Notes under the pieces: model-generated
Told to the model about the DNA's origin: nothing
The model's database searches: none
What the model saw: only the letters and a program-made list of their open reading frames with translations
Made by a program: the position numbers and the translations under genes
NCBI GenBank assembly: GCA_020161265.1
Contig: JAIUOC010000003.1
Span: 363,024-427,023 of the forward strand
Reading direction: 5' to 3'
DNA: 64,000 nucleotides
Source of the DNA: Chloroflexota bacterium
GTDB lineage: Bacteria; Chloroflexota; Chloroflexia; Chloroflexales; Herpetosiphonaceae
In this document: one piece after another, positions 1 to 64,000 of the stretch
Layout of the letters: each line of letters starts with the position of its first letter
Position numbering within the stretch: the stretch's first letter is position 1

Positions 1-67
1 CAGTTAACACCACTAACGATTGAGCTTGGCGTAAAGTTTGAATTAACTCAGCAGCAAATTCGGCCAT
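1..67 (-). CDS. NAD-dependent protein deacylase (sirtuin/CobB-like), N-terminal fragment running off the left edge of the window
   Basis: The reverse complement of 1-67 translates to MAEFAAELIQTLRQAQSLVVLT(G). This is a typical Sir2 N-terminus leading into the VVLTGAG(I)S Rossmann motif. Only 22 codons are visible. Confidence 0.4.
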   Translation of the reverse strand, partial: MAEFAAELIQTLRQAQSLVVLT

Positions 68-381
68 GAATTGATCTCCTTATCAATAATAATCAGAACT
101 ATTGTGCTATTTATCAAATGCTAGTGCAAATAGTTATTGGCCTTGGGATAATCAAATTTTATTAACGATTTATTATTTGGATAATAATTTGGCCAAAAAT
201 CTATTGAAATTCGGCTGCGAATGTTTTACTATCAATAAGAGAAAGATTTAGAGATAATGATGCTCTTTAGCAACGCTCTACTTTGCATTCGACTACTTGA
301 GCAAATGGGTTGGATTTGTGCCTAGCTGTACGTGATACCATTCCGTACCGCTATTTTTATTGATTTTTACGCATACCATTC

Positions 382-738
382 GTGGTATTTGCCATAAACG
401 TCCTATCAATCCTTCGTGCCAAAGGATCGCAGAACATGCAAACCGAACGTGTTAAAAGCCGTGGGGTCTTGCTCAAATTAGCAAGCCATATAGTCCAATT
501 AGCCGTGATTGTTCGCGAAGCTGAAGGCATCAACGATAACGATGCCTACATGGTTGCAGAAGAAATTATCAACCATGTCAGTGCTGCGCATCAAGTACCA
601 AGCCAAGATTGCTGGCCAGTGCAAACCGTTTGTCGTGCCTGGCAAATTGTTGTGCAACGCCAGCCAGCCTGTCGGTGTGCCGATATGAACAGCGTCGCCG
701 ATAAGTTGGTCAAGCTCGATTGGGTTGCTGTCAACTAA
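382..738 (+). CDS. hypothetical protein (no recognisable domain; start possibly at 436, MQTERVK)
   Basis: 118-codon ORF following a 300 bp AT-rich divergent intergenic region. I found no motifs. Confidence 0.25.
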   Translation: MVFAINVLSILRAKGSQNMQTERVKSRGVLLKLASHIVQLAVIVREAEGINDNDAYMVAEEIINHVSAAHQVPSQDCWPVQTVCRAWQIVVQRQPACRCADMNSVADKLVKLDWVAVN

Positions 739-834
739 ATTTCGGCAATTTTCCTCAATTTCGCCGACTCCATGCCAAAAATCGCCAACATGTGGCTCTA
801 ACTCCCGGTAGCAGATTGTTATGGGGGTGTCATT

Positions 835-2349
835 ATGTTGGCGAAAGTTTGGAGTTGCGCCGTGGTAGGTTTAGATGGCGCGTTAGTTGAAGTCGAAGTT
901 GATCTCAGTCGCGGCCTGCCATCATTCACAATTGTCGGCTTGCCTGATACTGCTGTTCAAGAGGCCAAAGAGCGAGTACGAGCAGCAGTGCGTAATAGCG
1001 GTGGCTCGTTTCCCGATTCGCGGCTCACCGTTAATTTGGCTCCAGCCGATTTACGCAAAGCTGGCCCAGCCTACGATTTACCAATTGCCGTCGGCATTTT
1101 GTTGGCTTCAGGCCAAATTGCTGCCGATGTAAGTCAAGCCTTGTTTGTGGGCGAACTATCGCTTGATGGCGCGGTTCGACACACCGATGGTATCTTACCA
1201 ATGGTCACGATTGCACGGCGCGAAGGCTTGCAAACCGCCTATGTTCCCCATTGCGATGCAGCCGAAGCGGCCTTGCTTAGCGGCATCACGATTATTCCAG
1301 TGCGTTCAATCGTTGATATTGCCGCCCATCTCAATGGCGAGCGCTACATCGAAGCCTACGAAGGCCAGCCGCCAGCCGCCGAAAGCCTAAGCTACAACGT
1401 CGATTTTGCCGATGTCAAAGGCCAAGAACACGTTAAACGTGCTTTAGAAGTTGCTGCGGCTGGCGGACATAATGTGTTGATGAGCGGCCCACCTGGCTCT
1501 GGCAAAACCTTACTAGCCCGCTGCGTACCTTCAATTTTGCCACCGCTCAGCCTCGACGAAGCCTTAGATGTGACCAAAATTTATTCAGTTAAAGGCTTGT
1601 TGCCCAGTGATATGCCCTTTATTCGTACTCGGCCATTTCGTGCGCCGCACCACACAATTTCTAATGCTGGCTTGGTTGGTGGTGGTCGCACGCCCCAGCC
1701 AGGCGAGATTTCGCTAGCCCATCGTGGGGTGCTGTTTCTCGACGAAATGCCGGAATTTAGCCAACAAGTGCTCGAAGTGCTCCGTCAACCACTCGAAGAT
1801 CATACCGTGGTGCTCAGTCGGGCAGCGGGCACGCTGACATTCCCGGCAAACTTTGTGCTAATAGGAGCCATGAATCCTTGTCCATGTGGCTACTATAGCG
1901 ACCCCACTCGCCAATGTGTTTGCCCGCCAGCCGCGATTGCCCGCTATCAAAAACGCATCTCAGGGCCATTGCTCGATCGGATTGATATTCATATTGAAGT
2001 GCCACGCCTAGAGTATGAAAAACTTGCGAGTGTGCGTAGTAGCGAGCCATCAGAGCAAATTCGTGATCGCGTGGTTTTAGCTCGTCAACGTCAAGCCGAG
2101 CGCTTTGGCAAACACCATATGTTGACGAATAGTGATATGGGGCCAGCCCAGTTACGCCATGCCTGTGAGCTAGATTCGTCCAGCCAAAGCTTGATGAAAG
2201 CCGCCATGAGACAATTACAACTTTCGGCCCGTAGTTATCATCGCGTGCTTAAATTGGCCCGAACTATCGCCGATTTAGCCAATCTTGCGCAAATTCAACC
2301 AGCGCATTTAGCCGAAGCGCTCCAATATCGCCCGCGCCGAACCGAATAA
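835..2349 (+). CDS. YifB/ComM family Mg-chelatase-like AAA+ ATPase
   Basis: 504 aa. N-terminal Lon-protease-like ChlI domain. Walker A GPPGSGKT, Walker B VLFLDE, C-terminal Mg_chelatase_C helix (SARSYHRVLKLARTIADL). Confidence 0.9.
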   Translation: MLAKVWSCAVVGLDGALVEVEVDLSRGLPSFTIVGLPDTAVQEAKERVRAAVRNSGGSFPDSRLTVNLAPADLRKAGPAYDLPIAVGILLASGQIAADVSQALFVGELSLDGAVRHTDGILPMVTIARREGLQTAYVPHCDAAEAALLSGITIIPVRSIVDIAAHLNGERYIEAYEGQPPAAESLSYNVDFADVKGQEHVKRALEVAAAGGHNVLMSGPPGSGKTLLARCVPSILPPLSLDEALDVTKIYSVKGLLPSDMPFIRTRPFRAPHHTISNAGLVGGGRTPQPGEISLAHRGVLFLDEMPEFSQQVLEVLRQPLEDHTVVLSRAAGTLTFPANFVLIGAMNPCPCGYYSDPTRQCVCPPAAIARYQKRISGPLLDRIDIHIEVPRLEYEKLASVRSSEPSEQIRDRVVLARQRQAERFGKHHMLTNSDMGPAQLRHACELDSSSQSLMKAAMRQLQLSARSYHRVLKLARTIADLANLAQIQPAHLAEALQYRPRRTE

Positions 2350-2384
2350 CGGCTGGTGGTAACATCTGCTAACCAACACAGCGA

Positions 2385-2412
2385 TTGACATCACCCATCA
2401 GCCACGTACAAT
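2385..2412 (+). promoter_or_regulatory. sigma70-like promoter (TTGACA-16-TACAAT) upstream of the ABC exporter
   Basis: TTGACA at 2385-2390, a 16-nt spacer, TACAAT at 2407-2412. Confidence 0.35.
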
Positions 2413-2462
2413 CATCAGTAACCGATTGATTGATCATACAGCGCTTGCTGGTTGCTGGGCAA

Positions 2463-2478
2463 GCACGTATATACGTGC
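2463..2478. promoter_or_regulatory. perfect 16-bp palindrome GCACGTATATACGTGC in the leader of the ABC exporter gene (candidate operator)
   Basis: Exact dyad symmetry, read directly. It lies between the predicted -10 and the start codon. Confidence 0.35.
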
Positions 2479-2503
2479 CAACGAGGGTATTGTTGGCTGA
2501 AGG

Positions 2504-4309
2504 ATGGATGTGATGCTGGCACAAGCACCGAAACAATTGGGAAATTTGCGCCATTTAGAATTACGGCGCATGTTTCAATATGTCTATCCCTATCGTTGGC
2601 GCTTAGGCTTGGCGCTGCTGTGTTTGGCGGTTTCAAGTGGCATTGGCCTGGTTATGCCATTGGCAATTCGCAATTTGGTCGAAACCGTTAAAGATGCTTC
2701 AAGCACCGCCGCCTTAGATAACGTTGCGATTGGTTTGATGGGCGTATTTATTGCCCAAATGGTGTTTAACTATATTCAAGGCTATTTTTTGACCTACGTT
2801 GGCGAACGAGCAGTCGCCGACCTGCGAATTGAGGTTTATTCGCATTTACAACGGCTGTCATTGGCCTTTTTCAGCGAACGCCGCGTCGGTGAATTGACTT
2901 CGCGAGTCACCAACGATGTCACGGTGATTCAGGGTATCGGTACAAATGCGGTTGCCGCGTTTCTGCAAAATGGCATTACCTTTATTGGTAGTTTCATTAT
3001 GATGATTAATCTCAGTTGGCAACTAACTGCGATTACCCTATTGCTGATTCCCTTGTTGATTGTACTGGCGATTATCTATGGTCGCCGCATTCGCAATATG
3101 TCCACCGAAGTGCAAGATCGGATGGCTGAAGCCTCGTCGGTGCTCGAAGAAACCATCTCCGGCGTGCGCATTGTCCAATCATTTGCCCGTGAACCATACG
3201 AAGTTGAGCGATTTAGCGGAGCGATTGAGCATGCGTTTTCGGCCTCGATGCGCCGCACCAAAACCCGTGCTCAGTTTGTGCCAATTGTCTCGTTTTCAGG
3301 CTTTGGTGCATTGGTATTTGTGCTGTGGTTTGGCGGTCGCCAAGTATTAAATGGCACAATGCAGCTTGGCGATTTAATCGCCTTCTTGTTGTATGCCGCC
3401 GTGATTGCTGGCTCGTTGGGCACGTTTACCAGTTTGTATAGCCAATTGCAAGAGGCACTTGGTTCGACTGCCCGCGTATTCGGCATTTTGGATACCGCTC
3501 CCGAAATCGCCAGCAAAACCAATGCAATCAACTTACCACCAATTGAAGGCGAAATTTATTTAGAAGATGTATCGTTTAACTATGGCGAGGCCGCAACTCC
3601 AGTTTTGAGCAACATCAACCTCAAGGTTGAGCCAGGCGAAGTCATGGCGATTGTCGGGCCGAGTGGTTCAGGCAAATCAACCCTCGTTAATCTCATTCCG
3701 CGTTTTTACGATGTAACAGCGGGGCGGATTACGGTTGATGGTTTTGATATTCGCGATGTCGATTTGCCCTCGTTACGTTCACAAATTGGGATTGTGCCGC
3801 AAGAAACCTTATTATTTAGCGGTACGATTGCCGATAATATTCGTTATGGCAACCTTGATGCACCGATGGAAGCGGTAATTGAAGCCGCCAAAGCTGCCAA
3901 CGCCCACGAATTTATCAGCAATTTTGAGGGTGGTTACGAATCGATCGTTGGCGAACGTGGGATCAAACTCTCTGGTGGGCAACGCCAGCGCGTGGCAATT
4001 GCCCGAGCTTTGCTCAAAAACCCGCGCATTTTAATTCTCGATGAAGCAACATCGGCTATGGATAGCGAATCGGAAGGTTTGGTGCAAGAAGCCTTAGAAC
4101 GCTTGATGCAAGGTCGCACCACGTTTGTAATTGCCCATCGCCTGTCAACTGTCAAAAATGCCACCCGAATTGCCGTGATTGAAGCAGGCAAAGTGACCGA
4201 GCTTGGCAGCCATAGCGAACTTTTGGCCCAAGCTGGCACATACGCTCGTTTGTATCAATTGCAATTTGAAACCAACGAAAGTGCCGGATCTGTGCTAACA
4301 GAGTATTAA
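2504..4309 (+). CDS. ABC transporter, fused permease/ATP-binding protein (MsbA/multidrug exporter type)
   Basis: 601 aa. Six-TM N-terminal domain, Walker A GPSGSGKST, signature LSGGQRQR, Walker B ILILDEATSAMD. Alternative start at 2513. Confidence 0.85.
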   Translation: MDVMLAQAPKQLGNLRHLELRRMFQYVYPYRWRLGLALLCLAVSSGIGLVMPLAIRNLVETVKDASSTAALDNVAIGLMGVFIAQMVFNYIQGYFLTYVGERAVADLRIEVYSHLQRLSLAFFSERRVGELTSRVTNDVTVIQGIGTNAVAAFLQNGITFIGSFIMMINLSWQLTAITLLLIPLLIVLAIIYGRRIRNMSTEVQDRMAEASSVLEETISGVRIVQSFAREPYEVERFSGAIEHAFSASMRRTKTRAQFVPIVSFSGFGALVFVLWFGGRQVLNGTMQLGDLIAFLLYAAVIAGSLGTFTSLYSQLQEALGSTARVFGILDTAPEIASKTNAINLPPIEGEIYLEDVSFNYGEAATPVLSNINLKVEPGEVMAIVGPSGSGKSTLVNLIPRFYDVTAGRITVDGFDIRDVDLPSLRSQIGIVPQETLLFSGTIADNIRYGNLDAPMEAVIEAAKAANAHEFISNFEGGYESIVGERGIKLSGGQRQRVAIARALLKNPRILILDEATSAMDSESEGLVQEALERLMQGRTTFVIAHRLSTVKNATRIAVIEAGKVTELGSHSELLAQAGTYARLYQLQFETNESAGSVLTEY

Positions 4310-4346
4310 AATTAGCAAGATTACGCCAAAATAGGACAATCGATGC

Positions 4347-4374
4347 TTGCCGTTAAGATAAGTTAGCGTATACT
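4347..4374 (+). promoter_or_regulatory. candidate promoter for lon (TTGCCG-16-TATACT)
   Basis: -35-like TTGCCG at 4347-4352 and -10 TATACT at 4369-4374, about 75 nt upstream of the Lon start. Confidence 0.3.
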
Positions 4375-4448
4375 ATAAAGACGTATTATGATGCTTTTAA
4401 CCCACTCTGTGTGGCCATTCTGCCACAACGAAATGAGGGATTTTTGAT

Positions 4449-6881
4449 ATGACCCGAGAAAAAGACCGCCCTCGTACAGGTACCGAGCGCACTTTACCGT
4501 TGGTGGTATTGGGCGAAATTGTGATCATGCCGCACATGACTGTGCCGCTCCAGGTTGGGCAGGGCAAGTCTTATCGGGCCATGGAACAAGCCATGGAAGA
4601 CGATCAACATGTCTTGTTGATCTTTGTTTCTGAGGCTGAAATTGAAGCTTATAAAGGCCACGAACCCCAACAACTACCCAAAGTTGGCGTGGTCGCTCGC
4701 TTGGAAGATTTCTCCCAATTGCCCGATGGCACGGTAAAAATTGTGCTCGAAGGGATTACCCGCGCTGAGATTGTTGATTGTGTTCAGAGCGATCCCTTCT
4801 ATCGTGTAGCTTGCCGCTACTTGCCAGATCAAGAACCAAAAGGCATCGAAGTCGATGCTTTGATGGATACGGTCAAACAACAAATTACTGAATTTGTCGA
4901 TTATTTAGGCGAAATTCCGCAAGAAGCGGTTGCCTTTGTGCACCGAATCACGACACCTGGCCATTTAGCCGATTTGGTGACCTATGGCCCAGCCTTCTCG
5001 TTCCAAGATCGCTTGGAATTATTGAATGAGTTGGAGCCGTTGGCTCGTTTGAATCGGGTGCAGGTGATTTTGGCTCGTCAATTAGAGCTGTTGCGGCTCC
5101 GCGCCAAAATTCAATCTGATACCAAAGAAGTGCTCGATCAAGGCCAAAAAGAGTATTTCTTGCGCGAACAAATGCGGGTCATTCGCCGTGAACTAGGCGA
5201 AGATGACGATGGCGATGATCCAATTGATGAATTGCGCCGCAAAGTCAATGAACTGAATGCGCCGCAATATGTCAAAGATCAAGCCTTGCACGAAATTAAG
5301 CGTCTCGCCCAACAAGGCATGAATTCGCCCGAAGCTGGCGTGATTCGCACTTACCTTGATTGGATTATTGCTTTGCCGTGGAATGCCGATCAAGTCGCCG
5401 CAATTTCGTTGGTGCAATCACGCCAAGTGCTTGATGAAGATCATTATGGCTTGGAAAAAGTCAAAGAGCGAATTTTGGAATATCTGGCGGTGCGCAAGCT
5501 TGCTGGCAGCAAAATGCGTTCGCCAATTTTGTGCTTCGTCGGCCCGCCAGGCGTGGGTAAAACCAGCCTTGGGCGCTCGATTGCTCGCGCCTTGGATCGC
5601 CCATTCGTGCGCCAGTCGCTGGGTGGTGTACACGATGAGGCCGAGATTCGCGGCCACCGCCGAACTTACATCGGAGCCATGCCAGGCCGGATTATTCAAG
5701 GCATGAAAACCGCCAAATCGCGACAAGCAGTCTTTATGCTTGATGAAATCGACAAAATTGGCAATGATTTCCGTGGCGACCCAACTTCAGCTCTGCTAGA
5801 AGTGCTTGATCCTGAGCAAAACAACACGTTCTCGGATCACTATTTGGAAATTCCATTTGATTTGAGCCAAGTGGTGTTTGTGGCAACCGCTAACCAACTT
5901 GAGCCAATTCCAGCGCCGCTGCGCGACCGGATGGAAATTATCGAGATTGGCGGCTACACCGAGGACGAAAAACTAGCAATTGCTCAAGGCTTTTTGTTGC
6001 CCAAGCAACGCGAGTTCCATGGCCTCGAAAGCAGCCAGTTGGAATTAACCGATGCTGCGATCTTGAAGTTGATTCGCGAATATACCCGTGAAGCTGGCGT
6101 GCGTAACCTTGAGCGCGAAGTTGCGGCCTTGTGTCGCAAAATTGCCCGTAAGGTAGCTGAATCGCAGGATGAAGAAGCGCCACAAGAAGGCAAGAAGCGC
6201 CGTAAGAAGGCCAAAAAAGCCGAGCCAACCAAGTTCTTGATTGACGCTGCTGATGTGCCAATCTACCTTGGACCTGAACATTTCAGCTTTGGCATGGCCG
6301 AAGTTTCCGATCAAATTGGGGTCGCGACTGGAGTTGCTTGGACACCAACGGGCGGCGATATTCTTTCGTTCGAAGTTTTGCCATTGACTGGCAAAGGCGA
6401 ATTGCGCCTCACTGGTCAATTGGGCGATGTGATGAAGGAATCGGCGCAAGCAGCCATGTCGTATGTGCGGTATCGCGCCAAAGAGTTGGGCATCGAGCCA
6501 AATTACTTCGACGAGCATTCGATCCATATTCACGTGCCCGAGGGTGCAGTGCCTAAAGATGGCCCATCGGCTGGGATTACATTAACGATTGCGTTGATCT
6601 CCGCGATGACTGGCCGAGCGGTGCGCCGCGATGTTGCCATGACAGGCGAAGTCACCTTGCGCGGGCGGGTCTTGCCGATTGGTGGCTTGAAAGAAAAAAC
6701 CTTAGCCGCCCATCGCGCAGGCATCAAAACGTTTATCTTGCCCAAGGAAAACGCCAAAGATATTGTTGATCTGCCTGAAAAAGTGCGCCAAGATCTGCAA
6801 TTGATTCCGGTTGAAACTATGGATGAAGTGCTGACAATTGCATTGATGCCATTTATTCGCCAAGACGTGATCGCCAGCTAA
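4449..6881 (+). CDS. lon: ATP-dependent Lon protease (La)
   Basis: 810 aa. LON N-terminal domain, AAA+ Walker A GPPGVGKTS, protease catalytic Ser in DGPSAGIT, Lys in KEKTLAAHRAGIK. There is a lysine-rich insertion (EGKKRRKKAKKAEPTK) between the AAA and protease domains. Confidence 0.95.
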   Translation: MTREKDRPRTGTERTLPLVVLGEIVIMPHMTVPLQVGQGKSYRAMEQAMEDDQHVLLIFVSEAEIEAYKGHEPQQLPKVGVVARLEDFSQLPDGTVKIVLEGITRAEIVDCVQSDPFYRVACRYLPDQEPKGIEVDALMDTVKQQITEFVDYLGEIPQEAVAFVHRITTPGHLADLVTYGPAFSFQDRLELLNELEPLARLNRVQVILARQLELLRLRAKIQSDTKEVLDQGQKEYFLREQMRVIRRELGEDDDGDDPIDELRRKVNELNAPQYVKDQALHEIKRLAQQGMNSPEAGVIRTYLDWIIALPWNADQVAAISLVQSRQVLDEDHYGLEKVKERILEYLAVRKLAGSKMRSPILCFVGPPGVGKTSLGRSIARALDRPFVRQSLGGVHDEAEIRGHRRTYIGAMPGRIIQGMKTAKSRQAVFMLDEIDKIGNDFRGDPTSALLEVLDPEQNNTFSDHYLEIPFDLSQVVFVATANQLEPIPAPLRDRMEIIEIGGYTEDEKLAIAQGFLLPKQREFHGLESSQLELTDAAILKLIREYTREAGVRNLEREVAALCRKIARKVAESQDEEAPQEGKKRRKKAKKAEPTKFLIDAADVPIYLGPEHFSFGMAEVSDQIGVATGVAWTPTGGDILSFEVLPLTGKGELRLTGQLGDVMKESAQAAMSYVRYRAKELGIEPNYFDEHSIHIHVPEGAVPKDGPSAGITLTIALISAMTGRAVRRDVAMTGEVTLRGRVLPIGGLKEKTLAAHRAGIKTFILPKENAKDIVDLPEKVRQDLQLIPVETMDEVLTIALMPFIRQDVIAS

Positions 6882-6900
6882 ATTAAGCTGATCGCAAGCA

Positions 6901-6948
6901 AAAACGCCCCTTGCCTAGATATTTTAGGTGAGGGGCGTTTCTTTAAGG
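6901..6948. terminator. rho-independent terminator hairpin (AACGCCCCT ... AGGGGCGTT followed by TCTTTAAGG) after lon, shared with the convergent Nudix gene
   Basis: 9-bp GC-rich inverted repeat at 6903-6911 and 6931-6939, followed by a T-rich tract. Confidence 0.5.
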
Positions 6949-6952
6949 ATGA

Positions 6953-7125
6953 ATTATGAGGGATGAGGGATGAAGTTGCGCTATACAACACAAAAGCAGA
7001 GTATTTAACGCAGAGAAACATAAGAGATCAGATGTCAGGAGTCAGGGGTCAGAGCTTTGGGATAAGCAACCTTCGCGATCTTCGCGTTCTTCGTGGTTTC
7101 AACTTTCGTACCCTGCGTTGCATAG
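6953..7125. repeat. mosaic intergenic repeat R1 (GGGATGA heptamers, CAGGGGTCAG module, CTTCGCG/CTTCGTG 9-nt periodic module)
   Basis: gagggatgagggatgaag at 6958-6975; gtcaggagtcaggggtcagag at 7033-7054; ccttcgcgatcttcgcgttcttcgtggtttcaac at 7070-7103. It is homologous to elements at 38828-38900 and 39469-39543. Confidence 0.6.
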
Positions 7126-7582
7126 TTTGGCTACCTGCAACACATGGCGATAAACTGGCACAAAGGCTGGTGGCAGGTAGTCGCAAATTTCAGCAAGTGT
7201 GATCATCCGGCGTTGGCGAATTTCAAATTGAGGTTGCCATGGCTGGATTTGAACTTGGGCTAGCCAAAAACTTCGCACCAGCACTAAGTCTTGTTCAACT
7301 CCTGTCAGACATTGGCTTTGGCAAAAGCCCAATAACTGGGCAGATTGCACCTTGGCACAAGCTTCCTCGGCAACTTCACGCCGCAAGGTTGCTTCCCACG
7401 ATTCACCAATTTCGCTGCGCCCGGCAGGCACATCCCAAACGAGGCCATTTTGGCTCACCACGATAACTTGTTGCTCAGGAGTGAGGCAAATGCCTGCCGA
7501 GCCATGGGCCCTTGCCTGTTGGCTCGGCAGCGGCGGGATACCAAACCACTTGCCATGTTTCTTGATGCGTGTTAATTTGCCA
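7099..7582 (-). CDS. NUDIX hydrolase
   Basis: Nudix box GESWEATLRREVAEEAC. The ORF track starts at 7461, but the in-frame upstream sequence (TRIKKHGKWFGIPPLPSQQARAHGSAGICLTPEQQVIVV) is Nudix-like, so a GTG start near 7582 is likely. The last six codons lie inside repeat element R1. Confidence 0.65.
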
Positions 7583-7650
7583 CGTTGGTTGCTGCATATT
7601 TAGGCCTTAACTATAATCAAATTCACAATAAGAGTATAAGGTGATTTGTA

Positions 7651-8694
7651 ATGCTTCAATATCATGTCCAGTGTGGAAAATGGGGCTATACACCAAATCC
7701 GATAGCATGGCATCCTTACAAGGCGTTATTAGCAACTGGATCAACATTAAACTATCAACAACGACATGATGTGACAATTTGGAATGCCGATGGATCATTG
7801 CAAAAACTTTTAAAGTGCCATAGTTATGTAGAGGAAATTAAGTGGGTTTGTTACGGGAAAATGCTTGCAATCAGGGCTAACGAAATTTTGTTATGGCACG
7901 AGGATTATACATTTTTACGCAAAATTCCAGGCTCGCGGATGGCTTGGAATCCAGTTTATCCTCAATTAATCAGCTATAGCATAAAAACTGAAGCATGGCA
8001 CTTATGGGATCTGAATCATGCTACGAACCAGATCTTGTGTTATCGTTCAGAACCACAAGAGTTTAAAGATAATTTACAGTGGTCGCCATGTGGTAAATAT
8101 TGCATAGGCGTGTGGAATCAAACTGAATCACGCAAAATTGAGCTAAGTATTTGGCAAAAGAATGGTCAACTGCTTAGCCAAAATAGTATTAATTCTACCC
8201 AAAATAGCCGAGTAATTGAAGCTATTTGGCATCCCACCACGCTTCAAATAGTTATCCGAACAGAATTAGAAGTTATTATCGTTGATCTAGCAGGTCAGAT
8301 GCTTAATCAATGGGATTTGATCAGCGATCAAAGGGAATGGGAACATGGTGTTTGTTTTCAATGGTCACCTGATGGCACTATTTTAGCCCAAGCAAATCAA
8401 ACAAAAATCCAGCTTCGTCCAGTAAATGGTCAACAAATTAATATTGAACTGGAATCAAACGTGATGGCATTAGCTTGGCATCCTACAAGTCATTTTTTGG
8501 CAATTGCGCCATGGAATAATCAAATTCAGCTTTGGGATAAGAATGGCAAGCATCTAGCAACGCTTATTACTGATGTTGAGGAAGTTGGCGCACGCATGAT
8601 TATGATCCCATTAGTGCTTGAGTGGGATAAAACTGGCCAATATCTCGCTACATCATTGCGGGGCTGTACTGTACATTTATGGAAGATCCAGTAG
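7651..8694 (+). CDS. WD40/beta-propeller-like repeat protein, AT-rich (about 40% GC), probably foreign
   Basis: 347 aa with recurring W-H/N/S-P and LWD motifs (IAWHP, MAWNP, LQWSPCGKY, AIWHPT, FQWSPDGT, LAWHPTSH, IQLWDKNGK). Codon usage is markedly AT-biased relative to its neighbours. Confidence 0.45.
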   Translation: MLQYHVQCGKWGYTPNPIAWHPYKALLATGSTLNYQQRHDVTIWNADGSLQKLLKCHSYVEEIKWVCYGKMLAIRANEILLWHEDYTFLRKIPGSRMAWNPVYPQLISYSIKTEAWHLWDLNHATNQILCYRSEPQEFKDNLQWSPCGKYCIGVWNQTESRKIELSIWQKNGQLLSQNSINSTQNSRVIEAIWHPTTLQIVIRTELEVIIVDLAGQMLNQWDLISDQREWEHGVCFQWSPDGTILAQANQTKIQLRPVNGQQINIELESNVMALAWHPTSHFLAIAPWNNQIQLWDKNGKHLATLITDVEEVGARMIMIPLVLEWDKTGQYLATSLRGCTVHLWKIQ

Positions 8695-8813
8695 TTATGA
8701 TTGGTAGAGCCTAATCCTTTTGGATTAAATTGGCAATTCGACTGAACAAGCTTGGCAGCAGCGAGTCGCGGGGAATGCTTGGGTGGCTGCTGCCTAATTC
8801 GTATGGCGAGGGA

Positions 8814-9920
8814 TTAAGCAGCGAAAAAAGCTTGAATGCAGTCGATTACCTGATCAACTTCGGCATCGCTTAGCTCAGGGTAGCATGGCAACGACAGAAT
8901 TTCATTGCTCAGCGCTTCGGTGATCGGCAAGCTCACATCTTGGTAGCGCTCGGCCCAAGCTGGCTGTTGATGGTCGGCGATTGGGTAATGCACGTCGCTG
9001 CCGATGCCTGCTGCTTGCAAATGTTGGCGCAGCGCATTGCGTTGCTCGGCGGCAACCCGTACCACATACAAATGCTGGACATGCTGAGCGTTATCAAGTT
9101 GTGGGCATTGCAGCGGAGTTGTGGCTAAACCTGCGTTATAACGGGCAGCAAGGGCTTGACGGCGGACATTTTGGGCATCAAGATGAGCTAATTTGACCCG
9201 CAAAATGGCTGCTTGGAGTTCATCGAGGCGGCTGTTAGTGCCTTTTTCAAGGGTTACCTGATATTTACTGGCCCAGCCATAGGTGCGCAATTGTTTGATT
9301 TGAGTGGCCAAGGCATCGTCGTTGGTGATAATGGCCCCGCCATCGCCCAACGCTCCTAAATTTTTGGTGGGGTAGAACGAAAATGTGGCTAAAGCGCCGA
9401 ATGTGCCGACGTGCTGACCTTGGTAGCGTGCCCCGTGGGCTTGGGCACAATCTTCGAGCACTGGCAATTGGTGGTCGGCGGCAATCGCCAAAATTGCCGA
9501 AAGATCGGCAACCTGTCCATATAAATGTACGGGCACAATGACTTTGGTGCGTGGGGTAATCGCCGCCGCCAATTGGCTCGGATCAAGCGTATAGCTCGCT
9601 GGATCAACATCGACATAGCGTGGGGTTGCGCCGACGGTGTGGGTGGCAAAGGTGGTATAGCTGCCAGCGTTGGCCACGGTCAACACTTCGTCGCCCGCTT
9701 GCAAGCCCAAGGCGCGTAGCCCTAAAATCAAAGCATCGGTGCCAGTTGCCAGGCTAATGCAATGGCGTGCGCCACAATATTCTGCCCATTCTGCTTCAAA
9801 GGCGCGAACTTCTGGACCCAAAACAAACCAACCGCTGCGCAACACCCGGGTGCTGGCTGCTTCGATCTCCTCGGCCATAGTGGCGACATGCCGCCCAAGG
9901 TCGTTAAATGCGATCGACAT
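8814..9920 (-). CDS. DegT/DnrJ/EryC1/StrS family PLP-dependent sugar aminotransferase
   Basis: 368 aa. N-terminus AFNDLGRH...[41 protein letters not shown]-lysine region [18 protein letters not shown]. Confidence 0.85.
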
Positions 9921-9927
9921 TACTCTG

Positions 9928-9961
9928 CTCCAAAAAGAACAGCCTCGCTACTGCGAGGCTG
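9928..9961 (-). terminator. intrinsic terminator for the minus-strand two-component operon (stem CAGCCTCGC/GCGAGGCTG, loop TACT, then T-tract on the minus strand)
   Basis: 9-bp perfect stem at 9940-9948 and 9953-9961. The minus strand continues ttctttttgg. Confidence 0.5.
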
Positions 9962-10008
9962 CGAATTAACAGCGATAGGCCAACTTTAACCGAGAGCTGG
10001 CTGGTTCG

Positions 10009-10731
10009 TCAAGCGGTGCGGCTGCGGCTTTCGCGACTTTCATCATAGCCTAGTTTGATCCAGCCTTGTTGAATAGCGTGAATAACGGCCATTGTGCGGT
10101 CGTTGACTTGAAGCTTGCTAAGAATTGAGGTGATGTGGTTTTTGACGGTTTGGCCGCTGATCGACAGCTGGTTGGCGATTTCTTTGTTGGAGAGGCCACG
10201 GGCAATACAATCGAGAATTTCAATTTCGCGGCTGGTCAATGGCGCAAACATCGACGAGGTATCTTCGCTATTGTTGGCAACATTCGAAAGCTCGCGGAAT
10301 TGGTTGAGCACGCGGGTGGCCACATGCGGCTTAGACATGACGCTTTCGTTGATCACATAGCGGCCATGGGCGACATCGCGAATCATGCCGACGAGCTGTG
10401 TGGGATCGATTTCCTTGGAAGCGTAAGCGGCAGCGCCGGCCTTGATCGCGTTGAACAATTGCTCATCGTCGTCGTGAATGCTCAACACAATGATGCCCAT
10501 GCGGGGAGCGCGGCGTTTGAGCACGCGAGCAACTTCCAAGCCATTTAAGCCTGGCAAATTAATATCCAGCAACACAACATTAGGGCTGAGGGTTTCAGTG
10601 AGCTTAATGGCCTCAGCGCCATTTTCAGCCTGGCCGATCACCTCGATATCTTTTTCTTGGCCGAGGCTCCAGCAGATGCCTTGGCGAAACAGTGGATGAT
10701 CATCAATGATAAGAACGCGAATGAGCTCCAT
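10009..10731 (-). CDS. LuxR/NarL-family response regulator (REC + HTH_LuxR), DegU-like
   Basis: Start MELIRVLIIDDHPLFRQG with an AAGGAG RBS 7 nt upstream. Receiver aspartate in VVLLDINLPG. C-terminal LuxR HTH (LSNKEIANQLSISGQTVKNH). The ORF-track N-terminal extension to 10824 is probably not real. Confidence 0.85.
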   Translation of the reverse strand: MELIRVLIIDDHPLFRQGICWSLGQEKDIEVIGQAENGAEAIKLTETLSPNVVLLDINLPGLNGLEVARVLKRRAPRMGIIVLSIHDDDEQLFNAIKAGAAAYASKEIDPTQLVGMIRDVAHGRYVINESVMSKPHVATRVLNQFRELSNVANNSEDTSSMFAPLTSREIEILDCIARGLSNKEIANQLSISGQTVKNHITSILSKLQVNDRTMAVIHAIQQGWIKLGYDESRESRSRTA

Positions 10732-10753
10732 GGGTATCTCCTTCTGGATGAGC

Positions 10754-11767
10754 TTAGATCGTAATCCGAATGGTAACTTCAGTGCCAGCCCCGGGGCGCG
10801 AAGCAATTGCAAAATCTCCGCCAAGTAAGGCGACTCGTTCGCGCATACTGGTCAATCCCCAACTCTCTTTGCCAGAGCGCCGCACAACTTCTCGTGGATC
10901 AAAGCCCGGGCCATCGTCGCGGATGGTGACGATCAGCAGGTTGCCTTGCAACATACTGCGGATCAAAACATTGGCATTGCGAGCATGTTTATGGATATTT
11001 TGCAATGCTTCTTGTGTTACCCGATAGAGCACAATCTCAGCTTCAGCCGGAAGGCGGTTTGGCCAGTGGAGCAGGTCAATCGTGACTTTGACCTTGGTCG
11101 TTTGTTGGTATTTTTGAACATAGTCAGCGAGGGCAGTAGGGAAGCCTTGGTCGAGCGCACCTGGCCGTAAATCGGCGATAAAGCCACGAACTTCGTGCAA
11201 GCCTTGGCGGGCAGCGCTGCGCAGTTCGTGTAAAAATGGCTCCATCTGCGGCGAATTGCTTTGCTGTAAATTCATGGCATGTTCCAAGCCCATCAGAACA
11301 TTCGCTAAAACTTGGGCTGGCCCATCGTGGACTTCACGGGCCAGGCGTAAGCGTTCGTCTTCACGGCCTTGGATAATTTGACCACGTAAGGCCAAGGCCC
11401 AAGGGTCATTTTGTTGGCCAATTGTGGTCGTGCCACTGAGGCTGGTGCTGCTCATTTCGATCTGGCGAATTAATTGTTCGAGCCGCTTGAGGGCTTCGGC
11501 GGTGGCGCTGGTTTCCGCATCGAGGTTGGCCATTTTGCTGCGTAGTTCGGCCTCTTGTTGGCGCAAACGCCCGACCGCTGGGGTGCCAAGTTGCTCGGCG
11601 AAGGTGCGCTGAACCGCTAACTCATCGGCAGTTCGATACATCTGGCGACCTTGTTGGGCAATTGCCGTATGCCGCTCGCGCAGTTGGGCGGCCTCACCTC
11701 GCAAGGCCTGCAAGGCATTTGCCAATTGGGTCTGTGCTTGTGCAAGTAACGCTGCTGCATCGGCCAC
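10754..11767 (-). CDS. cytoplasmic sensor histidine kinase, HisKA_3 type with N-terminal coiled coil (DegS-like)
   Basis: 337 aa, no TM segment. Coiled-coil N-terminus. H-box EDERLRLAREVHDGPAQ (HisKA_3). HATPase_c G-boxes (DDGPGF, GLTSMRERV, GGDFAIASRPGAGT). Confidence 0.85.
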   Translation of the reverse strand: MADAAALLAQAQTQLANALQALRGEAAQLRERHTAIAQQGRQMYRTADELAVQRTFAEQLGTPAVGRLRQQEAELRSKMANLDAETSATAEALKRLEQLIRQIEMSSTSLSGTTTIGQQNDPWALALRGQIIQGREDERLRLAREVHDGPAQVLANVLMGLEHAMNLQQSNSPQMEPFLHELRSAARQGLHEVRGFIADLRPGALDQGFPTALADYVQKYQQTTKVKVTIDLLHWPNRLPAEAEIVLYRVTQEALQNIHKHARNANVLIRSMLQGNLLIVTIRDDGPGFDPREVVRRSGKESWGLTSMRERVALLGGDFAIASRPGAGTEVTIRITI

Positions 11768-12060
11768 AAGGACTTCCTTCCTACATGGTGCTAGTTCTGA
11801 GATCTGAAGTATAGCACGCTGTACGGGTGATGCAACAGCCGATTGACTATAGGAAAAGGGGTGATCTTAATAGTTGGATGTGGTCACACATTAGCGATAA
11901 GCGATCAAGTGGTTTTTCGTGTGGCTCACCCTCTAGCGCCAATCGTCAATTGTTCAATCCGACGGAATAGCCTGCTTTTCAGGACGCTCCAGAAGCTATT
12001 CCGTCGGATGCTAGAGATATTGATCAATGGACTCAGATAGATTAATTAGCGTTTTAAACC

Positions 12061-12507
12061 CTATACCACATCGACAACCCAAGTAATCCCAAAACGATCG
12101 GTAAGCATGCCAAACAGCTGCGCCCAAGGCGTTTGGGTAATTGGCTCGATGATTGTTGCCTGCTCAGCCAGTTTCGCCCACAACTCCATAACCTCGTTAA
12201 CCTGTTGCCCACGGAGCGAGATAAAGAATGATGCTTGGGTCAGCGTTAGCCCATGGGCGCGGGAAGTCACGGTTTGTAGTGCTGGTAGTTGCTCTGTGGT
12301 TGGAATATCGTAGGCCATCAGACGGAAACCGCTGGCCGTCGTTACTTGCCCCCACATAATCATATCGGCGATTGGCGTATCTTTTGGTGCACCAACATCA
12401 GCGTAAGTTGTAAGCACAAGTTCCCCTTCGAACACGGCCTGATAAAACTCAAGCGCTTGACGGGCATTACCATGAAAGTTGAGATGAGGGGTTACAGCGA
12501 TTGTCAT
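12061..12507 (-). CDS. PhnB-like VOC (glyoxalase/bleomycin-resistance fold) family protein
   Basis: 148 aa. N-terminus TPHLNFHGNARQALEFYQAVFEG. C-terminus FGMLTDRFGITWVV, typical of COG2764/PhnB. Confidence 0.65.
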   Translation of the reverse strand: MTIAVTPHLNFHGNARQALEFYQAVFEGELVLTTYADVGAPKDTPIADMIMWGQVTTASGFRLMAYDIPTTEQLPALQTVTSRAHGLTLTQASFFISLRGQQVNEVMELWAKLAEQATIIEPITQTPWAQLFGMLTDRFGITWVVDVV

Positions 12508-12638
12508 AATTTGCTCCTTGGTGATTCACGACTGTCACTATTTGCTGTGGCAGTTGTTGATAAATCGGTCTTACTCCGTGAGTATAATGTATAATGCGGT
12601 CAGAATCAGACCTAATTAATTCAAGGAACTCTAAATCG

Positions 12639-13598
12639 ATGTATAGCCCAACAACTCGTTTGTTAACGATCCTCGAACTCTTACAATCGCATCAGCGGAT
12701 GCGCGGTGCTGAGCTTGCCAGTCGCCTCGAAATTAGCCAACGCACAGTGCGCCGCTATGTGGTGATGCTCCAAGATATGGGCATTCCGGTTGAGGCTGAG
12801 CGTGGACCCGATGGTGCTTACTATCTTGGTCGCGGCTACACCATCCCGCCCTTGATGATTAATCCAGCTGAGGCATTGGCACTCGTGCTGGGATTGCGCA
12901 TGATTCAGGCTTTGCAATTTCCAGTTGATGCGACCGCGATTGAGGGTGCAATCGCCAAACTCGAACGGGTTATGCCAACAATTCTGCTTGATCAGGTACG
13001 AGCCTTCCAAGAGGCGATTACGTTTCATGTTGCTCCACCGCTTACCTTTTTGCAGCCAAGCATCGTCGCCAGCTTAAGTGTGGCGGTGCATACGCGCCAG
13101 CAGGTATGGCTGAGCTATCAAACATACAATGGGGATTCATCGGCACGGGTGTTTGATCCCTATGGAATTGTCTATTATCAAGGGTATTGGTACAGCGTTG
13201 GCTATTGTCACCAACGCAATGATCTGCGCACTTTTCGGATTGATCGCATTCAAGAGCTAAAGTTGCTCAATCAGCCATTTGAGCGTCCCCAAGATTTCGA
13301 CGCGTTACACCATATGCACACCACGTTGGCCACCATGGCAGGACCATATGCGGTTGAGGTTGTTTTCGACGCAACGATCGAACAGGTGCGCCATGTGTTG
13401 CCACCCGCAGCCGGAACCTTTGAGCAAAGCGACGTTGGGATTATTTGGCGGCGGGAAACCTACGAATTAACCTCGATTGCTCACCGCTTGTTACAAATTG
13501 ATCTGCCAGCTACTATTCGCCAACCAGCTGAATTAAAGGAGATGATGCATCAGCTGGCAGCAAAGGCACTGCGAATGACGCTTAATCAACATCCATAG
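12639..13598 (+). CDS. HTH-WYL domain transcriptional regulator (YafY-like)
   Basis: N-terminal wHTH (RLLTILELLQSHQRMRGAELASRLEISQRTVRRYVVMLQDMGIPV), central WYL domain (YYQGYWYSVGYCHQRNDLRTFRIDRI) and a C-terminal WCX-like domain. The ORF track starts at 12594; an MYSPTT start at 12639 is more plausible. Confidence 0.75.
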   Translation: MYSPTTRLLTILELLQSHQRMRGAELASRLEISQRTVRRYVVMLQDMGIPVEAERGPDGAYYLGRGYTIPPLMINPAEALALVLGLRMIQALQFPVDATAIEGAIAKLERVMPTILLDQVRAFQEAITFHVAPPLTFLQPSIVASLSVAVHTRQQVWLSYQTYNGDSSARVFDPYGIVYYQGYWYSVGYCHQRNDLRTFRIDRIQELKLLNQPFERPQDFDALHHMHTTLATMAGPYAVEVVFDATIEQVRHVLPPAAGTFEQSDVGIIWRRETYELTSIAHRLLQIDLPATIRQPAELKEMMHQLAAKALRMTLNQHP

Positions 13599-13634
13599 AT
13601 GGGCATCATTTAACAGAAAAATGTGCCCATCTAC
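13596..13634. terminator. bidirectional terminator hairpin between convergent genes (TAGATGGGCA ... TGCCCATCTA)
   Basis: 10-bp perfect inverted repeat with an 18-nt A/T-rich loop, between the stops at 13598 and 13656. Confidence 0.4.
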
Positions 13635-13655
13635 TAAACTGTAACAAAGCGTGGC

Positions 13656-14660
13656 TTAGCGCATCGTGATGACGACCTTGCCTTTTACTCGGCCTGTTTC
13701 AACGTAGTCCAAGGCCTCTTTGGTTGCTTCAAAGGCAAAGCTTCGATCCACAATCGGGTGGATAATTCCAGCGTCGATCAATGAACTCAGTTCGCTGAGC
13801 TGCTCGCCGTGCGCCCGCATAAATAGAAATGAATAGCGTACCTGCCGTTGTTTCGCTTTTTTGCGAATGCGATAGCTCAAAAAGCGCAAAAGCATGCGAA
13901 TGGGCCACTTCGCGCCAATTTCTTGACCAAACGCCGGATCAGGTGGCCCCGAAATCGAGATCAGCGTTCCGCCAGGCTTTAGCACCCGAAGCGATTTTTC
14001 GCCGATTGCTGCCTCTTGACTATGCAAGACCACATCATAATCTTTCAGGATTGTTTCGAAATCCTCGGTCTTGTAATCAATCACAATATCGGCCCCGAGG
14101 CGCTTCACAAAATCGAAATTTGCCTTGCTCGTGGTTGTCGCGACAATCGCCCCCACATGTTTGGCCAGCTGAATTGCAATTGTCCCAACTCCGCCGGAAC
14201 CTGCCTGGATGAAGATTTTTTGGCCTTTTTTGAGCTGTGCTTGTTCAATCAAGGCTTGCCAAGCGGTCAGGCCAACCAACGGGAAGGAAGCTGCTTCAGC
14301 CATGCTCAGTTTTTTGGGCTTGATCGCAACATCAGCTTCGTTGATTGCAATGAATTCGGCAAAGGTTCCAATGCGGTCTGCTGCTGGCCGAGCATAGACC
14401 TCATCGCCTAGCTTGAATCGCTGTACCTTTGCTCCAACCTTAACTACAACCCCAGCGACATCATTGCCCAAAATAAGTGGGAAGCGATATGGCAAGATAG
14501 CTTTGAACTCGCCATCCCTGATTTTGTTATCCAACGGGTTAACGCCAGCGGCGTGGATCTGAATCAATAGATCAGTATCTCGCAGTTCTGGAATTGGCAG
14601 ATCGCCAACCCGCACCCGATCCTTGTTGCCATAGCGCTCGATGAAGAAGGCTTTCATCAT
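13656..14660 (-). CDS. zinc-type alcohol dehydrogenase/quinone oxidoreductase (MDR superfamily)
   Basis: 334 aa. AAGVNPLD, GNDVAGVV and the cofactor fingerprint AGSGGVGTIAIQLAK. Confidence 0.85.
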   Translation of the reverse strand: MMKAFFIERYGNKDRVRVGDLPIPELRDTDLLIQIHAAGVNPLDNKIRDGEFKAILPYRFPLILGNDVAGVVVKVGAKVQRFKLGDEVYARPAADRIGTFAEFIAINEADVAIKPKKLSMAEAASFPLVGLTAWQALIEQAQLKKGQKIFIQAGSGGVGTIAIQLAKHVGAIVATTTSKANFDFVKRLGADIVIDYKTEDFETILKDYDVVLHSQEAAIGEKSLRVLKPGGTLISISGPPDPAFGQEIGAKWPIRMLLRFLSYRIRKKAKQRQVRYSFLFMRAHGEQLSELSSLIDAGIIHPIVDRSFAFEATKEALDYVETGRVKGKVVITMR

Positions 14661-14745
14661 ACGGTGTTGCTCCTATTGTTGTATCTGGCGCTGCTTATGG
14701 GAAACGAAATTCCCATAAGCATGCTGCCGTTCGCAGTGTATGAGA

Positions 14746-15555
14746 CTAGGCAGCGGTCTTGCTACCACTGAACAGACGGCGTTTGAACGCCTCAAATACT
14801 GCCTCTGGGAGCACACGCTGGAGCATCAGGGCGATTGTTCCATCCACGCCAACGGGATAGCGCAGACGGGGCTTGCTAGTCGCGGCGCGAAGGATCACAC
14901 GGGCGACTGCGCCAGGGTCCATGCCTTTCTTGGCATTTGTGACAAGGCTTTGCTGGGCACTTTGGCGACCTGGGGTATAGTCGTCAATCGCGGTGGTTGG
15001 CCACTGCGCGACGAACGGCGTGTTCACATAGCTTGGCTCGATCAGTGAGACGCTCACGCCGAACTGCCGAACCTCGGCGCTAAGGGATTCGCTCAGGCCT
15101 TCCAAGGCAAATTTGCTCGCGCTATACAGGCCGCCGTATGGCGGCGCAATGTGCCCAACAATCGAGCTAACATTGATAATGTGGCCGCTACCTTGCTGGC
15201 GCATAATCGGCATTACCGCTTTGATCATGCGGATAACACCGAACAGATTGGTATCGAACTGAGCTTGCGCATCGGCAATGCTACTTTCCTCAACCGCGCC
15301 AAACTGCACATAACCTGCATTATTGACGAGGATATCAAGTTGTCCGGTCTGGCCCAGCAGCGATTGAACCGCTGCATCCACCGAATCGTCCGAGCGGACA
15401 TCCAGCGGTAGCCAAGTAAATGAGTGCTTGTGTGAAATCGGGTTGCGGCTCGTGCCGAAAACCCGAAATCCTTTGGCTGCCAAGAGTTCCGCAGTTGCTT
15501 GACCAATCCCCGATGATGCGCCCGTGATGAGCACGACCTTTTGTTGCGATGTCAT
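14746..15555 (-). CDS. short-chain dehydrogenase/reductase (SDR)
   Basis: TGASSGIG NAD(P)-binding motif, NNAG, catalytic YSASK. Confidence 0.85.
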   Translation of the reverse strand: MTSQQKVVLITGASSGIGQATAELLAAKGFRVFGTSRNPISHKHSFTWLPLDVRSDDSVDAAVQSLLGQTGQLDILVNNAGYVQFGAVEESSIADAQAQFDTNLFGVIRMIKAVMPIMRQQGSGHIINVSSIVGHIAPPYGGLYSASKFALEGLSESLSAEVRQFGVSVSLIEPSYVNTPFVAQWPTTAIDDYTPGRQSAQQSLVTNAKKGMDPGAVARVILRAATSKPRLRYPVGVDGTIALMLQRVLPEAVFEAFKRRLFSGSKTAA

Positions 15556-15617
15556 TAATCTGTTCCTTCATGAATAGTCATGTTTGAATAATCGTTCAAG
15601 CATGAGGTCAAAAAAAT

Positions 15618-16199
15618 TTAGTTGAAAATCGATAACGCTGTTTTTACGATATCGTCGAGCATTCCCCGCTGCTGCTGGCTCCGCGCAAGCACGCGCAGGC
15701 TGATAAAGGTTCCTACTAAGAAATGCGCCAATTGATGGGGATCGTGTTGCCACGAGAGTTCACCCGCAACCTGCGCCTTGATCAGCAGCCGATAGAGCGC
15801 TTCTTCGAACTCGTTCAAGGCCGACTGGATGATCTCGTTAACGGCATGATCATGCGGAGCTATTTCTAAGGATGCATTAACCAAAAAACAGCCACGGCGC
15901 GCTGGGTCGTGCAGCAAAGCATCAACCTGGGCTTGGAAAAGCTGGCCTAATATAACTTGGAGTGAGCCAGTTTGCGCCAAAATAGCCATAGTTTGGGCTT
16001 TAATAGCGGCAGTATACTGATTAAGCGCTGCTAGGTATAGCGCATGTTTATCGCCAAACGTTCCATAGAGGCTACCGCGCCCGATTCCCGTAACTTGGAC
16101 GAGATCTTCGATTGATAGCCCTTCGTACCCACGTTCCCAAAAGGCGTTCATGGCTTTTTCGAGAACCCGTTGAGGCTCAAATGCTTTCTTGCCTGCCAT
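15618..16199 (-). CDS. TetR/AcrR family transcriptional regulator
   Basis: N-terminal HTH (EGLSIEDLVQVTGIGRGSLYGTFGDKHALYLAAL). The start is ambiguous between 16199 (MAGKK) and 16211 (MRRLMAGKK). Confidence 0.8.
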   Translation of the reverse strand: MAGKKAFEPQRVLEKAMNAFWERGYEGLSIEDLVQVTGIGRGSLYGTFGDKHALYLAALNQYTAAIKAQTMAILAQTGSLQVILGQLFQAQVDALLHDPARRGCFLVNASLEIAPHDHAVNEIIQSALNEFEEALYRLLIKAQVAGELSWQHDPHQLAHFLVGTFISLRVLARSQQQRGMLDDIVKTALSIFN

Positions 16200-16533
16200 A
16201 AGTCGTCTCATACTCCTGCTTGCAGCGAAGTATAGCATATGTTGGAACGATAAGTCAATGATCATAAATGGAAGTGCTAGACCAGATCGTGCTCATTCAA
16301 TTGTGCTAAGCATTGAGACTCAGTAGTTTTAACCTCAAACGCTTGCGAGTAGCTATCAACGAGGGCCAGCTTGCCCATCTTTTTGAGCTATCCAAGGCGA
16401 ATCCCCTCTAGGGGTTGAGTGTCAAGGGTTTTCATCTGACTATCAGTGCCAAATAGCGCATTCTAACGATTGAGATGGCTTGATCGGGGTGCTACAATAG
16501 GATGACAATGCTGCTGCACAAGAGGCTGAATTC

Positions 16534-19119
16534 ATGGTTTGTCCACGCTGTTCAACCGAATTAAAAACTGGGGCACGCTTTTGCCCCAAGTGTGGTGCTG
16601 GTCTACCCCGTTGGACTGGCCGCCTTGCCAATGGCGATGTATTGATTGATCGCTATGTGGTGGTTCGCCCGTTGGCCCGTGGTGGCATGGGCGCGGTTTA
16701 TTTGGCGACCGATCGGCGGCTTGGTGATGCTCCAGTCGCGCTCAAAGAGATGACGGGTTTGCATCAACCAGGCGATACCGATGCTTGGGAACGCGCTGTT
16801 GGCGAGTTTCGGCGCGAGGCTTCGCTCTTGGCGCGGCTAAGTCACCCCAATTTGCCGCGCGTGATCGACCAATTTCGCCATGACGAAAACGAATTTTTGG
16901 TGATGGAATATGTCGAGGGTCAAACGCTCCGCTCCGAAATGGAAGGCCGCACCGAGCCGTTGGCCTTGGAAACGGTGATCGATTGGATGCGCCAATTGAC
17001 CAACGTGCTGCAATATTTACATAATCAAAACCCACCGATTATCTATCGCGATCTCAAGCCGCCGAATATTATGCTGCGCCCCGATGGCCGAATTGCCCTG
17101 ATCGATTTTGGCATCGCTCGCTTGTTCAAACATGGTCAAGAAGGCGATACGGTGATTTATGGCACGCCTGGTTATGCGCCGCCTGAGCAATATGGCTTTG
17201 GTCAAACCGACCATCGCTCGGATATTTATAGTTTGGCGATGGTCATTCACGAATTGTTGACCCGTTTTGAGCCAGCCAAACGTGAAAGTACCCGCCCGCC
17301 GTTGGCGCATAATTTGCGTAATACTGTGCCACCTGCCTTGAGCGAGGTGCTGCACCGTGCAATGCATCCTGATCCTGCTGATCGTTATCAATCAATGCGC
17401 GATTTTCAAATGGCAGTCGATCATTCATTAAATCAAAATCAGGTTGCCGCCTTGCCTGATGCCACAGTGCTGCATCAAGCGACGATTGCCAAGCCCAAAG
17501 CTGCAAATTGGTGGTGGCTGGCGCTGGCCTTGGTTGGTATTGGCTTGATTGGCTTTTTGCTGGCCCGCACCTTTGGCGTATTTGCGCCTGAGGTTCAGCC
17601 AACCAGCGTGGCCCAAATTACGCCTAGCCTAGCTGAGCCAACTCCGATCGAAGCCACGGCTGTGCCGATCGTGATTGGGCCAGCTCCGCCGGGGATGTTG
17701 GCGATTCCTGGTGGCACATTTGTGATTGGTAGCGATGCTGGCTCACCTAACGAGCAGCCAGTTGGTCGCGGCTATCTGCCAACCTTTTATATTGATCGCA
17801 CTGAGGTGACGGTAGCGGCCTATCGCGCCTGTGTCGAGCAACAACGCTGTAGCGAGCCAGCTGATCGTAGTTCGCTGACGGTCGCTGATTATTACGATAA
17901 CGCCCAATATGCTGAATATCCGATGATTAATGTTTCGTGGCAACAAGCCTTGACCTACTGCCAAGCTCAAAATAAACGCTTGCCCAGTGAGGCCGAGTGG
18001 GAGCGGGCGGCGCGGGGCACTGAAGGCCGCATCTATCCATGGGGCGACCAGTGGGATGCCAGTTTGCTGAATGCTTGGGGCGCTGGAGTTGCTGGCGATA
18101 CCCGCGCAGTTGGCAGTTATCCTAATGGTGCTACGCCCGAAGGCGTTTTGGATTTAGCTGGCAATGTTTGGGAATGGACGAGCAGCCTTGATTTGCCCTA
18201 CCCCTACAATGCTGCTGATGGCCGTGAAGTGCCAACCCAACCTGGCTCGCGGATTGTGCGCGGCAGTTTTAGCGGCACGAATCCTGAGAATGCTCGCGCG
18301 GCGGTGCGCGAACGACGCGACCCTGAATTGCCCTTAAATATTATTGGCTTTCGCTGCGTCACCAACGATTTTTATGTGCCCGAAGGCATGGATTTTATTG
18401 CGGGCGGGCGCTGGACGATGGGCGCAACTGCCGAAGATTTGGCGCATTACAAAGAAGTCTATGGATGGCAAGGCTTGCAAAATGAAGAACCAGCAACTCC
18501 AATTTCGACCACGGCCTTTTATCTTGATCGTACTGAAGTGTCCAACCAAGCCTATGCTGAGTTTATTAATGCGACTGATCGCGCTGTCCCGACCAATTCA
18601 TTTGATCCGGTTGGGCTTTCATTGTGGTTGCCCGATCGCACAGTACCAATCTCGCTGAGCCAACATCCAGTTGTCAATGTAACCTGGGATGATGCCCGCA
18701 GCTATTGCGAATGGCGTGGCAAACGGCTACCGACCGAAGCCGAGTGGGAACGGGCGGCGCGTGGCGATCAGCGCACGATTTTCCCATGGGGCGATCAAGC
18801 TGATGCTAGTTTGCTCAACAACAAGGATTTTGGGCCAGGCCGAACTATGCCCGTTGGCACATTGCCAAACGCTGGCCCCTATGGCACACTAGATCTTGCA
18901 GGCAACGTGTGGGAATGGACACAATCGCTGTATATTCCCTATCCGTATCATCCCAATGATGGGCGCGAGTTGCCGACTGGCGCAGGTTCGCGGGTATTGC
19001 GCGGTGGTTCGTGGTTCGATGATCTGATGTCAGCGCATACCACAGGCCGCAATTCGTTCCGCCCCGACCTTGCCAATATCAATGTTGGTTTTCGGTGTGC
19101 ACAGGATGTTGCACCATAA
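16534..19119 (+). CDS. Ser/Thr protein kinase with N-terminal zinc ribbon, one TM helix and two C-terminal FGE-sulfatase (SUMF1-like) domains
   Basis: CPRC...CPKC zinc ribbon. Kinase motifs: GxGxxG-like LARGGMGAVY, VALKEM, YRDLKPPN, DFGIAR, GTPGYAPPE. TM segment WWWLALALVGIGLIGFLLA. Two FGE domains, each ending RVxRGGSW/F ... (I/N)GFRC. Confidence 0.85.
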   Translation: MVCPRCSTELKTGARFCPKCGAGLPRWTGRLANGDVLIDRYVVVRPLARGGMGAVYLATDRRLGDAPVALKEMTGLHQPGDTDAWERAVGEFRREASLLARLSHPNLPRVIDQFRHDENEFLVMEYVEGQTLRSEMEGRTEPLALETVIDWMRQLTNVLQYLHNQNPPIIYRDLKPPNIMLRPDGRIALIDFGIARLFKHGQEGDTVIYGTPGYAPPEQYGFGQTDHRSDIYSLAMVIHELLTRFEPAKRESTRPPLAHNLRNTVPPALSEVLHRAMHPDPADRYQSMRDFQMAVDHSLNQNQVAALPDATVLHQATIAKPKAANWWWLALALVGIGLIGFLLARTFGVFAPEVQPTSVAQITPSLAEPTPIEATAVPIVIGPAPPGMLAIPGGTFVIGSDAGSPNEQPVGRGYLPTFYIDRTEVTVAAYRACVEQQRCSEPADRSSLTVADYYDNAQYAEYPMINVSWQQALTYCQAQNKRLPSEAEWERAARGTEGRIYPWGDQWDASLLNAWGAGVAGDTRAVGSYPNGATPEGVLDLAGNVWEWTSSLDLPYPYNAADGREVPTQPGSRIVRGSFSGTNPENARAAVRERRDPELPLNIIGFRCVTNDFYVPEGMDFIAGGRWTMGATAEDLAHYKEVYGWQGLQNEEPATPISTTAFYLDRTEVSNQAYAEFINATDRAVPTNSFDPVGLSLWLPDRTVPISLSQHPVVNVTWDDARSYCEWRGKRLPTEAEWERAARGDQRTIFPWGDQADASLLNNKDFGPGRTMPVGTLPNAGPYGTLDLAGNVWEWTQSLYIPYPYHPNDGRELPTGAGSRVLRGGSWFDDLMSAHTTGRNSFRPDLANINVGFRCAQDVAP

Positions 19120-19139
19120 GCTAGATGTGTTAGGAATGC

Positions 19140-21020
19140 ATGAACATTATCAATTTAGAAACTATTTCCAAAGCCTATGGCCCTAAAGTGTTGTTTGAAA
19201 ATATTTCTTTAGGCTTAGCAAGCGGCGATCGAATTGGCTTAATCGGGGTCAATGGCAGTGGTAAATCGACCTTATTAAAAATTGCTGCTGGTTTAGAACA
19301 ACCAGATACTGGCCGCGTAACCTTGCGCAAAGATTGCCGAATTGGCTATTTGGCTCAAGATCCGCCGATGGATGCCAACCAAACGGTGTTGGAATATGTG
19401 TATGCGGCGGCGGGCGAAGGTGCAACCTTGCTTAGCCAATATACGCTTGCCAGTGTGCAGCTTGAGCAAGACCCTAACGATACCAAAGCGCTGGCTGCCG
19501 TAGCCGAGTTGAGCGAACGTTTGACCACGCTTGATGCTTGGGATACCGAGTTGAGCGCTCGAACGGTGCTTTCGCGGCTTGGCATTACCACGCTTGATGC
19601 CCAACTTGGCACGCTCTCTGGCGGCCAACGCAAGCGTGTGGCGATGGCGCGGGTGCTGATCGAAAAGCCCGATTTGCTGATTCTCGATGAGCCAACCAAC
19701 CATATCGACCCAACTACCGTGGCTTGGCTGGAAGGTTATTTAGCCAATTTGCAAGGCGCGTTGCTGCTGATCACCCACGATCGCTACTTTTTGGATCGGG
19801 TGGTGACGGCGATTGTTGAGCTTGAAGATCATCAATTATTTTCGTATCCAGGCAATTACGAGCGCTTTGTGGTCGAACGAATTGAGCGCGAACGCCAACG
19901 CGCCAAGGCCGAGCTTGACCATCGCAACGAGGTGCGCCGCGAATTGGCTTGGTTGCGTCAAGGTGCGCAAGCTCGAACCACCAAACAACAAGCCCGCGTC
20001 GATCGCGCTAATGCCTTGATCAACCAAGAGCGCCGCCAAGAGCGTGGAACCTTGGAGCTTGAATCGACAGGCCGACGGATTGGCAAAAAGCTGATCGAAA
20101 TGCATGGCGTGAATAAGCAAATTGCTGGCAAAACCTTGCTGAGCAATTTTGAATATCAGCTTACTCGCGACGATCGGCTGGGAATTATCGGCCCAAACGG
20201 GGTTGGCAAATCGACCTTGCTCAATTTGATCGCAGGCCGTTTGCAGCCTGATAGTGGCGAATTGGTGGTGGGCGAAACCATCCATGTGGCCTATTACGAT
20301 CAAAGTAGCAGCGATCTTAACCCCAACCAACGCTTGATCGATTATGTCAGTGATGGTGCTGAGTTGGTGCAAACAGGCGAGGGTTTACGCACCGCCAGCC
20401 AAATGCTTGAGCGCTTTTTGTTCCCGAATAATCAGCATTGGGATTATATCCACAGCTTGTCGGGGGGCGAACGCCGCCGCCTTTATTTATTACGAACCCT
20501 GATGCGCAATCCCAATGTGTTGCTGCTCGACGAACCCAGCAACGATCTTGATGTGCAGACGATTGCAATTTTGGAAGAATACATTGAGCAATTTAATGGC
20601 GCAGTGATTATCGTCTCGCACGATCGGGCTTTTCTCGATAACACGGTTGATCATTTGCTGATTTTCGAGGGCGATGGCAAGGTGCGCCACTTCCCAGGCG
20701 ATTACTCGGCCTATCGTGAAGTCTACGAACGCGAGCAATCAGCACTCAAGGCTGTAACCAAACCGTCAACTCAAGAGCGGCCACGCGAGCAAAAACCGCG
20801 TAAACTGAGCTTCAAAGAGCAACGCGAATTGAGCGAACTCGAAAAAACCATCGCCAACTTAGAAGCCCGCCAAAACGAATTGAATGCAGCATTGAATAAC
20901 GCAGGCAGCGATTATCAAGCCTATACCCGTTTGCACACCGAACTTGAGCAGGTCAGCCAAAGCTTAGAACAAAGCTACGAACGCTGGATGGAACTTTCTG
21001 AGCTAGCGTCGGCTTCGTAA
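19140..21020 (+). CDS. ABC-F family ATPase (tandem ABC domains, no permease), Uup/EttA-like
   Basis: Two Walker A sites (GVNGSGKST, GPNGVGKST), two signatures (LSGGQRKR, LSGGERRR), C-terminal coiled coil. Confidence 0.9.
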   Translation: MNIINLETISKAYGPKVLFENISLGLASGDRIGLIGVNGSGKSTLLKIAAGLEQPDTGRVTLRKDCRIGYLAQDPPMDANQTVLEYVYAAAGEGATLLSQYTLASVQLEQDPNDTKALAAVAELSERLTTLDAWDTELSARTVLSRLGITTLDAQLGTLSGGQRKRVAMARVLIEKPDLLILDEPTNHIDPTTVAWLEGYLANLQGALLLITHDRYFLDRVVTAIVELEDHQLFSYPGNYERFVVERIERERQRAKAELDHRNEVRRELAWLRQGAQARTTKQQARVDRANALINQERRQERGTLELESTGRRIGKKLIEMHGVNKQIAGKTLLSNFEYQLTRDDRLGIIGPNGVGKSTLLNLIAGRLQPDSGELVVGETIHVAYYDQSSSDLNPNQRLIDYVSDGAELVQTGEGLRTASQMLERFLFPNNQHWDYIHSLSGGERRRLYLLRTLMRNPNVLLLDEPSNDLDVQTIAILEEYIEQFNGAVIIVSHDRAFLDNTVDHLLIFEGDGKVRHFPGDYSAYREVYEREQSALKAVTKPSTQERPREQKPRKLSFKEQRELSELEKTIANLEARQNELNAALNNAGSDYQAYTRLHTELEQVSQSLEQSYERWMELSELASAS

Positions 21021-21043
21021 TTTTCAGCGCATGGAGCACAGGA

Positions 21044-22639
21044 ATGCAAGCAACACCCGAACTAATTTTGATTGTGGATGATCAAACCACCAATGTGATG
21101 GTGTTACAGCGGATGTTGGAACGCGCTGGTTATGCTACTGCCTGTGCTCGCAGCGGCTTCGAAGCCTTGACCATGCTCGAACAGCAAGTCCCCGATTTGA
21201 TTTTACTTGACGTAATGATGCCGGAAATGGATGGCTACCAGACGTTGCAGGCAATTCGTGAGCGCAACCATCTGCCATTTATTCCAATTATCTTTGTTTC
21301 GGCCAAGCAAACCACCGCCGATACGGTAACTGGGTTGGATTTGGGCGCTGATGATTACGTTACCAAGCCCGTCAATCGTGATGAATTGCTGGCTCGTATG
21401 CGCGTGCTGTTGCGCTTGAAACATACGCGCCGTGCGCTCCATCGGGAACAAGAACGTTTGCGCTTTCTCTATCGGGTTTCGCAAACCTTGCATCGCTCGT
21501 TGGATATTGATCAAGTGTTGCCCGAAGCCTTGAATGCGATCAACGAGCTGTTGGGAGCCAGCCGTGGTAGCGTGTTGCTGCTCGATGATCAAAATCGGGT
21601 TTGGCGGCGGATTCTGTTTCGACCACATTTGCCGCCTGCCGAGGCTGAACAAGCGATTCAGGCGGTGCTACGTGAAGGCTTGGCCTCGTATGCCTTGCGC
21701 ACTGGCGAAGTCCAAATCGTCGAAGATGCCCAAAACGATCCCCGTTGGAAGCATTTTTATGATGATCGTGAGGAAATTGGCTCGGCGCTGGCCTTGCCAT
21801 TACATAATTATGCCCAAAATACGATCATCGGCGTATTTATCTTGGTGCATCCCCAACGTAATTTCTTCCGCACCGAGCTAGAAACCCTGATCAAAGCATT
21901 GACTGATCAATTAAGCGTGGCCTTGACCAATGCGGCGGTCTACACCCGTTTGCGCGAAGCTGAAGATAGCCGCGATGGCTTTATTCAAATGCTGACCCAC
22001 GACTTACGCGCACCGTTGGCAGGCATGGTTGGCTGCTTCGATGCCTTGATGACCACCCAGCTTGATGATGATGGCAAATTGTTTGTCGAGCTTGGCTTTC
22101 GAGCCGGAGCTGCCCAACAACGCCTGATCGACGATTTGCTCGATGTGTATAAGGCTGAGGCTGGGCGTTTGGTGCTTAGCCAGGAAACCACCAGCTTGCA
22201 GCGTTTGGGTGAATTGCTGAGTGAGCAAGTTTTGGGAATTACGGTTGAACAACAACTAAGCTTTGAGCTTGATCTGCCAGCCGAGCCATTGGTGGTGCTT
22301 GATGAGCATAAAATGGTGCGCGTATTGGCCAATTTGGTCAGCAATGGCATCAAATGGACGCGGCCAGGTGGTACAATTCGCGTGGTTGGCACGGTTGATC
22401 AAGCGCAGCAACTGATTACCCTAAACGTCAGCGATACGGGGCAGGGGATTGCTGCCGAAGATATTCCGCATATTTTCGATAAATTTTATCAAGGTCGTAC
22501 TACCGCCCAATCGCGGGGTACTGGGCTGGGCTTGACCTTTTGCAATTTAGCGGTTGGTGCTCATGGCGGCACAATTAGCGTGGATAGCCAAGTAGGCAAG
22601 GGGACGACGGTCACCGTGCAGCTACCTTGGAAGGAGTAA
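21044..22639 (+). CDS. hybrid signalling protein: receiver + GAF + histidine kinase (HisKA/HATPase_c)
   Basis: N-terminal REC (LIVDDQ...LILLDVMMPEMDG...AKQ), GAF-like middle region, H-box MLTHDLRAPL, G-boxes SDTGQGI and GTGLGLT. Confidence 0.85.
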   Translation: MQATPELILIVDDQTTNVMVLQRMLERAGYATACARSGFEALTMLEQQVPDLILLDVMMPEMDGYQTLQAIRERNHLPFIPIIFVSAKQTTADTVTGLDLGADDYVTKPVNRDELLARMRVLLRLKHTRRALHREQERLRFLYRVSQTLHRSLDIDQVLPEALNAINELLGASRGSVLLLDDQNRVWRRILFRPHLPPAEAEQAIQAVLREGLASYALRTGEVQIVEDAQNDPRWKHFYDDREEIGSALALPLHNYAQNTIIGVFILVHPQRNFFRTELETLIKALTDQLSVALTNAAVYTRLREAEDSRDGFIQMLTHDLRAPLAGMVGCFDALMTTQLDDDGKLFVELGFRAGAAQQRLIDDLLDVYKAEAGRLVLSQETTSLQRLGELLSEQVLGITVEQQLSFELDLPAEPLVVLDEHKMVRVLANLVSNGIKWTRPGGTIRVVGTVDQAQQLITLNVSDTGQGIAAEDIPHIFDKFYQGRTTAQSRGTGLGLTFCNLAVGAHGGTISVDSQVGKGTTVTVQLPWKE

Positions 22640-22645
22640 CACCCG

Positions 22646-23356
22646 ATGCCAGCACGATGGCGTATTCTTGTAGTTGATGATGACACGATTATTCGCCGCA
22701 CGCTCGTGAGCAATTTGCTTAACGATGGGTTTGAAGTAATGGCGGCAGAATCAGGCCAATCGGCCTTGACCATGGTCGAAAGTTCATGGCCTGATCTGGC
22801 GATTCTCGATTTGATGATGCCTGGCATGACTGGTTTTGAACTATCCGACCGTTTGCGGCGCTATGTGGAAATTCCAGTGATTATGCTGACCTCGATTTCC
22901 GATGAGGCTACAACTGTACGCGGCCTTGAGCAGCATGCCGATGATTATATGACCAAGCCCTACCGCTACCCTGAATTGCGTGCACGGGTCAATAAACTGC
23001 TGACCAAATCGTATGAAGGTGGCTTGCATCCAGGCGAGTTGGTGGTAATTGACGAAGATCTCTCAGTTAATTTTGGTCAGCATATTCTGTTGCGCAAAGG
23101 TGAGGCAATTCCGTTGGAGCCGATTGAGCTACGGGTCTTGTACTTACTGTTGCAAACACCAACTGTGGCGGTGGCAACCACAACCCTGTTGCGCAAGGCT
23201 TGGGGCTTGGGCGAAGAGGGTGATCAATCCTCGTTGTGGGTGCGAATTCGCTCGTTGCGCACCAAACTTGAGGACAATCCATCAAAGCCAATCTACTTAA
23301 AGACTGTGCGTGGCGTGGGCTATGTGTTCGACGTGCAACCACGGCGCGGCTTGTAA
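22646..23356 (+). CDS. OmpR/PhoB-family response regulator (REC + winged helix)
   Basis: ILVVDDD...LAILDLMMPGMTG. C-terminal trans_reg_C (YLKTVRGVGYVFD). Confidence 0.85.
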   Translation: MPARWRILVVDDDTIIRRTLVSNLLNDGFEVMAAESGQSALTMVESSWPDLAILDLMMPGMTGFELSDRLRRYVEIPVIMLTSISDEATTVRGLEQHADDYMTKPYRYPELRARVNKLLTKSYEGGLHPGELVVIDEDLSVNFGQHILLRKGEAIPLEPIELRVLYLLLQTPTVAVATTTLLRKAWGLGEEGDQSSLWVRIRSLRTKLEDNPSKPIYLKTVRGVGYVFDVQPRRGL

Positions 23357-23423
23357 TCTTACTCGTAAACTTACATTCTTATAGTGGTGGTGATGGTTGC
23401 CCAAATGATCCATCGCTATAAGG

Positions 23424-23756
23424 ATGTTAAGTATGCTAAAGACTGTTTTGCTGGTTGATCCCGACTGGATCACCCGAACGCTCATGAGATATCACCTTCG
23501 CCGGGCAGGCTATACAGTCTACGAAGCCGATTCCTGCACTCTCGCGGCTCAACTGAACGAGCAATATCAGCCAGAATTTATCATCCTTGATGAAGCGATT
23601 TCAACCGAGCACAGCAATGCGCTCAATTGCCGCGATCATCAGAACTATATTTTGCTGACCGATCTGCCGCAACCCCGAACCACTGGCCGTTTGAGCTTAG
23701 CCAAGCCAATTACTGGCCATAATTTAATTAGCCAATTACAAGCCTATCGGGCATAG
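23424..23756 (+). CDS. single-domain receiver (CheY-like) protein, slightly atypical (D-P-D in place of the acidic pair)
   Basis: LLVDPD, phospho-acceptor position IILDE, LLTD, AKP. All the canonical receiver positions can be aligned. Confidence 0.5.
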   Translation: MLSMLKTVLLVDPDWITRTLMRYHLRRAGYTVYEADSCTLAAQLNEQYQPEFIILDEAISTEHSNALNCRDHQNYILLTDLPQPRTTGRLSLAKPITGHNLISQLQAYRA

Positions 23757-23759
23757 GCG

Positions 23760-23997
23760 CTAGGGGTCGGCTATCCGGCGCATAGTTTTGAGCCACGAAG
23801 AACACGCAAATTGTTTTTTGATCCACGAAGAGCACGAAGCACACGAAGGTTAGATTTTTTGCTGTGAATTGCCCGAAACATGTTCCGATAGCCCAAAGCC
23901 TATCGCCATTCAGATCTCTGCGCCTCTGCGTTGAATAGTGTGATCCTCAATTTTTGATGGTTGCTTTCATCCCTCATCCCTCATCCTTCATCCTTAC
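23760..23997. repeat. mosaic intergenic repeat R2 (CACGAAG modules, CTATAGC/CGATAGC module, CTCTGCG module, TCATCCC heptamer array)
   Basis: gagccacgaagaacacg...gatccacgaagagcacgaagcacacgaagg; ccgatagcccaaagcctatcgccat; tctctgcgcctctgcgtt; catccctcatccctcatccttcatcctta. Confidence 0.6.
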
Positions 23998-24138
23998 AAA
24001 TTACTTGCTTTAGTACGCTTGACAGTTGGGCTACCTTGCGACTATGCTAAGCTACGATTTGCTGCTTTAGAACGCGCCATTTGTGATGATTCAATGCTTG
24101 GTTGCTGCTCAATTGAGCCATACAACCATTATTGAATC

Positions 24139-24585
24139 ATGCGGGAGCCTATTGTGAGCCAAGTTGAGGATCAATTGGCGCAATTTGTGGTTTTTATCCT
24201 CGATCAAGAACGGTTTGCTTTGCCAGTTGAGCAGGCGCGTGGCATCGAACGTTGGCGTAATCCAACTCGCATTCCAGGCACTGCAACCGCGATTATGGGG
24301 ATTATCAATCAGCGCGGGGTGCTGCTGACGGTGGTTGATATGCGGGTGGTTTTAGGCATGAAGCCAATTACCCCGACTCGGCGTAGTCGTTTTTTGCTCG
24401 TTCACGAACAGATCGATTGTGCAATCGCGGTTGATCAGGTGATCGATATGTTGACCTTGGATGTGGGTTTGGCTGAGCCAACTCCCCATCGTGGAACGGT
24501 CGCTAGCCGAGGTTTGCTGCCAACGCCGTTTGGGTTTGCAACCTGGCTTGATCTTAATGCCCTACTTGGGTCGATCAATGGTTAA
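24139..24585 (+). CDS. cheW: CheW-like coupling protein 1
   Basis: 148 aa single CheW domain (FVVFILDQERFALPVEQARGIER...GIINQRGVLLTVVDMRVVLG). Confidence 0.8.
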   Translation: MREPIVSQVEDQLAQFVVFILDQERFALPVEQARGIERWRNPTRIPGTATAIMGIINQRGVLLTVVDMRVVLGMKPITPTRRSRFLLVHEQIDCAIAVDQVIDMLTLDVGLAEPTPHRGTVASRGLLPTPFGFATWLDLNALLGSING

Positions 24586-24997
24586 CCCAGTCATTGTCAG
24601 CGATCTTTATCCAGTTAATGTTGGCGATCAAACGATCTTGATTCGCCAAACCGCCTTGGTTGGTGTGGATTATGTTGCCAATAGCGGGCAACCAATTAGT
24701 AGCGTGGTTCAGCAATCTAATCCAATCGATGTCATTGACTTAAATCAGTGGCTCCAGCAGCCAATTGGCCAACAAGCCAATCGCTTAGCCTTATTTGTGG
24801 TTGGGCAAACAGCTATGGGCGTGGTAGTCGATCAATTGGGCGACCCGATTAGCACAGCCTTGAGCCTGCAACCACTGCCAAGCCTAGTTTCCGATAGCTT
24901 GCTCGACCCCAGCATTTTGGGCATTATTATGCTCGATGAACGCCCATGCCTCATGCTTGATCTTGAACTGTTTGTGCTGGTACACGCCAAGCGCTAG
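24578..24997 (+). CDS. CheW-like coupling protein 2 (divergent)
   Basis: About 139 aa. Its ATG at 24578 overlaps the cheW-1 stop (ATGGTTAA). Hydrophobic CheW-like core (LALFVVGQTAMGVVVDQLGDPIS...ILGIIMLDERPCLMLDLELF). The ORF-track start at 24461 is an upstream in-frame extension. Confidence 0.6.
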   Translation: MVNPVIVSDLYPVNVGDQTILIRQTALVGVDYVANSGQPISSVVQQSNPIDVIDLNQWLQQPIGQQANRLALFVVGQTAMGVVVDQLGDPISTALSLQPLPSLVSDSLLDPSILGIIMLDERPCLMLDLELFVLVHAKR

Positions 24998-25019
24998 ACC
25001 AGTGCCAAGGAGTCTGCTC

Positions 25020-26519
25020 ATGGCGAATTTAGGTTCGCTTTTCTCGCTCGATTTTACGAATTTGACTGATCGCCGCCGCGTGATTATGCGGATTGTTGCC
25101 TTGGCTGCCTTGGTTGTGCCTTTTTTAGTGGTCTTGGTGGCGTGGATTTACGAGCGCAATAATCCACAATTGTGGGATGCCCTTGGGGTTTTGTTTGTCT
25201 CGATGGGCGCGGTTTGGTTGATTGCCTTGTTCAGCTTGCGCATGATTAATCAAGGCCAAGATCAAATTGTTACCTATGTTTTAATTGGCACAATTTCGTT
25301 GTCAGCCTTGGCTTGTGCCGTGCGCTATGGCGGCATCGATCAAAGCCTGATTGTCTCGCTGTTGCTGGTGATGCTGTTTATTGTCGGTTTGGTCGCAACA
25401 TGGCGCGAAATTGTCTCGTATGGCGTTGCGATTACCTTAGCGTATGGTCTGTTATTACTGCTCAAGGGCAACCTTGAATCATTTCGAGTGACAACCCTGA
25501 CCGCTGCCAATAACGCCGGGGTCTATGGCGTTGGGGCGGTGCTGTTTTTTGTTGGCTTGGCTACCACGATTGTCCTGACCACGATTTTTAGCCGTGCTTT
25601 GGCTGAATATTCGCAAAAAAGTGAGCAATGGACAGCCGATTTGATGCGGGCCAATGAGCAGTTGATCGAGAAAAATATTCAGCAGATCGAGCTTGGCACT
25701 GATCTTTCGTTTGCCGCTACCGAATTATCGGCAGCCTCGCAACAACAAGCTTCGGGGGCAACTGAGCAAGCCTCGGCTGTGGCAGAAGTTTCATCAACCA
25801 TCGAAGAATTGGGCTTTACAGCGCGACAAATCGCTAGTGCCTCGGATCAAGTCAGTATTGCCGCTCAACAAACCTTGACCTCGTTGGCCATGGGCCAGCA
25901 ATCGGTTGATGAAGCGATTCAAGGTATGGAGCGGATCAAGCAGCGGGTACAAGAGGTTTCTTCGCGAGTTTTGAGCTTGGGCGAACGTTCGCATCATATT
26001 AGCGAAATTATTGCCTTGATCGATGATGTTTCCGATGAAACCCACCTGCTGGCCTTGAATGCGGCGATTGAAGCGGCTGGAGCTGGCGAACATGGCCGCC
26101 GATTTGCCGTAGTTGCCGCCGAAGTCAAGAGCTTGGCCAATCGTACTTTGGCGGCTTCGCGCGAAGTTAAAGATGTGATTGCCGAAATTCAGGCTGCGAC
26201 CAACGCCTCAGTGCTGGCCACCGAAGAGAGCGTCAAAGAAGTCGAACAAGGGGTCAGCTTGGCTCATCGTGCTGGCCAAGAGATGGATTCAATTGTGGTT
26301 TTGGGCGAACATACTGCCCAATTAGCCCAAGAAATTAGCCTAGCAACCGCTCAACAACAAACTGCATCGGAGCAAGTTGTTGAAACCATGCGTGAAATTG
26401 CCGAAGTCTCACGTCAAACGGCGGCTGGTTCGCGCCAAACTGCCGACGCTGCATCCAAACTCACCGCGATTGCAAATCGCTTGCATTCGTTGGTCAACAT
26501 TGATGCCAATACACGCTAA
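25020..26519 (+). CDS. methyl-accepting chemotaxis protein with a multi-TM (about 6 helices) N-terminal module and no periplasmic or HAMP domain
   Basis: Start MANLGSLFSL. About 200 aa of consecutive hydrophobic helices, then the MCP signalling domain (LLALNAAIEAAGAGEHGRRFAVVAAEVKSLANRT). Confidence 0.85.
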   Translation: MANLGSLFSLDFTNLTDRRRVIMRIVALAALVVPFLVVLVAWIYERNNPQLWDALGVLFVSMGAVWLIALFSLRMINQGQDQIVTYVLIGTISLSALACAVRYGGIDQSLIVSLLLVMLFIVGLVATWREIVSYGVAITLAYGLLLLLKGNLESFRVTTLTAANNAGVYGVGAVLFFVGLATTIVLTTIFSRALAEYSQKSEQWTADLMRANEQLIEKNIQQIELGTDLSFAATELSAASQQQASGATEQASAVAEVSSTIEELGFTARQIASASDQVSIAAQQTLTSLAMGQQSVDEAIQGMERIKQRVQEVSSRVLSLGERSHHISEIIALIDDVSDETHLLALNAAIEAAGAGEHGRRFAVVAAEVKSLANRTLAASREVKDVIAEIQAATNASVLATEESVKEVEQGVSLAHRAGQEMDSIVVLGEHTAQLAQEISLATAQQQTASEQVVETMREIAEVSRQTAAGSRQTADAASKLTAIANRLHSLVNIDANTR

Positions 26520-26534
26520 GCGAGGAGCTATCGC

Positions 26535-28844
26535 ATGGGCGGTTTTGATTTATCAGCATTTTTTGGCCAGTTTCGCGAAGAAACTGAAGAGAATGTGCGG
26601 GCCTTGACCACAGGCTTATTGGCCTTGGAGTCAAACCCAGGCGATCGCGAAGCGATTGATACGATTTTTCGGGCGGCACATACGATCAAAGGCTCGGCGC
26701 GCATGCTGGGTCAAGTCGATATGGGTCGTTTGGCACATACCATGGAAAGTTTGCTTTCGGCCTTGCGCAGTGGCATGCTAGCCATGAATTCGAGCATTAA
26801 CGATGTGCTGCTGGCCAGTGTTGATGTGCTGCTAGTGCTGAATTCCCAAGTCAACGAGCCGCCGCCAACCGATCCCAACGTTGATCGTTTGGTGGAGCAA
26901 CTGAATGCCTTGGCGGCTGGTGAAAGCTTGCCGACTGCGCCAATAGCGCCTAAAGCTGCGCCAATTGTCGCGCCAGTGGCCGAACCAGAACCTGAGCCAG
27001 CGCCAGTTGTGCTTGAGCAACCCAAGCCCGAACCAGTGGTTGCTAAGCCAGCCGTGCCTGCCAAACCCAAAAAATCAGCCTCAGCCGAAGCCCCCAAGCC
27101 AGTGATTAGCACTCGTTCGACCGTGCGTGTGCCAATTTCGCGCTTAGATCGGTTGTTGAATACCGCTGGTGAGTTGGTGGTGACCCGTCAATTGCACCTT
27201 GAGCATGTCGCCGATCTTGAGGCTTTGGATAAATTGCTGACCAAAAGTGAGCGCCTGAGCCAACAATTGAGCGAGCGCTTGACGGGCCAACGCGTGACCT
27301 TTCAGCAACGGCGCGAGGCCAGCGAATTAGCCAGCCAACTGCAAAATCTGGCCCAATCGACGCGCAATCAGTTGCGCTTGCTCACCGAGCGTTGGAGCAG
27401 CCATAGCGCTGCTAGCGAGGCCTTGGTCGATGAACTTGAAGCCGAGGTCATGGCGACCCGTTTGCAACCTGTGGCTGGTTTGTTTGCGCCAATTCCTCGG
27501 GCCGTGCGCGAGCTGGCTCGTTCGTTGGGCAAAGAAGTTAACTTAATCACCGAAGGCGAAACCACCGAGGCCGACCGCAAAGTGATTGAGTTAATGGCTG
27601 ATCCGTTGGTACATTTGGTGCGCAACGCGCTTGATCATGGCATCGAAAGCCCCGATGAGCGTGTGAAAGCTCACAAGTCTGCCGAAGCAAGCTTGCGTTT
27701 AGAAGCTCGCTCGTTGGGCGGCACAATTGAAATTATTATCAGCGACGATGGCCGTGGAATCGATCCAGCAGTGATTCGGGCAACTGCAATTAAACGGGGA
27801 ATTATCGAGGCTGATGCCGCGACTCGCTTGCGTGATGAAGAAGCTTTGGAGTTAATCTGGCAGCCTGGTTTTTCCACCAGCGCAATCATCACCGATGTTT
27901 CAGGCCGTGGCGTGGGCATGGATGTGGTGCGGGCGGCAGTGACCGAGGTTGGCGGGCGGGTCGATGTGCATTCGGTGCTTGGCCAAGGCACGACCTTCAC
28001 GCTGATTTTGCCAATTACCTTGCTGACCACGCGCGTGTTGTTATTTGATGTGGCTGGCACGACCTATGCCTTGCCCTCGACCGCCTGTTTAGGTGGGCGG
28101 CGGGTTGCTGGCGGGCAAATTCAGACCGTCGAAGGGCGACCAACCGTACGGGTTGATGAGCGCAGCGTGAGCATTGTAGCGCTTGCGCCCTTGCTTGAGC
28201 AGCGCGGCCCCTTGCCACAACCATCGGATATTTCCAATTTGGTGATTTTGGGGCCAGCTAATCGCCCATTGGCCTTGCTTGTCGATAAATTGGTCGATGA
28301 ACGTGAGGTGGTGGTTAAATCGTTGGGCGCGTTGTTGAACGAACAGCGTTTATGCACTGGTGCGATTGCCCTGCCTGATGGGCGTTTGGTGTTAGTGCTC
28401 AATCCCTTGGCGATTGCGGCGCGGGCGCGTGAATGGGGCAAACCAGTCGCTTTGCCAGCGCCAACCAAGCTCCAACCCGCCAAATTATTGGTCGCGGAAG
28501 ATTCATTTACCACCCGCGAACTACTTCGCTCAATGCTGCAATCGGCGGGCTATGTGGTTGAAACGGCGATTAACGGCCAAGATGCGCTTGACAAGCTCAA
28601 TCACAATTCCTACGATCTGCTGGTAAGCGATGTTGAAATGCCGTTGCTAACTGGCTTTGAGCTAACCCGCCGTGTGCGTGCCCATGACCGTTTGCGCCAA
28701 CTGCCAATTATCATTATCACCAGCTTGGCCCGCGATAGCGATCGGCGTGAAGGCTTGTTGGCTGGTGCGCAAGCCTATATCGTCAAAAGCCAGTTTGATC
28801 AAAGCAACTTGCTCGAAACGATTCATCAATTACTTGGTCGCTAA
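26535..28844 (+). CDS. cheA: CheA histidine kinase fused to a C-terminal receiver (CheA-REC hybrid)
   Basis: P1 Hpt (FRAAHTIKGSARMLG), Pro/Ala/Glu-rich linker, HATPase (SDDGRGID, GRGVGMDVV, GQGTTF), P5 CheW-like, C-terminal REC (LLVAEDS...LLVSDVEMP...KS). Confidence 0.9.
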   Translation: MGGFDLSAFFGQFREETEENVRALTTGLLALESNPGDREAIDTIFRAAHTIKGSARMLGQVDMGRLAHTMESLLSALRSGMLAMNSSINDVLLASVDVLLVLNSQVNEPPPTDPNVDRLVEQLNALAAGESLPTAPIAPKAAPIVAPVAEPEPEPAPVVLEQPKPEPVVAKPAVPAKPKKSASAEAPKPVISTRSTVRVPISRLDRLLNTAGELVVTRQLHLEHVADLEALDKLLTKSERLSQQLSERLTGQRVTFQQRREASELASQLQNLAQSTRNQLRLLTERWSSHSAASEALVDELEAEVMATRLQPVAGLFAPIPRAVRELARSLGKEVNLITEGETTEADRKVIELMADPLVHLVRNALDHGIESPDERVKAHKSAEASLRLEARSLGGTIEIIISDDGRGIDPAVIRATAIKRGIIEADAATRLRDEEALELIWQPGFSTSAIITDVSGRGVGMDVVRAAVTEVGGRVDVHSVLGQGTTFTLILPITLLTTRVLLFDVAGTTYALPSTACLGGRRVAGGQIQTVEGRPTVRVDERSVSIVALAPLLEQRGPLPQPSDISNLVILGPANRPLALLVDKLVDEREVVVKSLGALLNEQRLCTGAIALPDGRLVLVLNPLAIAARAREWGKPVALPAPTKLQPAKLLVAEDSFTTRELLRSMLQSAGYVVETAINGQDALDKLNHNSYDLLVSDVEMPLLTGFELTRRVRAHDRLRQLPIIIITSLARDSDRREGLLAGAQAYIVKSQFDQSNLLETIHQLLGR

Positions 28845-28894
28845 AGTAGCGCCGCCCGAATCAAGGCTTATCTGCCCCTGCGAGGAGTTTTTCA

Positions 28895-29254
28895 ATGAGT
28901 GAACGTATCTTAGTTGTTGACGATAGCAAACTGGTTACCGATATTGTCAAAATGCGGCTGGAAATGTATGGCTATGCTGTCGATTTGGCCTACAGTGGCG
29001 AGGAAGCGCTGCAAAAAATCGGCGATCTCACGCCCGATTTGGTAGTGTTAGATGTGCAGATGCCTGGGATTGATGGCTATGAGGTTTGCCGTCAGTTACG
29101 CGCCAATCCCTTGTTTGAAGAGCTGCCAATTATCATGCTAACATCGATGGATGATAAACGGGCAGGCTTTGAAGCTGGAGTTGACGATTATCTCAACAAA
29201 GATCTCGATTTGCTCGATTTGCCTAATCGGGTCAAATTGTTGTTGGGTATGTAA
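28895..29254 (+). CDS. cheY: CheY-like single-domain response regulator
   Basis: ILVVDDS...LVVLDVQMPGIDG...LTSMDDK. Confidence 0.85.
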   Translation: MSERILVVDDSKLVTDIVKMRLEMYGYAVDLAYSGEEALQKIGDLTPDLVVLDVQMPGIDGYEVCRQLRANPLFEELPIIMLTSMDDKRAGFEAGVDDYLNKDLDLLDLPNRVKLLLGM

Positions 29255-30336
29255 TGATGACAGGGCCGCTTGCACCAATTCGAGTGTTGGTTGTTGATGA
29301 TTCGGCGGTTTCGCGCCGAGTCATCAGCACTATTTTAGCCAATGATCCCGCGATTCAAGTGGTTGGCGAGGCCCGTGATGGCCGTGAGGCGGTGCAATTG
29401 GTGGCAGCGTTGCAACCCGATATTATCACAATGGATGTGCGCATGCCGGTGATGGATGGTTTGCAGGCCACCGAAGAAATTATGGCCTATCATCCTACGC
29501 CGATTTTGGTGATCACCTCATCGCTGACCCGCCATGATCGTAATTTAACCTTTCAAATGCTCAACGCCGGAGCTTTGGAAGTTTGGGAGAAACCAACCGA
29601 CCTGACCCTAGCTCAAGGCGAAGCTAATCGGATGCGGCTGTTGGAGCGGGTCAAGGTGCTTTCACGAGTTAAAGTGTTGACCCATTTGCGCGGGCGACGG
29701 CGCAAATCGCCAACGACCGAAACCAACATTCCCTTATTATTGGCCTCGGCTAGCCCGCCAAGCCAACGCTGGCTGATTGTGGTTGGGGCTTCGACTGGCG
29801 GCCCACGAGTGTTATACAAACTCCTGCATAGCCTGCCTGCGAGCATCCCCGCAAGCATTATCATTGTGCAGCACATCGCCGAGGGATTTGTTGGTACAAT
29901 GGTAGACTGGTTGGACAATCATTCGCCCTTGACGGTGGAATTGGCGCAACACCGGGGTAGTTTGAAAAATGGCCATGTCTATGTTGCGCCCGATACCCAT
30001 CACTTGCGGGTTGATGCCAACTGGACGGTACATTTGGAAACTGAACCCGATAATTTGCTCTATCCATCAGTCGATGTGACTATGCAATCAGCTGCCAAAG
30101 TGTTGCCGAAACAGACGATCGGGGTGTTATTGACTGGTATGGGTCGCGATGGAGCGCAAGGTTTGTTGGCTTTACGCCGCTCTGGCGCTCGCACGATCGC
30201 CCAAGATCGAGCCACTAGCGCGATTTGGGGCATGCCACGGGCGGCAGAGGAAGCTGGGGCTGCCATGGAATTTTTAGCTGCTGATCTGATTGCGCCGCGT
30301 TTGGTGGCGTTGCTCAGCGAAACTGAACGTCGATGA
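29254..30336 (+). CDS. cheB: CheB protein-glutamate methylesterase (REC + CheB_methylest)
   Basis: Its start overlaps the cheY stop (TAATG). REC domain plus esterase motifs GASTGGP, HIAEGF and GMGRDGA. Confidence 0.9.
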   Translation: MMTGPLAPIRVLVVDDSAVSRRVISTILANDPAIQVVGEARDGREAVQLVAALQPDIITMDVRMPVMDGLQATEEIMAYHPTPILVITSSLTRHDRNLTFQMLNAGALEVWEKPTDLTLAQGEANRMRLLERVKVLSRVKVLTHLRGRRRKSPTTETNIPLLLASASPPSQRWLIVVGASTGGPRVLYKLLHSLPASIPASIIIVQHIAEGFVGTMVDWLDNHSPLTVELAQHRGSLKNGHVYVAPDTHHLRVDANWTVHLETEPDNLLYPSVDVTMQSAAKVLPKQTIGVLLTGMGRDGAQGLLALRRSGARTIAQDRATSAIWGMPRAAEEAGAAMEFLAADLIAPRLVALLSETERR

Positions 30337-31793
30337 GCGAGTTGAGCACTGAACAATGGATGATCATCCGCGATTATCTAGCTCAACGGGCTGGCTTATA
30401 TCTCGATGATAGCCGCATGCGCCAAGGCCGCATGCTCGTTCAGGAGCGTTATCGGCAATTACAAATTAGCCCCGCTGCCTATACATTGCGAATTCAAGAC
30501 CCCACCAATGGCGGCGAGTTGCAATGGTTGGCTGAACGCTTGGCTAACCATGAAACCCAATTTTTTCGCAACCCTGCCCATTTTCGGGCCTTACGTGAGC
30601 ATATTCTGCCTGAATTGCAGCGTTCGCGCTCGCCGTTGCGGCCATTGCGCTGTTGGAGTGCTGGTTGCTCAACTGGCGAGGAACCCTATAGCATGGCCAT
30701 GGTTGCCTTGCAACAATGGGGCAATCCGCCGAGCCGCCCGATTTCGATTTGGGCTACCGATTTGAGCAATGTGCCGTTGGAGCGAGCGATTGCCGCCGAG
30801 TATCGTGGTCGTTCGCTAACGAATGTGCAAGCCGACTACAGACAATGGTTTGAACCGCAATCCAACGGAGCGTTGCGTGTCAGCGAAGCCGTGCGATCCT
30901 TGGTACAATTTGAACAGCACAATTTGCTTGATGCCCTGCCACATTGGGCCTATCAACTTGATGTGGTATTTTGCCAGAATGTCACGATCTATTTTCAGCT
31001 GGAAACATGTCGCCAATTGATCGAACGGATTTATGCGGCGATGGCGGTTGGTGGCTATCTGCTCTTGGGCTTTTCCGAGTCGCTGTGGGGCATTTTTGAT
31101 CGCTTTGAAACGGTCGAGGTGGCTGGGGCGTTTATCTATCGCAAAGGCGATGGTCAACCTAAACCACGCCCCAACTTGAGCGAACGACCAATCACCAAGC
31201 CGCTGAATAAGCCAGCCGAGCCAATACCAGCGCGGCCACGCCCAAGTACGCGGCCATTAGCGCCAGCTAGCCCAAGCAAGCCGCCCGATGTGACGAGTTT
31301 GTTGGATGAAGCGCGGAAATTGCGTGGCCAAGGCCAGCAGCGACGTGGATTAAGCCTGTTGGCGAGTATTGCGCCCAACCAGCGCCAGCCAGCAATTTTG
31401 GCTTTAGCCGCGCAATTGCACGCCGATCTTGGGCAGCATGAGCAAGCGGCGGCTGAGGCGCGGCGGGCATTAGAGCTTGATGTGCTGCAAGATGCTGCCT
31501 ATGTCGTGCTGGGCATGATCGAACTTAACCAAGGCGCATGGGATAAAGCGATTAATTATCTTGAGCGAGCCAGCTATTTAGTGCCCGATTCGCCGACGAT
31601 TGCCTTTCATTTAGCTGAGAGCTATCGCCATCAAGGGCGAGCAACCGCCGCTTTACGTTATTATCAACATGCCTTGCGCAAATTGGCCCAACATTCAAGT
31701 AGCACGGTTATTGATGGAATTGCCGTGGGGTGGCTGCGTTCTGCTTGTGAACGCTGGATTGGCGGCTTAGAAGCCAGCCAAGGAACATTCTAA
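30333..31793 (+). CDS. cheR: CheR methyltransferase with C-terminal TPR repeats
   Basis: ATGA overlap with cheB. SAM-binding CWSAGCSTGEEPYSMAM. A Pro-rich linker, then TPR repeats. Confidence 0.85.
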   Translation: MSELSTEQWMIIRDYLAQRAGLYLDDSRMRQGRMLVQERYRQLQISPAAYTLRIQDPTNGGELQWLAERLANHETQFFRNPAHFRALREHILPELQRSRSPLRPLRCWSAGCSTGEEPYSMAMVALQQWGNPPSRPISIWATDLSNVPLERAIAAEYRGRSLTNVQADYRQWFEPQSNGALRVSEAVRSLVQFEQHNLLDALPHWAYQLDVVFCQNVTIYFQLETCRQLIERIYAAMAVGGYLLLGFSESLWGIFDRFETVEVAGAFIYRKGDGQPKPRPNLSERPITKPLNKPAEPIPARPRPSTRPLAPASPSKPPDVTSLLDEARKLRGQGQQRRGLSLLASIAPNQRQPAILALAAQLHADLGQHEQAAAEARRALELDVLQDAAYVVLGMIELNQGAWDKAINYLERASYLVPDSPTIAFHLAESYRHQGRATAALRYYQHALRKLAQHSSSTVIDGIAVGWLRSACERWIGGLEASQGTF

Positions 31794-31797
31794 AACT

Positions 31798-32892
31798 ATG
31801 CAAAAAGCACAATCAGCAATCTATAGTTCACTGCTCAGTCACCGCGCCCAAGGTCGTGTGGCGGTTCCGCTTGAGCCACCAGTGCCAACCCCGCCCGCAG
31901 CGCCTGAACCCGACCAACGCCAAGCTGAGCTGGAACAAGATTTGCAATTGGCGCGAGATTTGCAACAGGGCTTGATGCTCGAAACCGTGCCGCGCCTGCC
32001 TGGCTGGGAAATGAGCGCGGTCTCATTGCCAGCGCGTGAGCTTGGTGGCGACCTCTATGATTTTCTGGCGGTCAACGGCTCGCAGGGAATTATGATTGGC
32101 GATGTGAGCGGCAAAGGCTTGCCTGCGGCCTTGCGGATGGCAGTAGCACGAACCGTGTTTCGGGCTGAAGTGCGACGCGGCCAATCGCCAGGCCAAACCT
32201 TGGCAGCGGTGAATAATATTTTGATCGAAGAAATGCCCCAAGGCATGGTTACGATGCTCTATGCATTAATCGACCCGCAAACAGGCATGATGCACTTGGC
32301 CAATGCTGGTCACAATTATCTGATTGTGATCAATAATCAAGTGATTGAAATCGAAACGTCAGGTGTGCCACTTGGGGTTATGGAAATTGATTGTTATAGT
32401 GAATCCATCTTACAACTGAACTATGGCGATTCAGTCATGTTGTACACTGATGGTATTGTTGAAGCGACCAACGAACACCAAGTATTGTATGGCTACCCGC
32501 GTTTTCAAAGCCTGTTACAAGCAGTTGGCCATCTCAAGCCACGCGCCTTGATGGCCCGCGTGCTGAGCGAAGTTCGCGCCTGGACTCAAGGCCAGCTTAA
32601 ACACGATGATGTGACGATGGTGCTGGTACGGCGGCGCTTGGCAAATTTGCTTGATGAAATGCATAGCATTGTGGCCGATGTGGTTGGGCCAATCACTGCT
32701 GACGAGTGGTGGCAAGCCTTGAACTTGGTTGGCACAACCCGCACGCCCGACCAATGTCTAGAGTTATTGCGCCCACTGAATGAAATGGTATCCAGCCAAT
32801 TTGGCCGTGGGATTGCCCGTGAACTCCAAGCGCAATTGCGCCCAGTGATCGAAGAATATCGCTTGCTCCAATCCACCAAAGGATCGTCCTAA
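31798..32892 (+). CDS. PP2C-family (SpoIIE/RsbU-like) serine phosphatase
   Basis: GGDLYDF...IGDVSGKGLPAALRMA...YTDGIVEA...DDVT, the SpoIIE/PP2C metal-binding motifs. Confidence 0.8.
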   Translation: MQKAQSAIYSSLLSHRAQGRVAVPLEPPVPTPPAAPEPDQRQAELEQDLQLARDLQQGLMLETVPRLPGWEMSAVSLPARELGGDLYDFLAVNGSQGIMIGDVSGKGLPAALRMAVARTVFRAEVRRGQSPGQTLAAVNNILIEEMPQGMVTMLYALIDPQTGMMHLANAGHNYLIVINNQVIEIETSGVPLGVMEIDCYSESILQLNYGDSVMLYTDGIVEATNEHQVLYGYPRFQSLLQAVGHLKPRALMARVLSEVRAWTQGQLKHDDVTMVLVRRRLANLLDEMHSIVADVVGPITADEWWQALNLVGTTRTPDQCLELLRPLNEMVSSQFGRGIARELQAQLRPVIEEYRLLQSTKGSS

Positions 32893-32902
32893 GGGAACTG
32901 TT

Positions 32903-34459
32903 ATGACTACCAATGTTGACACTTTGAATGTAATGCCGCTGGACCTCGATACCTTTGCTGGGAGCGAGCGTTTTATGGCTGGGACGCGCTTGGGTGCTGC
33001 GTTTGGGCGCGGGATCAAAGCCTATTTGGCCGCCAATTATCCTGATGCAATCGAGCATTTTAAAACTGCATTAATCGCTGCCTATGTTGAAGGCGATGAG
33101 AAATCGCAAATCTACGATCGCGAACGGGCGATTATCTATCTGTATATTGGTAATGCCTGTGCTTTTCAAGATGATTGGCCGACGGCTCAGCGCGAATATT
33201 TGGAATCGGTACAAACCGACCCGCAATTAGCCGAAGCCCACTACAATTTAGGTGTGGCTTTCGGCGCGATGCGCCAAATTGATCGGGCAATTGGCGCATT
33301 CAAGGAAGCGCTTGAGCATAATAATGGCTTGTACGAGGCCCATTTTGCGCTTGGTCGCGCTTATCAAATGCTCGATGATGCTGGCCGCGCCTATATTCAC
33401 TTTACTTCAGCTCGTGAATTGCGGCCTTATGCTGGCGAGCCTTTGTATTACATGGGTTTGATGCACCAAGCTCATGGTGCTCACGAATTGGCTCAGCGTT
33501 GTTTTGCCGAGGCGCTACGGGTTGAGCCAACCTTTATCTCGCCCAGCGTTGGCCCCGATGAAGTGCTGGTCAGCAAATCCGAGCAAGAGGTTGCCAATTG
33601 GTACTATCGTTTGAGTGACGACCTCAAAGCCCAAGGTTATGATGAAGATGCCAAGCGGATTTACGAGGCCTTGCTGAAATGGCGACCAACCGAGCATCGT
33701 GCCCGCTATTTGTTGGGCAATTTGTTGGCGCGGGCGCGGCGCTGGGAATTATCCTTGCAAGAATATGGCCGAATTCCACCGCAAGATCGCTACTATGTTG
33801 ATGCGCGGCTGCGGATCAGCGCAATTTTACGCTTTCAGGGCAAGCATCGTGAGGCCTATAACCATTTGTATAGCACCGCCAAGTTGCGGCCCAACGATGG
33901 TCAAGTGTTCTTACAAATGGGCAAGTTGCTCTATGATTTAGAGAAACATCATGCTGCGATGCGTGCTTTTGAACGCGCGGTCCAACTTTTGCCCAAAGAT
34001 CCCAATGCCTACTATTTATTGGGATTTATGTACACCGTGTTGGGGCATGAAAGTTGGGCACTAGCAGCCTGGCGTAAAGCGGTGGAGTTAGCGCCGCATG
34101 CGCATTCATTGCGCTACGATTTGGGTTATATGTACACCCGCCGCCGTCGCTACGATTTGGCTTCGCGTGAATTTAGCCATGTGCTGATGCATTGGCCCGA
34201 TGATATTGAAACCACCTTTATGCTGGGTACATGTTATAAAGAAATGTTAGAACCAGCCCAAGCCATACCATTATTTGAAAAAGTGCTGCGCCGCAACCCA
34301 CGCCATACTCAAGCACTCTACTATTTGGGGGCATGTTATCTCCAAGTTGGCAACAGTTCTTTGGGTAAGGCCTACCTGCGCCGCTATGAACATCTGATCA
34401 ACCAACAGGAACAATTACCACAAAAGGGCCGTGCAATGGCTCGTGGAGGTTCGCGATGA
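32903..34459 (+). CDS. TPR-repeat protein
   Basis: 518 aa of consecutive 34-residue TPR units (AHYNLGVAFGAMRQIDRAIGAFKEALEHNNG...). Confidence 0.75.
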   Translation: MTTNVDTLNVMPLDLDTFAGSERFMAGTRLGAAFGRGIKAYLAANYPDAIEHFKTALIAAYVEGDEKSQIYDRERAIIYLYIGNACAFQDDWPTAQREYLESVQTDPQLAEAHYNLGVAFGAMRQIDRAIGAFKEALEHNNGLYEAHFALGRAYQMLDDAGRAYIHFTSARELRPYAGEPLYYMGLMHQAHGAHELAQRCFAEALRVEPTFISPSVGPDEVLVSKSEQEVANWYYRLSDDLKAQGYDEDAKRIYEALLKWRPTEHRARYLLGNLLARARRWELSLQEYGRIPPQDRYYVDARLRISAILRFQGKHREAYNHLYSTAKLRPNDGQVFLQMGKLLYDLEKHHAAMRAFERAVQLLPKDPNAYYLLGFMYTVLGHESWALAAWRKAVELAPHAHSLRYDLGYMYTRRRRYDLASREFSHVLMHWPDDIETTFMLGTCYKEMLEPAQAIPLFEKVLRRNPRHTQALYYLGACYLQVGNSSLGKAYLRRYEHLINQQEQLPQKGRAMARGGSR

Positions 34460-34875
34460 ATCGGATTCACCTCAACATTCCATCGGATTTGGTCTTTGAG
34501 CGGGTTGTGCGAGCTAGTGCTGCCGAACTCGGTAGCACAATGGGCTTTCCACGTGAGCGCGTCGAAGATTTGAAACTGGCGGTGAGCGAAGCAGTAACCA
34601 ATGCTATCGAGCATGGTGGCGGCGGCGGTGTGGCTGGCTCGGTCGAAGTGATTTTCTCGTTGCATGCCGATCAGTTAGAAGTTGAAATTATTGATCATGG
34701 CAAAGGCATCGAGCATTTCAATACCGAACGGCGGGTGGTCGAGGAAGATAATCTCGAAGCGGGCATGCTGCGCGGTTTCGGCTCCTATCTCATCAGCGAG
34801 TTGGTTGATCAATACGAAGTGCAAAGCTCAGGCACAGGCACAAGTTTGCGCTTACGAATTTTCAAAGCGAAGTAG
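34456..34875 (+). CDS. RsbW/SpoIIAB-like anti-sigma-factor Ser kinase (GHKL ATPase, HATPase_c_2)
   Basis: ATGA overlap with the TPR gene. N-box EAVTNAIEHG, G1 DHGKGI, C-terminal GFGSYLI. 139 aa. Confidence 0.7.
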   Translation: MNRIHLNIPSDLVFERVVRASAAELGSTMGFPRERVEDLKLAVSEAVTNAIEHGGGGGVAGSVEVIFSLHADQLEVEIIDHGKGIEHFNTERRVVEEDNLEAGMLRGFGSYLISELVDQYEVQSSGTGTSLRLRIFKAK

Positions 34876-35075
34876 GGAGCAGGGGTCAGAATTCAGGGGT
34901 TAGGCTTCAGGAAACACGGCTATAGGCGCTAGGCTAGCGGAACAATTTGTGGAATGACAATGATCTCAAAAAGCCAAAAGCCTATAGCCGCTAGCCTATG
35001 GATTAAATGCCGATCCCTCGCCCCCGGCATTCCACTAGTCCCTGATCCCTCGCCCCTCGTCCCTAGCCCCCTAAG
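34876..35075. repeat. mosaic intergenic repeat R3
   Basis: gggagcaggggtcagaattcaggggttagg; ggctataggcgctaggctagcgg ... aaaagccaaaagcctatagccgctagcctatgg; ccgatccctcgcccc...ccctgatccctcgcccctcgtccctagcccc. Confidence 0.6.
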
Positions 35076-35099
35076 CCACCGTATAATGGAGAACATTGC

Positions 35100-36623
35100 A
35101 TGCAGCGCCGACGATGGATATTAATCGCAATCAGCCTGACGCTGCTTCTAGCGAGTGCTGGCTTGAGTTTAGCTCGCACAACTGGCCTGTTGGATGACCC
35201 GAATTGCACAACCAGCGATTGTACGTTTTTACCGTTGGCCTTGAAAAATTCTAGTGAAATTACGCCAATGCCAACAAATGCGGCAACCGCAACCAGTGTG
35301 ATGCTCTCGCCAACTGCAACATCGAGCACTACCCCAACCGCCGCGCCAACCGCAACCAGTACCTCAACTAATGTGCCAACTGCGACGAACACCGCAACCG
35401 ATGTGCCAACCGCGACGAACACACCAACTGCTGTACCAACCGCAACCAGTACGCCAACCGACGTGCCAACTGCGACCAATACACCAACTGATGTGCCAAC
35501 CGCGACCAACATACCAACTGATGTGCCAACCGTGACCAACACACCAACCCATACATCAACGCCAACGAGTACATCAACCCATACATCAACGCCGACCAGC
35601 ACGGCTACGGCAACCCCACGTCCACCAACCACCACCCCAACCACGATTGTGGGTACGGCGACCCCAACCACACCGCCCAACTTCACACGGATTGTTTGGT
35701 CTACGGCTGTGCCAACACCATTTAGCTATCCTTTTGCGGCGGTTGAAGCTCAAGGCGCAGTGGTTGGCGGCAAATTGTATGTCTTTGGTGGCTTCGGTCA
35801 GCCTGGTTTATCGGGCGATACACCCTCGCGCTTGTCGAACGTGTATGATCCAGTGGCCAATACCTGGACAGCGATTGCGCCCTTGGAGCGAGGTTTGACT
35901 CACGTTGGTACTGCCACCGATGGTCAAAAGATCTTCCTTGTTGGTGGCTATATTGAAGATTTTGATGGAGTTGGCCAGATTTTCGGCTCACGGGTTTCGC
36001 GCTATTACGACACCGCCACCAATACCTACACCAACTTGCCGGTGATTCCGATTCAACGGGCGGCGGGCCAGCTGTATTATCTTGATCGGAAGTTGCATTA
36101 TGTTGGTGGAACCTATTACAAACAGGTTGATGTTGGCACGCATTTTGTGCTCGATTTGAATGATTTGGCGACTGGTTGGGTGACCCAGACCAACCAACTA
36201 ACCTATGCCGAGTTGCCCAATCCACGTCAACATGCTGGTGGGGTGGTGCTTGATGGCAAACTCTACTATATTGGCGGTCAGCATGGCCACGATGGTAGTT
36301 TAACCGTCGATAACGATGTGCATCGCTATGATCCCGCTACGAATATGTGGGAACAAATGGCCGATATTCCGTTGGCCTTGAACCATATTAGCCATTCGAC
36401 CTTGGCGCTTGGCGGTAAAATTTTCGTCTTTGCTGGCCAAACCACCAACGGAACTAAACATAATACGATTTATGTGTATGATCCGGCCACGAATACTTGG
36501 GCACAAATGCCTAACAACTTGCCAGCAACCCGTTATTCAGGCATTATTGGCGAGATTAATGGCACGTTGTATTTCACGACTGGCGGCGGAACCAACAGCT
36601 ATCGTGGAATTCCCACACCATAG
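35100..36623 (+). CDS. secreted/surface protein with signal anchor, Thr/Pro-rich repeat linker and C-terminal Kelch (galactose-oxidase-like) beta-propeller
   Basis: N-terminal hydrophobic segment. ([10 protein letters not shown])n linker. Kelch signatures [50 protein letters not shown]. Confidence 0.75.
35340..35601 (+). repeat. in-frame tandem repeat: about 7 x 30 bp (encoding [10 protein letters not shown]) followed by 2 x 27 bp (HTSTPTSTS)
   Basis: Direct reading: ccaactgatgtgccaaccgcgaccaacaca units with point variants. Confidence 0.8.
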
Positions 36624-36670
36624 CATTATTTTGCAGGGCGTTGGTCGCGTTTGGCGGCCAACGCAAAACT

Positions 36671-37726
36671 ATGAGTATCACGATCTATCCAATTCCGCGT
36701 TTGCTGGCAACCAACCCATATCTTGATTTGTTGTATGCGCCATTTGCTGCATGGCCTGATGTGCAGATTGCACGCCAGCCATTTGCTCAAACCTTGCGCC
36801 ATGGCTTGTTGCATGGCGGTCAGCGGGTGCTGCATTGGCACTTTTTTGATGAACTGACCCAGCAGCCCAGCCAAGCGGCAACTGCATTGCGTAGTATGAG
36901 CTTTATTGTGCTATTGCGTTTGCTGGCTTTGCGTGGAGCAAAATTGGTTTGGACGGCTCACAACTTGGAGCCACACGAATTGCGTTACCCCCAATGGGCG
37001 CAGCGTTGTTATCAGGCTATGGCGCAGGCGGCTGAGCAAATTATTGTACATTCGCAGGCCGCCGCCCAACTGCTCGATCAACGCTATCAGGTTGCCGCTA
37101 AAACCAACGTGATTGCCCATGGCTCGTATATCGGTGTCTATGGCGAAGCTTGGGATCAAGCGGCTGCCCGTGAGCAATTGCAACTAACGCCCAAAGGCTT
37201 TGTTGCGCTCAATCTTGGCACATTGCGTCCCTACAAAGGTGTGGAATTGTTGCTTGAGGCTTGGTCAGCCGAGCTTGGCCGCTTGCTGATTGTGGGTGCG
37301 GCCAAAGATCAACGCTATGCTGAGCAATTGCAACAACAGGCAACCAATCCTAGCATCACGCTACGGCCCCAGTTTATTGCCGATGCCCTTCTGCCTGCTT
37401 GGTTTGCCGCCTCCGATGTGGTCGTATTGCCCTATCGCAAAACCTTGACCTCAGGCATGTTGCTGGCAGCGCTTTCGTATGCCACGCCAGTGGTTGCGCC
37501 TGATTTGCCGCCAGTCCGCGAATTGATTCGCGATGGCGAGAATGGCTTTTTGTTTGAGGCCAACGATGTGGCTAGTTTACGCGCCGCTTTACACCGTGCC
37601 GCCGCCCATCCCGATCGACAAGCTTTGCGCCAAAATGCGCTCCAAACAGTTCAAGCGCTTGATTGGAGCCTGATTGCCAACCAAACTGCGGCAGTTTATC
37701 GCCGTTTATTCGAGAAACCCGCATGA
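36671..37726 (+). CDS. glycosyltransferase family 1 (GT4-like)
   Basis: Start MSITIYP. C-terminal GT1 motifs (VVLPYRKTLTSGMLLAALSYATPVVAPDLPPVRELIRDGENGFLFE). Confidence 0.8.
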   Translation: MSITIYPIPRLLATNPYLDLLYAPFAAWPDVQIARQPFAQTLRHGLLHGGQRVLHWHFFDELTQQPSQAATALRSMSFIVLLRLLALRGAKLVWTAHNLEPHELRYPQWAQRCYQAMAQAAEQIIVHSQAAAQLLDQRYQVAAKTNVIAHGSYIGVYGEAWDQAAAREQLQLTPKGFVALNLGTLRPYKGVELLLEAWSAELGRLLIVGAAKDQRYAEQLQQQATNPSITLRPQFIADALLPAWFAASDVVVLPYRKTLTSGMLLAALSYATPVVAPDLPPVRELIRDGENGFLFEANDVASLRAALHRAAAHPDRQALRQNALQTVQALDWSLIANQTAAVYRRLFEKPA

Positions 37727-38652
37727 TTCCAGGCCAAATTTCGATCATCATCGTGAGCTATAACAGCGCCGCACTATTGCCCGCTTGTTTTGCAAGCCTC
37801 GCCACGACCAACGACGACAATTATCAATTAATTGTGGTTGATAATGCTTCGAGCGATGGCTCTGCTGAGTTGGTACGTCAGCAGTATCCGCAGGTTCAGC
37901 TGATTGCCAATCAGCATAATCATGGCTTTGGTGCGGCATGTAATCAAGGTATGGCGGCGGCGACTGGCGAATATTTTTTATTTTTCAATCCCGATGTACA
38001 AATTACGCCCAATTGGCTGACACTCTTGCGCCAGCACCTAGCAGCCAATCCCCAAGCGGCAATTATTTGCCCAACCACCTTGTATCCCAATCAAGCGCCG
38101 CCAACCCGTCATGGTGTGGCGATCACGGCGGCTGTGCCAGGCTGTGCAATGCTTTTGCGGCGCAGCGCATGGCAAGCAATTGGCGGTTTTGACCCAGCTA
38201 TTTTCTTGTATTGGGAAGATACCGAGTTGTGTTGGCGGGCGTGGTTGTTGGGTTGGCAGGTGCTCGAAGATTTCGAGGCGCTGGTGGTACACGAGCGTGG
38301 TGGTAGCGGCGGCGGCCAGCGCTGGCTGGTCGAGAGCAGCAAGAATGGCTTGTATTGCTACCTGAAGTTGCGGCCTTGGTCGGCGGTTTTGGGCTATAGC
38401 CTGCGCATGCTGGCCAAAACGGCGATTGTAAGTTTGTGCCAGCGCAATCTGGCAATGCTGAATGTTTGGATTTGGCATATTCGTAATCTCAAGCAAACCC
38501 TCGCCACGCGCCGCAGCATTCAAGCCCAAATCAGCGCTGATCGCAGCGAAGTTGAGCGTTTGATCAAGCAGCATTTAGCGCGTGGCAAACGGGAACGCAA
38601 CGAAAATCAAAAGTCAAAAGGCAAAAGTCAGAAGGCAAAAGGCAAAAGTTAG
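37723..38652 (+). CDS. glycosyltransferase family 2, with a repeat-derived Lys-rich C-terminal tail
   Basis: ATGA overlap with GT1. IIIVSYNSAALL...VVDNASSDGS (GT2 DXD region). The last about 20 codons (RERNENQKSKGKSQKAKGKS) are encoded by a CAAAAG-type simple repeat. Confidence 0.8.
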   Translation: MIPGQISIIIVSYNSAALLPACFASLATTNDDNYQLIVVDNASSDGSAELVRQQYPQVQLIANQHNHGFGAACNQGMAAATGEYFLFFNPDVQITPNWLTLLRQHLAANPQAAIICPTTLYPNQAPPTRHGVAITAAVPGCAMLLRRSAWQAIGGFDPAIFLYWEDTELCWRAWLLGWQVLEDFEALVVHERGGSGGGQRWLVESSKNGLYCYLKLRPWSAVLGYSLRMLAKTAIVSLCQRNLAMLNVWIWHIRNLKQTLATRRSIQAQISADRSEVERLIKQHLARGKRERNENQKSKGKSQKAKGKS

Positions 38653-38662
38653 AAGGCAAAAG
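38603..38662. repeat. left arm of an inverted repeat pair (AAAATCAAAAGTCA...GAAGGCAAAAGG); partner at 39648-39677
   Basis: The reverse complement of 39648-39677 (ataaaatcaaaagtcagaaggcaaaaaaaa) matches this segment. Confidence 0.4.
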
Positions 38663-38935
38663 GATGAGACTGGATAGCGCAGAGACGCAGAGGATTCGAG
38701 GGGCTAGGATTCAGAATTTAACGGAGAGACGCAGAGGATTCGAGGGGCTAGGATTCAGGGGTCACAGGGGCTGGAAATTTAAGCATAATCATATAAATCT
38801 GGGTCAATCTGTGGCTAAAAATAAAACTTCGCGATCTTCGCGCCCTTCGTGGTTTCAACCCTCGCACCCTTCGTGTCCTTCATGCGCTTCGTGGATCGAT
38901 ATTCATTCGCTGGCCTGGGTTAATATTGAGGAGAT
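38653..38935. repeat. mosaic intergenic repeat R4, including a 45-bp direct duplication and the conserved CTTCGYG element
   Basis: agagacgcagaggattcgaggggctaggattcag occurs twice (38681-38714 and 38726-38759). cttcgcgatcttcgcgcccttcgtggtttcaaccctcgcacccttcgtgtccttcatgcgcttcgtggatcg at 38828-38900. Confidence 0.6.
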
Positions 38936-38939
38936 GTAG

Positions 38940-39443
38940 ATGAACATAACAATTGTTGATGGCTTTACTCCAACCAATGAGGCTGAAGTTGCGGCTTTTG
39001 AGCAAGAGTTGGGCTGTCGTCTGCCAGAAGATTACCGCGCTTTTTTGCTACAACATAACGGCGGTCAGCCTGAGCTAACAGTTTTTGATATGAATAGTAA
39101 CTTGCTGCCTGATGATCAAAGTATAATCCACTATTTTTTATCCTTAGACCCAGCAGCGGAATCCTCTGAAATTCGTCAAGTAATCAGAACATTTACAGAA
39201 TATGAGACGCGGATTCCACCAGAGCTTTTGCCAATTGCCCACGATCTTGGAGGCAACCTAATTTGCTTGGGAATTCGTGGCGAGCAGCGGGGCAAAGTTT
39301 ATTTTTGGGATCATGAATTTGAGCTAGAAACTGAAGAAGAAGGCGATCTGTATTACAACGTTTCGTGTTGTAGCCCTTCATTTCAAGCATTCGTTGATAG
39401 CTTGTTGCCTGAATCCTCGCTTGATGTTGACGAGGCAGCATAG
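38940..39443 (+). CDS. SMI1/KNR4 (SUKH-1) family protein, immunity-protein-like
   Basis: 167 aa. LPEDYRAFLLQHNGG, IGD-like LGGNLICLGIRGEQRGKVYFWDHE, acidic C-terminus. AT-richer than its surroundings. Confidence 0.75.
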   Translation: MNITIVDGFTPTNEAEVAAFEQELGCRLPEDYRAFLLQHNGGQPELTVFDMNSNLLPDDQSIIHYFLSLDPAAESSEIRQVIRTFTEYETRIPPELLPIAHDLGGNLICLGIRGEQRGKVYFWDHEFELETEEEGDLYYNVSCCSPSFQAFVDSLLPESSLDVDEAA

Positions 39444-39647
39444 AGATCGGCATGAGCTTTGGGTTACATAACCTTCGCGATCTTCGTGCCCTTCGTGGTT
39501 TCAACCCTTGCGCCCTTCGTGTCCTTCGTGCGCTTCGTGGATCAGAACGGATGGCGAGAGGCTAAAGGCACTTAATCTTCCGAAAAAAGTCCAATAGCCT
39601 ATCACCATCTATACTCTGCGCTACAACCCGCTCCTTATGTTCGATGT
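39444..39647. repeat. mosaic intergenic repeat R5 (second full copy of the conserved about 75-bp CTTCGYG element)
   Basis: gagctttgggttacataaccttcgcgatcttcgtgcccttcgtggtttcaacccttgcgcccttcgtgtccttcgtgcgcttcgtggatcag, then a CTATAGC/CTCTGCG module. Confidence 0.6.
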
Positions 39648-39677
39648 TTTTTTTGCCTTCTGACTTTTGATTTTATA
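39648..39677. repeat. right arm of the inverted repeat pair bounding the SUKH cassette
   Basis: ttttttttgccttctgacttttgattttat, overlapping the udk stop codon. Confidence 0.4.
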
Positions 39678-40317
39678 TTTGTTTCTCGCTTTCGGCTAGC
39701 AAATACTCGACGCGGGCAATCACCATATCGATGGCAATTGCATTCAATCCACCGCGTGGAATAATAATATCGGCATAGCGCTTCGTTGGCTCGACAAATT
39801 CAAGATGCATCGGGCGCACAGTATTGGTATATTGCTCGATCACCGATTCGATTGAGCGTCCACGTTCGGCAATATCGCGTTTGAGGCGGCGAATAAAGCG
39901 CAAATCGGCATCAGCATCAACATAGATTTTTACATCCATGCATTCGCGCAACACAGCTTCGGCAAAAATCAAAATGCCTTCGACCAAAATAACCGGACGC
40001 GGCTGCACATGCATCACCTCAGGCCGACGACCATAGCGCGTAAAATCATAAATTGGCACTTCAATCGTTGTACCATTGCACAAGGCCTCGATATGTTGCG
40101 CCAGCAAATTGCTATCGAGCGAGTTAGGGTGATCGAAATTGACTCGCAAGCGTTCTTCAAACGAAAGCTCAGCAAAATCACGATAATAGGAATCGTGCTG
40201 TAAAAATGCAATTCGTGATGGCCCGACGCGACTAAGAATCGCTTGGGAAACGGTAGTTTTGCCTGATCCAGTTCCGCCAGCGACCCCAATCACAATTGGT
40301 CGTTGCTCTGCGCTCAC
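39673..40317 (-). CDS. udk: uridine kinase
   Basis: P-loop IGVAGGTGSGKTT, LQHDSYYRD, DHP, ILVEGIL, DADADLRFIRRLKRDIAERGRS. Probable GTG start at 40317; the longer ORF-track N-terminus (to 40473) has no homology signal. Confidence 0.8.
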   Translation of the reverse strand: MSAEQRPIVIGVAGGTGSGKTTVSQAILSRVGPSRIAFLQHDSYYRDFAELSFEERLRVNFDHPNSLDSNLLAQHIEALCNGTTIEVPIYDFTRYGRRPEVMHVQPRPVILVEGILIFAEAVLRECMDVKIYVDADADLRFIRRLKRDIAERGRSIESVIEQYTNTVRPMHLEFVEPTKRYADIIIPRGGLNAIAIDMVIARVEYLLAESEKQI

Positions 40318-40509
40318 GCCGTTTGTCCTCCATTGTTCGCAAAAGGGGAGCAAAGAACAACTAGTTCTTTGCCCCCATCTGCGCCTATTGTACCTGATTA
40401 TGCTGGTTTTGCATGCGCTGGTTTTGCTCTTGACAGGGCCATATCGCTCTACTACTGTATAGCCACGCTGCAATCATCCCAAAAAAATTAGCGCTGAGGA
40501 GTTTGCACT

Positions 40510-41406
40510 ATGGGTATTCGTGGCTTATTTGTGGGAATCAATAGTTATAGCGAGCGGCCACTCAAGGGTTGTGTCAACGATGTAAGCGTAGTTCGTGAGT
40601 TGTTCAAAGCCCAACACGCTGCTGCCGATGATCAACTGCGTTTGATCACCGATGCTGCGGCTACGCGCCAAGCTATTATTGATAATTTGGGCTGGCTCGC
40701 CGAACCGCTCAACGATGGGCAGCCGGAAATTCGAATTTTTCACTATGCTGGCCATGGCGTACAACAGCCTGATCAAAATGGCGATGAACCTGATGGTGCT
40801 GATGAATGCCTCGCGCCAATTGATTATCCCAGCGCTGGCTTGCTGAGCGATGACCATTTAGCCGAGCTATATCAAGGATTTTTGGGTACAACGCGGCTCA
40901 TTTTGTTGATGGATTGCTGTCATTCGGGCACGATCAGCAAAGACCCTTTTTCCGATATTCGGTATCGCACCTTAACTCCCGCCAAAGTGGTTTATGATGA
41001 AATTCGTGCCAAGAAGCAGGCCTATCAACAACACCAGGTTGATAGCGTAGCGCAACAAATTCTTGATCTGCAACAACGGAGCGCCGACCCCAGCGAAATT
41101 GCTAAGTTTGCAGGCGAGTTGGTCAGTTCGTTGCAAAAACAGAGTTTTGGCCAACGCCCACAGCACGAAAACACCATTTTGATTTCAGCCTGCAAGGCCG
41201 AGCAAGTTGCCGCCGATGCCAATTTTGGCGGAACCTACCACGGTGCCATGACCTTCTTTTTGAAAAATATTCTCAGCGAAAATCCCCAAATTAGCTATGC
41301 CAACCTTGGCGAACAGCTTCGCCGTAGCCTCTACGACAATAAGTTTCAACAAATTCCCCAACTTGAGTGCCCAAATAGTCTAATTAACCAGCCCTTCCTA
41401 CGTTAA
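40510..41406 (+). CDS. caspase-like peptidase (C14 family, metacaspase/HetF-type)
   Basis: Catalytic dyad context HYAGHG (His) and LLMDCCHSG (Cys). 298 aa, no signal peptide. Confidence 0.8.
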   Translation: MGIRGLFVGINSYSERPLKGCVNDVSVVRELFKAQHAAADDQLRLITDAAATRQAIIDNLGWLAEPLNDGQPEIRIFHYAGHGVQQPDQNGDEPDGADECLAPIDYPSAGLLSDDHLAELYQGFLGTTRLILLMDCCHSGTISKDPFSDIRYRTLTPAKVVYDEIRAKKQAYQQHQVDSVAQQILDLQQRSADPSEIAKFAGELVSSLQKQSFGQRPQHENTILISACKAEQVAADANFGGTYHGAMTFFLKNILSENPQISYANLGEQLRRSLYDNKFQQIPQLECPNSLINQPFLR

Positions 41407-41473
41407 TTAACTAAGCAGCCAATTGCTAGGCGATTGGCTGCCCTCATCGATCACGCTGCACTGAGGAGCTTGT

Positions 41474-42487
41474 ATGAGTTCAGATCATGCTCACGATTGT
41501 CCATGTGCTGATCCTATCACCCAATTACGCCAGCTCTTTGTCAACAGAACTATGGGCACGCGGATTAACGCCGGACAAGATCCGGTTCGACGGGCGGTGT
41601 TTCTTAAGGCGCATGGCGGGGCCAAAGCCACCTGGTGGGTTCGCCCTGATTTGCCAGCCGAGCTACGAGTTGGCTTGTTGGCCTACGATCAGCTGGCAGC
41701 ATGGCTGCGCTTTTCCAGCGATACCGTGCCTTTTGCCAGCGACCTTGGCACAACCTTGGGGGTAGGCATCAAGCTGTTTGGTATACACGGCCGTAAATTA
41801 TTAACTGGTGAAGAAGCTGCATTAACTCACGATTTGGTCTTGCAAAATTATCCAGTCTTTTTTGTCGATACTGCCAAGGATATGTGCGAATTTACCTACG
41901 AAGGCTTGGTGGGTGATGGCTATGATGCGTATCTCGCCAAACACCCCAAAACCCGCAAAATTCTCGATTTGATGCAGCAAAATCTGGCCAGTGTCTTCGA
42001 TGCAGTGTATTGGAGCGGCCTGCCCTATGCGTTTGGCCAAGGTCGTTACGTCAAATATCGCTTGGCGCTTGAAGCGCTCAATCCACAGCCACCCAGTAAC
42101 CCACAGCTCAACCCCAACTTTTTGCACGATGATTTGCGTAGTCGTTTGTTGGCAGGCCCGATTGATCTGCACTTTAGCATTCAACTACGCACCAATCCTA
42201 AGCTGATGCCGTTGGATGCAGCAACCGTCGAATGGTCAACCGAGCTAGCCCCGCCGCTGCATGTGGCAACCCTAACCCTGCCCCAACAAGATATTGATGC
42301 GCCTGGCCAAGCCGCCTATGTCGAAAATCTGGCCTTCAATCCTTGGCATGCACTGCCTGAACATGCTCCAGTTGGCAGCATCAGTGAAGCTCGCAAAGTA
42401 GTCTATCAAGCTTCGGCGGAGTTGCGCCGCCAACGCAATGGCATTCCGATTGTGGAGCCACGCCAACCTCGTCACGATTTAACCTAG
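41474..42487 (+). CDS. catalase-related (mini-catalase/allene-oxide-synthase-like) haem protein, putative
   Basis: Distal-His-like RRAVFLKAHGGAKATWWV. Proximal haem-ligand motif R-x3-Y-x2-S/A-x3-R (RKVVYQASAELRR). About 337 aa, the size of small catalase-related proteins. Confidence 0.45.
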   Translation: MSSDHAHDCPCADPITQLRQLFVNRTMGTRINAGQDPVRRAVFLKAHGGAKATWWVRPDLPAELRVGLLAYDQLAAWLRFSSDTVPFASDLGTTLGVGIKLFGIHGRKLLTGEEAALTHDLVLQNYPVFFVDTAKDMCEFTYEGLVGDGYDAYLAKHPKTRKILDLMQQNLASVFDAVYWSGLPYAFGQGRYVKYRLALEALNPQPPSNPQLNPNFLHDDLRSRLLAGPIDLHFSIQLRTNPKLMPLDAATVEWSTELAPPLHVATLTLPQQDIDAPGQAAYVENLAFNPWHALPEHAPVGSISEARKVVYQASAELRRQRNGIPIVEPRQPRHDLT

Positions 42488-42527
42488 CCCTCCAAAATGC
42501 TTGAATGGTTTACAAGGAGATGTGATT

Positions 42528-44465
42528 ATGGCTTGTGCTGAGATTGTCAGCGTCGCGATTTATCCTCCCGTTGGCTTTGCCCGCGTCGGAAATAGCCCAA
42601 ATGAGTTTTTTTATGGCCCCGAAGTGCTGGGTGCACCCCAAGTTGACCCCGATTTGTTTCGCGATCCGAGTGGCGCGATCAAACGCCAAGCGGCGCGGTT
42701 TCGGGTTTATGGCTTGAATGCCGCTGGTGAGGTGATTTGCGAGTTAAACCAAACCAATCCTGATGTGCAAGAAATTGTTTGGACGGCGCAGCTCGCCAAT
42801 CAAAAAGCCGCGTGGTATGAATTTATCCAAGCACTGGATATTCCGGCCTCGGCTGATGGCAAAATTGTTAGCAAGCGCCGCAATGCCGATGTAACTGAGC
42901 GCGATCAATTGACGATCGATGGTGGCACGCGCAGCATTTGTGGCTTGAATGTCAATCCTCAGGGCGAAGAGGCGATCTATGCCTTTGATCACGGCGCATT
43001 CTTTGGTAAGCAAGTTTATTTGGGCGAATTGCGCACCGATCAACAGGGCAATTTGATTGTGCTGGGCGGGCGGGGTCACTCAGCTTCGGCCCATGGCAAG
43101 CCCTTAACCACCTTTGCCGATAACGATGATTGGCATGATGATACTGCCGATGGCCCGATTGAGGCCGTGGTTAAGCTGAGCGATGGACGGGTTTTGCAGG
43201 CAACTCATGCTTGGGTGATTGTTGCGCCGCCTGATTATGCGCCAGGCACAAATTCGATTATGACAGGCTATGATTTGCTGTTTGAAGTGGCGATGCAGCT
43301 TGATTCGACGCTTGCGCCAGCCAAGCCACGTTTCAGCAGCGAAATTTATCCGTTGCTCTCACGGTTTAGCCAATTGCAATGGGTTAATGCTGGCTTTGCG
43401 CGGAGTTTTGGTTGGGGCAGCCCCAGCGATTTCAATAATCCTGAGTTGATCGCTCGTTTGGGCGATCCTAGTGCTGCCAGCGAACCGTTGCGCCAAGCGG
43501 TTTTGGCTCAAATGCGCAATCCTAGCAATCCCTATATTGATCCCGAAGGCTTGCCATTGTTTTATGGCGATGCGATTACGCTCAACACCAAAACCACCGA
43601 TCCCCAAGAGTGGCAGGCAATTTTGCCTAGCCAATATCGTTGGCTAGAGCAATGGGCCAATGGCGATTTTATTGCCGATGGCTTGCCCGTGGTCAGGCCG
43701 TGGGAGCAGCTTGATCCCGCTGAGCAGGCCTACAATCTCACGCGGGCGGCGCTTGATGCAACCTTGGGCGGGCCGTTTCACCCCGGCTGCGAATTCACTT
43801 GGCCGTTACGCCATACCTCGATGTATGTAGCACCATTTCGACTCAAACGCCGCACCAGCCCTGAGCCAGATTGGGGCGATACGCTCGATGCGGCTACTGC
43901 CTTAGCTCCCGATGGGATGTTGTATGCCAGCGCTGCTGGGGCAATTACGCGTTGGATGGCCGTGCCTTGGCAAACCGATACCTCAAGCTGTCTCTCGGCC
44001 TATATGGGCTATGCCGGAACTTATTTGCCAACTTTTTGGCCCGCTCGTGTGCCCAACGATGTGCTTAGCCAAGAGAGCTACCAGATTATTATGAACCCTG
44101 ATGCTACGCCTGAAGAGCGTGCCCAAGCCTTCGCACCGACTGCCCGCCGCAAGTGGCTGCGCGGCATGGTCTACACCGAGAGCATTCCACCAGGCCATAT
44201 TCCAACCGTGCCAGCAATTACTAAATTTACCAACGAATGGGATACCGTGGGCATTATCATCGCCCAAACTGGGCCTGAACATAGCGCTAGCTTCCCGCAA
44301 ACGCTATGGGTTGAAACAGGCCGCCACGTTGAAGCTCAGGCTCCCCAATTAACCCGTAGCCTAGCCGCCGAGCCAGAAACTGATCTGGTTGATAGCGACC
44401 TCAATTGGCCACAACAACGCCTCAAGCGAGGACGCAAAAATGCTGCCGAAGCCAATAACGATTGA
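42528..44465 (+). CDS. LodA-like amino-acid oxidase (CTQ quinoprotein family; L-lysine epsilon-oxidase / glycine oxidase GoxA relatives)
   Basis: AAGGAGA RBS. N-terminal LodA signature IYPPVGFARVGNS. Conserved Asp-x3-Cys (WQTDTSSC) with a Trp about 60 residues downstream (RRKWLRG), as for the cysteine tryptophylquinone pair. Confidence 0.65.
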   Translation: MACAEIVSVAIYPPVGFARVGNSPNEFFYGPEVLGAPQVDPDLFRDPSGAIKRQAARFRVYGLNAAGEVICELNQTNPDVQEIVWTAQLANQKAAWYEFIQALDIPASADGKIVSKRRNADVTERDQLTIDGGTRSICGLNVNPQGEEAIYAFDHGAFFGKQVYLGELRTDQQGNLIVLGGRGHSASAHGKPLTTFADNDDWHDDTADGPIEAVVKLSDGRVLQATHAWVIVAPPDYAPGTNSIMTGYDLLFEVAMQLDSTLAPAKPRFSSEIYPLLSRFSQLQWVNAGFARSFGWGSPSDFNNPELIARLGDPSAASEPLRQAVLAQMRNPSNPYIDPEGLPLFYGDAITLNTKTTDPQEWQAILPSQYRWLEQWANGDFIADGLPVVRPWEQLDPAEQAYNLTRAALDATLGGPFHPGCEFTWPLRHTSMYVAPFRLKRRTSPEPDWGDTLDAATALAPDGMLYASAAGAITRWMAVPWQTDTSSCLSAYMGYAGTYLPTFWPARVPNDVLSQESYQIIMNPDATPEERAQAFAPTARRKWLRGMVYTESIPPGHIPTVPAITKFTNEWDTVGIIIAQTGPEHSASFPQTLWVETGRHVEAQAPQLTRSLAAEPETDLVDSDLNWPQQRLKRGRKNAAEANND

Positions 44466-45510
44466 TTGTTTGATCGTTGGCGGCGGAATTGCTGGCTGCG
44501 CCTGTGCCGTGCATCTCGCACGGCATGGGTGGCAGGTGCTTGTGCTCGAACGCCCGCCTACACGGCCACAACGCTTTGGTGAAAGTTTAGCGCCTGCCGC
44601 TCGTCCGTTGGTGCACGAGCTTGGGTTAGATCTTGATCGAGAGCATTCGATTTGCCCAGGCAATCTGGCAGCTTGGGGATCAGATGCGCTCTATCATCAT
44701 GATTTTTTGGCAACGCCCTATGGTCATGGCTGGCATCTCAATCGACCTCATTTTGAGCAGCAGCTCCACCAGTGCTGCCTTGGATTAGGCGTAACATTCA
44801 GTTCAGCGTCAATCAGCTACCTCGAACGCCAGCCCGAACGCTGGATTATTGGGGTTGGAGAGCAATTATTTCAAACGCGCTGGCTGATTGATGCCACTGG
44901 CCGAGCACGTTGGCTAGCACGGCGGCTGGGAGTACAAACCCAGTTCGATGGCCCCAAACAGCTCGGTTTGGTGGCGATGCTGGAGCCGCAAGCCCAGCCA
45001 TGGCCGGATCAGCGGAGTTTGGTCGAGGCGGTAGCTGATGGTTGGTGGTATGTGGCGCGAGTGCCGCAAGCCCAAATGGCGACAATTTTTATTGGTCAAC
45101 CAACCACCAACCAACGCCAAAAGCTTGCTCAGGCCGAGGGTTGGTGGCAATCGCTCAAGCGCAGCACTTGGGCCAAACAATGGCTTGAGCAACATCAGCT
45201 TTGTGCCCAACCATATTGGGTCGATGCCAGCAGCAGTCGTTTGGATCGCTGCTATGGCAATGGTTGGCTGGCGATCGGTGACGCGGCCATGAGCTATGAT
45301 CCGCTGGCGGCGCATGGGATTACAGTTGGATTAACCAGCGCCCGTGATGCCGCCCAATGTTTAATCGCTGCCAACCAAGGCTCAGTTGCTGCGCTGTATG
45401 GCTATGGTCATCAGCTGGAATTGGCTTGGCACGCTTATCGTCAGCTTCGCCAACAGATCTATGCCCAAGAACAGCGCTGGCCTGATCGCCCATTTTGGCA
45501 ACCACGCTAG
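44440..45510 (+). CDS. LodB-like FAD-dependent flavoprotein (cofactor-maturation partner of LodA-type oxidases)
   Basis: Overlaps the 3' end of lodA-like by 26 nt. FAD fingerprint CLIVGGGIAGCACAVHLARHG...VLVLER. Halogenase/GG-reductase-like fold. 356 aa. Confidence 0.6.
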   Translation: MLPKPITIDCLIVGGGIAGCACAVHLARHGWQVLVLERPPTRPQRFGESLAPAARPLVHELGLDLDREHSICPGNLAAWGSDALYHHDFLATPYGHGWHLNRPHFEQQLHQCCLGLGVTFSSASISYLERQPERWIIGVGEQLFQTRWLIDATGRARWLARRLGVQTQFDGPKQLGLVAMLEPQAQPWPDQRSLVEAVADGWWYVARVPQAQMATIFIGQPTTNQRQKLAQAEGWWQSLKRSTWAKQWLEQHQLCAQPYWVDASSSRLDRCYGNGWLAIGDAAMSYDPLAAHGITVGLTSARDAAQCLIAANQGSVAALYGYGHQLELAWHAYRQLRQQIYAQEQRWPDRPFWQPR

Positions 45511-45712
45511 CAAAAACCCTGAATTATGCTAAGATGCAGCAATCAAATTTTTGGCTGCTGCATGGAGTCAAACTCGTCCATACACTCCACCCATCAATTG
45601 CTCCATCACCCACAGCAGCATGCTTCAATCTGCTACGTTTGCTAGAGAATCAAACGTTGGTAGCCACAATTGTTGTGTGAGTTGAATTCCATTTGGCTTG
45701 GAAGGAGCTACG

Positions 45713-47086
45713 ATGGGCCATGATCATGCGCTGGTTATCGGCGCAAGCATTAGCGGTTTAGCGACCGCGCATATCCTCAGCCACTATTTTGCTCAAGTAA
45801 CGATTATTGAACGTGATAGTTTGCCCGACTCGATTGAGGTTCGATCTGGTTTGCCGCAAGCTCGCCACCTGCATCTGTTGTTGATGCGCGGAGCGCGTGA
45901 GCTTGAAACGCTCTTTCCTGGCATTGGGCAAGAACTCGTGGCTCACGGCGCACAGTCGGTCGATTTGATGAATGATTATCGCTACTTGATGGCTGGTGGT
46001 TGGGCCAAACCGCATCAATCAGCCCATCGCACAATTTCGGCCAGCCGCCCGCTCTACGATTGGGTGCTGTTGCAGCGTTTACGCCAAAACCCCAAAATTC
46101 GGATCGAAACCCAAACCGATGTGCTTGGCTTGGTTGGGGATTTGCGCCATGTGCGGGGCATTAACACCAAGCGCCGCGATACTGGGGTTGAGCAACAATT
46201 TCTAGCCGAACTCTTGGTTGATTGTAGTGGGCGTTCATCCAAGCTTGATCAATGGCTACAAGCGCTGGGTTGCCAAGCAGTACCCGAAACCGTGATTGCC
46301 TCGAATGTTGGCTACTGCTCACGACTCTATGCCAAGCCCGAAGGCTGGAACGAATGGAAGGGCTTATTTGTGCGCCAGCGACCATTGGTTAATCCACGCG
46401 GCGCGATTTTAACCGAGATTGAAGGCAATCGCTGGATGGTGACCTGTGGTGGTTTTAATGAGGCCAAGCCACCCCTTGATGAGAGCGAATGGCTGAATTG
46501 GCTCAACCAATTGCGCTCGCCAATTTTGTATGAATTGTTGAGTAAGGCCCAGCCAATTAGCCCATTGGTTGGTTTTGGCCGTACCGAAAATCGCCAACGC
46601 CATTATGAGCAAATTAGCCTGCCTGCGGGAGTGGTGGCGTTGGGTGATGCTGTTTGTGCGTTTAATCCAATTTATGGACAAGGTATTAGCAATGCCACCT
46701 TGGGCGCGATCTTGCTGAGCCAGCATTTAAAAGAACAAGATCGGGCTTCGGCAGCCTGGGGTCAGCGCTTTCAACAAGCACTCGCTAAAAGCAATCAATT
46801 TCCTTGGAGCATTGCGGTGGGCGAAGATGCCCGCTATAACGCCAGCGTCAAGCGTTCGTTTGGCGCAACTCTGCTGCGCAACTACTTCGACCAAATTAAC
46901 CTAGCATCAAGCAATAATCCGGTTGTGCTCAACCGCTTCACGCCGATTGTGCATATGACTGGCAATCCCAGTGGCTTACTGCACCCAGCGATGATCTGGA
47001 ATGTTATTAAAGGTCGCTTGAAGCCCCAAACGACCAACCCAACGCCCTCGATCCCTACCATTCTCAGCGCTAGCCAAGGAGCGTAA
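45713..47086 (+). CDS. class A FAD-dependent monooxygenase-like flavoprotein, paralog 1 of 3
   Basis: AAGGAG RBS. GxGxxG (VIGASISGL), DG-type motif (LVDCSGRSSKL), GD motif (LGDAVCAFNPIYGQGIS). Confidence 0.75.
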   Translation: MGHDHALVIGASISGLATAHILSHYFAQVTIIERDSLPDSIEVRSGLPQARHLHLLLMRGARELETLFPGIGQELVAHGAQSVDLMNDYRYLMAGGWAKPHQSAHRTISASRPLYDWVLLQRLRQNPKIRIETQTDVLGLVGDLRHVRGINTKRRDTGVEQQFLAELLVDCSGRSSKLDQWLQALGCQAVPETVIASNVGYCSRLYAKPEGWNEWKGLFVRQRPLVNPRGAILTEIEGNRWMVTCGGFNEAKPPLDESEWLNWLNQLRSPILYELLSKAQPISPLVGFGRTENRQRHYEQISLPAGVVALGDAVCAFNPIYGQGISNATLGAILLSQHLKEQDRASAAWGQRFQQALAKSNQFPWSIAVGEDARYNASVKRSFGATLLRNYFDQINLASSNNPVVLNRFTPIVHMTGNPSGLLHPAMIWNVIKGRLKPQTTNPTPSIPTILSASQGA

Positions 47087-47088
47087 CC

Positions 47089-48450
47089 ATGCTACAAGAT
47101 CATGCAATTGTGATTGGAGCCAGTATCAGCGGCTTGATTACCGCTCATATGCTGAGCCACCATTATGGTCGAGTCAGTGTGCTCGAACGTGATAGCTTGC
47201 CCGAGGCTGGCGATTTTCGCGCGGGCGTGCCCCAAGGTCGCCATGTGCATTTGTTGCTGATTCGCGGCGCACGTGAGCTGGAAACGCTTTTTCCAGGCAT
47301 CAACCAAGAACTGCAAGCTCTTGGGGCACAAGCCGTCGATATGATCAACGATTGTCGCTATTACCTCAAAAATGGCTGGACAGTACCTCAGCCAACCGAA
47401 TTGAAAACGCTCTCGGCAACTCGCCCTTTGTTTGATTGGGCAATTCGGCGGCGCTTATTGCAAAACCCCAAGATTCAGTTTTTGGCCCAACACGATGCCC
47501 TGAATCTGATTGGCAATAGCCGTCATATTCAAGGGGTGCAGGTGCGCAATCGCCAAGATGGCAGCGAACAGAGCTTGCATGCTGATCTGGTTGTCGATGC
47601 CAGCGGGCGCAATTCCAAATTGGCGGAATGGTTGGGCGAGCTTGGTTGTGGCAAAGTTAGCGAAACTGTGCTTGATGCCAAACTTGGCTATACTTCGCGG
47701 CTCTATGCCAAGCCCGAAGGTTGGAAAGAATGGAAAGGCCTGTTTGTGATGCAACAGCCGCCGACCATTCCCAAAGGTGCGATTTTGCTCGAAGTTGAGG
47801 GCAATCGCTGGATTGTGACTGGCGGTGGGGTCAATCATGCCAAGCCACCAACCGATGAAGCTGGTTTTATGCAATGGCTGCGCGAATTGCCCTCGCCAAT
47901 TTTGGCCGATTTATTGAGTAAATCGCAGCCGCTTAGCCCAACCAGTGGCTATGGTCGTACCGAAAATCGCCAACGCCACTACGAGCGTATGCACCTGCCA
48001 GCCGGAGTAATTGCCTTGGGTGATGCCGTTTGTGCCTTTAATCCGGTGTATGGGCAAGGTATTAGCACCGCCACCTTGGGGGCAATCTTGCTTGGTACAC
48101 ATTTAAAAGAGCAAGATCGTGGCTCGGCAGCATGGGGCCAGCGGTTCCAACAAGCCTTAGCCAAGAACAATCAATTCCCTTGGGAAATGGCGAGCGGCGA
48201 GGATTCGCGTTATGATTCATCATTCAAACGCCCATTTTTCAGCAAGCTGATTGCGCCCTATTTTGATCAAATTAATCAGGCCAGTTTGAATAGCAACGTG
48301 GTGTTCACTCAATTTATTAAAACGATTCACCTGATCGACAATCCGAATGCATTGTTTCATCCACGGGTGTTTATCCCCGTGCTGCTGAGCAAAATTCGGC
48401 CTAAATATTCTGATGCAGTGCCAAACTTGCCTTTGCAGGTCAACGTATAG
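47089..48450 (+). CDS. class A FAD-dependent monooxygenase-like flavoprotein, paralog 2 of 3 (about 65% identical to paralog 1)
   Basis: Same three motifs (VIGASISGL; VVDASGRNSKL; LGDAVCAFNPVYGQGIS). Starts 2 nt after the paralog-1 stop. Confidence 0.75.
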   Translation: MLQDHAIVIGASISGLITAHMLSHHYGRVSVLERDSLPEAGDFRAGVPQGRHVHLLLIRGARELETLFPGINQELQALGAQAVDMINDCRYYLKNGWTVPQPTELKTLSATRPLFDWAIRRRLLQNPKIQFLAQHDALNLIGNSRHIQGVQVRNRQDGSEQSLHADLVVDASGRNSKLAEWLGELGCGKVSETVLDAKLGYTSRLYAKPEGWKEWKGLFVMQQPPTIPKGAILLEVEGNRWIVTGGGVNHAKPPTDEAGFMQWLRELPSPILADLLSKSQPLSPTSGYGRTENRQRHYERMHLPAGVIALGDAVCAFNPVYGQGISTATLGAILLGTHLKEQDRGSAAWGQRFQQALAKNNQFPWEMASGEDSRYDSSFKRPFFSKLIAPYFDQINQASLNSNVVFTQFIKTIHLIDNPNALFHPRVFIPVLLSKIRPKYSDAVPNLPLQVNV

Positions 48451-48524
48451 CATAGGCAACTGAATCAAGCCCTGCTATACTACTAGAATAGGCAGGAGTA
48501 CATTTCAGATTTGGGAGGTGTGCT

Positions 48525-49883
48525 ATGAGACGAGACCATGCGATTGTGATCGGGGCCAGCATCGGTGGATTATTGAGTGCCCGCGTGTTGAGTGATGTGT
48601 ATGCCAAAGTGACGATTTTGGAGCGCGATACGTTGCCCGATGGGGTGCAATTTCGGGCAGGCGTGCCGCAAGGTCGCCAATTGCACTTGCTGCTGATGCG
48701 CGGCTTGCTCGAATTAGAAAAACTGTTCCCCAAATTGCGCGAAGATATGAAGGCGCTTGGCGGCAACGAGCTGGATCTGATGAACGATTGCCGCTATTTA
48801 TTTGCGGCAGGCTGGGCCGAACCACGACCCTCGGATTATCGCAGCATCATCGCCACCCGCCCCTTGTTCGATGCAGCGATTCTTGGGCGGATTCGCCAAA
48901 TTCCCAATATTGAAATTCAAACTCGCCAAGAAGTGACGGATTTGCTCTTTCACGGGCGGCAAGTTGTCGGGGTCAAGCTGCGCAATCGTGATACTGGCGA
49001 GCAGCATGAACTTAACGCCAACTTGGTTGTCGATGCGGCTGGCCGCCCATCCAAGCTGCCCGAATGGCTAGAACAACATCAATTTGGGCGCGTCAAAGAG
49101 ACCATTTACAAATCGGATGTGGGTTATGCCACCAGAATGTACACCGCGCCAGCCGATTGGCAAGGCTGGCCAGCGATCTTTGTGATGCCGATGCCGCCGC
49201 ATATTCGCCATGGTGCAACCTTCCTTAAAGTTGAAAACGATCAATGGCTCTTGACGATTGGCGGAGTTGGCAGCCAGCGCCCACCAACCGATAGCGCTGA
49301 GTTTGAGGCTTGGCTGGCGCGGATGCGCACACCATTGATTGCTGAAATTACCCAGAAATTTACGCCTGCCAGCCAAGTGTATGGCTATGCCAAAACCGAA
49401 AATCGTTGGGTGCATTACGAACAACTACCCGTTATGCCCGCTGGCCTGATTGCTATTGCCGATAGCGTGTGTGCCTTGAATCCAATTTATGGCCAAGGCA
49501 TCACCAATACTGCCATGAGCACGCAGGTTTTGGCCAAGCATTTGCAACGCGAAGGCATTGGCAGCGCACCTTGGGCCTTGAGTTTCCAAAAAGCCTTGGC
49601 ACGCCGCAACAAAGCGGGCTGGCTCACCACCATCAGCGAAGATTCACGGCTGGCTGATACGCCAACCTATCGCCCAATCTTGCCGATTCGCGTGCTGCAA
49701 TGGTATAGCGATAAAGTGAATTTGGCGGCGGCGGGCAATCGGGCTGCTACCAACGCAATGGTTGGTGCGATTCATATGATTGGCTCAGCTGCGAGCTTAT
49801 TTACGCCCAAAGTATTGCTTGCCGCCTCGCGCTTTTTCCGTTCACAACCGCCAAGCAGTGTGCCAGCAGCACCCAATAAATAA
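48525..49883 (+). CDS. class A FAD-dependent monooxygenase-like flavoprotein, paralog 3 of 3 (more divergent)
   Basis: GGGAGG RBS. VIGASIGGL; VVDAAGRPSKL; IADSVCALNPIYGQGIT. Confidence 0.75.
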   Translation: MRRDHAIVIGASIGGLLSARVLSDVYAKVTILERDTLPDGVQFRAGVPQGRQLHLLLMRGLLELEKLFPKLREDMKALGGNELDLMNDCRYLFAAGWAEPRPSDYRSIIATRPLFDAAILGRIRQIPNIEIQTRQEVTDLLFHGRQVVGVKLRNRDTGEQHELNANLVVDAAGRPSKLPEWLEQHQFGRVKETIYKSDVGYATRMYTAPADWQGWPAIFVMPMPPHIRHGATFLKVENDQWLLTIGGVGSQRPPTDSAEFEAWLARMRTPLIAEITQKFTPASQVYGYAKTENRWVHYEQLPVMPAGLIAIADSVCALNPIYGQGITNTAMSTQVLAKHLQREGIGSAPWALSFQKALARRNKAGWLTTISEDSRLADTPTYRPILPIRVLQWYSDKVNLAAAGNRAATNAMVGAIHMIGSAASLFTPKVLLAASRFFRSQPPSSVPAAPNK

Positions 49884-49984
49884 TCTAGCTGCGCCTTGAT
49901 CACCGTTGATCGAGGCGCAGGCATATCGGCTGTGGCCTGAATCTTGCCTTAACCTAGGCATAGAATAGTGGTGTAACAGGAGGT

Positions 49985-50554
49985 ATGCAACCTATGAGTC
50001 ATCATCTCAATGGTAAACGGGTGGCGATTATCGCAACTCATGGCTTTGAACAGAGCGAGCTTGAAGAACCCAAAGCGGCCTTAGAGCAAGCCGGAGCCAA
50101 AACCCATGTTATTTCGCTCAAGGCTGGCACGATTCGTGGCTGGAAAGAGCAAGATTGGGGCAGTGAAGTTGCTGTCGATTATACGCTTGAGCAAGTTAAT
50201 CCTGCTGATTATGATGGGTTGTTGTTGCCTGGCGGCGTGATGAACCCCGATAAATTGCGGCGCGAAACCAGCGTTTTGAATTTTGTACGAGCCATGGCCG
50301 AAGCTGGCAAGCCAATTGCGGCAATTTGCCATGGCCCATGGACATTGATTGATGCTGGAATTGCCAAAGGCCGCATGCTCACATCGTACCCAACCTTGCA
50401 AAACGACCTGAAAAATGCGGGAGCCGAGTGGGTTGATCGCGAGGTCGTGGTCGATAATGGCCTGGTGACCAGCCGCAATCCCCAAGATATTCCCGCCTTC
50501 AATCGCAAATTTATTGAAGAATTAGGCGAAGGTTTACATAAACAAGTTGGCTAA
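49985..50554 (+). CDS. DJ-1/PfpI family protein (intracellular protease/deglycase type)
   Basis: Nucleophile elbow AAICHGP. LLPGG. 189 aa. Start possibly at 49994. Confidence 0.85.
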   Translation: MQPMSHHLNGKRVAIIATHGFEQSELEEPKAALEQAGAKTHVISLKAGTIRGWKEQDWGSEVAVDYTLEQVNPADYDGLLLPGGVMNPDKLRRETSVLNFVRAMAEAGKPIAAICHGPWTLIDAGIAKGRMLTSYPTLQNDLKNAGAEWVDREVVVDNGLVTSRNPQDIPAFNRKFIEELGEGLHKQVG

Positions 50555-50571
50555 TAACCTGCATAGTTAAC

Positions 50572-50615
50572 AATGGCCCCGTAGTTTAGGATAAGCTACG
50601 GGGCCATTTCATTTA
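50572..50615. terminator. bidirectional intrinsic terminator (AATGGCCCCGTAG ... CTACGGGGCCATT + TTCATTT)
   Basis: 13-bp perfect inverted repeat between the convergent DJ-1 and Nudix genes. Confidence 0.55.
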
Positions 50616-51080
50616 AGCAATCGTTGGAATTGGGTCGTTGCTCCAAATCGCCGCCATACGCTCACGGTGTGGATCGATCAGATCCATAGTATCAATTTCG
50701 GCTTGACTGAAATAGCCCACTTCGGTGGTTTCATTGCTTAATCCTAGTTCGCCGCTAATCAAGCGCACCTCAAAATTCATGCTAATGACATGATATTGAT
50801 TGCCATCGGCGTAGCGCACCATGCGATGTGGATTGCTATAGACTCCCAGCAAGCGTACAACTTGCACTGTCAGCCCAGTTTCCTCAAAAACCTCGCGAAC
50901 ACAGGCCTCGCTGACCGATTCGCCAGCATCGACCGCTCCGCCAGGCAAACACCAGCGCCCGTTATCGGTGCGGCGGGTCAATAAAAGCTTGCTGCGCGTC
51001 GCATCGAACAAGGTTGCCGAACAACCAAGCATCAAGCGGCCTTGGGCAGCGATGCGATCACCATACAAATATTGGGCCAT
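50613..51080 (-). CDS. NUDIX hydrolase
   Basis: Nudix box GGAVDAGESVSEACVREVFEETGL. Confidence 0.8.
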   Translation of the reverse strand: MAQYLYGDRIAAQGRLMLGCSATLFDATRSKLLLTRRTDNGRWCLPGGAVDAGESVSEACVREVFEETGLTVQVVRLLGVYSNPHRMVRYADGNQYHVISMNFEVRLISGELGLSNETTEVGYFSQAEIDTMDLIDPHRERMAAIWSNDPIPTIA

Positions 51081-51195
51081 CGTTCACTCCTCTAAGTTGC
51101 TAACAAACCTAGTGAGTATAGATCGCCGCTACGTTAAAAACAATCGCCCTACCCGTAGGCAGAGCGTTTGTTTGATACCGCAGGGTTATCGTTGA

Positions 51196-51699
51196 TTAAT
51201 GTTTGTAAGAATGTTTCATCCCACAACCATGCGATTTATGATTGCTAAAAAGGATGAGCAGCGCGATGCCCCACCACCAGCCAGTGATTGACAGAATTGG
51301 AATCCCAATCAACCATACTGCTGCTTGGCGTGATTGGCGCGATGCAAGCACCCCAAGGCCCATCATCATCAGATGCCAATCTTGAATTGCAACATTGCTA
51401 AACGCAAGCAAGCCGAGCACAAGCAAGCCAATCACGATCAAACCATCATTTGACGATTTGCGTGAGCGTTCACGCTGGACGATTGGCTGAGCAACCGGCA
51501 TTGGTGGCACAACTGGCTCAAGCTTGGGCGTAACCGGAATTGATTGCACAGCAGGCCCAGACTCACGGCGTAAATCTATTGTCTTGCCGAGGGCTGGCTG
51601 AACTGGCTTGCGCTGATTGGCGGTTTCAAGCCGAATACCACAATAGACACAAAATACCGCTGCTGTTTCGTTGTGACGGCCACATGCTGCACAATCCAT
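51196..51699 (-). CDS. zinc-ribbon domain membrane protein
   Basis: CAACGRH...CVYCG zinc ribbon, Pro-rich linker, two TM helices. Start MDCAAC. Confidence 0.5.
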   Translation of the reverse strand: MDCAACGRHNETAAVFCVYCGIRLETANQRKPVQPALGKTIDLRRESGPAVQSIPVTPKLEPVVPPMPVAQPIVQRERSRKSSNDGLIVIGLLVLGLLAFSNVAIQDWHLMMMGLGVLASRQSRQAAVWLIGIPILSITGWWWGIALLILFSNHKSHGCGMKHSYKH

Positions 51700-51812
51700 G
51701 ACCTTATGTTCCTTTCGCCTTGCCAAAAGAACTATGCAAGGCAATGCTTTCGATTGAATATCAATCCTTCTGGAACACAGTACGCAGCGTGGTTCAGCAA
51801 GGTTGCAAGCAA

Positions 51813-52214
51813 TTAAACAAATTCATATTCAATGGCAAATGGATAACCCTCGGCATGGCCGCTGATCGTCAGTTTGCCATGGCCGCGCAAACCAGCCAAC
51901 TCGCCAGTGGCCGAGCCAGCTACAACCTCAATCTGATCAAAAACATCAACCTGATTGGCAGTGCCGATATGTTGCAACACAAAACTACCAGTTTTACCCG
52001 CCAACGTACCAACGAAGCGCTGTAGGCCAACATAACTGGCATCGCCAACTTCAGGGTAGGCCATCAAATACTCAACTGTGCTTTCGCCAACTAGATCACC
52101 TTCATAGCGATAACGCACATGGGCGCGAGTCATTTTGCCTTCGCCTGCTTGCTCGTGAAAAGGCTTTTCATCCCATTCGAGAATGCTAAACGTGGCCTTC
52201 GCAGTAGTGCTCAT
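51813..52214 (-). CDS. DUF3224-like small protein (hypothetical)
   Basis: GGAGGA RBS 4 nt upstream of ATG. 133 aa, with FSILEWDEKPF...LVGESTVEYLMAY...GSFVLQHIG resembling DUF3224. Weak assignment. Confidence 0.4.
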   Translation of the reverse strand: MSTTAKATFSILEWDEKPFHEQAGEGKMTRAHVRYRYEGDLVGESTVEYLMAYPEVGDASYVGLQRFVGTLAGKTGSFVLQHIGTANQVDVFDQIEVVAGSATGELAGLRGHGKLTISGHAEGYPFAIEYEFV

Positions 52215-52284
52215 TCCATCCTCCAAATAAAACATCTGTGCTAATACTATAACCAAGCTTAAGCCAAATGTAAAGCAGGAACCA

Positions 52285-52470
52285 ACTTATGAGGGATGAA
52301 ATTTGGTATTTAACGTCGCGAAAATATGGATGAACATAATTCGTGAAATTCGTGGCTAATTGGAATATCAAAAGCCAAAAGCTTATAGTCATTCTTCGTG
52401 TCCTTCGTGGATCGAAAACGCCCAGTCCCCGACCTCCAATAACCGATCCCCAGTTAAACAACAACACGCC
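52285..52470. repeat. mosaic intergenic repeat R6
   Basis: tatgagggatgaaa; aaaagccaaaagcttatagtcattcttcgtgtccttcgtggatcg; cccagtccccgacctccaataaccgatcccc. Confidence 0.55.
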
Positions 52471-52493
52471 ATGAAACTTCATAGCGTGTGATT

Positions 52494-52584
52494 TGGCGGG
52501 TGGAGAGGGATTCGAACCCTCGAGAGCTTTGACACCCTACGGCATTTCCAGTGCCGCGCACTCGACCAACTATGCGACCCACCC
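52494..52584 (-). tRNA. tRNA-Ser (anticodon GGA), class II with an 18-nt variable arm, CCA encoded
   Basis: Reverse complement GGGTGGGTCGCATAGTTGGTCGAGTGCGCGGCACTGGAAATGCCG...GAGGGTTCGAATCCCTCTCCACCCGCCA. Acceptor, D, anticodon (CGGCA/CTGGAAA/TGCCG) and T arms all fold. T-loop TTCGAAT. Confidence 0.85.
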
Positions 52585-52613
52585 GTGCGCCGCGCATTAT
52601 ACCAAAGAATAGC

Positions 52614-52970
52614 TTAGCAGGCAACGCCGATGATTTGCTGAATCAGCCCTTGAATTTGATTGAGGGTAAAGGGTTTGGCTAGGAAGTAGGGTTGTTGATG
52701 TAAGGGGAATTGAGCACGCACATCATCTTCGCTATGTCCACTCATCAGTACAACTGGCACATTACTCAACCGTTGCATCTCGCGACATAAGGCCACCCCA
52801 GGCTCATCGGGCAACTCAAAATCCACCACCACTGCTTCCAACGTTCGCTCATGACAGATGGCACGCGCTGCCCTCACACTCTCAGCCTCGCAAGTTGCCA
52901 CGTCTATCCGTGCTAGGGCTGCTGCCACAAACGCACGAATAAACGGCGAATCATCGACAACTAAGACCAT
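52614..52970 (-). CDS. single-domain response regulator receiver protein
   Basis: VLVVDDSPFIR...VVVDFELPDEPG...LMSGHSEDD...AKP. Confidence 0.75.
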   Translation of the reverse strand: MVLVVDDSPFIRAFVAAALARIDVATCEAESVRAARAICHERTLEAVVVDFELPDEPGVALCREMQRLSNVPVVLMSGHSEDDVRAQFPLHQQPYFLAKPFTLNQIQGLIQQIIGVAC

Positions 52971-53049
52971 ACACAGGTTCTCCTACATGGAGTAGTATCC
53001 TTTGACTATAGTATACCGTAGTTTTCAACCACGCAAACAATCAGCAATT

Positions 53050-53285
53050 TAGCCACGAACTGAAATCACGAAGTATTCGAAGGGGTCAGGATTCAGGGAC
53101 GAGGGGGTCAGATTTGAATTAACAAACCCAATCAGCAATCCTGACTCCTGATCGCTGGCCCCTGGCCCCTAAATCCTCTCTGCGCCTCTGCGTTAAAATC
53201 CCAATCCCCGACAACCGATCCCCAACCCCTTTGTTCTATATTTTCATCCTTCATCCCTCATCCTTCATCCTTACCCAGATTGAGC
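53050..53285. repeat. mosaic intergenic repeat R7
   Basis: agccacgaactgaaatcacgaag; ggggtcaggattcagggacgagggggtcag; ctctctgcgcctctgcgtt; cccaatccccgacaaccgatccccaacccc; catccttcatccctcatccttcatcctta. Confidence 0.6.
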
Positions 53286-53320
53286 GTGGTACAATTCAAG
53301 GCGCGTCCTGAGGGCGTGTT

Positions 53321-54469
53321 TTGGCTCACCTGAGGTTGGAAATGAACGAAATTGAAACGCTCGATTTTGAAATTCGGGCTTTGATGAAGGCGGGTGTTCG
53401 CCCGATTGACCCCGATGACGATAGTTTGTTTAATGATTTAGCCTTGCGCACGTTTCGCTATCAATGGCAACATAATCTGGTGTATCAGCGCTATTGCGAA
53501 CGGCGGATGCTCAGCCCTGAGCGCGTAAAGCATTGGTCGGAGATTCCGGCTGTGCCAACCACGGCCTTCAAGCATCTGCCATTAACGACCTTCCCGCCTG
53601 AAGAAGCCCAGGCGATTTATCGCACCAGCGGTACAACTCAAGGCAGCGAACAACGCGGCACGCACTATATTCGCGATCGCTCGTTGTATGAAGCGTCGTT
53701 ACGGCCAAATTTAGCCTATCATCTGTTTCCCGATGCTAAACGCCTGCCAATCTATGTGCTTTTCTGGCATCCCAATGAGCTACCACAATCGTCGCTAGCG
53801 CATATGATCAGCGATGCGGTTGAGCAGCATGGCACAGCTGAAAGCCGCTATGTGTTTAGCGCAGCTGGTTTGGATTCAGCCAGCCTCGCCGAGTCGCTTG
53901 ATGCAGCGGTTGCCACCAATACTTCGGTGTGTTTGATGGGCGTAATGTATACCTTCGTCTATTTTTTAGATTGGTGCGCCGAGCATGGCAAGCGTTGGCA
54001 ATTGCCCAAAGGTAGCCGTTTGATGGATACGGGCGGCTCCAAAGGCAAAGTGCGCGAAATTGCCCGCAACGATCTTTATGCGCTCTACAGCGAAGTTTTG
54101 GGTATTCCATCGACCATGTGTGTCAATGAATATGGTATGACCGAGTTGGGCAGTCAATTCTACGATTGCTCGTTACACTCGGCCTACCTGCGCGAATGGC
54201 AACCACGCCATAAGGTGATTGTACCTTGGGTTCGCACCCAGATCGTCGATCCAACCACCTTTGCGCCATTGCCTGCTGGCCAAACTGGGCTATTACGCCA
54301 CCTTGATTTGGCCAATCTCTACTCGGTACTCGCTTTGCAAACCGAAGATTTAGGCGTGGTTGTGGCTGATGGGTTTGAGGTGCTTGGTCGGGCCAGCGGC
54401 GCAGAATTGCGCGGTTGTTCGCTGGCGGTTGAAGATGTTCTCGCCGCTCGCCGGAATGGCAACGGCTAA
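53321..54469 (+). CDS. LuxE/PaaK-like adenylate-forming acyl-protein synthetase family protein (putative)
   Basis: YRTSGTTQGS P-loop-like adenylation motif. N-terminal region with the FK motif typical of the LuxE family. About 375 aa. Start possibly at 53342. Confidence 0.45.
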   Translation: MAHLRLEMNEIETLDFEIRALMKAGVRPIDPDDDSLFNDLALRTFRYQWQHNLVYQRYCERRMLSPERVKHWSEIPAVPTTAFKHLPLTTFPPEEAQAIYRTSGTTQGSEQRGTHYIRDRSLYEASLRPNLAYHLFPDAKRLPIYVLFWHPNELPQSSLAHMISDAVEQHGTAESRYVFSAAGLDSASLAESLDAAVATNTSVCLMGVMYTFVYFLDWCAEHGKRWQLPKGSRLMDTGGSKGKVREIARNDLYALYSEVLGIPSTMCVNEYGMTELGSQFYDCSLHSAYLREWQPRHKVIVPWVRTQIVDPTTFAPLPAGQTGLLRHLDLANLYSVLALQTEDLGVVVADGFEVLGRASGAELRGCSLAVEDVLAARRNGNG

Positions 54470-54513
54470 TCTAGTGATAAGGAGCCAGTAGCCGCTTGGC
54501 TATAGACTCGCCT

Positions 54514-55689
54514 ATGAAACGCTCTCCACTTTTGACCATTTTTTTGATCGCGTTTGTTGGAACCATGAGCTATGGTGTGGTGATTCCGATCACGCCGTTT
54601 TATGCGCAGGAGTTTGGGGCTTCCGAGGTTCAGGTTGGCATGATTGTGGGCAGTTATGCCTTGATGCAATTTATCTTTGCCCCGATCCTTGGCCAATTAT
54701 CCGACCGCTATGGTCGCCGCCCACTGCTCATTTTAAGTTTGATTGGTACAGTCTGTAGTTTGTTGCTATTTGGCTTTGCCAATAGCCTGATTTGGCTGTT
54801 CGTCGGGCGCATGTTCGATGGCGCAACTGGCGGCAACATCTCGATTGCTCAAGCCTATGTTAGCGATATCACCACCGACAAAGATCGTGCTCGCGGCATG
54901 GGCATGGTTGGGGCGGCACTTGGCTTAGGCTTTATCGCTGGGCCAGCTATCGGCGCGTTGCTCAGCAAAGATGGCAATTATCAGTTGCCAATTTTTGTAG
55001 CCGCAGGCATTGCAGTGCTCAGCCTGATTTTAACGATTGTGGTGTTGCCTGAGCCAGAGCGCCATGCACCCCAACAAGGCCGTACTTTTAACCCAATGAA
55101 ACTGCTGGCGGCAGTTCGCAAGCCGAATGTTGGCCGTTTGCTCAGCATTACACTCTTGATCAACTTGGCGTTTGTGGCCTTTGAAACAACCTTTGCCTTG
55201 TTTGCGGCACGACGGTTGGAGTTTGGCTCGCATCAAACTGGCTATACTTTGGCCGGAGTTGGGATTGTGGTGGCGATTGTGCAAGGCGGCTTAATTCGGC
55301 GCTTGGCGGCGCGGTTTGGCGAAGCAACCCTGATTGTGTCAGGCTCGTTGCTGCTAGCACTTTCGTTGGCGGGCTTGGGTTTTATTCAGAATGTTTGGCA
55401 TTTGGTGGCAATTTGTATTGTGCTGGCAGTTGGTGAGGGCTTGCTCACGCCATCGCTTTCGTCGTTGGTCAGCCGCAATTCACCTGCCAGTGAGCGTGGC
55501 GAGAATATGGGCTTGTATCAGTCGATGAGCAGTTTGGCGCGGATTTTTGCCCCGCTCTATGCCACGTGGATGCTCTCGAATGTTGGCGAAGCCTCGCCCT
55601 ACCTGATGGGCAGCGTGTTGGTTGTGGCGGGCGCATTAATTGCCGTTGGTTTGTCTAGCGCCGAACCCCAAGCCCAGCCAGCACATTAG
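54514..55689 (+). CDS. MFS transporter (12 TM; drug:H+ antiporter-like)
   Basis: MFS motif A GQLSDRYGRRPLL. Twelve hydrophobic segments. Confidence 0.85.
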   Translation: MKRSPLLTIFLIAFVGTMSYGVVIPITPFYAQEFGASEVQVGMIVGSYALMQFIFAPILGQLSDRYGRRPLLILSLIGTVCSLLLFGFANSLIWLFVGRMFDGATGGNISIAQAYVSDITTDKDRARGMGMVGAALGLGFIAGPAIGALLSKDGNYQLPIFVAAGIAVLSLILTIVVLPEPERHAPQQGRTFNPMKLLAAVRKPNVGRLLSITLLINLAFVAFETTFALFAARRLEFGSHQTGYTLAGVGIVVAIVQGGLIRRLAARFGEATLIVSGSLLLALSLAGLGFIQNVWHLVAICIVLAVGEGLLTPSLSSLVSRNSPASERGENMGLYQSMSSLARIFAPLYATWMLSNVGEASPYLMGSVLVVAGALIAVGLSSAEPQAQPAH

Positions 55690-56912
55690 GCATAAATCGA
55701 TGAATCAACATCGAAAATAAGCCCTTCGTTGGCCAATTCTAGGGCTGGATCAAGCTGGTTCAACAAACGGCGCTCATAGACAATCCAGCGATTTTTACCA
55801 GTTTCCTTGGCCTCGTAAAGCGCTAAATCGGCAGCAGTCAGCAATTGGGCTTCATTGAAGCCATGCGTTCCACATACCGCAATCCCAATGCTGACTGTAT
55901 GCTGAATCACCTGATCATTCCAGACGGTTGGCTGCTGTTGGATCGCTTGACGTAAGCGTTCAGCCATCAAGGTTGCTTGCTGAATCGTATCGGCATCAAC
56001 AATTAACAGAAACTCTTCACCACCCCAGCGCCCAATTAGATCGTTAATTCGCACTTGTTCGCTTAGCACCAAGGCAATATGCCGCAACACAGAATCGCCT
56101 GCGTGGTGACCATAGCGATCATTAATTTGCTTGAAACAATCAATATCGAGCATGATTACCGCAAAACCCTGCTGATTGCGCCGCCATTTGGCAATTGCCT
56201 GCTCTAGATATTCGTTGATTGCACGGCGATTGGCGATGCCAGTTAAGACATCAATACTGGCTAAGGCCGATAAATCACATTGCATGCGCTGAGTAATCAT
56301 TACCGCAAAGCCACCAGTCCACAGCAGCGAAAGCAGCAAAATCAACACGCTATAGCCTAATTTCAAGGTCGTCAGGCTGGGCCAGCGCTGGCTATACCAA
56401 AAATAGGCCAAGCCCAAAACAACAATCGCAATTTTGAGGCTCAAGGCCAACGCCAATAATCGGCTAGCACTTTGATACGGGATGGTGCGCTGGAAAAACA
56501 CCTGGAGTGCAGTATAGGCCATTCCAGCACTCCCGATCAGCATCGCCAAATTGATAATTAAGCCTGAATCGGCAAACAACCATGCTCCCAAACTAAGCAT
56601 TGCAGCAACGATTAGCCAGCAGATCGCATAAATTTTGGCTGAGCTGGCGGCTCCAATGAAGCGTAAAATGCCACTGCTTAGCCCAAACAAGCCACTGAGA
56701 ATCAGAATATAACTACTTGTGATTGCTACGATTGAGGCTTGGGGCAATAACGCCAAGGCTAAAAAGCCCAAACCTAAGCCAATCGTGCCAAACAAAAAGC
56801 AGCGAATTCCTTGATAGCGCCGAACAAAGACTAAAAAAGCTCCAATTACTAATGCTTGGAGCAACAAGCCAATTCCGACAATTAAGGCAACCGTTGGCTG
56901 GTCGAGCGCCAT
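55686..56912 (-). CDS. diguanylate cyclase (GGDEF) with a multi-TM N-terminal domain
   Basis: GGAGG RBS 8 nt upstream of MALDQPT. About 8 TM helices, then a GGDEF domain with RWGGEEFLLI. Confidence 0.85.
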   Translation of the reverse strand: MALDQPTVALIVGIGLLLQALVIGAFLVFVRRYQGIRCFLFGTIGLGLGFLALALLPQASIVAITSSYILILSGLFGLSSGILRFIGAASSAKIYAICWLIVAAMLSLGAWLFADSGLIINLAMLIGSAGMAYTALQVFFQRTIPYQSASRLLALALSLKIAIVVLGLAYFWYSQRWPSLTTLKLGYSVLILLLSLLWTGGFAVMITQRMQCDLSALASIDVLTGIANRRAINEYLEQAIAKWRRNQQGFAVIMLDIDCFKQINDRYGHHAGDSVLRHIALVLSEQVRINDLIGRWGGEEFLLIVDADTIQQATLMAERLRQAIQQQPTVWNDQVIQHTVSIGIAVCGTHGFNEAQLLTAADLALYEAKETGKNRWIVYERRLLNQLDPALELANEGLIFDVDSSIYA

Positions 56913-57190
56913 GCCGCCTACCTCCGCAGGATGGGTAAATGGCCAAAAGCTAACGCACTCATCGCGGTTGGCTGCGGAGTTAGCAGAAGTTGCCAAAGCC
57001 AAGACCACAATATGAAGCGTCTTTGAATATTCGCCAAACGTATGTAGTTAATTGTGAGTGGTTATATCACAAACCAATTGATCTATTTTTGGATATAACC
57101 ACAATACCACCGATTGTAGGTTTGCTAAAGTAGCAATTTAGTAGCCAAACCAACCGCTGATTTGGCTAGTATCAAGACGGATTTACCAGT

Positions 57191-58681
57191 TTATTCTTGC
57201 CAATTGAGCGTGCGTTGCACTGCTTTGTTCCATTGTGCATACAAGCTATCACGCTGATCGCTGCTCATTTGCGGCTCCCAGCGCTTGCTTTCGCTCCAAT
57301 TGGCACATAATTCAGCCGGATTCGCCCAGTAGCCAACGGCCAAACCGGCGGCGTAGGCTGCTCCCAAGGCAGTGGTTTCGGCAACTTTAGGCCGTACAAC
57401 TGGCACACCCAAAATATCAGCCTGAAACTGCATCAATAATTCATTCGCCACCATTCCGCCATCAACTTTGAGCGCTGTCAACTTAACCCCTGAATCTTGG
57501 GCCATGGCGCTGACGACTTCGCGGGTTTGGTAGGCAGTCGCTTCAAGCGCCGCCCGTGCGATATGCGCTTTATTGGCATAGCGCGTTAGCCCAACCAACA
57601 CGCCCCGCGCGTCGGAGCGCCAATGTGGGGCAAACAAGCCCGAAAAGGCGGGCACAAGATACACGCCGCCATTATCGGCTACGCTGGTAGCCAATGGTTC
57701 GACCTCAGCCGCACTGTGAATAATGCCTAAATTGTCGCGTAGCCATTGCACCAACGAGCCAGTTACTGCGATTGAGCCTTCTAAGGCCCACGTTGGCTGC
57801 TTGCCAAAATGATAAGCTGGCGTGGTGATTAAGCCATGGCGCGATTGCACCAAGCGTTCGCCAGTATTGAGCAGCATAAAATTGCCGGTGCCATAGGTGT
57901 TTTTGGCCTCGCCAACTTCAAAACACACTTGCCCAACCGTCGCCGCCTGTTGATCGCCCAAAATGCCTGCTAATGGCACGCCATCGAGTTGGCCGCGACA
58001 TGTGCCATACACCTCGCTTGAGGATCGCACACTTGGCAACATGCTGCGCGGAATGCGAAAAATCTCCAATAATTCAGCATCCCAATCGCCAGTCGCGAGG
58101 TTGAGCAGTAAGGTACGTGAGGCATTGGTGGTGTCGGTGATGTGCAAGCCGCCATGAGGGCCGCCTGTCAACCACCAAGCGACAAAACAATCGATCGTGC
58201 CAAATAACAAATTGCCTGCTTCAGCCGCTGCCTGCGCACCCTCAACTTGATCAAGTAGCCAACGAATTTTGGTGGCCGAGAAGTAGGTCGCCAAGGGCAA
58301 GCCAGTTTGCGCCCGAAAACGATCTTGTCCACCGTCGGCAGCAAATTGGCGCACCAGCGAATCTGTGCGGGTATCTTGCCAAACTAAAGCATTGTAGATT
58401 GCCTTGCCCGTGTGGCGATCCCAAATGACGGTTGTTTCACGCTGATTGGTAATGCCCAGCGCCGCCAGATCGCTTTTTTCGATGTTGGCCGCCGCTAGTG
58501 CTCCTGCGATCACGCCCTGGGTTCGTTGCCAAATCTCAGCAGGATTATGCTCAACCCAGCCTGGCTGTGGGAAAATCTGGGCATGCTCACGTTGATCAAC
58601 TCCAACAACATTGCCATTATGATCGAAAACCATACAGCGCGTGCTGGTTGTACCTTGGTCGAGTGCCGCAATATACTGCAT
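57191..58681 (-). CDS. glpK: glycerol kinase
   Basis: 496 aa. [32 protein letters not shown]; the full FGGY kinase signature. Confidence 0.95.
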
Positions 58682-58734
58682 ACAACATTACCTCATTGTA
58701 ATACGTGGAGATTGGTTGTCGGGAATCGGTCGTT

Positions 58735-58945
58735 TTGATCCACGAAGGACACGAAGGGAGATTAGGCTATCGACTGATGGCTATCGGCTTTTGGAGTAGA
58801 GAATTTTGAAATGATTAAAATATTCCGATAGCCTATAGCCCATAGCCATTAATCCTCTGCGCTAAATGCCGCTCCCTAAATCCCTATATTCTCTGCTGTT
58901 AACTTCATCCCTCATCCTTCATCCTTCATCCCTTCGTGCTGTCAT
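58735..58945. repeat. mosaic intergenic repeat R8
   Basis: gatccacgaaggacacgaagggag; ctatcgactgatggctatcgg; ccgatagcctatagcccatagccat; aatcctctgcgct; catccctcatccttcatccttcatccc. Confidence 0.6.
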
Positions 58946-59029
58946 CGCTTTGTAACCTTAACCGATTGAATCCATGGTTGGCAAGCCTTAGGCTAAACCT
59001 CACAGCTATCGTTTTAGGAGGGACGGCAT

Positions 59030-59644
59030 ATGGCCTTAGCAACCTTTCGACTTAACTTCCTACCGCGCCTCCGTGATGGTCGGCAGATTCGGCGGTATCG
59101 TCACCACTTGCTTGAAGGTGAGAGTTTGGTTGGCTCCCAACCATTGCTGCCCCATTTGCAACGTTTGCCGCTGCAATTTCAACAAGTTGAGGGCGGCCCA
59201 TCGATGACCTTGCGCGATGCCCTGCGCGAAACGCCGCGTTTGGCCTTGATCGAGCCAGGTTCGCGGTCGTTGGCCATGCGCCAATTATGTTTGCAATGGG
59301 CACGCGGCGCTCAATTACCAACCGCCTATTTGCCGTTGCTCTATCAGGTGCAACAGCCGCTAAGCCGGCTAACTCAGCCGTTGCATTTGCTGCACCAAGA
59401 GATTGAGAAGCTTGGCTTTGCCATGACTGAATTGGCTGTTAAACGTGGCTTAGCCGCTGGTTTATGGTTGTTATTGATCGAAGGCTGGGATCAACTTAAT
59501 CAAAGTGATCAACAACGTTGGTCAAATTGGGTCAGCAGTTGGCTCGAACGCTATCCAGCCTTATCAATGATGCTTTCAACCAGCAAACCGCAAACGATTC
59601 CCCATCAATTTGCCTTGTGGCACAGTGTGCAATGGCGTTTCTAA
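59030..59644 (+). CDS. hypothetical protein (possible degenerate NTPase remnant)
   Basis: 204-codon ORF. LLLIEGWDQL resembles a NACHT/NB-ARC Walker B, but no intact Walker A is present. Confidence 0.3.
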   Translation: MALATFRLNFLPRLRDGRQIRRYRHHLLEGESLVGSQPLLPHLQRLPLQFQQVEGGPSMTLRDALRETPRLALIEPGSRSLAMRQLCLQWARGAQLPTAYLPLLYQVQQPLSRLTQPLHLLHQEIEKLGFAMTELAVKRGLAAGLWLLLIEGWDQLNQSDQQRWSNWVSSWLERYPALSMMLSTSKPQTIPHQFALWHSVQWRF

Positions 59645-60942
59645 GGCTGCTGTTTTTGGATCGTTTTTAGGGCTTGTTCAGCGCGAGCTACGGCCTCGGC
59701 ATCAAGTTGCTCGGCATAGCGGGCTTGGGTATAGATAGCTGTTAGTTCAGCAATCGCTGACTCGTTGGTTGGCTGTTGTTGCGCATATCCACGCCCATAT
59801 TCGTGAGCTGTTTGATGTTTGCTACGTGGTTGGCCATGATCTTCGCCCAACTCCAAAAATCGCGTATAAATTCGCCGCACTTTTTGTACCTGTGGATCGT
59901 TGGTATCAAGTTTCCATGGTTTTTTGCGCCGAAAGCGCTCCAAAATTTGCTCACGCAAGCTATCGAACGACCAAATCGATTGTTCGATGACGACTTCGCC
60001 TTGGGCAATCGGCCTGGTTTCAAAATCACGCAGCCAGTGCACTACCCGATAAATCAGCCAGGCAATCATCATAAGCAGAATGATCGCCACCCCAATATTC
60101 AGCAGATCGCCGAGCCACGAGCTGACTTGGCTGGTTTCTTCAGGCATTAAACTTGAGGGATCGACCACTTGGGGCATGCTTGGCTCAATTGGCGGGCGTT
60201 GATTGGGCTTGAATGAGGGAATCAACCAGCCAACCAACCATGATAAAGCCACCGCTAAACCGCCAGCAATCAGCACTATTCCATCCATAAATGCGCCTAA
60301 AATGAGGCCCAAGATGCTGCGCTGACCGTCGGCAATCCCAAACAAGAGCAAGGGAATCGCTACCAGTGCCAAGGTAAATAGGCTGCTCCAACCCAACATC
60401 GGCGGGGTTTGCAACTCGGCTTGGTTGCTCTGATCGAGCATAATCGCAAATAAACAGGCTGCCACAAACGCCAAGGCTTGAATGATAAAAAGTTGCAGTA
60501 AACCTGGTTGTTCTAATGCGCCACGGGTCATGACTGGGCCAAGCGCCACAAATGCCACCAACACGCCCAGACCCCGCCAAAAGAGCTGTTGCAACCAATC
60601 GTGATTCCATTGATCAGCATTGATCGCCCGCGACATCAAAAAGCCCGCCCCAAATCCACTCAAGACCAATTCTTGGCCACTGCGTTCGCTGCGAATCCAG
60701 AGCCAGCCAACCATGGTGATGCCAATCGCAGCGGCAGCAGTAATGATCGCGCTGCGCTGACGCAAACGTTGGCGCAAACTAGCCATTGTGATCATGCCAA
60801 ACACGAAAATTGGCCAGCGCCAAACCGCACTTGGTTGATCGCCAACACTATCAAGGCTATTCAGCACAACGCTGATCAAGCTGCTATAGGCGATGCATGC
60901 GCTGAGCAAAACGATTAATTTGGCGCTCTGACGATTGATCAT
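59641..60942 (-). CDS. DUF4129-domain polytopic membrane protein (third gene of the MoxR/DUF58 triad)
   Basis: Multiple TM helices. C-terminal KHQTAHEYGRGY...LTAIYTQARYAEQ (DUF4129-like). Overlaps the upstream gene by 4 nt. Confidence 0.6.
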   Translation of the reverse strand: MINRQSAKLIVLLSACIAYSSLISVVLNSLDSVGDQPSAVWRWPIFVFGMITMASLRQRLRQRSAIITAAAAIGITMVGWLWIRSERSGQELVLSGFGAGFLMSRAINADQWNHDWLQQLFWRGLGVLVAFVALGPVMTRGALEQPGLLQLFIIQALAFVAACLFAIMLDQSNQAELQTPPMLGWSSLFTLALVAIPLLLFGIADGQRSILGLILGAFMDGIVLIAGGLAVALSWLVGWLIPSFKPNQRPPIEPSMPQVVDPSSLMPEETSQVSSWLGDLLNIGVAIILLMMIAWLIYRVVHWLRDFETRPIAQGEVVIEQSIWSFDSLREQILERFRRKKPWKLDTNDPQVQKVRRIYTRFLELGEDHGQPRSKHQTAHEYGRGYAQQQPTNESAIAELTAIYTQARYAEQLDAEAVARAEQALKTIQKQQP

Positions 60943-62126
60943 GGCTCCCTCTGGTGACTATGAATCAGCTTAACTCCAGCAACTTTTGGCGCATGCTGGC
61001 CCAAATAGAGCCAAACGGGGGCATAGCCATATTCGCGCAAACGGGCCAAGGCGCTGCGATGAGCCGGCGTATCTACCGTGCTAATCAGCAAAACCGTCGC
61101 GCCTAGCGGTAAGCGCGATTGTTCACGCCCAATAAATTTGGCAATTTCTAGCCGCGAGTAGAGCGACATTTGGGCCAATACTTCCAAGATCGCGCTGGCC
61201 TGTTTGGGGCTACGATTGGGCGGCAGTTGGATGGCGGTGTTGCCTTCAACTAGTGCTGCATTCGACCATAAACCAACCGCATGGCCAGCTTTATGCAAAG
61301 CGCTACAAACCGTTGCCGCCATACTAATTAAACGTTCACCCTGAAATTTATTCACCCCCAGATAGGAGGGTACAATCGTTTCAATATCGAGAATACACAT
61401 CACTGTCAATGCAGTGACTGGCTCGTAAATGCGAGTTTGCAGTTGCCCCCGTCGTGCCGTCGCCGTCCAATGAATGCTTTTGAGCGGGTCGCTTTGGGTA
61501 TAATCGCGGATACCAATCGGCACAACTGGATCAGTCAATAAGCGCTGCGAAGCGCGAATCGTGCCCAATAATTCGCGTAAGGGCAAGCCTAATTCTGGCT
61601 CAGTCAACAAGCGAGGATAGACGATCAAGCGATCAATCTCATTAATTGTTGCGCGACTAATACTCAACCCAAGCGGATCGCTGGCACTCAAATTGGCTGG
61701 GCCAAAACGGTGCAAACCGCGCTGTGGGCACAAAATTGTATATTGGCGGGTTACTTGTTGATAGCTGCTGATACCAAATGCCCGCGCTAGTACCCGATAA
61801 TTGGGGCTGGCGGCGGGCTGGGTTTCAATCTGCTCAAGTGTGATGCCAACTGGCACCAAATCGTGCAAATTAACAAATGGCAAGGGCAAAAATTTGCGAT
61901 TGCGCAGGGTAATGCTGAGGGTCGTGCGGTTATCAGGGAACAGATGGGTATGACCTAGTTCACGTTGGTAATCAACATGCTTAAACATGCGCCATTCCCA
62001 TAATTCGACCGCGAGCAAGGCCATAATCCCTAGCATCGTGACCAACGGCAACAGCGTTACATCGCTCAGCAAGCCAATAATCAAGAGCAAGACCAAAACA
62101 AATAAGCCTGCTCGTCGCCCTTTCAT
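60939..62126 (-). CDS. DUF58 domain protein (vWA-like, MoxR partner)
   Basis: N-terminal TM pair. DUF58 core VYPRLL...GIRDYTQSDPLKSIHWTATARRGQLQTRIYE. Confidence 0.8.
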   Translation of the reverse strand: MKGRRAGLFVLVLLLIIGLLSDVTLLPLVTMLGIMALLAVELWEWRMFKHVDYQRELGHTHLFPDNRTTLSITLRNRKFLPLPFVNLHDLVPVGITLEQIETQPAASPNYRVLARAFGISSYQQVTRQYTILCPQRGLHRFGPANLSASDPLGLSISRATINEIDRLIVYPRLLTEPELGLPLRELLGTIRASQRLLTDPVVPIGIRDYTQSDPLKSIHWTATARRGQLQTRIYEPVTALTVMCILDIETIVPSYLGVNKFQGERLISMAATVCSALHKAGHAVGLWSNAALVEGNTAIQLPPNRSPKQASAILEVLAQMSLYSRLEIAKFIGREQSRLPLGATVLLISTVDTPAHRSALARLREYGYAPVWLYLGQHAPKVAGVKLIHSHQREP

Positions 62127-63097
62127 GCTCGTTCCTCAACTGGAGTTGCAATGCTTTTGACAATATCAGCTAGAATTTTTTCAGGGCTGCGTTGAGCCAA
62201 ACGGGCTTCAGCATTCAAAATCAGCCGATGGGCTAAAACGCTGGGCACAAGTTGCTTCACATCATCAGGCAGCACAAAATCGCGGCCATGAATTAATGCC
62301 CAAGCTTGGGCGGCGCGGGTTAAGGCCAATGAGCCACGTGGGCTAGCGCCTAATTCAATTTCGCCATGTTCGCGGGTTGCCCGCACAATCGCAATTGCAT
62401 AATTGCGCACTGCATCGCTCAAATGCACAGTGCGTACTGCCTGAATTGCCGCCAACAGCTGGCTTTGATCGCTCACGGCCTGCATCGCCACCCATGGATC
62501 GCCTTGATTAAAGCGTTGGATAATCGCATGTTCTTCGGCTTCGCTGGGATAGCCCAAATTCACTCGCAGCAAAAAGCGGTCGAGTTGGGCTTCGGGCAAG
62601 GGAAAAGTGCCTTCTAATTCGATTGGGTTTTGGGTGGCAAGCACCAAAAATGGCCGCGTTAATTGATGAGTTTCGCCATCAATCGTAATCGTGGCTTCGG
62701 CCATAGCTTCGAGCAAGGCCGATTGGGTGCGCGGCGTAGCGCGGTTAATTTCATCGGCCAGCACAATATTGGCAAACAACGGTCCAGCTCGAAACTGAAA
62801 TTCACTCAATTTTTGATTATAAAAATTCAGGCCAGTTACGTCGCTGGGCAATAAGTCGGGAGTAAATTGCACTCGCCGAAATTGACAATCAAGGCTTTGG
62901 GCTAGCGCCCGAATCAGGGTGGTTTTGCCCACGCCTGGCACATCTTCTAGCAGCACATGGCCTTCGCACAACAGCGCGGTTAGCAATAAATCGATGCTGG
63001 TTTGCTTTCCAACCACCACCTGCCCAACTTGCCGACGTAACTGTTCAGCCCATGTTTGAATATTTAATCCCGTCATGATTTCCCTCAAACCACACAA
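62123..63097 (-). CDS. MoxR-family AAA+ ATPase
   Basis: VVGKQTSIDLLLTALLCEGHVLLEDVPGVGKTTL; LADEINRATPRTQSALLEAMAE; VLATQNPIE. Start 63097 or 63076. Confidence 0.9.
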   Translation of the reverse strand: MCGLREIMTGLNIQTWAEQLRRQVGQVVVGKQTSIDLLLTALLCEGHVLLEDVPGVGKTTLIRALAQSLDCQFRRVQFTPDLLPSDVTGLNFYNQKLSEFQFRAGPLFANIVLADEINRATPRTQSALLEAMAEATITIDGETHQLTRPFLVLATQNPIELEGTFPLPEAQLDRFLLRVNLGYPSEAEEHAIIQRFNQGDPWVAMQAVSDQSQLLAAIQAVRTVHLSDAVRNYAIAIVRATREHGEIELGASPRGSLALTRAAQAWALIHGRDFVLPDDVKQLVPSVLAHRLILNAEARLAQRSPEKILADIVKSIATPVEERA

Positions 63098-64000
63098 TTA
63101 ATCATCTTCGACAACTGGTAGGGCTACGGTGAAGGTGCTGCCGCGGCCTTCGCTGCTGGCAACCCAAACCACACCGCCATGGCCTTCGACCAAGTGTTTG
63201 ACAATCGCCAAACCTAAACCTGTGCCACCAACCCCGCGTGTCCGTGCCCGATCAACTTTATAGAAACGCTCGAAAATTCGCGGAATCGCCTCGGCTGGAA
63301 TGCCCGCGCCAGTATCGTGAATTGCCATAATCACCCAGCGATTGCTTGGCTCAAGCATGCGGCTCAGATGATGGCCAAGTTCGCTACGCGAACGTAAGCC
63401 AGCTTCAATCGTAATCGTGCCGCCAGCATCAGTCCATTTAACGGCATTATGCAACAAATTGAGCAGCACTTGGCTAATTCGGTCGCGATCAACATAGACT
63501 TCGGGCAGATCAGGCGCAATTGTCACCGCCACTCGCAGATCTTTGCGCTTGGCTTGCGGCTGAATCCGATCATTGGCCCGTTCAACAATATCTTCAACGG
63601 GAGTTGGCTGCAATTGCAAGGCCGTGCGCCCCGATTCGATCTGCGAAAGTTCGTGCAATTCATCGACCAACTGCATCACCGCGTCAAGCTCGGTATCGAC
63701 TTGGCCAAGCATGCGTTGGGCTAATTCGGGTGGTGGTTGGGTGGCCAAAGTTTCAACCAAGAGTTTGATTGAGGCTAGCGGCGTGCGTAATTCGTGCGAA
63801 ACGTTCGCCACCAAATCACGCCGCGCCCGCTCCAACAAACTCAGTTGGGTCAAATCTCGCGCCAGAATTAACGCGCCGCTTTCAGGCATTGGCTCACACC
63901 AAATCCGAATTGTCCGATTCGAAAGCACTGGTTGCAAGGTTACTTGCTGCGGGTCGCGTCGCCGAATCGATTGCTCAATCATCGTATCGGCCTGATAATC
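63098..64000 (-). CDS. sensor histidine kinase (HisKA + HATPase_c), C-terminal part; N-terminus beyond the right edge of the window
   Basis: H-box VSHELRTPL. N, G1 and G2 boxes (LLHNAVKWT, HDTGAGI, GTGLGLAIV). The open frame continues to position 64000. Confidence 0.8.
   Translation of the reverse strand, partial: DYQADTMIEQSIRRRDPQQVTLQPVLSNRTIRIWCEPMPESGALILARDLTQLSLLERARRDLVANVSHELRTPLASIKLLVETLATQPPPELAQRMLGQVDTELDAVMQLVDELHELSQIESGRTALQLQPTPVEDIVERANDRIQPQAKRKDLRVAVTIAPDLPEVYVDRDRISQVLLNLLHNAVKWTDAGGTITIEAGLRSRSELGHHLSRMLEPSNRWVIMAIHDTGAGIPAEAIPRIFERFYKVDRARTRGVGGTGLGLAIVKHLVEGHGGVVWVASSEGRGSTFTVALPVVEDD

What the first reader, a model, noticed from the sequence alone, without database searches (positions are those of the whole stretch)
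16534..19119. Ser/Thr kinase carrying two tandem extracytoplasmic FGE-sulfatase domains
An N-terminal C4 zinc ribbon is followed by an apparently active Hanks kinase with YRD in place of HRD. After a single TM helix come two complete FGE/SUMF1-like domains, each ending RVxRGGS(W/F)...GFRC. FGE domains fused to kinases probably act as ligand-binding sensors rather than as formylglycine-generating enzymes. A tandem pair is unusual and could confer avidity or dual specificity.
Basis: partly seen in the sequence, partly recalled or inferred. Interest (0 to 1): 0.5.

Follow-up and report, generated by a model that had tools for sequence, protein, structure and literature searches.

The report
Receptor kinase with two dead FGE domains
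This Herpetosiphon gene encodes a membrane-spanning Ser/Thr kinase whose outside part is two copies of an enzyme fold that has lost its catalytic residues and most likely binds a signal; the design recurs in many bacteria, so it is a well-built but ordinary member of a known, functionally untested class.

Summary
ORF 16534-19119 (+) encodes 861 aa: a C4 zinc ribbon, an intact Hanks kinase, one TM helix, a disordered linker and two complete FGE-sulfatase folds that are 42% identical to each other. Neither FGE copy has the copper-binding Cys pair of true FGE. Human C336/C341 correspond to T582/A587 in copy 1 and D829/A834 in copy 2, and no Cys occurs there in any of 43 family members. There is also no DinB/iron domain. 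The "sensor, not enzyme" reading is therefore supported, though only indirectly.

The claim that a tandem pair is unusual is not supported. Of the top 120 homologues, 54 have two FGE copies and 3 have three. Of the 150 best 50%-identity representatives, 146 have two or more copies (up to 11), and 28 of those also carry a kinase. YRD is equally routine (H 26, Y 20, F 9 in the family).

The protein is 100% identical to an annotated Chloroflexi MAG protein and 90% identical to a syntenic Herpetosiphon geysericola gene, under strong purifying selection. No DGR template, sulfatase or conserved neighbourhood was found. One new detail: the zinc ribbon joins the kinase as the rubredoxin knuckle of PknG does. 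Low novelty.

The parts
16470..16498 (+). Promoter-like site: TTGAGA, 17 nt, TACAAT, with TG before the -10 element
   Evidence: Consensus scan, 10 of 12 matches. This is a consensus match only. The number of sites found in the region was no higher than in shuffled sequence.
16520..16525 (+). Ribosome-binding site AAGAGG, 8 nt upstream of the ATG
   Evidence: Read directly from the sequence.
16534..19119 (+). Complete gene (861 aa plus stop) for a receptor-type Ser/Thr kinase with a tandem FGE-fold ectodomain
   Evidence: ORF list. It is 100% identical to database protein P0001 and 90% identical to a syntenic H. geysericola gene. dN/dS is 0.09.
16540..16605 (+). N-terminal C4 zinc ribbon (residues 3-24; C3, C6, C17, C20)
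   Evidence: Pfam Zn_Ribbon_1, 31.4 bits against a cutoff of 25. The four Cys are invariant in the 30 of 55 homologues that have the module. The second CxxCG knuckle and the junction to the kinase align to the PknG rubredoxin domain, E 7e-9.
16645..17436 (+). Hanks-type kinase domain (about residues 38-301) with all catalytic residues and YRD in the catalytic loop
   Evidence: Pfam Pkinase, E 3.8e-40. Closest solved relatives are S. aureus PknB/Stk1, E 5e-35, with TM-score 0.82. Catalytic residues are invariant in the family.
17509..17577 (+). Single transmembrane helix (residues 326-348)
   Evidence: It is the only window with Kyte-Doolittle hydropathy above 1.4. The full-length model has a helix at 327-346.
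17578..17682 (+). Pro/Thr/Ala-rich extracytoplasmic linker (residues 349-383)
   Evidence: pLDDT is below 50 for residues 348-376. This is the least conserved segment against H. geysericola: 64% identity, dN/dS 0.30.
17683..18369 (+). FGE-sulfatase fold copy 1 (residues 384-612), catalytically dead, with the GGSW motif degenerated to GSFS
   Evidence: Pfam and local HMM, the structural model and fold matches. The residues at all five positions that matter for FGE catalysis differ from FGE. dN/dS is 0.107.
18370..19116 (+). FGE-sulfatase fold copy 2 (residues 613-861), catalytically dead (C336 replaced by D829, C341 by A834)
   Evidence: Residue-by-residue alignment to human FGE and SUMF2, family columns and the model. 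dN/dS is 0.05.

Best explanation
The gene encodes a bitopic receptor Ser/Thr kinase of a Herpetosiphon species (Chloroflexota). The cytoplasmic half is a catalytically competent RD-type Hanks kinase. It is preceded by a C4 zinc ribbon placed as the rubredoxin knuckle of PknG is placed. The extracytoplasmic half follows one TM helix and a flexible linker. It consists of two directly abutting FGE-fold (C-type-lectin-like) modules that keep the structural core of the fold but have lost the copper-binding cysteines and neighbouring catalytic residues. Shown: the architecture, the topology signal, the intact kinase residues, the dead FGE sites, purifying selection on both copies, and recurrence of the design. 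Inferred: the tandem FGE modules act as a non-enzymatic binding sensor for a protein, peptide or envelope-derived ligand. Occupancy would then change kinase dimerisation or orientation across the membrane. That would lead to activation-loop autophosphorylation (candidate site T206, upstream of the conserved GT211) and phosphorylation of unknown cytoplasmic substrates. The zinc ribbon may add a second, intracellular control. This is the same logic as the TagR-PpkA pair of P. aeruginosa, where a separate periplasmic FGE-sulfatase protein promotes activation of a transmembrane Hanks kinase. Here the two functions are fused in one chain.
For: The structure models are confident: ectodomain pLDDT 93 and pTM 0.85, full length pLDDT 87 with low confidence in the juxtamembrane segment and linker. 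The kinase residues K71, E95, R172, D173, K175, N178, DFG, E218, D230 and R284 are invariant in 55 homologues, and the kinase aligns to active PknB/Stk1/StkP. Catalytic FGE residues are absent in both copies and across 43 family members (residue list from PMC4505483). The best sequence match among solved structures is SUMF2/pFGE, E 1.3e-26, which a 2005 survey describes as the non-functional counterpart of human FGE (PMC1262709). There is no DinB domain, and all enzyme equivalogs score below cutoff. Core-fold positions are invariant in both copies: the equivalents of human E130 (E424, E668), and the GNxWEW and RLPxEAEWE motifs. dN/dS is 0.05-0.11 on both FGE copies and 0.03-0.045 on the loop that replaces the active site. 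Precedents for non-enzymatic FGE-fold binders: TagR (PA0071) is an FGE-sulfatase-domain periplasmic protein acting upstream of PpkA; Tsi3 immunity proteins lack the catalytic Cys; FGE-sulfatase domains serve as sensors in STAND receptors; and kinase-CLec fusions are known in cyanobacteria.
Against: No ligand, binding assay, phosphorylation assay or substrate is available. The sensor role rests on loss of known catalytic residues plus topology. FGE-fold proteins without the Cys pair can still be enzymes or putative enzymes (PvdO, CalU17, ToxD). CalU17 is the best structural match, E 2e-23. Gene neighbourhoods of orthologues are not conserved, so context gives no clue to pathway or substrate. 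Outside-facing topology is inferred from a single TM helix and from analogy with other receptor kinases; it was not measured. The PknG-like reading of the zinc ribbon rests on a 98-residue alignment that also includes the kinase N-lobe, and the ribbon has only moderate model confidence, pLDDT 66-78.
Confidence: 0.62

Rival explanations
1. The ectodomain is a real enzyme of the wider FGE/EgtB/PvdO superfamily with chemistry that does not need the Cys pair, for example an oxidoreductase acting on a secreted or envelope substrate. On this reading the protein is truly bifunctional, as the database names 'nonheme iron enzyme' and 'bifunctional kinase/FGE family protein' imply.
For: Source annotations use these names. 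The best structural match is CalU17, and PvdO and ToxD also match; all of these lack the FGE Cys pair. NCBIfam gives partial hits to SenA, EgtB and PvdO models. D829 (30 of 43 members) and R839 (42 of 43) are conserved in the loop of copy 2.
Against: All the NCBIfam hits are far below their curated cutoffs: 187 against 420, 170 against 360 and 82 against 500. There is no DinB_2 domain or His triad for iron. Apart from the few conserved positions noted above, the loop that forms the active site in FGE varies widely across the family (no majority residue at most positions), which fits binding surfaces better than a fixed catalytic site. Copy 1 has even lost GGSW in this lineage. No biosynthetic or sulfatase genes lie among the neighbours here or next to orthologues.
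Confidence: 0.12
2. The FGE-fold copies are variable ligand-binding domains of a diversity-generating retroelement (DGR). On this reading the kinase is a remote DGR target whose C-terminal loops are hypermutated, as in cyanobacterial kinase-CLec proteins.
For: DGR variable proteins use the same fold, and TvpA (2y3c) is among the sequence hits, E 3.5e-11. Kinase-CLec fusions are the commonest DGR targets in cyanobacteria. The loop between RGGSW and GFRC is the most variable part of the family alignment.
Against: No template-repeat-like copy of either domain's 3' end exists anywhere in the 64 kb window. No RT-like gene lies among the flanking genes. The candidate loops are 96% identical to H. 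geysericola with dN/dS 0.03-0.045, while synonymous divergence is 0.4-0.6. That is the opposite of hypervariation.
Confidence: 0.03
3. The protein is an anti-phage or conflict kinase, like PD-T4-6 or the mad6 type, that senses invader proteins through its FGE-fold domains.
For: PADLOC models PD-T4-6 and mad6 match at E 1e-58 to 1e-62. FGE-sulfatase sensors occur in defence STANDs and conflict systems. A WYL regulator gene lies 3 kb upstream and is an indel relative to H. geysericola.
Against: The PADLOC matches cover only the generic kinase domain, residues 34-314. The sensor domains lie outside the membrane, whereas the known FGE-sulfatase defence sensors are cytoplasmic. The neighbours are housekeeping or regulatory genes (TetR, ABC-F, two-component system, chemotaxis cluster). 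The locus is syntenic between species.
Confidence: 0.05

Closest known systems
Bacterial Ser/Thr kinases with a C-terminal FGE-sulfatase (DUF323/NirV-like) domain. Sources name them 'bifunctional serine/threonine-protein kinase/formylglycine-generating enzyme family protein'. Chlamydial examples were noted in 2005 (PMC1262709).
   Same: An N-terminal Hanks kinase followed by an FGE-sulfatase fold. Thousands of homologues exist: 7,436 with E<=1e-10 among 8,000 scored. The same name is given to several hits.
   Different: This protein has two FGE copies plus an N-terminal zinc ribbon. Many relatives have one copy (63 of the top 120), and only 30 of 55 aligned homologues carry the ribbon. No paper found here's literature searches reports a ligand or function for any member.
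Human SUMF2/pFGE (PDB 1y4j), the inactive paralogue of FGE
   Same: It is the best sequence match among solved structures, E 1.3e-26. It has the same fold. A 2005 survey describes it as the non-functional counterpart of human FGE (PMC1262709).
   Different: pFGE is a soluble single-domain ER protein of animals. Here the domain is duplicated and tethered to a bacterial membrane kinase.
TagR-PpkA threonine phosphorylation pathway of the P. aeruginosa H1-T6SS
   Same: A periplasmic FGE-sulfatase-domain protein (TagR, PA0071) acts upstream of a transmembrane Hanks kinase and promotes its activation. The PpkA kinase domain is among the structural matches (5hnv).
   Different: TagR and PpkA are separate proteins embedded in a T6SS locus with TagQ, TagS, TagT and Fha. 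Here the FGE fold is fused to the kinase, the organism is a Chloroflexota member, and no T6SS or FHA genes are adjacent.
DGR-diversified kinase-CLec proteins of cyanobacteria and Thiomargarita (PMC7517822; bioRxiv 10.1101/2022.02.16.480423)
   Same: A kinase N-terminal to an FGE-sulfatase/CLec fold that is thought to bind ligands.
   Different: No template repeat or RT was found, and there is no hypervariation. This protein has a TM helix, so its FGE folds face outward.
M. tuberculosis PknG (PDB 2pzi, 4y0x, 7q52)
   Same: A Cys4 metal-binding module lies immediately N-terminal to the kinase. The second CxxCG knuckle and its spacing to the kinase N-lobe align, E 7e-9. Structural alignments to PknG are about 30 columns longer than to kinase-only structures.
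   Different: PknG is soluble, has a C-terminal TPR domain and lacks the RD arginine (the last point is from my own knowledge). This protein is a membrane receptor with YRD. The role of its ribbon is untested.
PASTA-domain receptor kinases (PknB/Stk1/StkP)
   Same: They have the closest kinase domains, E 5e-35, and the same overall layout: kinase, TM helix, then repeated extracellular binding modules.
   Different: The extracellular modules here are FGE folds, not PASTA. The NF033483 score is 202 against a cutoff of 450.

Membership tests
Hanks-type (eukaryotic-like) Ser/Thr protein kinases, Pfam PF00069 | Match to the Pkinase profile above the gathering threshold | tested here: met
   138.4 bits against a cutoff of 31.7, E 3.8e-40.
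Hanks-type (eukaryotic-like) Ser/Thr protein kinases, Pfam PF00069 | Catalytic residues: VAIK Lys, alpha-C Glu, (H/Y)RD Asp, catalytic-loop Asn, DFG, APE Glu | tested here: met
   K71, E95, Y171-R172-D173, N178, D191-F-G and E218 are present. All except position 171 are invariant in 55 homologues.
Hanks-type (eukaryotic-like) Ser/Thr protein kinases, Pfam PF00069 | Demonstrated phosphotransfer | not testable with these tools
   Requires an in vitro autophosphorylation assay.
Aerobic formylglycine-generating enzyme (FGE/SUMF1) | FGE-sulfatase fold | tested here: met
   PF03781, E 3.4e-99, two copies. Foldseek matches to human, S. coelicolor and T. curvata FGE have E about 1e-20 and TM-score (target-normalised) 0.61-0.71.
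Aerobic formylglycine-generating enzyme (FGE/SUMF1) | The two copper-binding catalytic cysteines (human C336 and C341) | tested here: not met
   Copy 2 has D829 and A834 by direct alignment to 2aft. Copy 1 has T582 and A587. No Cys occurs in these columns in 43 family members.
Aerobic formylglycine-generating enzyme (FGE/SUMF1) | Other activity-determining residues S333, H337 and Y340 (PMC4505483) | tested here: not met
   Copy 1 has F579, N583 and N586. Copy 2 has S826 (kept), D830 and S833.
Aerobic formylglycine-generating enzyme (FGE/SUMF1) | Formylglycine-generating activity on CxPxR substrates | not testable with these tools
   Requires a biochemical assay. No sulfatase gene lies among the ten flanking genes.
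EgtB/OvoA/SenA sulfoxide or selenoxide synthases | N-terminal DinB_2 domain with an iron-binding His triad, and a score above the equivalog cutoff | tested here: not met
   There is no DinB hit. SenA scores 187 against 420, EgtB 170 against 360 and OvoA 63 against 400.
DGR variable (target) proteins with CLec/FGE fold | A cognate template repeat matching the 3' variable region, and an RT nearby | tested here: not met
   No repeat of either domain's 3' end exists in the 64 kb window. No RT lies among the neighbours. A template elsewhere in the genome could not be searched.
DGR variable (target) proteins with CLec/FGE fold | Hypervariation of the C-terminal loop between close relatives | tested here: not met
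   The loops are 96% identical to H. geysericola, with dN/dS 0.03-0.045.
PASTA kinases (PknB/Stk1 family, NF033483) | Extracellular PASTA repeats and a score above the equivalog cutoff | tested here: not met
   The score is 202 against a cutoff of 450, and only the kinase part matches. No PASTA domain is found by Pfam.
PknG-type kinases | A rubredoxin-like Cys4 module directly N-terminal to the kinase | tested here: inconclusive
   The second CxxCG knuckle and the junction align, E 7e-9, and structural alignments are longer. However, the first knuckle is not aligned, and ribbon pLDDT is only 66-78.
PknG-type kinases | Soluble protein with a C-terminal TPR domain | tested here: not met
   The protein has a TM helix and an FGE ectodomain instead.
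PD-T4-6 / mad6 defence kinases (PADLOC) | A match beyond the generic kinase domain, and a defence-island context | tested here: not met
   The matches cover residues 34-314 only. The neighbours are TetR, ABC-F, a two-component system and chemotaxis genes.

The most novel reading that the evidence does not exclude
The two abutting dead-FGE modules form a rigid intramolecular pseudo-dimer. The high pTM and the absence of a linker suggest this. The pseudo-dimer would create a composite groove for a specific extracellular peptide or envelope or prey-derived ligand. The PknG-like zinc ribbon would add a cytoplasmic (for example redox) input. The protein would then be a two-input receptor kinase of a predatory filamentous Chloroflexota bacterium, and a tractable model for the unknown function of the very large kinase-FGE class.
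Probability: 0.12. Interest if true: 0.45.

Novelty: new member of a known kind. Interest (0 to 1): 0.2.

Why it matters
FGE-sulfatase folds attached to kinases, caspases and STAND NTPases are among the most expanded yet functionally uncharacterised signalling modules in multicellular and social bacteria. A clean, single-copy, non-DGR example that is strongly conserved between two Herpetosiphon species would be a reasonable candidate for ligand discovery. Its closest relative comes from a strain with a culture-collection number (H. geysericola DSM 7119). The analysis also shows that the source names 'nonheme iron enzyme' and 'bifunctional ... formylglycine-generating enzyme' over-state what the sequence supports. 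As a finding it is not surprising: the architecture, the loss of the catalytic cysteines and the tandem arrangement are all common.

Tried and rejected
1. DGR target. I searched the whole window for direct repeats and ran blastn with word size 7 on each domain's 3' end. Only the internal copy-1/copy-2 similarity appeared (72-75% over the conserved motifs). Loop conservation against H. geysericola also argues against a DGR.

2. Conserved gene neighbourhood as a clue to function. Orthologues P0002, P0019 and P0016 sit in unrelated contexts. Only the very close H. geysericola locus is syntenic.

3. True FGE or EgtB-type enzyme. Rejected on catalytic residues and curated cutoffs.

4. Defence-kinase membership. 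The PADLOC hits are generic to the kinase domain.

5. Position-specific orthology of copy 1 and copy 2 across the family. It holds among close relatives: the nearest neighbour is in the same position 92 times against 16. It does not hold against distant two-copy kinases, where the query's copy 1 is 37.6% identical to distant copy 1s and 38.1% to distant copy 2s. Intra-protein identity ranges from 35% to 73%. The duplication therefore seems to have arisen or been homogenised repeatedly.

6. An unbiased frequency of tandem against single FGE kinases could not be obtained. Both hit lists are ranked by score against a two-copy query and so favour multi-copy proteins.

7. The afdb50 fold library was unavailable. 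The original TagR paper (PMC3402362) is not held.
Full report
**1. The observation**

An AAGAGG ribosome-binding site lies 8 nt upstream. A TG-extended sigma-70-like site lies at 16470-16498, though this is only a consensus match.

Pfam finds a zinc ribbon at residues 3-24, a protein kinase domain at 41-272 (E 3.8e-40) and two stretches of FGE-sulfatase (combined E 3.4e-99). The only hydrophobic segment is residues 326-348. The protein has ten cysteines. Four are in the ribbon (3, 6, 17, 20), four in FGE copy 1 (433, 439, 476, 608) and two in copy 2 (725, 855).

A local HMM places the two FGE copies at 384-612 and 613-861 with no linker between them. They align end to end at 42% identity, E 5e-57. 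The DNA-level repeats D7 and D18 are this internal duplication.

One detail in the finding is slightly off. Only copy 2 ends RVLRGGSW...GFRC. Copy 1 reads RIVRGSFSG...GFRC. Most relatives keep RGG(S/A)W in copy 1, so the motif has decayed in this lineage.

**2. Structure**

I predicted the ectodomain (residues 379-861) using an alignment of 42 two-copy homologues. The model has mean pLDDT 93 and pTM 0.85. For two domains, that pTM implies a defined mutual orientation.

Foldseek against the PDB gives these matches:

| Match | E-value |
|---|---|
| CalU17 | 2e-23 |
| T. curvata, human and S. coelicolor FGE | about 1e-20 |
| ToxD, pFGE/SUMF2, EgtB, OvsA, PorK, PvdO | weaker |

The full-length model has pLDDT 87. 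It shows a confident kinase and a TM helix at 327-346. It has low-confidence segments at 304-325 and 348-376 (the juxtamembrane region and the linker), and a moderately confident ribbon.

**3. The kinase**

The closest solved relatives are S. aureus PknB/Stk1 and S. pneumoniae StkP, E 5e-35, with TM-score 0.82. K71, E95, R172, D173, K175, N178, D191-F-G, E218, D230 and R284 are invariant across 55 aligned homologues.

The residue before RD is H in 26 homologues, Y in 20 and F in 9. YRD is therefore a routine variant. From my own knowledge, PKA itself has YRD. The kinase is of the RD type. T206 lies five residues upstream of the conserved G-T211, and 29 of 55 homologues have Thr there. I infer that it is a candidate activation-loop phosphosite.

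**4. The zinc ribbon**

An unexpected detail concerns the ribbon. The segment FCPKCGAGLPRWTGRLANGDVLIDRYVV aligns, with one single-residue gap, to [27 protein letters not shown] of M. tuberculosis PknG, E 7e-9. In PknG that segment is the second CxxCG knuckle of the rubredoxin-like domain and its junction to the kinase. Structural alignments to PknG are about 30 columns longer than those to kinase-only structures.

When the ribbon is present (30 of 55 homologues), its four Cys are invariant. Whether it regulates the kinase, as the PknG module does, is untested.

**5. Are the FGE copies enzymes?**

Human FGE needs C336 and C341. Mutations of S333, H337 and Y340 also change its activity (PMC4505483). 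I numbered the HMMER alignment to the C336S structure 2aft using chain offset 85, which places E300, S336, C341, C346 and C365 correctly. The mapping is as follows:

| Human FGE | Copy 1 | Copy 2 |
|---|---|---|
| S333 | F579 | S826 |
| C336 | T582 | D829 |
| H337 | N583 | D830 |
| Y340 | N586 | S833 |
| C341 | A587 | A834 |

Across 43 two-copy family members, no sequence has Cys in either loop.

There is no DinB_2/iron domain either. NCBIfam equivalogs all score far below cutoff: SenA 187 against 420, EgtB 170 against 360, PvdO 82 against 500 and GldK 151 against 350.

The best sequence match among solved structures is SUMF2/pFGE, E 1.3e-26. A 2005 survey describes it as the non-functional counterpart of human FGE (PMC1262709).

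The fold's core is retained. The equivalents of human E130 (E424 and E668), the GNxWEW motif and RLP(S/T)EAEWE are invariant in both copies. From memory, E130 and the N293/E300 positions are the structural Ca2+ sites of FGE. I could not confirm the ligand list from a paper held here.

The loop between RGGSW and GFRC replaces the active site. It is the most variable part of the family alignment, which is what one expects of a specificity-determining binding surface.

**6. Origin and selection**

The protein is 100% identical to a database entry from a Chloroflexi MAG that the source names "SUMF1/EgtB/PvdO family nonheme iron enzyme". The best species-representative genome is Herpetosiphon geysericola DSM 7119, with 90% amino-acid identity over the full length. 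The locus is syntenic at about 88% nucleotide identity over more than 14 kb, apart from a 1.5 kb indel that carries a WYL regulator gene.

Nei-Gojobori estimates against that orthologue are as follows:

| Region | dN/dS |
|---|---|
| Kinase | 0.065 |
| FGE copy 1 | 0.107 |
| FGE copy 2 | 0.050 |
| C-terminal loops | 0.03-0.045 |
| Linker and juxtamembrane | 0.30 |

Both FGE copies are functional and constrained. Neither is a decaying duplicate.

**7. Is it a DGR target?**

FGE-sulfatase/CLec folds fused to kinases are classic DGR targets, so I tested this. No template-like copy of either domain's 3' end exists in the 64 kb window. No RT lies among the neighbours. The relevant loops are 96% identical between species despite dS of 0.4-0.6. 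I reject this reading. The caveat is that a template repeat elsewhere in the genome could not be searched.

**8. Context**

The upstream genes are a divergent TetR regulator, an SDR, an ADH and a WYL regulator. Twenty nucleotides downstream lies an ABC-F ATPase. It is followed by a hybrid RR-GAF-histidine kinase, an OmpR-type regulator and a chemosensory cluster. No other kinase or FGE gene is in the window.

Orthologues at 43-60% identity sit in unrelated neighbourhoods. Context therefore gives no functional link. No sulfatase, FHA-domain or PP2C gene is adjacent. The nearest SpoIIE/PP2C-type gene is 12.7 kb away, inside the chemosensory cluster.

**9. Is the tandem arrangement unusual?**

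It is not. The evidence is:

- Of the 120 best homologues (90%-identity clusters), 54 have two FGE copies, 3 have three and 63 have one.
- An exhaustive HMMER search with the ectodomain against 1.84 billion 50%-identity representatives found 166,962 relatives at E<=1e-3 and 9,355 at E<=1e-30.
- Of the best 150 of those, 146 have two or more copies (up to 11), and 28 of these also carry a kinase domain.
- Full-length matches occur in genomes labelled Chloroflexota, Myxococcales/Myxococcota, Polyangiaceae, Deltaproteobacteria, Spirochaetaceae, Kiritimatiellae, Lentisphaeraceae and Acidobacteriota.

Both hit lists are ranked by score against a two-copy query. They show recurrence, not frequency.

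Copy 1 and copy 2 cluster by position among close relatives. They do not do so against distant two-copy kinases. Intra-protein identity ranges from 35% to 73%. The duplication seems to have arisen or been homogenised repeatedly, which again marks it as a common evolutionary move.

**10. Mechanism (inferred)**

The most economical model is a PknB-like receptor kinase. An extracellular binding module controls dimerisation or orientation, and hence activation-loop autophosphorylation, of an RD kinase. This general scheme is summarised in PMC13147305.

The closest functional precedent is P. aeruginosa TagR. It is a periplasmic FGE-sulfatase-domain protein (PA0071) that acts upstream of the transmembrane Hanks kinase PpkA. 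Here sensor and kinase are one polypeptide.

Other FGE folds without the Cys pair act as protein binders or sensors. Examples are the Tsi3 immunity proteins, STAND sensors and DGR variable proteins. The ligand, the substrates, and whether the two copies give avidity or two specificities all remain unknown.

The main rival is an unknown enzymatic activity of the PvdO/CalU17 kind. I put it at about 0.12.

**11. Verdict**

The description is accurate, and "sensor rather than FGE" is the best-supported reading. The feature singled out as special, the tandem pair, is common, and so is YRD. The protein is already in public databases under a generic and somewhat misleading name. It is a new, uncharacterised member of a known and very large architecture class. 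The only modestly new point is the PknG-like placement of the zinc ribbon.

Noticed in passing
window 16540-16650 (residues 3-39): The N-terminal zinc ribbon and its junction to the kinase align to the second CxxCG knuckle of the rubredoxin-like regulatory domain of M. tuberculosis PknG, E 7e-9. This suggests that a PknG-type metal module is reused on a membrane receptor kinase.
   Followed up: partly
window 12075-13597: A WYL/HTH regulator gene (12594-13598) lies in a roughly 1.5 kb segment that has no counterpart in the otherwise syntenic H. geysericola locus. It is a strain-specific insertion or deletion.
   Followed up: partly
window 19140-21020: An ABC-F family ATPase (two ABC domains plus ABC_tran_CTD) starts 20 nt after the kinase stop codon and may be co-transcribed. 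The pairing is kept in H. geysericola but not in more distant orthologues.
   Followed up: partly
window 21044-34459: A signalling-dense stretch: a hybrid RR-GAF-histidine kinase, an OmpR-type regulator, an MCP, CheA-CheW-RR, CheB, CheR-TPR, a SpoIIE/PP2C-type phosphatase and a large TPR protein. Together they form a chemosensory-like cluster with a phosphatase output.
   Followed up: no
window 42501-49883: A LodA-like L-lysine epsilon-oxidase gene (42501-44465) is followed by three tandem paralogous FAD-binding monooxygenase-like genes (45698-47086, 47089-48450, 48525-49883) that are 62-77% identical at the DNA level. This may be an expanded LodB-type maturation set.
   Followed up: no
window 35287-35616: At least eight head-to-tail copies of a 30-nt unit (a decapeptide repeat) lie in the N-terminal part of a 507-aa Kelch-repeat protein (ORF 35100-36623).
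   Followed up: no
window 23877-23997, 34959-35066, 53242-53274, 58817-58935; also 7000-7141, 38675-38897, 39470-39543: There are two families of dispersed short repeats. One contains CATCC(C/T)T heptamer runs next to an 'AGCC.A.AGCC' motif. The other has 'CTTCGCGATCTTCG...CTTCGTGGTTTCAAC' units (D4, D6, D10, D13, D15, D16). They are REP- or MITE-like elements of unknown role.
   Followed up: no
database name of P0001 (identical to window 16534-19116): The source annotation 'SUMF1/EgtB/PvdO family nonheme iron enzyme' ignores the kinase, which makes up the N-terminal third of the protein. It also implies a metal-dependent activity for which the sequence shows neither the Cys pair nor an iron-binding domain.
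   Followed up: yes

Follow-up and report, generated by a model that had tools for sequence, protein, structure and literature searches.

Mosaic intergenic blocks assembled from 7- and 9-nt repeat modules in Herpetosiphon

The DNA analysed here, a stretch of 64,000 nt referred to as the window, lies on a contig of a metagenome-assembled genome (MAG) whose source genus is Herpetosiphon, in line with the Chloroflexota origin that had been suspected, and is 94% identical to H. aurantiacus DSM 785. It contains 32 gaps between genes, with 5,224 intergenic and 58,392 coding positions. A preliminary description had named eight of these gaps, leaving 24 others, as sites of repeats built from the same small modules. 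The modules lie where they had been placed, only the edges of blocks 4, 7 and 8 being slightly off, and all eight regions are intergenic, non-coding and made from common short modules. We refer to the modules by letters, with A for CTTCGTG-NN at a 9-nt period, B for TCATCCY, C for CTCTGCG and D for 7-nt units of the ATAGCC type; others are E, F, G and K.

The focal block 2 (23742-23997) is located between a gene for a receiver-like protein of 107-110 aa and cheW. It comprises two A arrays on the minus strand (23790-23849), the second of which reads TTTTGATCCACGAAGAGCACGAAGCACACGAAGG and has a GGATC-AAAA head, followed on the plus strand by a D array CCGATAGCCCAAAGCCTATCGCC (23885-23907), a C module CTCTGCGCCTCTGCGTTGAA (23916-23935) and, at the outer block edge, a B array of four units plus TTAC (23965-23997). 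Outside the repeat, a promoter-like site for cheW (TTGACA-18-TATGCT, 24019-24048, plus strand) is invariant across four aligned species, and the block is positioned upstream of this conserved -35/-10 site and not within the 5' UTR.

The other seven blocks occur in various genetic contexts. Block 1 (6945-7103) lies in the gap where lon and a NUDIX gene converge. Its parts are a B array AAGGATGAATTATGAGGGATGAGGGATGAAG (6945-6975), a C-like module (6997-7019) and an E array GTCAGGAGTCAGGGGTCAGAG (7034-7054), all three inverted, and then A' CTTCGCGATCTTCGCGTTCTTCGTGGTTTCAAC (7071-7103), an array whose head overlaps the NUDIX stop codon. Block 3 (34879-35071), upstream of a Kelch-repeat gene, consists of an inverted E array (34879-34911), an inverted-D/D pair (34918-34940 and 34969-35001) and E arrays at 35010-35025 and 35040-35071. 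Block 4 (38603-38899, start corrected to 38603) begins with a K heptamer array (38603-38667) that doubles as the last ~10 codons of a GT2 gene; in three genomes, the array stretch 38603-38652 forms the Lys-rich final codons of this glycosyltransferase gene. Inverted C and E modules, duplicated in tandem with a 44-nt unit (38675-38774), come next, and a G array AATCTGGGTCAATCTGTGGCTAAAAA (38796-38821) is then followed by A' (38827-38859) and A (38860-38899). Block 5 (39473-39674), in the convergent gap between a SUKH gene and a PRK gene, starts with A' (39473-39505) and A (39506-39547), followed by D, first inverted (39553-39569) and then not (39591-39606), one C unit (39614-39621) and finally K as an inverted array (39651-39674). 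Block 6 (52289-52451), between a DUF3224 gene and tRNA-Ser, carries inverted B (52289-52301), G' AATTCGTGAAATTCGTGGCTAA (52338-52359), D (52369-52390), A CTTCGTGTCCTTCGTGGATCGAAAA (52394-52418) and E (52421-52451). Block 7 (53029-53274, start corrected to 53029) occupies a divergent gap with inverted A-like (53029-53073), inverted E (53082-53111), E (53140-53169), C (53178-53198) and again E (53200-53229), and its B array (53242-53274) adjoins the extended -10-like sequence TGGTACAAT. Block 8 (58733-58938, edges corrected), also in a divergent gap, contains inverted A TTTTGATCCACGAAGGACACGAAGGG (58733-58758), an inverted-D/D pair (58765-58794 and 58825-58847), C (58854-58866) and, at the end, a B array with a single A unit behind it (58903-58938). 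In the orthologous gap of H. geysericola, the module order of block 8 is kept, with different copy numbers and extra modules.

The blocks measure 160-300 nt in the window and reach ~550 nt in relatives. At least seven types of unit, repeating every 7 or 9 nt, make up their arrays, which hold 2-5 units each. About half of the types have the 9-nt period, with a 7+2 structure, and the 7-nt array types between genes are TCATCCY, ATAGCCN, GAYCCCC and CTATGYT. TCATCCY arrays were located at 6960-6973 (minus strand) and at 23967-23994, 53244-53271 and 58905-58932 (plus strand), CTCTGCG pairs at 23916-23935 and 53178-53198 and, inverted, at 38675-38774, and nine CTTCGYG-NN arrays of 2-3 units keep an exact 9-nt period; ATAGCC-type and GAYCCCC/GGGGTCAGG-type arrays are present in either orientation. 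In the A units the 7-nt core is constant and the 2-nt spacer is limited to pyrimidines, with identical spacers in 7 of 54 neighbouring pairs, compared to 9.8 expected if they were independent. Arrays of E, F and B jointly form long C/U-rich, G-poor stretches.

These modules are strongly concentrated between genes. Counted as canonical 7-mers, CACGAAG/CTTCGTG occurs 19 times in intergenic and twice in coding positions (~85-fold), the excess being ~75-fold for CGCAGAG and ~49-fold for GAGGGAT, and CTTCGTGNNCTTCGTGGATC gave six matches at ≤2 mismatches versus none in 100 dinucleotide shuffles. Modules cover 22-36% of the eight named gaps, 7% of the coding DNA and 0-20% of the other 24 gaps, where values above 12% are confined to three short gaps of 29-58 nt. 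Both this intergenic enrichment and the bimodal distribution among gaps were counted in favour of a repeat family. Enrichment extends beyond the named regions: a sample of 43 other 8-kb loci, drawn from five Herpetosiphon species, contained 87 gaps of ≥100 nt without the search pattern, and 18 of these were module-rich. In this genome about a quarter of the longer gaps are occupied by blocks, and in Herpetosiphon at large the share of longer gaps bearing a block is roughly a fifth to a third.

One family from shared modules, in varying order and orientation, had been proposed; the family and the variation stand, but the arrangement is not free, as module order and relative orientation follow a preferred syntax. 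The most frequent neighbours are A+A+ (28), A+E+ (11), D+A+ (7), F+B+ (6) and C+B+ (5), and the order b-K-a-a'-g-D-C-g'-D-E-F-B, whole or partial, recurs at the focal gap in eight genomes. The (TCATCCY)n array frequently caps the outer block edge, with unique DNA beyond. With respect to gene direction, CTTCGYG has no strand bias (59 sense, 66 antisense) and similar densities per kb in tandem (5.0), divergent (5.1) and convergent (7.5) gaps; strand bias is small or absent for A, C, D, E (20:13) and F in Herpetosiphon, and B is the only biased module (40 sense versus 15 antisense in tandem gaps). Rough inspection of 13 DSM 785 loci with known coordinates revealed no consistent orientation relative to replichore polarity.

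The focal gap was compared among eight genomes, one of them from an uncultured relative. Its length varies from 351 to 686 nt, and a block is kept in all eight, which could point to some usefulness. The block interior (23757-23966) matches DSM 785 at only 56% identity, in an alignment containing 73 gap columns, as against 93%, 97%, 99% and 97% for the flanking segments, among them the B array at the edge (97%) and the cheW promoter-like site with its 5' UTR (23998-24138; 99%). Indels amount to 9, 18 or 27 nt in the 9-nt arrays and to 7 or 14 nt in the 7-nt arrays, and one difference between genomes is a 139-nt internal segmental duplication. Inverted copies of TCAAGGATGAATTATGAGGGATGA delimit the focal block in four species, and inverted B arrays also enclose one 243-nt block in L079. 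A block of this kind occupies the orthologous site in the finished genome of DSM 785 (L130) and therefore the repeat blocks are not an assembly artefact.

Blocks also coincide with rearrangements, which, like the hypervariability of the arrays, goes beyond what had been seen from the window. Three metagenome contigs (L141-L143) encode proteins identical to those of DSM 785 and are not the type-strain record itself. In the aurantiacus-like contig L142, a 3.8-kb segment (window 35076-38884) is inverted, with ends at the edge of block 3 (35076) and in block 4 (38884), and in L143 a 0.66-kb segment (52389-53044) is inverted, with ends in block 6 (52389) and block 7 (53044-53228). The SMI1/KNR4 (SUKH) gene at 38940-39443 lies between two direct-repeat copies of block sequence of 74 nt (38824-38897 and 39470-39543, both on the plus strand, 93% identical). 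It is likewise flanked in H. gulosus, by 135-nt copies of 96% identity, and L142 lacks both the gene and the second repeat copy; the flanking copies are more alike inside one genome than they are across genomes. Four of five breakpoints fall in block-bearing gaps, for which a binomial estimate gives ~0.016 by gap number (8/32) and ~0.10 by share of intergenic length (41%); the link rests on few events, and breakpoints survive mostly between genes anyway.

Outside Herpetosiphon, a pattern scan for CTTCGTGNN...GGATC arrays matched at least 120 loci, where ~17 chance matches are expected in the whole collection. Among the matches listed, identical arrays span more than eight phyla, with occurrences in Caldilineaceae, Anaerolineae, Planctomycetota, Opitutales, Acidobacteriota, Entotheonella, Nitrospirota, Bacteroidota and others. 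Additional units are close by in most of the ~80 listed matches from outside Herpetosiphon, a count that takes in viral contigs. In other phyla, a CACGAAG...CTTCGTG hairpin often occupies an entire convergent gap (L003, L032, L033, L035, L039, L078 and L121); these forms start with GATCCACGAAG, differ by lineage in loops and flanks, and in some copies are followed by a T run. Arrays of (TCATCCY)n were found in more than 120 viral contigs, where they often end 5-10 nt upstream of an ATG or form hairpins together with GGATGA arrays. No co-occurrence of A and B was found outside Herpetosiphon, so there is no shared module set. Given this spread, the earlier suggestion of an independent case is doubtful. 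That the repeats seemed undescribed agrees with a literature search on the unit strings, in DNA and RNA spelling, and on Herpetosiphon repeats, which retrieved no description of these sequences. A 'mobile promoter' common to H. aurantiacus and three distant genera is mentioned in PMC3488235.

Comparison with known systems places the blocks near several of them. Heptamer repeats such as GGGGA(C/T)T in Nostoc and GGGAATC in Xanthomonas are on record (PMC4692102), and an LSSR survey is cited in PMC4692102 and PMC4679880. The proposed similarity to cyanobacterial STRRs holds in kind, with tandem 7-nt units, an intergenic excess, occurrence on either strand, a length that varies between close relatives and slippage as the proposed source in both. 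Membership fails, however: tandem copies of the STRR units CCCCAGT, TTGGTCA and CAACAGT, as well as of GGGAATC, GGGGATT, GGGGACT and TAACTGA, are absent from the window, arrays here have 2-4 units, with several types chained in set order and half of them at a 9-nt period, and the host is a predator of the Chloroflexota and neither a heterocystous cyanobacterium nor a xanthomonad. TAACTGA direct repeats are found a few nucleotides upstream of start codons in marine Beggiatoaceae, cyanobacteria and Bacteroidetes (PMC4679880). They share with our repeats a short unit common to distant lineages without an evident mechanism of transfer, and the viral TCATCCY arrays are likewise often near start codons, but the unit sequence differs, there are many unit types here instead of one, and Herpetosiphon arrays are not beside start codons, the focal site being upstream of a promoter.

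The BIMEs of E. coli are intergenic mosaics of REP units and short motifs, non-coding, present in multiple copies and substrates of rearrangement; a REP is an imperfect palindrome of ~35-40 nt with a GTAG-type head, is specific to a species or genus and has a cognate RAYT (Y1 HUH) transposase in the genome, typically with the repeats on both sides of its gene. Our blocks resemble them as intergenic clusters of a small motif set in alternating orientation, in mosaic with other motifs, and the hairpins between convergent genes in other phyla look REP-like. They differ in consisting of 7-9 nt tandem units in direct arrays, without a GTAG-headed palindrome of 35-40 nt, and in a CTTCGTG array that spans phyla. 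Among the neighbours of the arrays in 129 loci and the window, no protein family recurs and no RAYT-type transposase was seen. NIMEs of Neisseria and SNRs of Deinococcus radiodurans are mosaic, intergenic and bounded by inverted repeats, with units of 20-150 bp. The blocks share with them mosaicism, intergenic location, inverted-repeat bounds in part of the copies, and a link to recombination and variation in gene content, but their arrays are of 7-9 bp and the sequences are unrelated.

Several other identities were considered and rejected. A CRISPR array is incompatible with 7-9 nt units placed head to tail or 2 nt apart, as opposed to repeats of 24-48 nt with unique spacers, and by eye only 7 nt are shared with type I-C repeat ends. 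With respect to the DnaA-box consensus TTATCCACA, only the terminal unit TGATCCACG reaches 7/9, with mismatches at positions 2 and 9, and the inner units share nothing but CAC. Inspection by eye led us to drop parS half-sites, sigma-54 and ECF promoter spacing, (ARN)n Hfq motifs and the elemental pause consensus; an IHF site fits only the junction of A with inverted C (GATCAATCCGTTAAC), and pairing of TCATCCC with the 16S rRNA sequence GGGGAUGA is at chance level. CsrA would find GGA motifs on the purine strands, but the missing strand bias argues against it, and since GGG and GG units are mixed in most GGGATGA arrays, a canonical G-quadruplex is not conserved.

The blocks act neither as genes nor as structured RNAs, and the family appears to be tied to no single promoter or terminator function. 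With a probability of about one half, we regard them as repeated DNA of the BIME, NIME or STRR kind, forming a Herpetosiphon-wide family that changes by slippage and ectopic recombination. The gain and loss of whole units in arrays has the pattern of replication slippage, and the duplication, replacement and homogenisation of module groups among copies points to ectopic recombination or gene conversion. The same modules are present in either orientation at many gaps, and blocks are found at inversion ends and on both sides of a small accessory gene that is present or absent between close relatives. BIMEs, NIMEs and STRRs are thought to persist by self-propagation and to be tolerated only between genes, and the same may apply here. 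Slippage and drift on their own leave unexplained both the constant 7-nt cores with differing 2-nt spacers and the recurrence of CTTCGTGNN...GGATC and TCATCCY arrays across phyla and phages.

These two features bear on an alternative that we consider unlikely, in which the arrays are rows of double-stranded DNA binding sites for one or more sequence-specific proteins, and the blocks organise or insulate the chromosome locally while the protein keeps the units constant. Candidates for such a protein would be a small helix-turn-helix protein oligomerising head to tail, a nucleoid-associated protein or a domesticated transposase. Binding sites would account for a conserved core next to a spacer restricted only to pyrimidines, in which adjacent spacers are not copies of each other, for block orientation independent of gene direction in all types of gap, as expected of a function at the DNA level, for retention of the focal block in every genome compared and for the identical arrays in distant phyla. 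On the other hand, no candidate protein was found: an all-against-all BLASTP of 1,110 ORFs from 130 sequences (129 loci and the window) yielded no recurrent neighbour family near the arrays except generic ABC ATPases, histidine kinases and SDRs. Moreover, the modules at a given gap differ between genomes of 94% identity, which is hard to reconcile with a locus-specific role, the separate occurrence of A and B in other organisms speaks against a shared 'system', and units spaced by 9 bp do not stay in phase with the helical turn of DNA. In a broader and equally doubtful version, (CTTCGTG-YY)n-GGATC and (TCATCCY)n would be recognition arrays for conserved trans-acting factors, protein or RNP, in many phyla and phages, a pan-bacterial REP-like or leader class that became concatenated into mosaics in Herpetosiphon.

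Somewhat less probable is an action of the modules in RNA. In this case pyrimidine-rich arrays would work as elements of 5' leaders or of translation or would load Rho, and inverted pairs would form hairpins that terminate transcription or stabilise mRNA, as REP elements do. The sense bias of TCATCCY in tandem gaps, the viral arrays just before ATG or in hairpins with GGATGA, the hairpins in convergent gaps of other phyla, some with a T run, and the C/U-rich, G-poor stretches formed by E, F and B would all suit such a role, but the near lack of strand bias in A, C, D, E and F and the location of the focal block upstream of the promoter, outside the 5' UTR, would not. Folding of the focal block was no better than that of shuffled sequence (z = +0.30 for the plus and +1.75 for the minus strand). 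The focal region contains two terminator-like sites versus 1.0 expected, which is chance level, one at the left end of block 2 (23766-23779) and the other outside; the repeat arrays are part of neither, and an intrinsic terminator was rejected on these grounds. Rfam recovered only tRNA-Ser from the window, both with the gathering threshold and with the cutoff relaxed to E = 1, and at gathering no match to the hairpins in 18 hairpin-type loci, where together with the window only tRNA, rRNA and TPP were detected. Likewise, spacer positions pair in 49 of 66 cases in the hairpins, without excess over what purine-purine versus pyrimidine-pyrimidine composition alone yields. A structured ncRNA or riboswitch was rejected for lack of an Rfam family, of excess folding and of sequence conservation in close relatives. 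A sub-threshold Rfam match to sX4 overlaps the tRNA.

Less likely again, the blocks could be MITE-like elements, or the worn ends of one, with arrays recognised as terminal or subterminal repeats by a transposase acting in trans. In favour of this are the inverted TCAAGGATGAATTATGAGGGATGA copies at the focal block in four species, the Opitutales blocks with inverted CTCTGTG arrays as boundaries, and the inverted CTTCGTG arrays on either side of a 66-aa ORF, putatively HicB-like as judged from its sequence, in a Dehalococcoidia MAG; in addition, B arrays are mostly at a block edge with unique DNA outside, and 4 of the 9 viral contigs among the listed matches to the A-array pattern have further units nearby. 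Nevertheless, all inspected ends lack a target-site duplication, no recurrent transposase accompanies the arrays in the 129 loci and the window, all eight focal gaps are filled and thus provide no empty site, and many blocks, including those of the window, have one terminal array or none. Hairpin loops and flanks differ between lineages, and BLAST of the focal block and of one hairpin copy against 72,556 plasmids found no match. Finally, pieces of unannotated coding genes or an artefact of metagenome binning are effectively refuted: one heptamer array does encode the end of a glycosyltransferase (38603-38652) in three genomes and the window is a MAG contig, but the blocks are free of overlapping ORFs of 100 aa or more, indels between species are of 7 and 9 nt and up to hundreds of nt, GGGATGA arrays read in successive frames contain TGA stop codons, and the same blocks recur in six isolate genomes of Herpetosiphon (80-94% identity), one of them the finished chromosome of DSM 785.

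Short-period intergenic repeats of the STRR type have been known for decades. Herpetosiphon adds a culturable and dense example, whose dynamics comprise unit slippage, module shuffling, inversions and the gain or loss of cassettes. The identical nonamer and heptamer arrays across phyla and phages offer a concrete handle on a possible recognition by something conserved, for which (CTTCGTGTC)3-CTTCGTGGATCAAAA, (TCATCCY)4 and CTCTGCGCCTCTGCGTTAAA would be suitable oligonucleotides. In Chloroflexota genomes, misassembly and breaks of synteny are likely to concentrate at the blocks, which merit masking or annotation.

Direct reading of the sequence located all modules named in the preliminary description, both in the focal region (23760-23997) and in the seven other intergenic regions of the window, referred to here as blocks. 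Tandem Repeats Finder picked up the TCATCCC arrays (7-nt period) and the CTTCGYG arrays (9-nt period), and a repeat finder linked the blocks of the window to each other in both orientations. The k-mer enrichment proposed as a check was observed within the window, where the 5.2 kb of intergenic DNA contain 19 copies of the canonical 7-mer CACGAAG/CTTCGTG and the 58.4 kb of coding DNA only two; CGCAGAG, GAGGGAT, AGGGATG and other intergenic 7-mers exceed their coding frequency 25- to 110-fold. The 20-mer CTTCGTGNNCTTCGTGGATC gave six window matches at up to two mismatches compared to none in 100 shuffles, and modules cover 22-36% of exactly the eight named gaps compared to 7% of coding DNA. In the other 24 gaps, coverage is 0-20% and exceeds 12% only in three short ones (29-58 nt). 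The module family in the window is far beyond chance. In a sample of Herpetosiphon loci, 87 gaps measuring 100 nt or more lacked the search pattern, and 18 of these were also module-rich.

The possibility that the modules belong to unannotated genes was excluded, save for one array that forms the C-terminal tail of a gene: ORFs of 100 aa or longer are absent from the blocks, and the genes around them were confirmed by Pfam (Lon, NUDIX, CheW, HATPase, Kelch, GT2, SUKH, PRK and DUF3224). The array in question, a heptamer array at 38603-38667 (AAGTCAAAAGGCAAAAG...), extends into the end of the GT2 glycosyltransferase ORF, whose last ~10, Lys-rich codons it supplies (...QKSKGKSQKAKGKS, stop), likewise in H. 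gulosus and in an aurantiacus-like metagenome contig, so that translation can reach into the edge of a block. An artefact of binning or assembly is excluded as well, since the window matches the finished chromosome of H. aurantiacus DSM 785 with 94% identity over 6.4 kb and its gene order is collinear with H. gulosus. In a scan of one genome per species, the matches listed for the 20-mer include H. aurantiacus, H. geysericola, H. giganteus, H. llansteffanensis and H. sp. NSE202. The DSM 785 accession numbers of CheW (ABX03370), the orthologue of the gene at 59030 (ABX03447) and the caspase (ABX03473), compared with the gene order of the window, imply that in DSM 785 the 24-59 kb segment has been broken up, with part of it inverted, despite the 94% DNA identity.

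The order of the modules, named by their pyrimidine-rich strand, is constrained and not free. A arrays (CTTCGTG-NN, 9-nt period) terminate in GGATC-AAAA, A' arrays (CTTCGCG-NN) in GGTTTC, and G and G' arrays (AATCTGTG-N and AATTCGTG-N) in GGCTAAAA; the further types are B (TCATCCY), C (CTCTGCG(C)CTCTGCGTTAAA), D and K (ATAGCCN and AAAGTCA), E (GAYCCCC and CTGACCC) and F (CTATGYT). Arrays in the window are short, with 2-4 units. The commonest neighbours at up to 60 nt in 44 Herpetosiphon sequences were A+A+ (28), A+ then E+ (11), D+ then A+ (7), F+ then B+ and E+ then F+ (6 each), and C+ then B+ and G+ then A+ (5 each). The outer block edge is usually a B array with unique DNA outside, which reads AAGGATGAA(G/T)(G/T)ATGAGGGATGAGGGATGA from the outside inwards. 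Within A arrays, the 7-nt core is invariant and the two spacer bases are mainly pyrimidines; spacers were the same in 7 of 54 neighbouring unit pairs compared to 9.8 expected for independent draws, i.e. without excess identity between neighbours.

For the focal block, cheW orthologues were taken from a 90% cluster and the loci of eight genomes were fetched and compared. The gap between the receiver-like gene and cheW measures 351-686 nt and retains the same module order, whole or partial, in all eight, with varying copy numbers, duplications and losses. Between the window and DSM 785, identity is 93% for the upstream receiver-like gene, 56% with 73 gap columns for the block interior (23757-23966), 97% for the B array, 99% for the following 141 nt with a TTGACA-18-TATGCT site and the 5' UTR, and 97% for cheW. 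This promoter-like site was also recovered by a pattern scan and is invariant in a four-species alignment, in which indels of the focal gap measure 9, 18 or 27 nt in 9-nt arrays and 7 or 14 nt in 7-nt arrays. H. llansteffanensis carries a 139-nt internal duplication of the C-a-g module set and NSE202 ~150 nt extra; the block is identical in a metagenome contig 99% identical to DSM 785, and a 94% relative has F units at the place of the window's B array. The gaps orthologous to blocks 6 (52289-52451) and 8 (58733-58938) vary likewise in H. llansteffanensis and H. geysericola. The blocks are hypervariable, and their change proceeds by whole-unit and module-level events.

Position and strand were assessed in the window and 43 further Herpetosiphon loci. 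CTTCGYG density per kb was 5.0 in tandem, 5.1 in divergent and 7.5 in convergent gaps, with 59 sense and 66 antisense copies in tandem gaps; the C, D, E, F and G modules were near-balanced too (E 20:13), and only TCATCCY was strand-biased (40 sense, 15 antisense). The occurrence in all gap types, the strand balance and the 18 extra module-rich gaps speak against most modules being dedicated to promoter or terminator function. As RNA, the focal block folded no better than shuffles on either strand (z = +0.30 and +1.75) and had no Rfam match. A weak Rfam match to the proteobacterial sRNA sX4 at 52428-52596 (-) (28.8 bits compared to a gathering threshold of 70, E = 0.041) lies over the tRNA-Ser(GGA) at 52494-52584, which adjoins block 6, and is most likely due to chance.

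Regarding REARRANGEMENTS, comparisons were made with aurantiacus-like contigs whose proteins are identical to those of DSM 785. The blocks are located at inversion ends and around a cassette indel. One inversion spans 35076-38884 (Kelch, GT4 and GT2) and ends at the edge of block 3 (34879-35071) and inside the A array of block 4 (38603-38899); another spans 52389-53044 (tRNA-Ser and a receiver gene) and ends within blocks 6 and 7 (53029-53274). The segment 38885-39682, comprising the end of block 4, an SMI1/KNR4 gene and block 5 (39473-39674), is absent from the aurantiacus-like contig. By domain match, the gene at 38940-39443, also present in H. gulosus, belongs to the SMI1/KNR4 (SUKH-1) family, which is known for immunity proteins in polymorphic toxin systems. 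On either side of the gene lie direct repeats of block sequence (74 nt/93% in the window, 135 nt/96% in H. gulosus), and a 24-nt inverted pair (38603-38626 and 39651-39674) flanks it as well. The flanking copies share their unit structure within a genome and differ between genomes, which points to homogenisation or repeated recombination, and the cassette looks like a gain or loss via recombination between blocks. Four of five synteny breaks fall in block-bearing gaps (binomial estimate ~0.016 by gap number, ~0.10 by intergenic length), and their link to the blocks is suggestive only.

The Kelch-repeat ORF (35100-36623) contains, at 35271-35616, 7-8 copies of a 30-nt tandem repeat (CCAACCGATGTGCCAACCGCGACCAACACA) not related to the intergenic modules, which presumably encodes a Pro/Thr-rich linker. 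At 45698-49883, downstream of a LodA-like gene, three adjoining paralogous FAD-dependent monooxygenase-like genes (~68-77% pairwise DNA identity) are kept in H. gulosus and the aurantiacus-like contig. A different Herpetosiphon repeat family is represented by a 143-nt insertion in H. gulosus (locus L144, 10924-11067; inverted arms CCCTCACYCCC...GGGTGAGGG), which is not in the window (corresponding position 41433), and by 3350-3470 of the aurantiacus-like contig L143. Its 7-mers AGAGGGG, GAGAGGG and GGAGAGG are the most enriched intergenic ones across Herpetosiphon loci, and with one filled and one empty site visible this family is more plausible as a MITE than the mosaic blocks are. A 2012 survey of 'putative mobile promoters' (PMC3488235) describes one upstream element common to H. 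aurantiacus, Carboxydothermus hydrogenoformans, Deinococcus maricopensis and Thermotoga lettingae.

A genome scan for the A-array pattern (18 specified bases) returned at least 120 loci, compared to ~17 chance matches expected by our own arithmetic in the whole 596-Gb collection. Among the matches listed, ~70 loci lie outside Herpetosiphon, in Caldilineaceae, Anaerolineae, Thermoflexales, Roseiflexus, Dehalococcoidia, Planctomycetota, Opitutales, Acidobacteriota, Nitrospirota, Bacteroidota, Sumerlaeota, Fibrobacteria, Desulfobacterota, Entotheonella and Thiobacillus; most of these have extra units within 120 nt, and ~20 have at least three inverted units forming a hairpin, GATCCACGAAG(RR-CACGAAG)n, loop, (CTTCGTG-YY)n-CTTCGTGGATC. 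A few matches, e.g. L044, are plainly coding coincidences. The hairpins frequently occupy convergent gene gaps, their loops vary by lineage, and their spacers pair no more than predicted from composition; in Tepidisphaeraceae, a CTTCGTG hairpin is nested inside ATTCGTG arrays. Opitutales are a second lineage having mosaic blocks: MAGs L029, L098, L115 and L026 carry intergenic stretches of up to ~800 nt of many 6-9-nt arrays (GATCAC, CCTAATT, CATTATTC, CTGGTTT, CAACCTT, CTCTGTGG), with inverted CTCTGTG arrays at the boundaries and one CTTCGTG x3-GGATC array within. TCATCCY x3 had at least 120 matches in viral contigs; among those listed, GC is 48-73%, arrays reach 13 or more units, and they often stop 5-10 nt upstream of ATG or pair with GGATGA arrays. 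Only four viral matches were obtained for the C module. Outside Herpetosiphon, A and B did not co-occur (no B array in 0.5 Mb, two redundant A arrays in 1.09 Mb), no recurrent gene family was found beside the arrays in 129 loci and the window, and neither the focal block nor a hairpin copy matched any of 72,556 plasmids. A Dehalococcoidia MAG (L037) has a GTAG-headed hairpin typical of REP at 2695-2735 (GTAGGGACAGGTCTTCAGACCTGTCC), in a small cassette with a 66-aa ORF, judged HicB-like from its sequence, between inverted CTTCGTG arrays. In a Thermoflexus MAG (L129), a large palindrome at 3350-3830 opposes ~five 30-33-nt higher-order repeats, each with ATCCACGAAGGGCACGAAGG, to four inverted repeats with TTCGTGTCCTTCGTGGATCAATTTT. 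Several other MAG loci show enrichment of CCCTGTC/GACAGGG 7-mers between genes.

The blocks lie between genes, are non-coding, follow an ordered syntax, are strand-indifferent except for TCATCCY, and are without structure as RNA. We consider it about an even bet (roughly 0.5) that they constitute a repeat family that maintains itself in the manner of BIMEs, NIMEs and STRRs, with slippage and ectopic recombination as its drivers. A functional reading stays alive, because the cores are constant with free spacers and two units recur across phyla: on these grounds the arrays might, with some but rather low probability, be bound by a protein, and somewhat less probably the modules might act at the RNA level in leaders or terminators. 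An origin from MITEs is improbable: target duplications were not seen at the ends inspected, nor empty sites for the focal gap, nor a recurrent transposase near the arrays. In their defining features the blocks depart from the REP, MITE, CRISPR, terminator and structured-RNA classes, and by kind they group with mosaic intergenic elements. The likeness to cyanobacterial STRR repeats drawn in the preliminary description holds by kind, also with long simple-sequence repeats, but not by sequence, with no match to the heptamer families tested; the array unit strings were not found in the literature searched. Most worth following up are the arrays shared across phyla.

Follow-up and report, generated by a model that had tools for sequence, protein, structure and literature searches.

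Ten open reading frames (ORFs), all on the + strand, occupy positions 24139-34875 of the window, i.e. the whole 64-kb stretch of DNA that was analysed. They encode, in this order, CheW, a divergent CheW, an MCP with six transmembrane helices, a CheA with a receiver domain (REC), CheY, CheB, CheR with a TPR tail, a PP2C phosphatase, a 518-aa TPR protein and an RsbW-like kinase. ORFs and Pfam matches agree with the original prediction of a ten-gene Che operon with PP2C, TPR and kinase genes at its 3' end. The further statement that no motility genes are nearby holds for the 64-kb window, as the gene map of the whole window contains no flagellar or type IV pilus genes.

The first gene of this conserved cluster encodes a CheW coupling protein (24139-24585, 148 aa, PF01584, E = 1e-21). 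Its stop codon is overlapped (ATGGTTAA) by the gene of a second protein (24578-24997, + strand, 139 aa), predicted as 'CheW2', which is divergent and has no Pfam match of its own, even at E ≤ 1. The CheW identity nevertheless stands, because 8 of its 9 positional orthologues match PF01584 (best E = 2.5e-15) and the profile of these orthologues finds E. coli CheW (PDB 2ho9, E = 1e-5). For the MCP (25020-26519, + strand, 499 aa, MCPsignal, E = 1e-37), the start is most likely 25020 and not the ORF-maximal 24936, since AAGGAG lies upstream and the same start is called in public assemblies. Its six predicted membrane helices correspond to six hydrophobic segments within residues 25-189; neither Pfam nor hydropathy detected a periplasmic, HAMP or recognisable ligand-binding domain. 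The 769-aa hybrid CheA (26535-28844, + strand) matches five Pfam domains, i.e. Hpt, dimerisation, HATPase_c, CheW and a receiver at residues 652-763. It is followed by a single-domain CheY (28895-29254, + strand, 119 aa, Response_reg, E = 2e-27), the most conserved protein of the cluster (median identity of 76 % across Chloroflexales), by a CheB with a receiver (29254-30336, + strand, 360 aa, CheB_methylest, E = 9e-57, plus Response_reg) and by CheR (30333-31793, + strand, 486 aa, CheR, E = 7e-51), whose C-terminal tail shows TPR_2 and other TPR matches at residues 356-455. The core chemosensory set (MCP, CheA, CheW, CheR and CheB) is thus complete according to Pfam, the second CheW being recognised via its orthologues, and CheD is absent from the Pfam matches of the ten genes.

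Translational coupling of all ten genes had been overstated. Four junctions are indeed stop/start overlaps of -8, -1, -4 and -4 nt (ATGGTTAA, TAATG between cheY and cheB, and ATGA twice, between cheB and cheR and between the TPR and kinase genes), whereas five of the nine are gaps (22, 15, 50, 4 and 10 nt), with GGAG-type ribosome sites at three of them. The best sigma-70-like match of the region in a promoter scan (10/12) is a putative promoter, TTGACA-18 nt-TATGCT, at 24019-24048 on the + strand, about 90 nt upstream of cheW; it lies within 82 nt that three Herpetosiphon species share at 100 % identity, as against about 87 % for coding DNA. This conserved site was the only one retained from the promoter and terminator scans, the counts of other matches not being clearly above those of shuffled sequences (for terminator-like sites, 26 versus 18.5 ± 4.1, no clear excess). 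No terminator separates cheR from the PP2C gene, a possibility raised with the original prediction: the gap of only 4 nt leaves no room for one.

The domain scan suggested at the same time was run with Pfam, and both 31798-32892 and 34456-34875 match the expected profiles, PP2C and HATPase_c_2 respectively. The former (+ strand, PF07228, E = 2e-46) encodes a soluble PP2C of the SpoIIE/RsbU type (364 aa), made up of a disordered N-terminus, a helix (37-60), the catalytic domain (70-279) and a C-terminal four-helix domain (284-362). In its AF2 model (pLDDT 81.6), the top Foldseek matches (the RsbU domain of Rv1364c, SiaA, RssB and SpoIIE) span the catalytic domain and are therefore uninformative on the C-terminal helical domain. 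The metal-binding Asp motifs GGDLYDF, GDVSGKG, YTDG and DD are invariant in 15-64 orthologues, and so are D85, D102, D218, D270 and D271. Pfam found no receiver domain, and no recognised CheY-binding element was found.

The all-TPR protein (32903-34459, + strand, 518 aa, Pfam TPR families) consists of two arrays (29-207 and 227-503) after an invariant disordered N-terminal peptide. Its AF2 model (pLDDT 87) retrieved only generic TPR superhelices (OGT, SPY, APC/C) at TM-scores of 0.2-0.4, which therefore give no functional clue. Its median identity across Chloroflexales is 72 %, higher than that of the kinase, and just two clusters of full-length homologues occur among 1.84 billion representatives. 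The last ORF encodes an RsbW/SpoIIAB-like GHKL serine kinase (34456-34875, + strand, 139 aa, PF13581, E = 1e-25), closest to RsbW (6m36, E = 4.5e-14) and SpoIIAB; its ATP-binding boxes (N, G1 and G2) are conserved in 58 orthologues.

In 57 of the 59 assessable Chloroflexia loci, the gene directly after the kinase gene encodes a STAS antagonist. It is a single-domain protein (PF01740) whose Ser57 corresponds in the alignment to the phospho-serine of SpoIIAA and TM1442; this serine, the ATP-binding boxes of the kinase and the metal ligands of the PP2C are all at least 98 % conserved. Inside the window, no STAS gene was found by tblastn with two orthologues (E ≤ 10) or by Pfam on small ORFs. The 139-aa ORF at 24578-24997 had been a candidate and was ruled out by the PF01584 matches of its orthologues and by their profile. 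The same genome, in which the original prediction had suggested looking for STAS proteins, does contain the STAS gene, 30.5 kb downstream of the kinase gene and outside the window, at window-equivalent positions 65387-65752 on the + strand, about 1.4 kb past the window end. A contig that is 100 % identical to 56320-64000 carries it 1.4 kb further on, and the accessions run from MCA0352118 (kinase) to MCA0352146 (STAS). This supports the idea of an ACF-type Che operon with a module of the RsbU/RsbW type at its end.

The intervening segment of about 30.4 kb (34886-64000, continuing to window-equivalent ~65250) is a break in synteny: the colinearity with Herpetosiphon sp. NSE202 and H. giganteus (87 % nucleotide identity) ends at 34885/34887 and resumes at ~65251. 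It is flanked by a 112-bp direct repeat (34914-35025 and window-equivalent 65122-65233), and the same spacing between kinase and STAS genes is seen in H. gulosus. Upstream of the STAS gene lies a conserved promoter-like TTGCCA-17-TATGAT, and the displaced gene probably relies on a promoter of its own.

All sufficiently long Chloroflexia loci (L004-L067) share the gene order CheW-CheW'-MCP-CheA-CheY-CheB-CheR-PP2C-TPR-GHKL; in two MAG contigs (L040 and L046), TPR, kinase and STAS genes do not follow the PP2C gene. The order is found in about 60 other genomes of Herpetosiphon, Roseiflexus, Chloroflexus, Oscillochloris, Kouleothrix and Viridilinea, and because of this recurrence the arrangement is not due to chance. 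In 31-34 Chloroflexales loci, REC and REC-GAF-HD-GYP genes are conserved after the STAS gene. Four loci of a sister clade were also compared (GCA_038323095.1, GCA_038245615.1 and two metagenome contigs). Two of them (L087 and L091) contain the quartet GHKL-STAS-PP2C-TPR alone, with a multi-transmembrane PP2C; in the others (L089/L090 and L092), the quartet stands beside a Che cluster in the reverse arrangement, the CheY of the window being 60 % identical to the one encoded there. A Lon fragment of the sister clade is 54 % identical to the Lon of the window, a value uninformative for taxonomy.

At the sequence level, PP2C, TPR protein, kinase and STAS are an evolutionary unit. The TPR protein, treated as incidental in the original prediction, accompanies GHKL-STAS-PP2C even where Che genes are absent, so that it is to be regarded as an obligate fourth member of the predicted partner-switching module. 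That the quartet can occur alone, and that the STAS gene could be moved 30 kb away without being lost, might also be expected if the Che genes and the PP2C-TPR-kinase genes were unrelated units that happen to be neighbours. We consider this very improbable, given an order kept from Herpetosiphon to Viridilinea, the 4-nt gap between cheR and the PP2C gene, and a sister clade that joins the same two units in an independent second arrangement.

The Che part can be assigned to the ACF class (classes of Wuichet and Zhulin), an assignment that rests on the published class of orthologous CheAs. The CheAs of H. geysericola, H. llansteffanense, Chloroflexus, Roseiflexus and Oscillochloris are listed as 'cheaACF' (PMC10782961, Table S2), all Chloroflexi pathways have been classed as ACF and the CheR-TPR fusion is typical of ACF pathways (PMC3447774). 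The association of CheR-TPR with ACF pathways agrees with the earlier argument that CheR-TPR together with a CheA receiver marks a Che pathway of alternative function. Both features are present here, along with the lack of flagellar and type IV pilus genes in the window. This Che system is probably the only one of the Herpetosiphon species.

On balance, we lean towards an ACF-class Che pathway that ends in a partner-switching module with an integral TPR member, the Che proteins acting upstream. The six-helix membrane receptor, two CheW proteins and the hybrid CheA-receiver kinase would form a sensing complex, adapted through methylation by CheB and CheR-TPR, and CheA would phosphorylate the stand-alone CheY. 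CheY~P would then alter the activity of the PP2C, either directly (e.g. via the C-terminal four-helix domain) or via the TPR protein. The PP2C would remove the phosphate placed by the RsbW-like kinase on Ser57 of STAS, and unphosphorylated STAS would bind the kinase, whose other partner would be displaced or released. The TPR protein may be the scaffold of the module, or the regulated partner in place of the Bacillus sigma factor. We infer from sequence each of these protein-protein steps, the direction from Che to the switch and the final target. As the PP2C has neither a receiver nor a known CheY-binding element, its link with the Che proteins is not visible in the sequence; the proposed direction is deduced from gene order and from the PP2C having lost its membrane domain. 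This membrane sensor has disappeared in Chloroflexia, where the fused Che genes include an MCP, which fits a Che pathway taking over the input. The sister-clade PP2C, however, retains a membrane sensor even beside Che genes, so that the two systems could act in parallel; the Che cluster next to it is devoid of an MCP gene. The possibility that the sensor had been transferred, with the six-helix domain of the MCP homologous to the membrane domain of the sister-clade PP2C, was considered and dropped, as the matches were compositionally biased, of 12-14 bits and not significant.

The same sister-clade arrangement could also be read the other way round, with PP2C, kinase and STAS (along with the TPR protein) modulating the receptor-CheA array as input or feedback, and with CheY~P as the output elsewhere, e.g. 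on the gliding machinery or, in Chloroflexales, on the neighbouring REC and REC-GAF-HD-GYP proteins, whose conserved genes would fit such a role. An MCP devoid of a recognisable ligand-binding domain and a PP2C devoid of a receiver are in line with this, and for Campylobacterota it has been suggested that a STAS protein acts on a chemoreceptor (PMC9239204). We nevertheless regard it as quite unlikely: the module exists without Che genes in L087 and L091 and must therefore have its own target, the loss of the PP2C membrane sensor coincides exactly with the upstream fusion of an MCP-containing Che operon, and the module is located at the 3' end in Chloroflexia.

As to what the switch controls, the original prediction had pointed to a sigma factor or another STAS-regulated target. 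The partner-switching module itself is found; no sigma gene accompanies it, and sigma control is therefore only one option. Here the kinase would hold a distant sigma factor that dephosphorylated STAS frees, the TPR protein would be an accessory scaffold, and the Che pathway would govern a regulon (stress, development, predation). We hold this to be possible but not probable. The best matches of the kinase are the anti-sigma factors RsbW (6m36, solved with SigB) and SpoIIAB, and the CrsR/CrsA switch linked to Che1 in Shewanella controls RpoS (PMC9855816). Against this, searches of local DNA with SigF and RpoE queries (validated against Pfam) revealed no sigma-70-family ORF, either in the 64-kb window or, within 10 kb, in 64 Chloroflexia loci, and none is listed in the four sister-clade gene tables. 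In Bacillus, the sigma gene is located within the partner-switch operon itself. The module also stays below NCBIfam equivalog cutoffs, for the kinase (RsbW, 79.9 bits versus 145; SpoIIAB, 67.4 versus 135) as well as for SpoIIAA (30.2 versus 114.75) and SpoIIE (29.1 versus 490.8). Finally, anti-sigma control leaves unexplained why the TPR protein constantly accompanies the module and why its conservation exceeds that of the kinase. A bolder reading, which we think unlikely, makes the quartet a distinct partner switch in which the TPR protein would be captured and released, or phosphorylated on its N-terminal peptide DLDTFxGSERF, and which would serve as the Che effector arm of Chloroflexia. If true, the TPR switch would be the arm by which the single Che pathway of the class steers gliding reversals, aggregation or predatory swarming.

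The prediction had opposed a partner-switching output to a motility output. The switch is supported; the opposition is not, since partner switches can control motility and this one may do so too. In the gliding cyanobacterium Nostoc punctiforme, motility is controlled by the HmpU/HmpV/HmpW partner switch, whose output is a STAS protein acting on a non-sigma target and whose STAS gene is regulated separately, as is probable here (PMC6495340, PMC8256260). The likeness, functional and drawn from the literature, lies in a filamentous glider having both a Che-like system (Hmp) and an Rsb-like switch; in Nostoc, however, the two are described as separate systems, Hmp governs type IV pilus motility and the papers mention no TPR member.

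In gamma-proteobacteria, Che clusters that include STAS and phosphatase genes have been described before, as the ancestral 'stage 1' F7 clusters (PMC7184735, PMC9855816). Those of Shewanella oneidensis (Che1 with CrsR/CrsA), V. cholerae and P. aeruginosa resemble the Chloroflexia clusters in combining STAS and phosphatase genes with a complete Che set, i.e. CheA, CheY, two CheW-like genes, MCP, CheR and CheB. They differ in their CheA class (F7 versus ACF, by orthologues) and in having CheD, absent from the Herpetosiphon cluster. CrsR is a receiver-PP2C-kinase fusion that can be phosphorylated directly, whereas here PP2C and kinase are separate and lack a receiver; the non-motility output of CrsR/CrsA is RpoS, whereas no sigma gene is near the Chloroflexia loci. 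The 518-aa TPR protein, obligate in Chloroflexia, is a further difference, and the host here belongs to a flagellum-less gliding class with, in Herpetosiphon, apparently a sole Che system. The Chloroflexia module would thus work like the F7/Che1-CrsR-CrsA system without being a member of it.

The Bacillus subtilis switches RsbU-RsbV-RsbW-SigB and SpoIIE-SpoIIAA-SpoIIAB-SigF share with it a SpoIIE-family PP2C, a HATPase_c_2 kinase and a phospho-serine STAS. Their input comes from RsbT and the stressosome or from cell-division cues, in contrast to the Che input proposed here, and the module differs from them in its extra TPR protein, in the lack of a sigma gene in the locus and in NCBIfam scores below the equivalog cutoffs. 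In the RsbK-RsbM-RsbY system of Bacillus cereus, a partner switch is set off by a PP2C that receives its input from a CheR-like methyltransferase and a phosphorelay; the sensor is, however, a hybrid kinase with no MCP/CheA/CheW array, RsbY has a receiver and the target is SigB (PMC4574943).

Members of the Chloroflexia (Chloroflexus, Roseiflexus, Oscillochloris, Herpetosiphon) are gliding filaments that lack flagella and, to our knowledge, the machinery and control of their gliding are not understood. Genome papers note merely 'a chemosensory system' (PMC6210107), and no published description of the Chloroflexia module was found in the literature searched, whose coverage left out most subscription journals. 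While Che clusters with STAS and phosphatase genes are known, the class-wide, TPR-containing, ACF-class version in Chloroflexia appears to be new. The Che system appears as one fixed 11-gene unit throughout the class, whose last genes encode a phosphatase/kinase/STAS switch and its dedicated TPR protein; this version of the switch is also found on its own. A vague annotation thus gives way to a defined pathway whose steps can be tested and which offers four candidate output proteins. Beside the gamma-proteobacterial F7 systems, this is a second, independent lineage in which a Che array is coupled to a partner switch, which suggests that the coupling is a recurrent design. For annotation, the apparent lack of an antagonist in this genome is accounted for by the 30-kb segment that has split the locus.

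Ten tightly packed open reading frames (ORFs) were found on the + strand at 24139-34875, in agreement with the original prediction of a ten-gene chemosensory operon at this place. A Pfam scan gave direct family assignments for nine of them, i.e. CheW (first gene), a protein with an MCP signalling domain, CheA-REC, a CheY consisting of one domain, CheB with its receiver and methylesterase, CheR extended by a TPR tail, a PP2C of the SpoIIE family (E 2e-46), a TPR-only protein of 518 aa and a HATPase_c_2 protein of 139 aa (E 1e-25); the phosphatase and the RsbW-like kinase proposed from the sequence alone thus both match their profiles. The tenth ORF (139 aa, 24578-24997, between cheW and the MCP gene) matched no Pfam family itself, even with the cutoff relaxed to E<=1. 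An ORF of equal size occupies this position in other genomes, eight of nine positional orthologues match the CheW model (best E 2.5e-15) and their profile retrieves E. coli CheW from the PDB (E 1e-5), so the second CheW that had been guessed here is borne out as a divergent one (CheW'). The MCP contains six hydrophobic helices and lacks a periplasmic domain. Its start is most likely 25020, with AAGGAG upstream and public gene calls in agreement.

The four gene overlaps quoted earlier are exact, and the operon is tight; that all ten genes are translationally coupled was overstated, five junctions being gapped by 22, 15, 50, 4 and 10 nt. The 4-nt gap separates cheR from the PP2C gene and therefore leaves no room for a terminator, and a terminator pattern scan of the operon region gave a count not clearly above that of shuffled sequences. 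Upstream, a promoter-like TTGACA-18-TATGCT (24019-24048) lies inside an 82-nt stretch identical across three Herpetosiphon species.

At the nucleotide level, 23966-34887 is 87% identical to the nearest genomes, those of Herpetosiphon sp. NSE202 and H. giganteus DSM 589. The TPR protein is identical to MCA0352117.1 (from a Chloroflexi MAG); H. aurantiacus and H. gulosus have a kinase identical to that of the window. Gene order was compared among 64 Chloroflexia loci sampled around PP2C orthologues (Herpetosiphon, Roseiflexus, Chloroflexus, Oscillochloris, Kouleothrix, Viridilinea and many MAGs), and the order CheW, CheW', MCP, CheA, CheY, CheB, CheR, PP2C, TPR, kinase was kept in all sufficiently long loci. 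Directly after the kinase, a 108-122-aa protein of the STAS family (PF01740) is encoded in 57 of the 64 loci, five others stopping too early for STAS to be assessed. In H. aurantiacus, where STAS adjoins the kinase, the genes are ABX03370-ABX03380. Two MAG contigs (L040:2703-9053 and L046:11057-21056) keep CheW through PP2C and lack TPR, kinase and STAS over at least 6 kb beyond, which reflects either further rearrangement or mis-assembly. The STAS serine that corresponds in alignment to the phosphorylated serine of SpoIIAA and TM1442 is at least 98% conserved among 58 sequences, as are the ATP-binding boxes of the kinase and the metal ligands of PP2C (likewise at least 98%). Median identity of Chloroflexales orthologues to the proteins of the window was 76% for CheY, 72% for the TPR protein, 71% for STAS, 58% for the kinase, 53% for MCP, 51% for PP2C, 48% for CheB, 45% for CheA, 44% for CheR and 39% for CheW.

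A STAS antagonist is a required component of a partner switch, and no gene for one was found anywhere within the 64-kb window, where synteny with NSE202 and H. giganteus ends about 10 nt past the kinase stop codon. Accession numbers place the STAS gene of this organism 27 genes past that of the kinase, both on one contig of 604,596 bp, with equal spacing in H. gulosus. A contig assembled from this sample also has STAS, followed by the same genes as in relatives. The overlapping contig L085, 100% identical to 56320-64000, extends beyond the window end, where genes for a histidine kinase and an OmpR regulator precede STAS (+ strand, window-equivalent 65387-65752, i.e. in coordinates continued along L085); synteny with relatives picks up again at about window-equivalent 65251. 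The locus of this genome is split by a segment of 30.4 kb and about 27 genes (34886-64000 and on to window-equivalent ~65250). Copies of a 112-bp direct repeat, 86% identical to each other, flank it on either side (34914-35025 and window-equivalent 65122-65233). The segment is common to H. gulosus, as judged by accession spacing, is absent from four other Herpetosiphon species and has no unusual GC content. Upstream of STAS, TTGCCA-17-TATGAT is conserved in all three Herpetosiphon versions, so separate expression of STAS from this predicted promoter would be possible.

The only RNA gene found, a tRNA-Ser(GGA) (52494-52584, - strand), lies in the interior of the segment and not at its edge. A LodA-like gene (L-lysine epsilon-oxidase family) followed by four FAD-dependent monooxygenase/halogenase-like genes (42501-49883) may form a cofactor-maturation or small-molecule cluster. 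The segment also encodes a Kelch-repeat protein with a long Pro/Thr-rich linker (35100-36623, + strand), a SUKH/SMI1 protein (38940-39443), a caspase-like Peptidase_C14 (40510-41406), a membrane GGDEF diguanylate cyclase (55686-57008) and a MoxR-DUF58-DUF4129 triad (59641-63076). A 207-aa ORF antisense to the Kelch-protein linker (35063-35686, - strand) looks like a mirror artefact of low-complexity sequence.

Among 1.84 billion representative proteins searched, full-length collinear relatives of the TPR protein fell into only two clusters, the other matches reflecting repeat-level similarity to giant TPR proteins. The second cluster (sister clade; 49% identity, 550-660 aa, about 14 sub-clusters) belongs to loci with the gene order kinase, STAS, PP2C, TPR. 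This quartet stands without any Che gene within 10 kb in L087/L088 and L091 (L087:6940-11938, L091:7279-11962); in L089/L090 and L092 (L089:7313-20333, L092:6337-19778), it is directly followed by CheW, CheW, Hpt, Hpt, CheA-REC, CheY, CheB and CheR-TPR, with a CheY 60% identical to that of the window and no MCP gene in the adjoining Che cluster. Being found alone as well as joined to Che clusters in two different arrangements, PP2C, TPR protein, kinase and STAS are, on comparative sequence grounds, an evolutionary unit. At its N-terminus, sister-clade PP2C bears a membrane domain of several helices, and it has no C-terminal helical domain. Chloroflexia PP2C is soluble; in its model, a disordered N-terminus and a linker helix precede the catalytic domain, which is followed by a four-helix C-terminal domain modelled with confidence. 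The TPR protein was modelled as two TPR arrays with no further domain, preceded by a predicted disordered peptide (residues 1-28; 32903-32990) in which L13-F24 (LDLDTFxGSERF, including Thr17 and Ser21) is invariant across both clades, making it a candidate docking motif or phospho-site.

The partner-switching interpretation is therefore supported and extended, by STAS next to the kinase in the Chloroflexia loci, by motif conservation and by the unity of the quartet. Following the established behaviour of these protein families, the kinase would phosphorylate STAS Ser57, PP2C would strip this phosphate and unphosphorylated STAS would bind the kinase; here, this chemistry is supported only by the conserved motifs and the closest solved relatives, i.e. 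RsbW and SpoIIAB for the kinase and, as closest folds to PP2C, Rv1364c-RsbU, SiaA, RssB and SpoIIE. The Che pathway would serve as input to the quartet, as suggested by where the module sits, by the 4-nt junction and by PP2C having lost its membrane sensor precisely where it is fused to a Che operon that includes an MCP. Rival readings are that the switch provides input to, or feedback on, the receptor array, or that Che genes and quartet are merely adjacent. If Che is the input, CheY~P is the probable link, either by acting on PP2C or by way of the TPR protein; Chloroflexia PP2C has no receiver, so no sequence feature proves this link. As to the target, canonical control of a distant sigma factor by the kinase is one option; no sigma-70-family gene was found within 10 kb of any module copy with control-checked queries. 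A non-sigma output, with the TPR protein as putative scaffold or regulated partner, is favoured because no other extra member is constant. The output may still include motility.

STAS and serine-phosphatase genes are found within Che clusters of the ancestral F7 type in gamma-proteobacteria (PMC7184735), and the Shewanella oneidensis Che1 locus includes CrsR/CrsA, a partner switch for RpoS (PMC9855816). The predicted mode of action resembles these and the Bacillus switches without membership in either: the CheA class differs from F7/CrsR, CheD and a fused regulator are absent here, and the module proteins do not reach the Bacillus equivalog cutoffs (NCBIfam). CheR-TPR is typical of ACF pathways and occurs in about 80% of Chloroflexi, which have neither flagella nor ordinary CheR (PMC3447774); orthologous CheAs were assigned to ACF, with one per Herpetosiphon genome in the table (PMC10782961). 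The gliding cyanobacterium Nostoc has an Rsb-like switch with non-sigma output, HmpU/V/W, beside a Che-like system (PMC6495340, PMC8256260). In papers on Herpetosiphon genomes, the only mention is of "an entire chemosensory system" (PMC6210107), and no account of the Chloroflexia PP2C-TPR-kinase-STAS module was found in the literature searched, whose coverage was incomplete. Che-switch linkage itself being already known, what is new is best filed as a class-wide, TPR-containing Che-linked switch without prior experimental study.

In most Chloroflexales (31-34 loci among L010-L060), two genes lie 0.3-2 kb after STAS, one for a conserved receiver of a single domain (58-82% identity) and one for a REC-GAF-HD_5 (HD-GYP-type) protein (e.g. 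L026:13671-14096 and L026:14362-15954); this pair, absent from Herpetosiphon and Roseiflexus, hints at a c-di-GMP branch of the Che/switch pathway. Directly upstream of the operon, 16534-23756 encodes a Ser/Thr kinase-FGE-sulfatase fusion, an ABC-F protein, a REC-GAF-HisKA-HATPase kinase, an OmpR regulator and a degenerate receiver (23424-23756; matched to Response_reg only in its N-terminal half, E 2.5e-4), a gene set common only to the two closest Herpetosiphon genomes. Two families of short intergenic tandem repeats were far above chance, with 10 matches for CCTCATC heptamers vs 0.09 expected (6954-6975, 23965-23993, 53249-53270, 58903-58931) and 14 vs 0.06 for CACGAAGNN nonamers (7080-7096, 23793-23848, 38836-38894, 39473-39540, 52339-52410, 58740-58756). 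A 91-aa ORF overlapping such repeats (38664-38939) is probably not a gene. In H. giganteus, the spacer between the kinase and STAS genes is filled with these same heptamers and nonamers, which may mark spacers prone to rearrangement.
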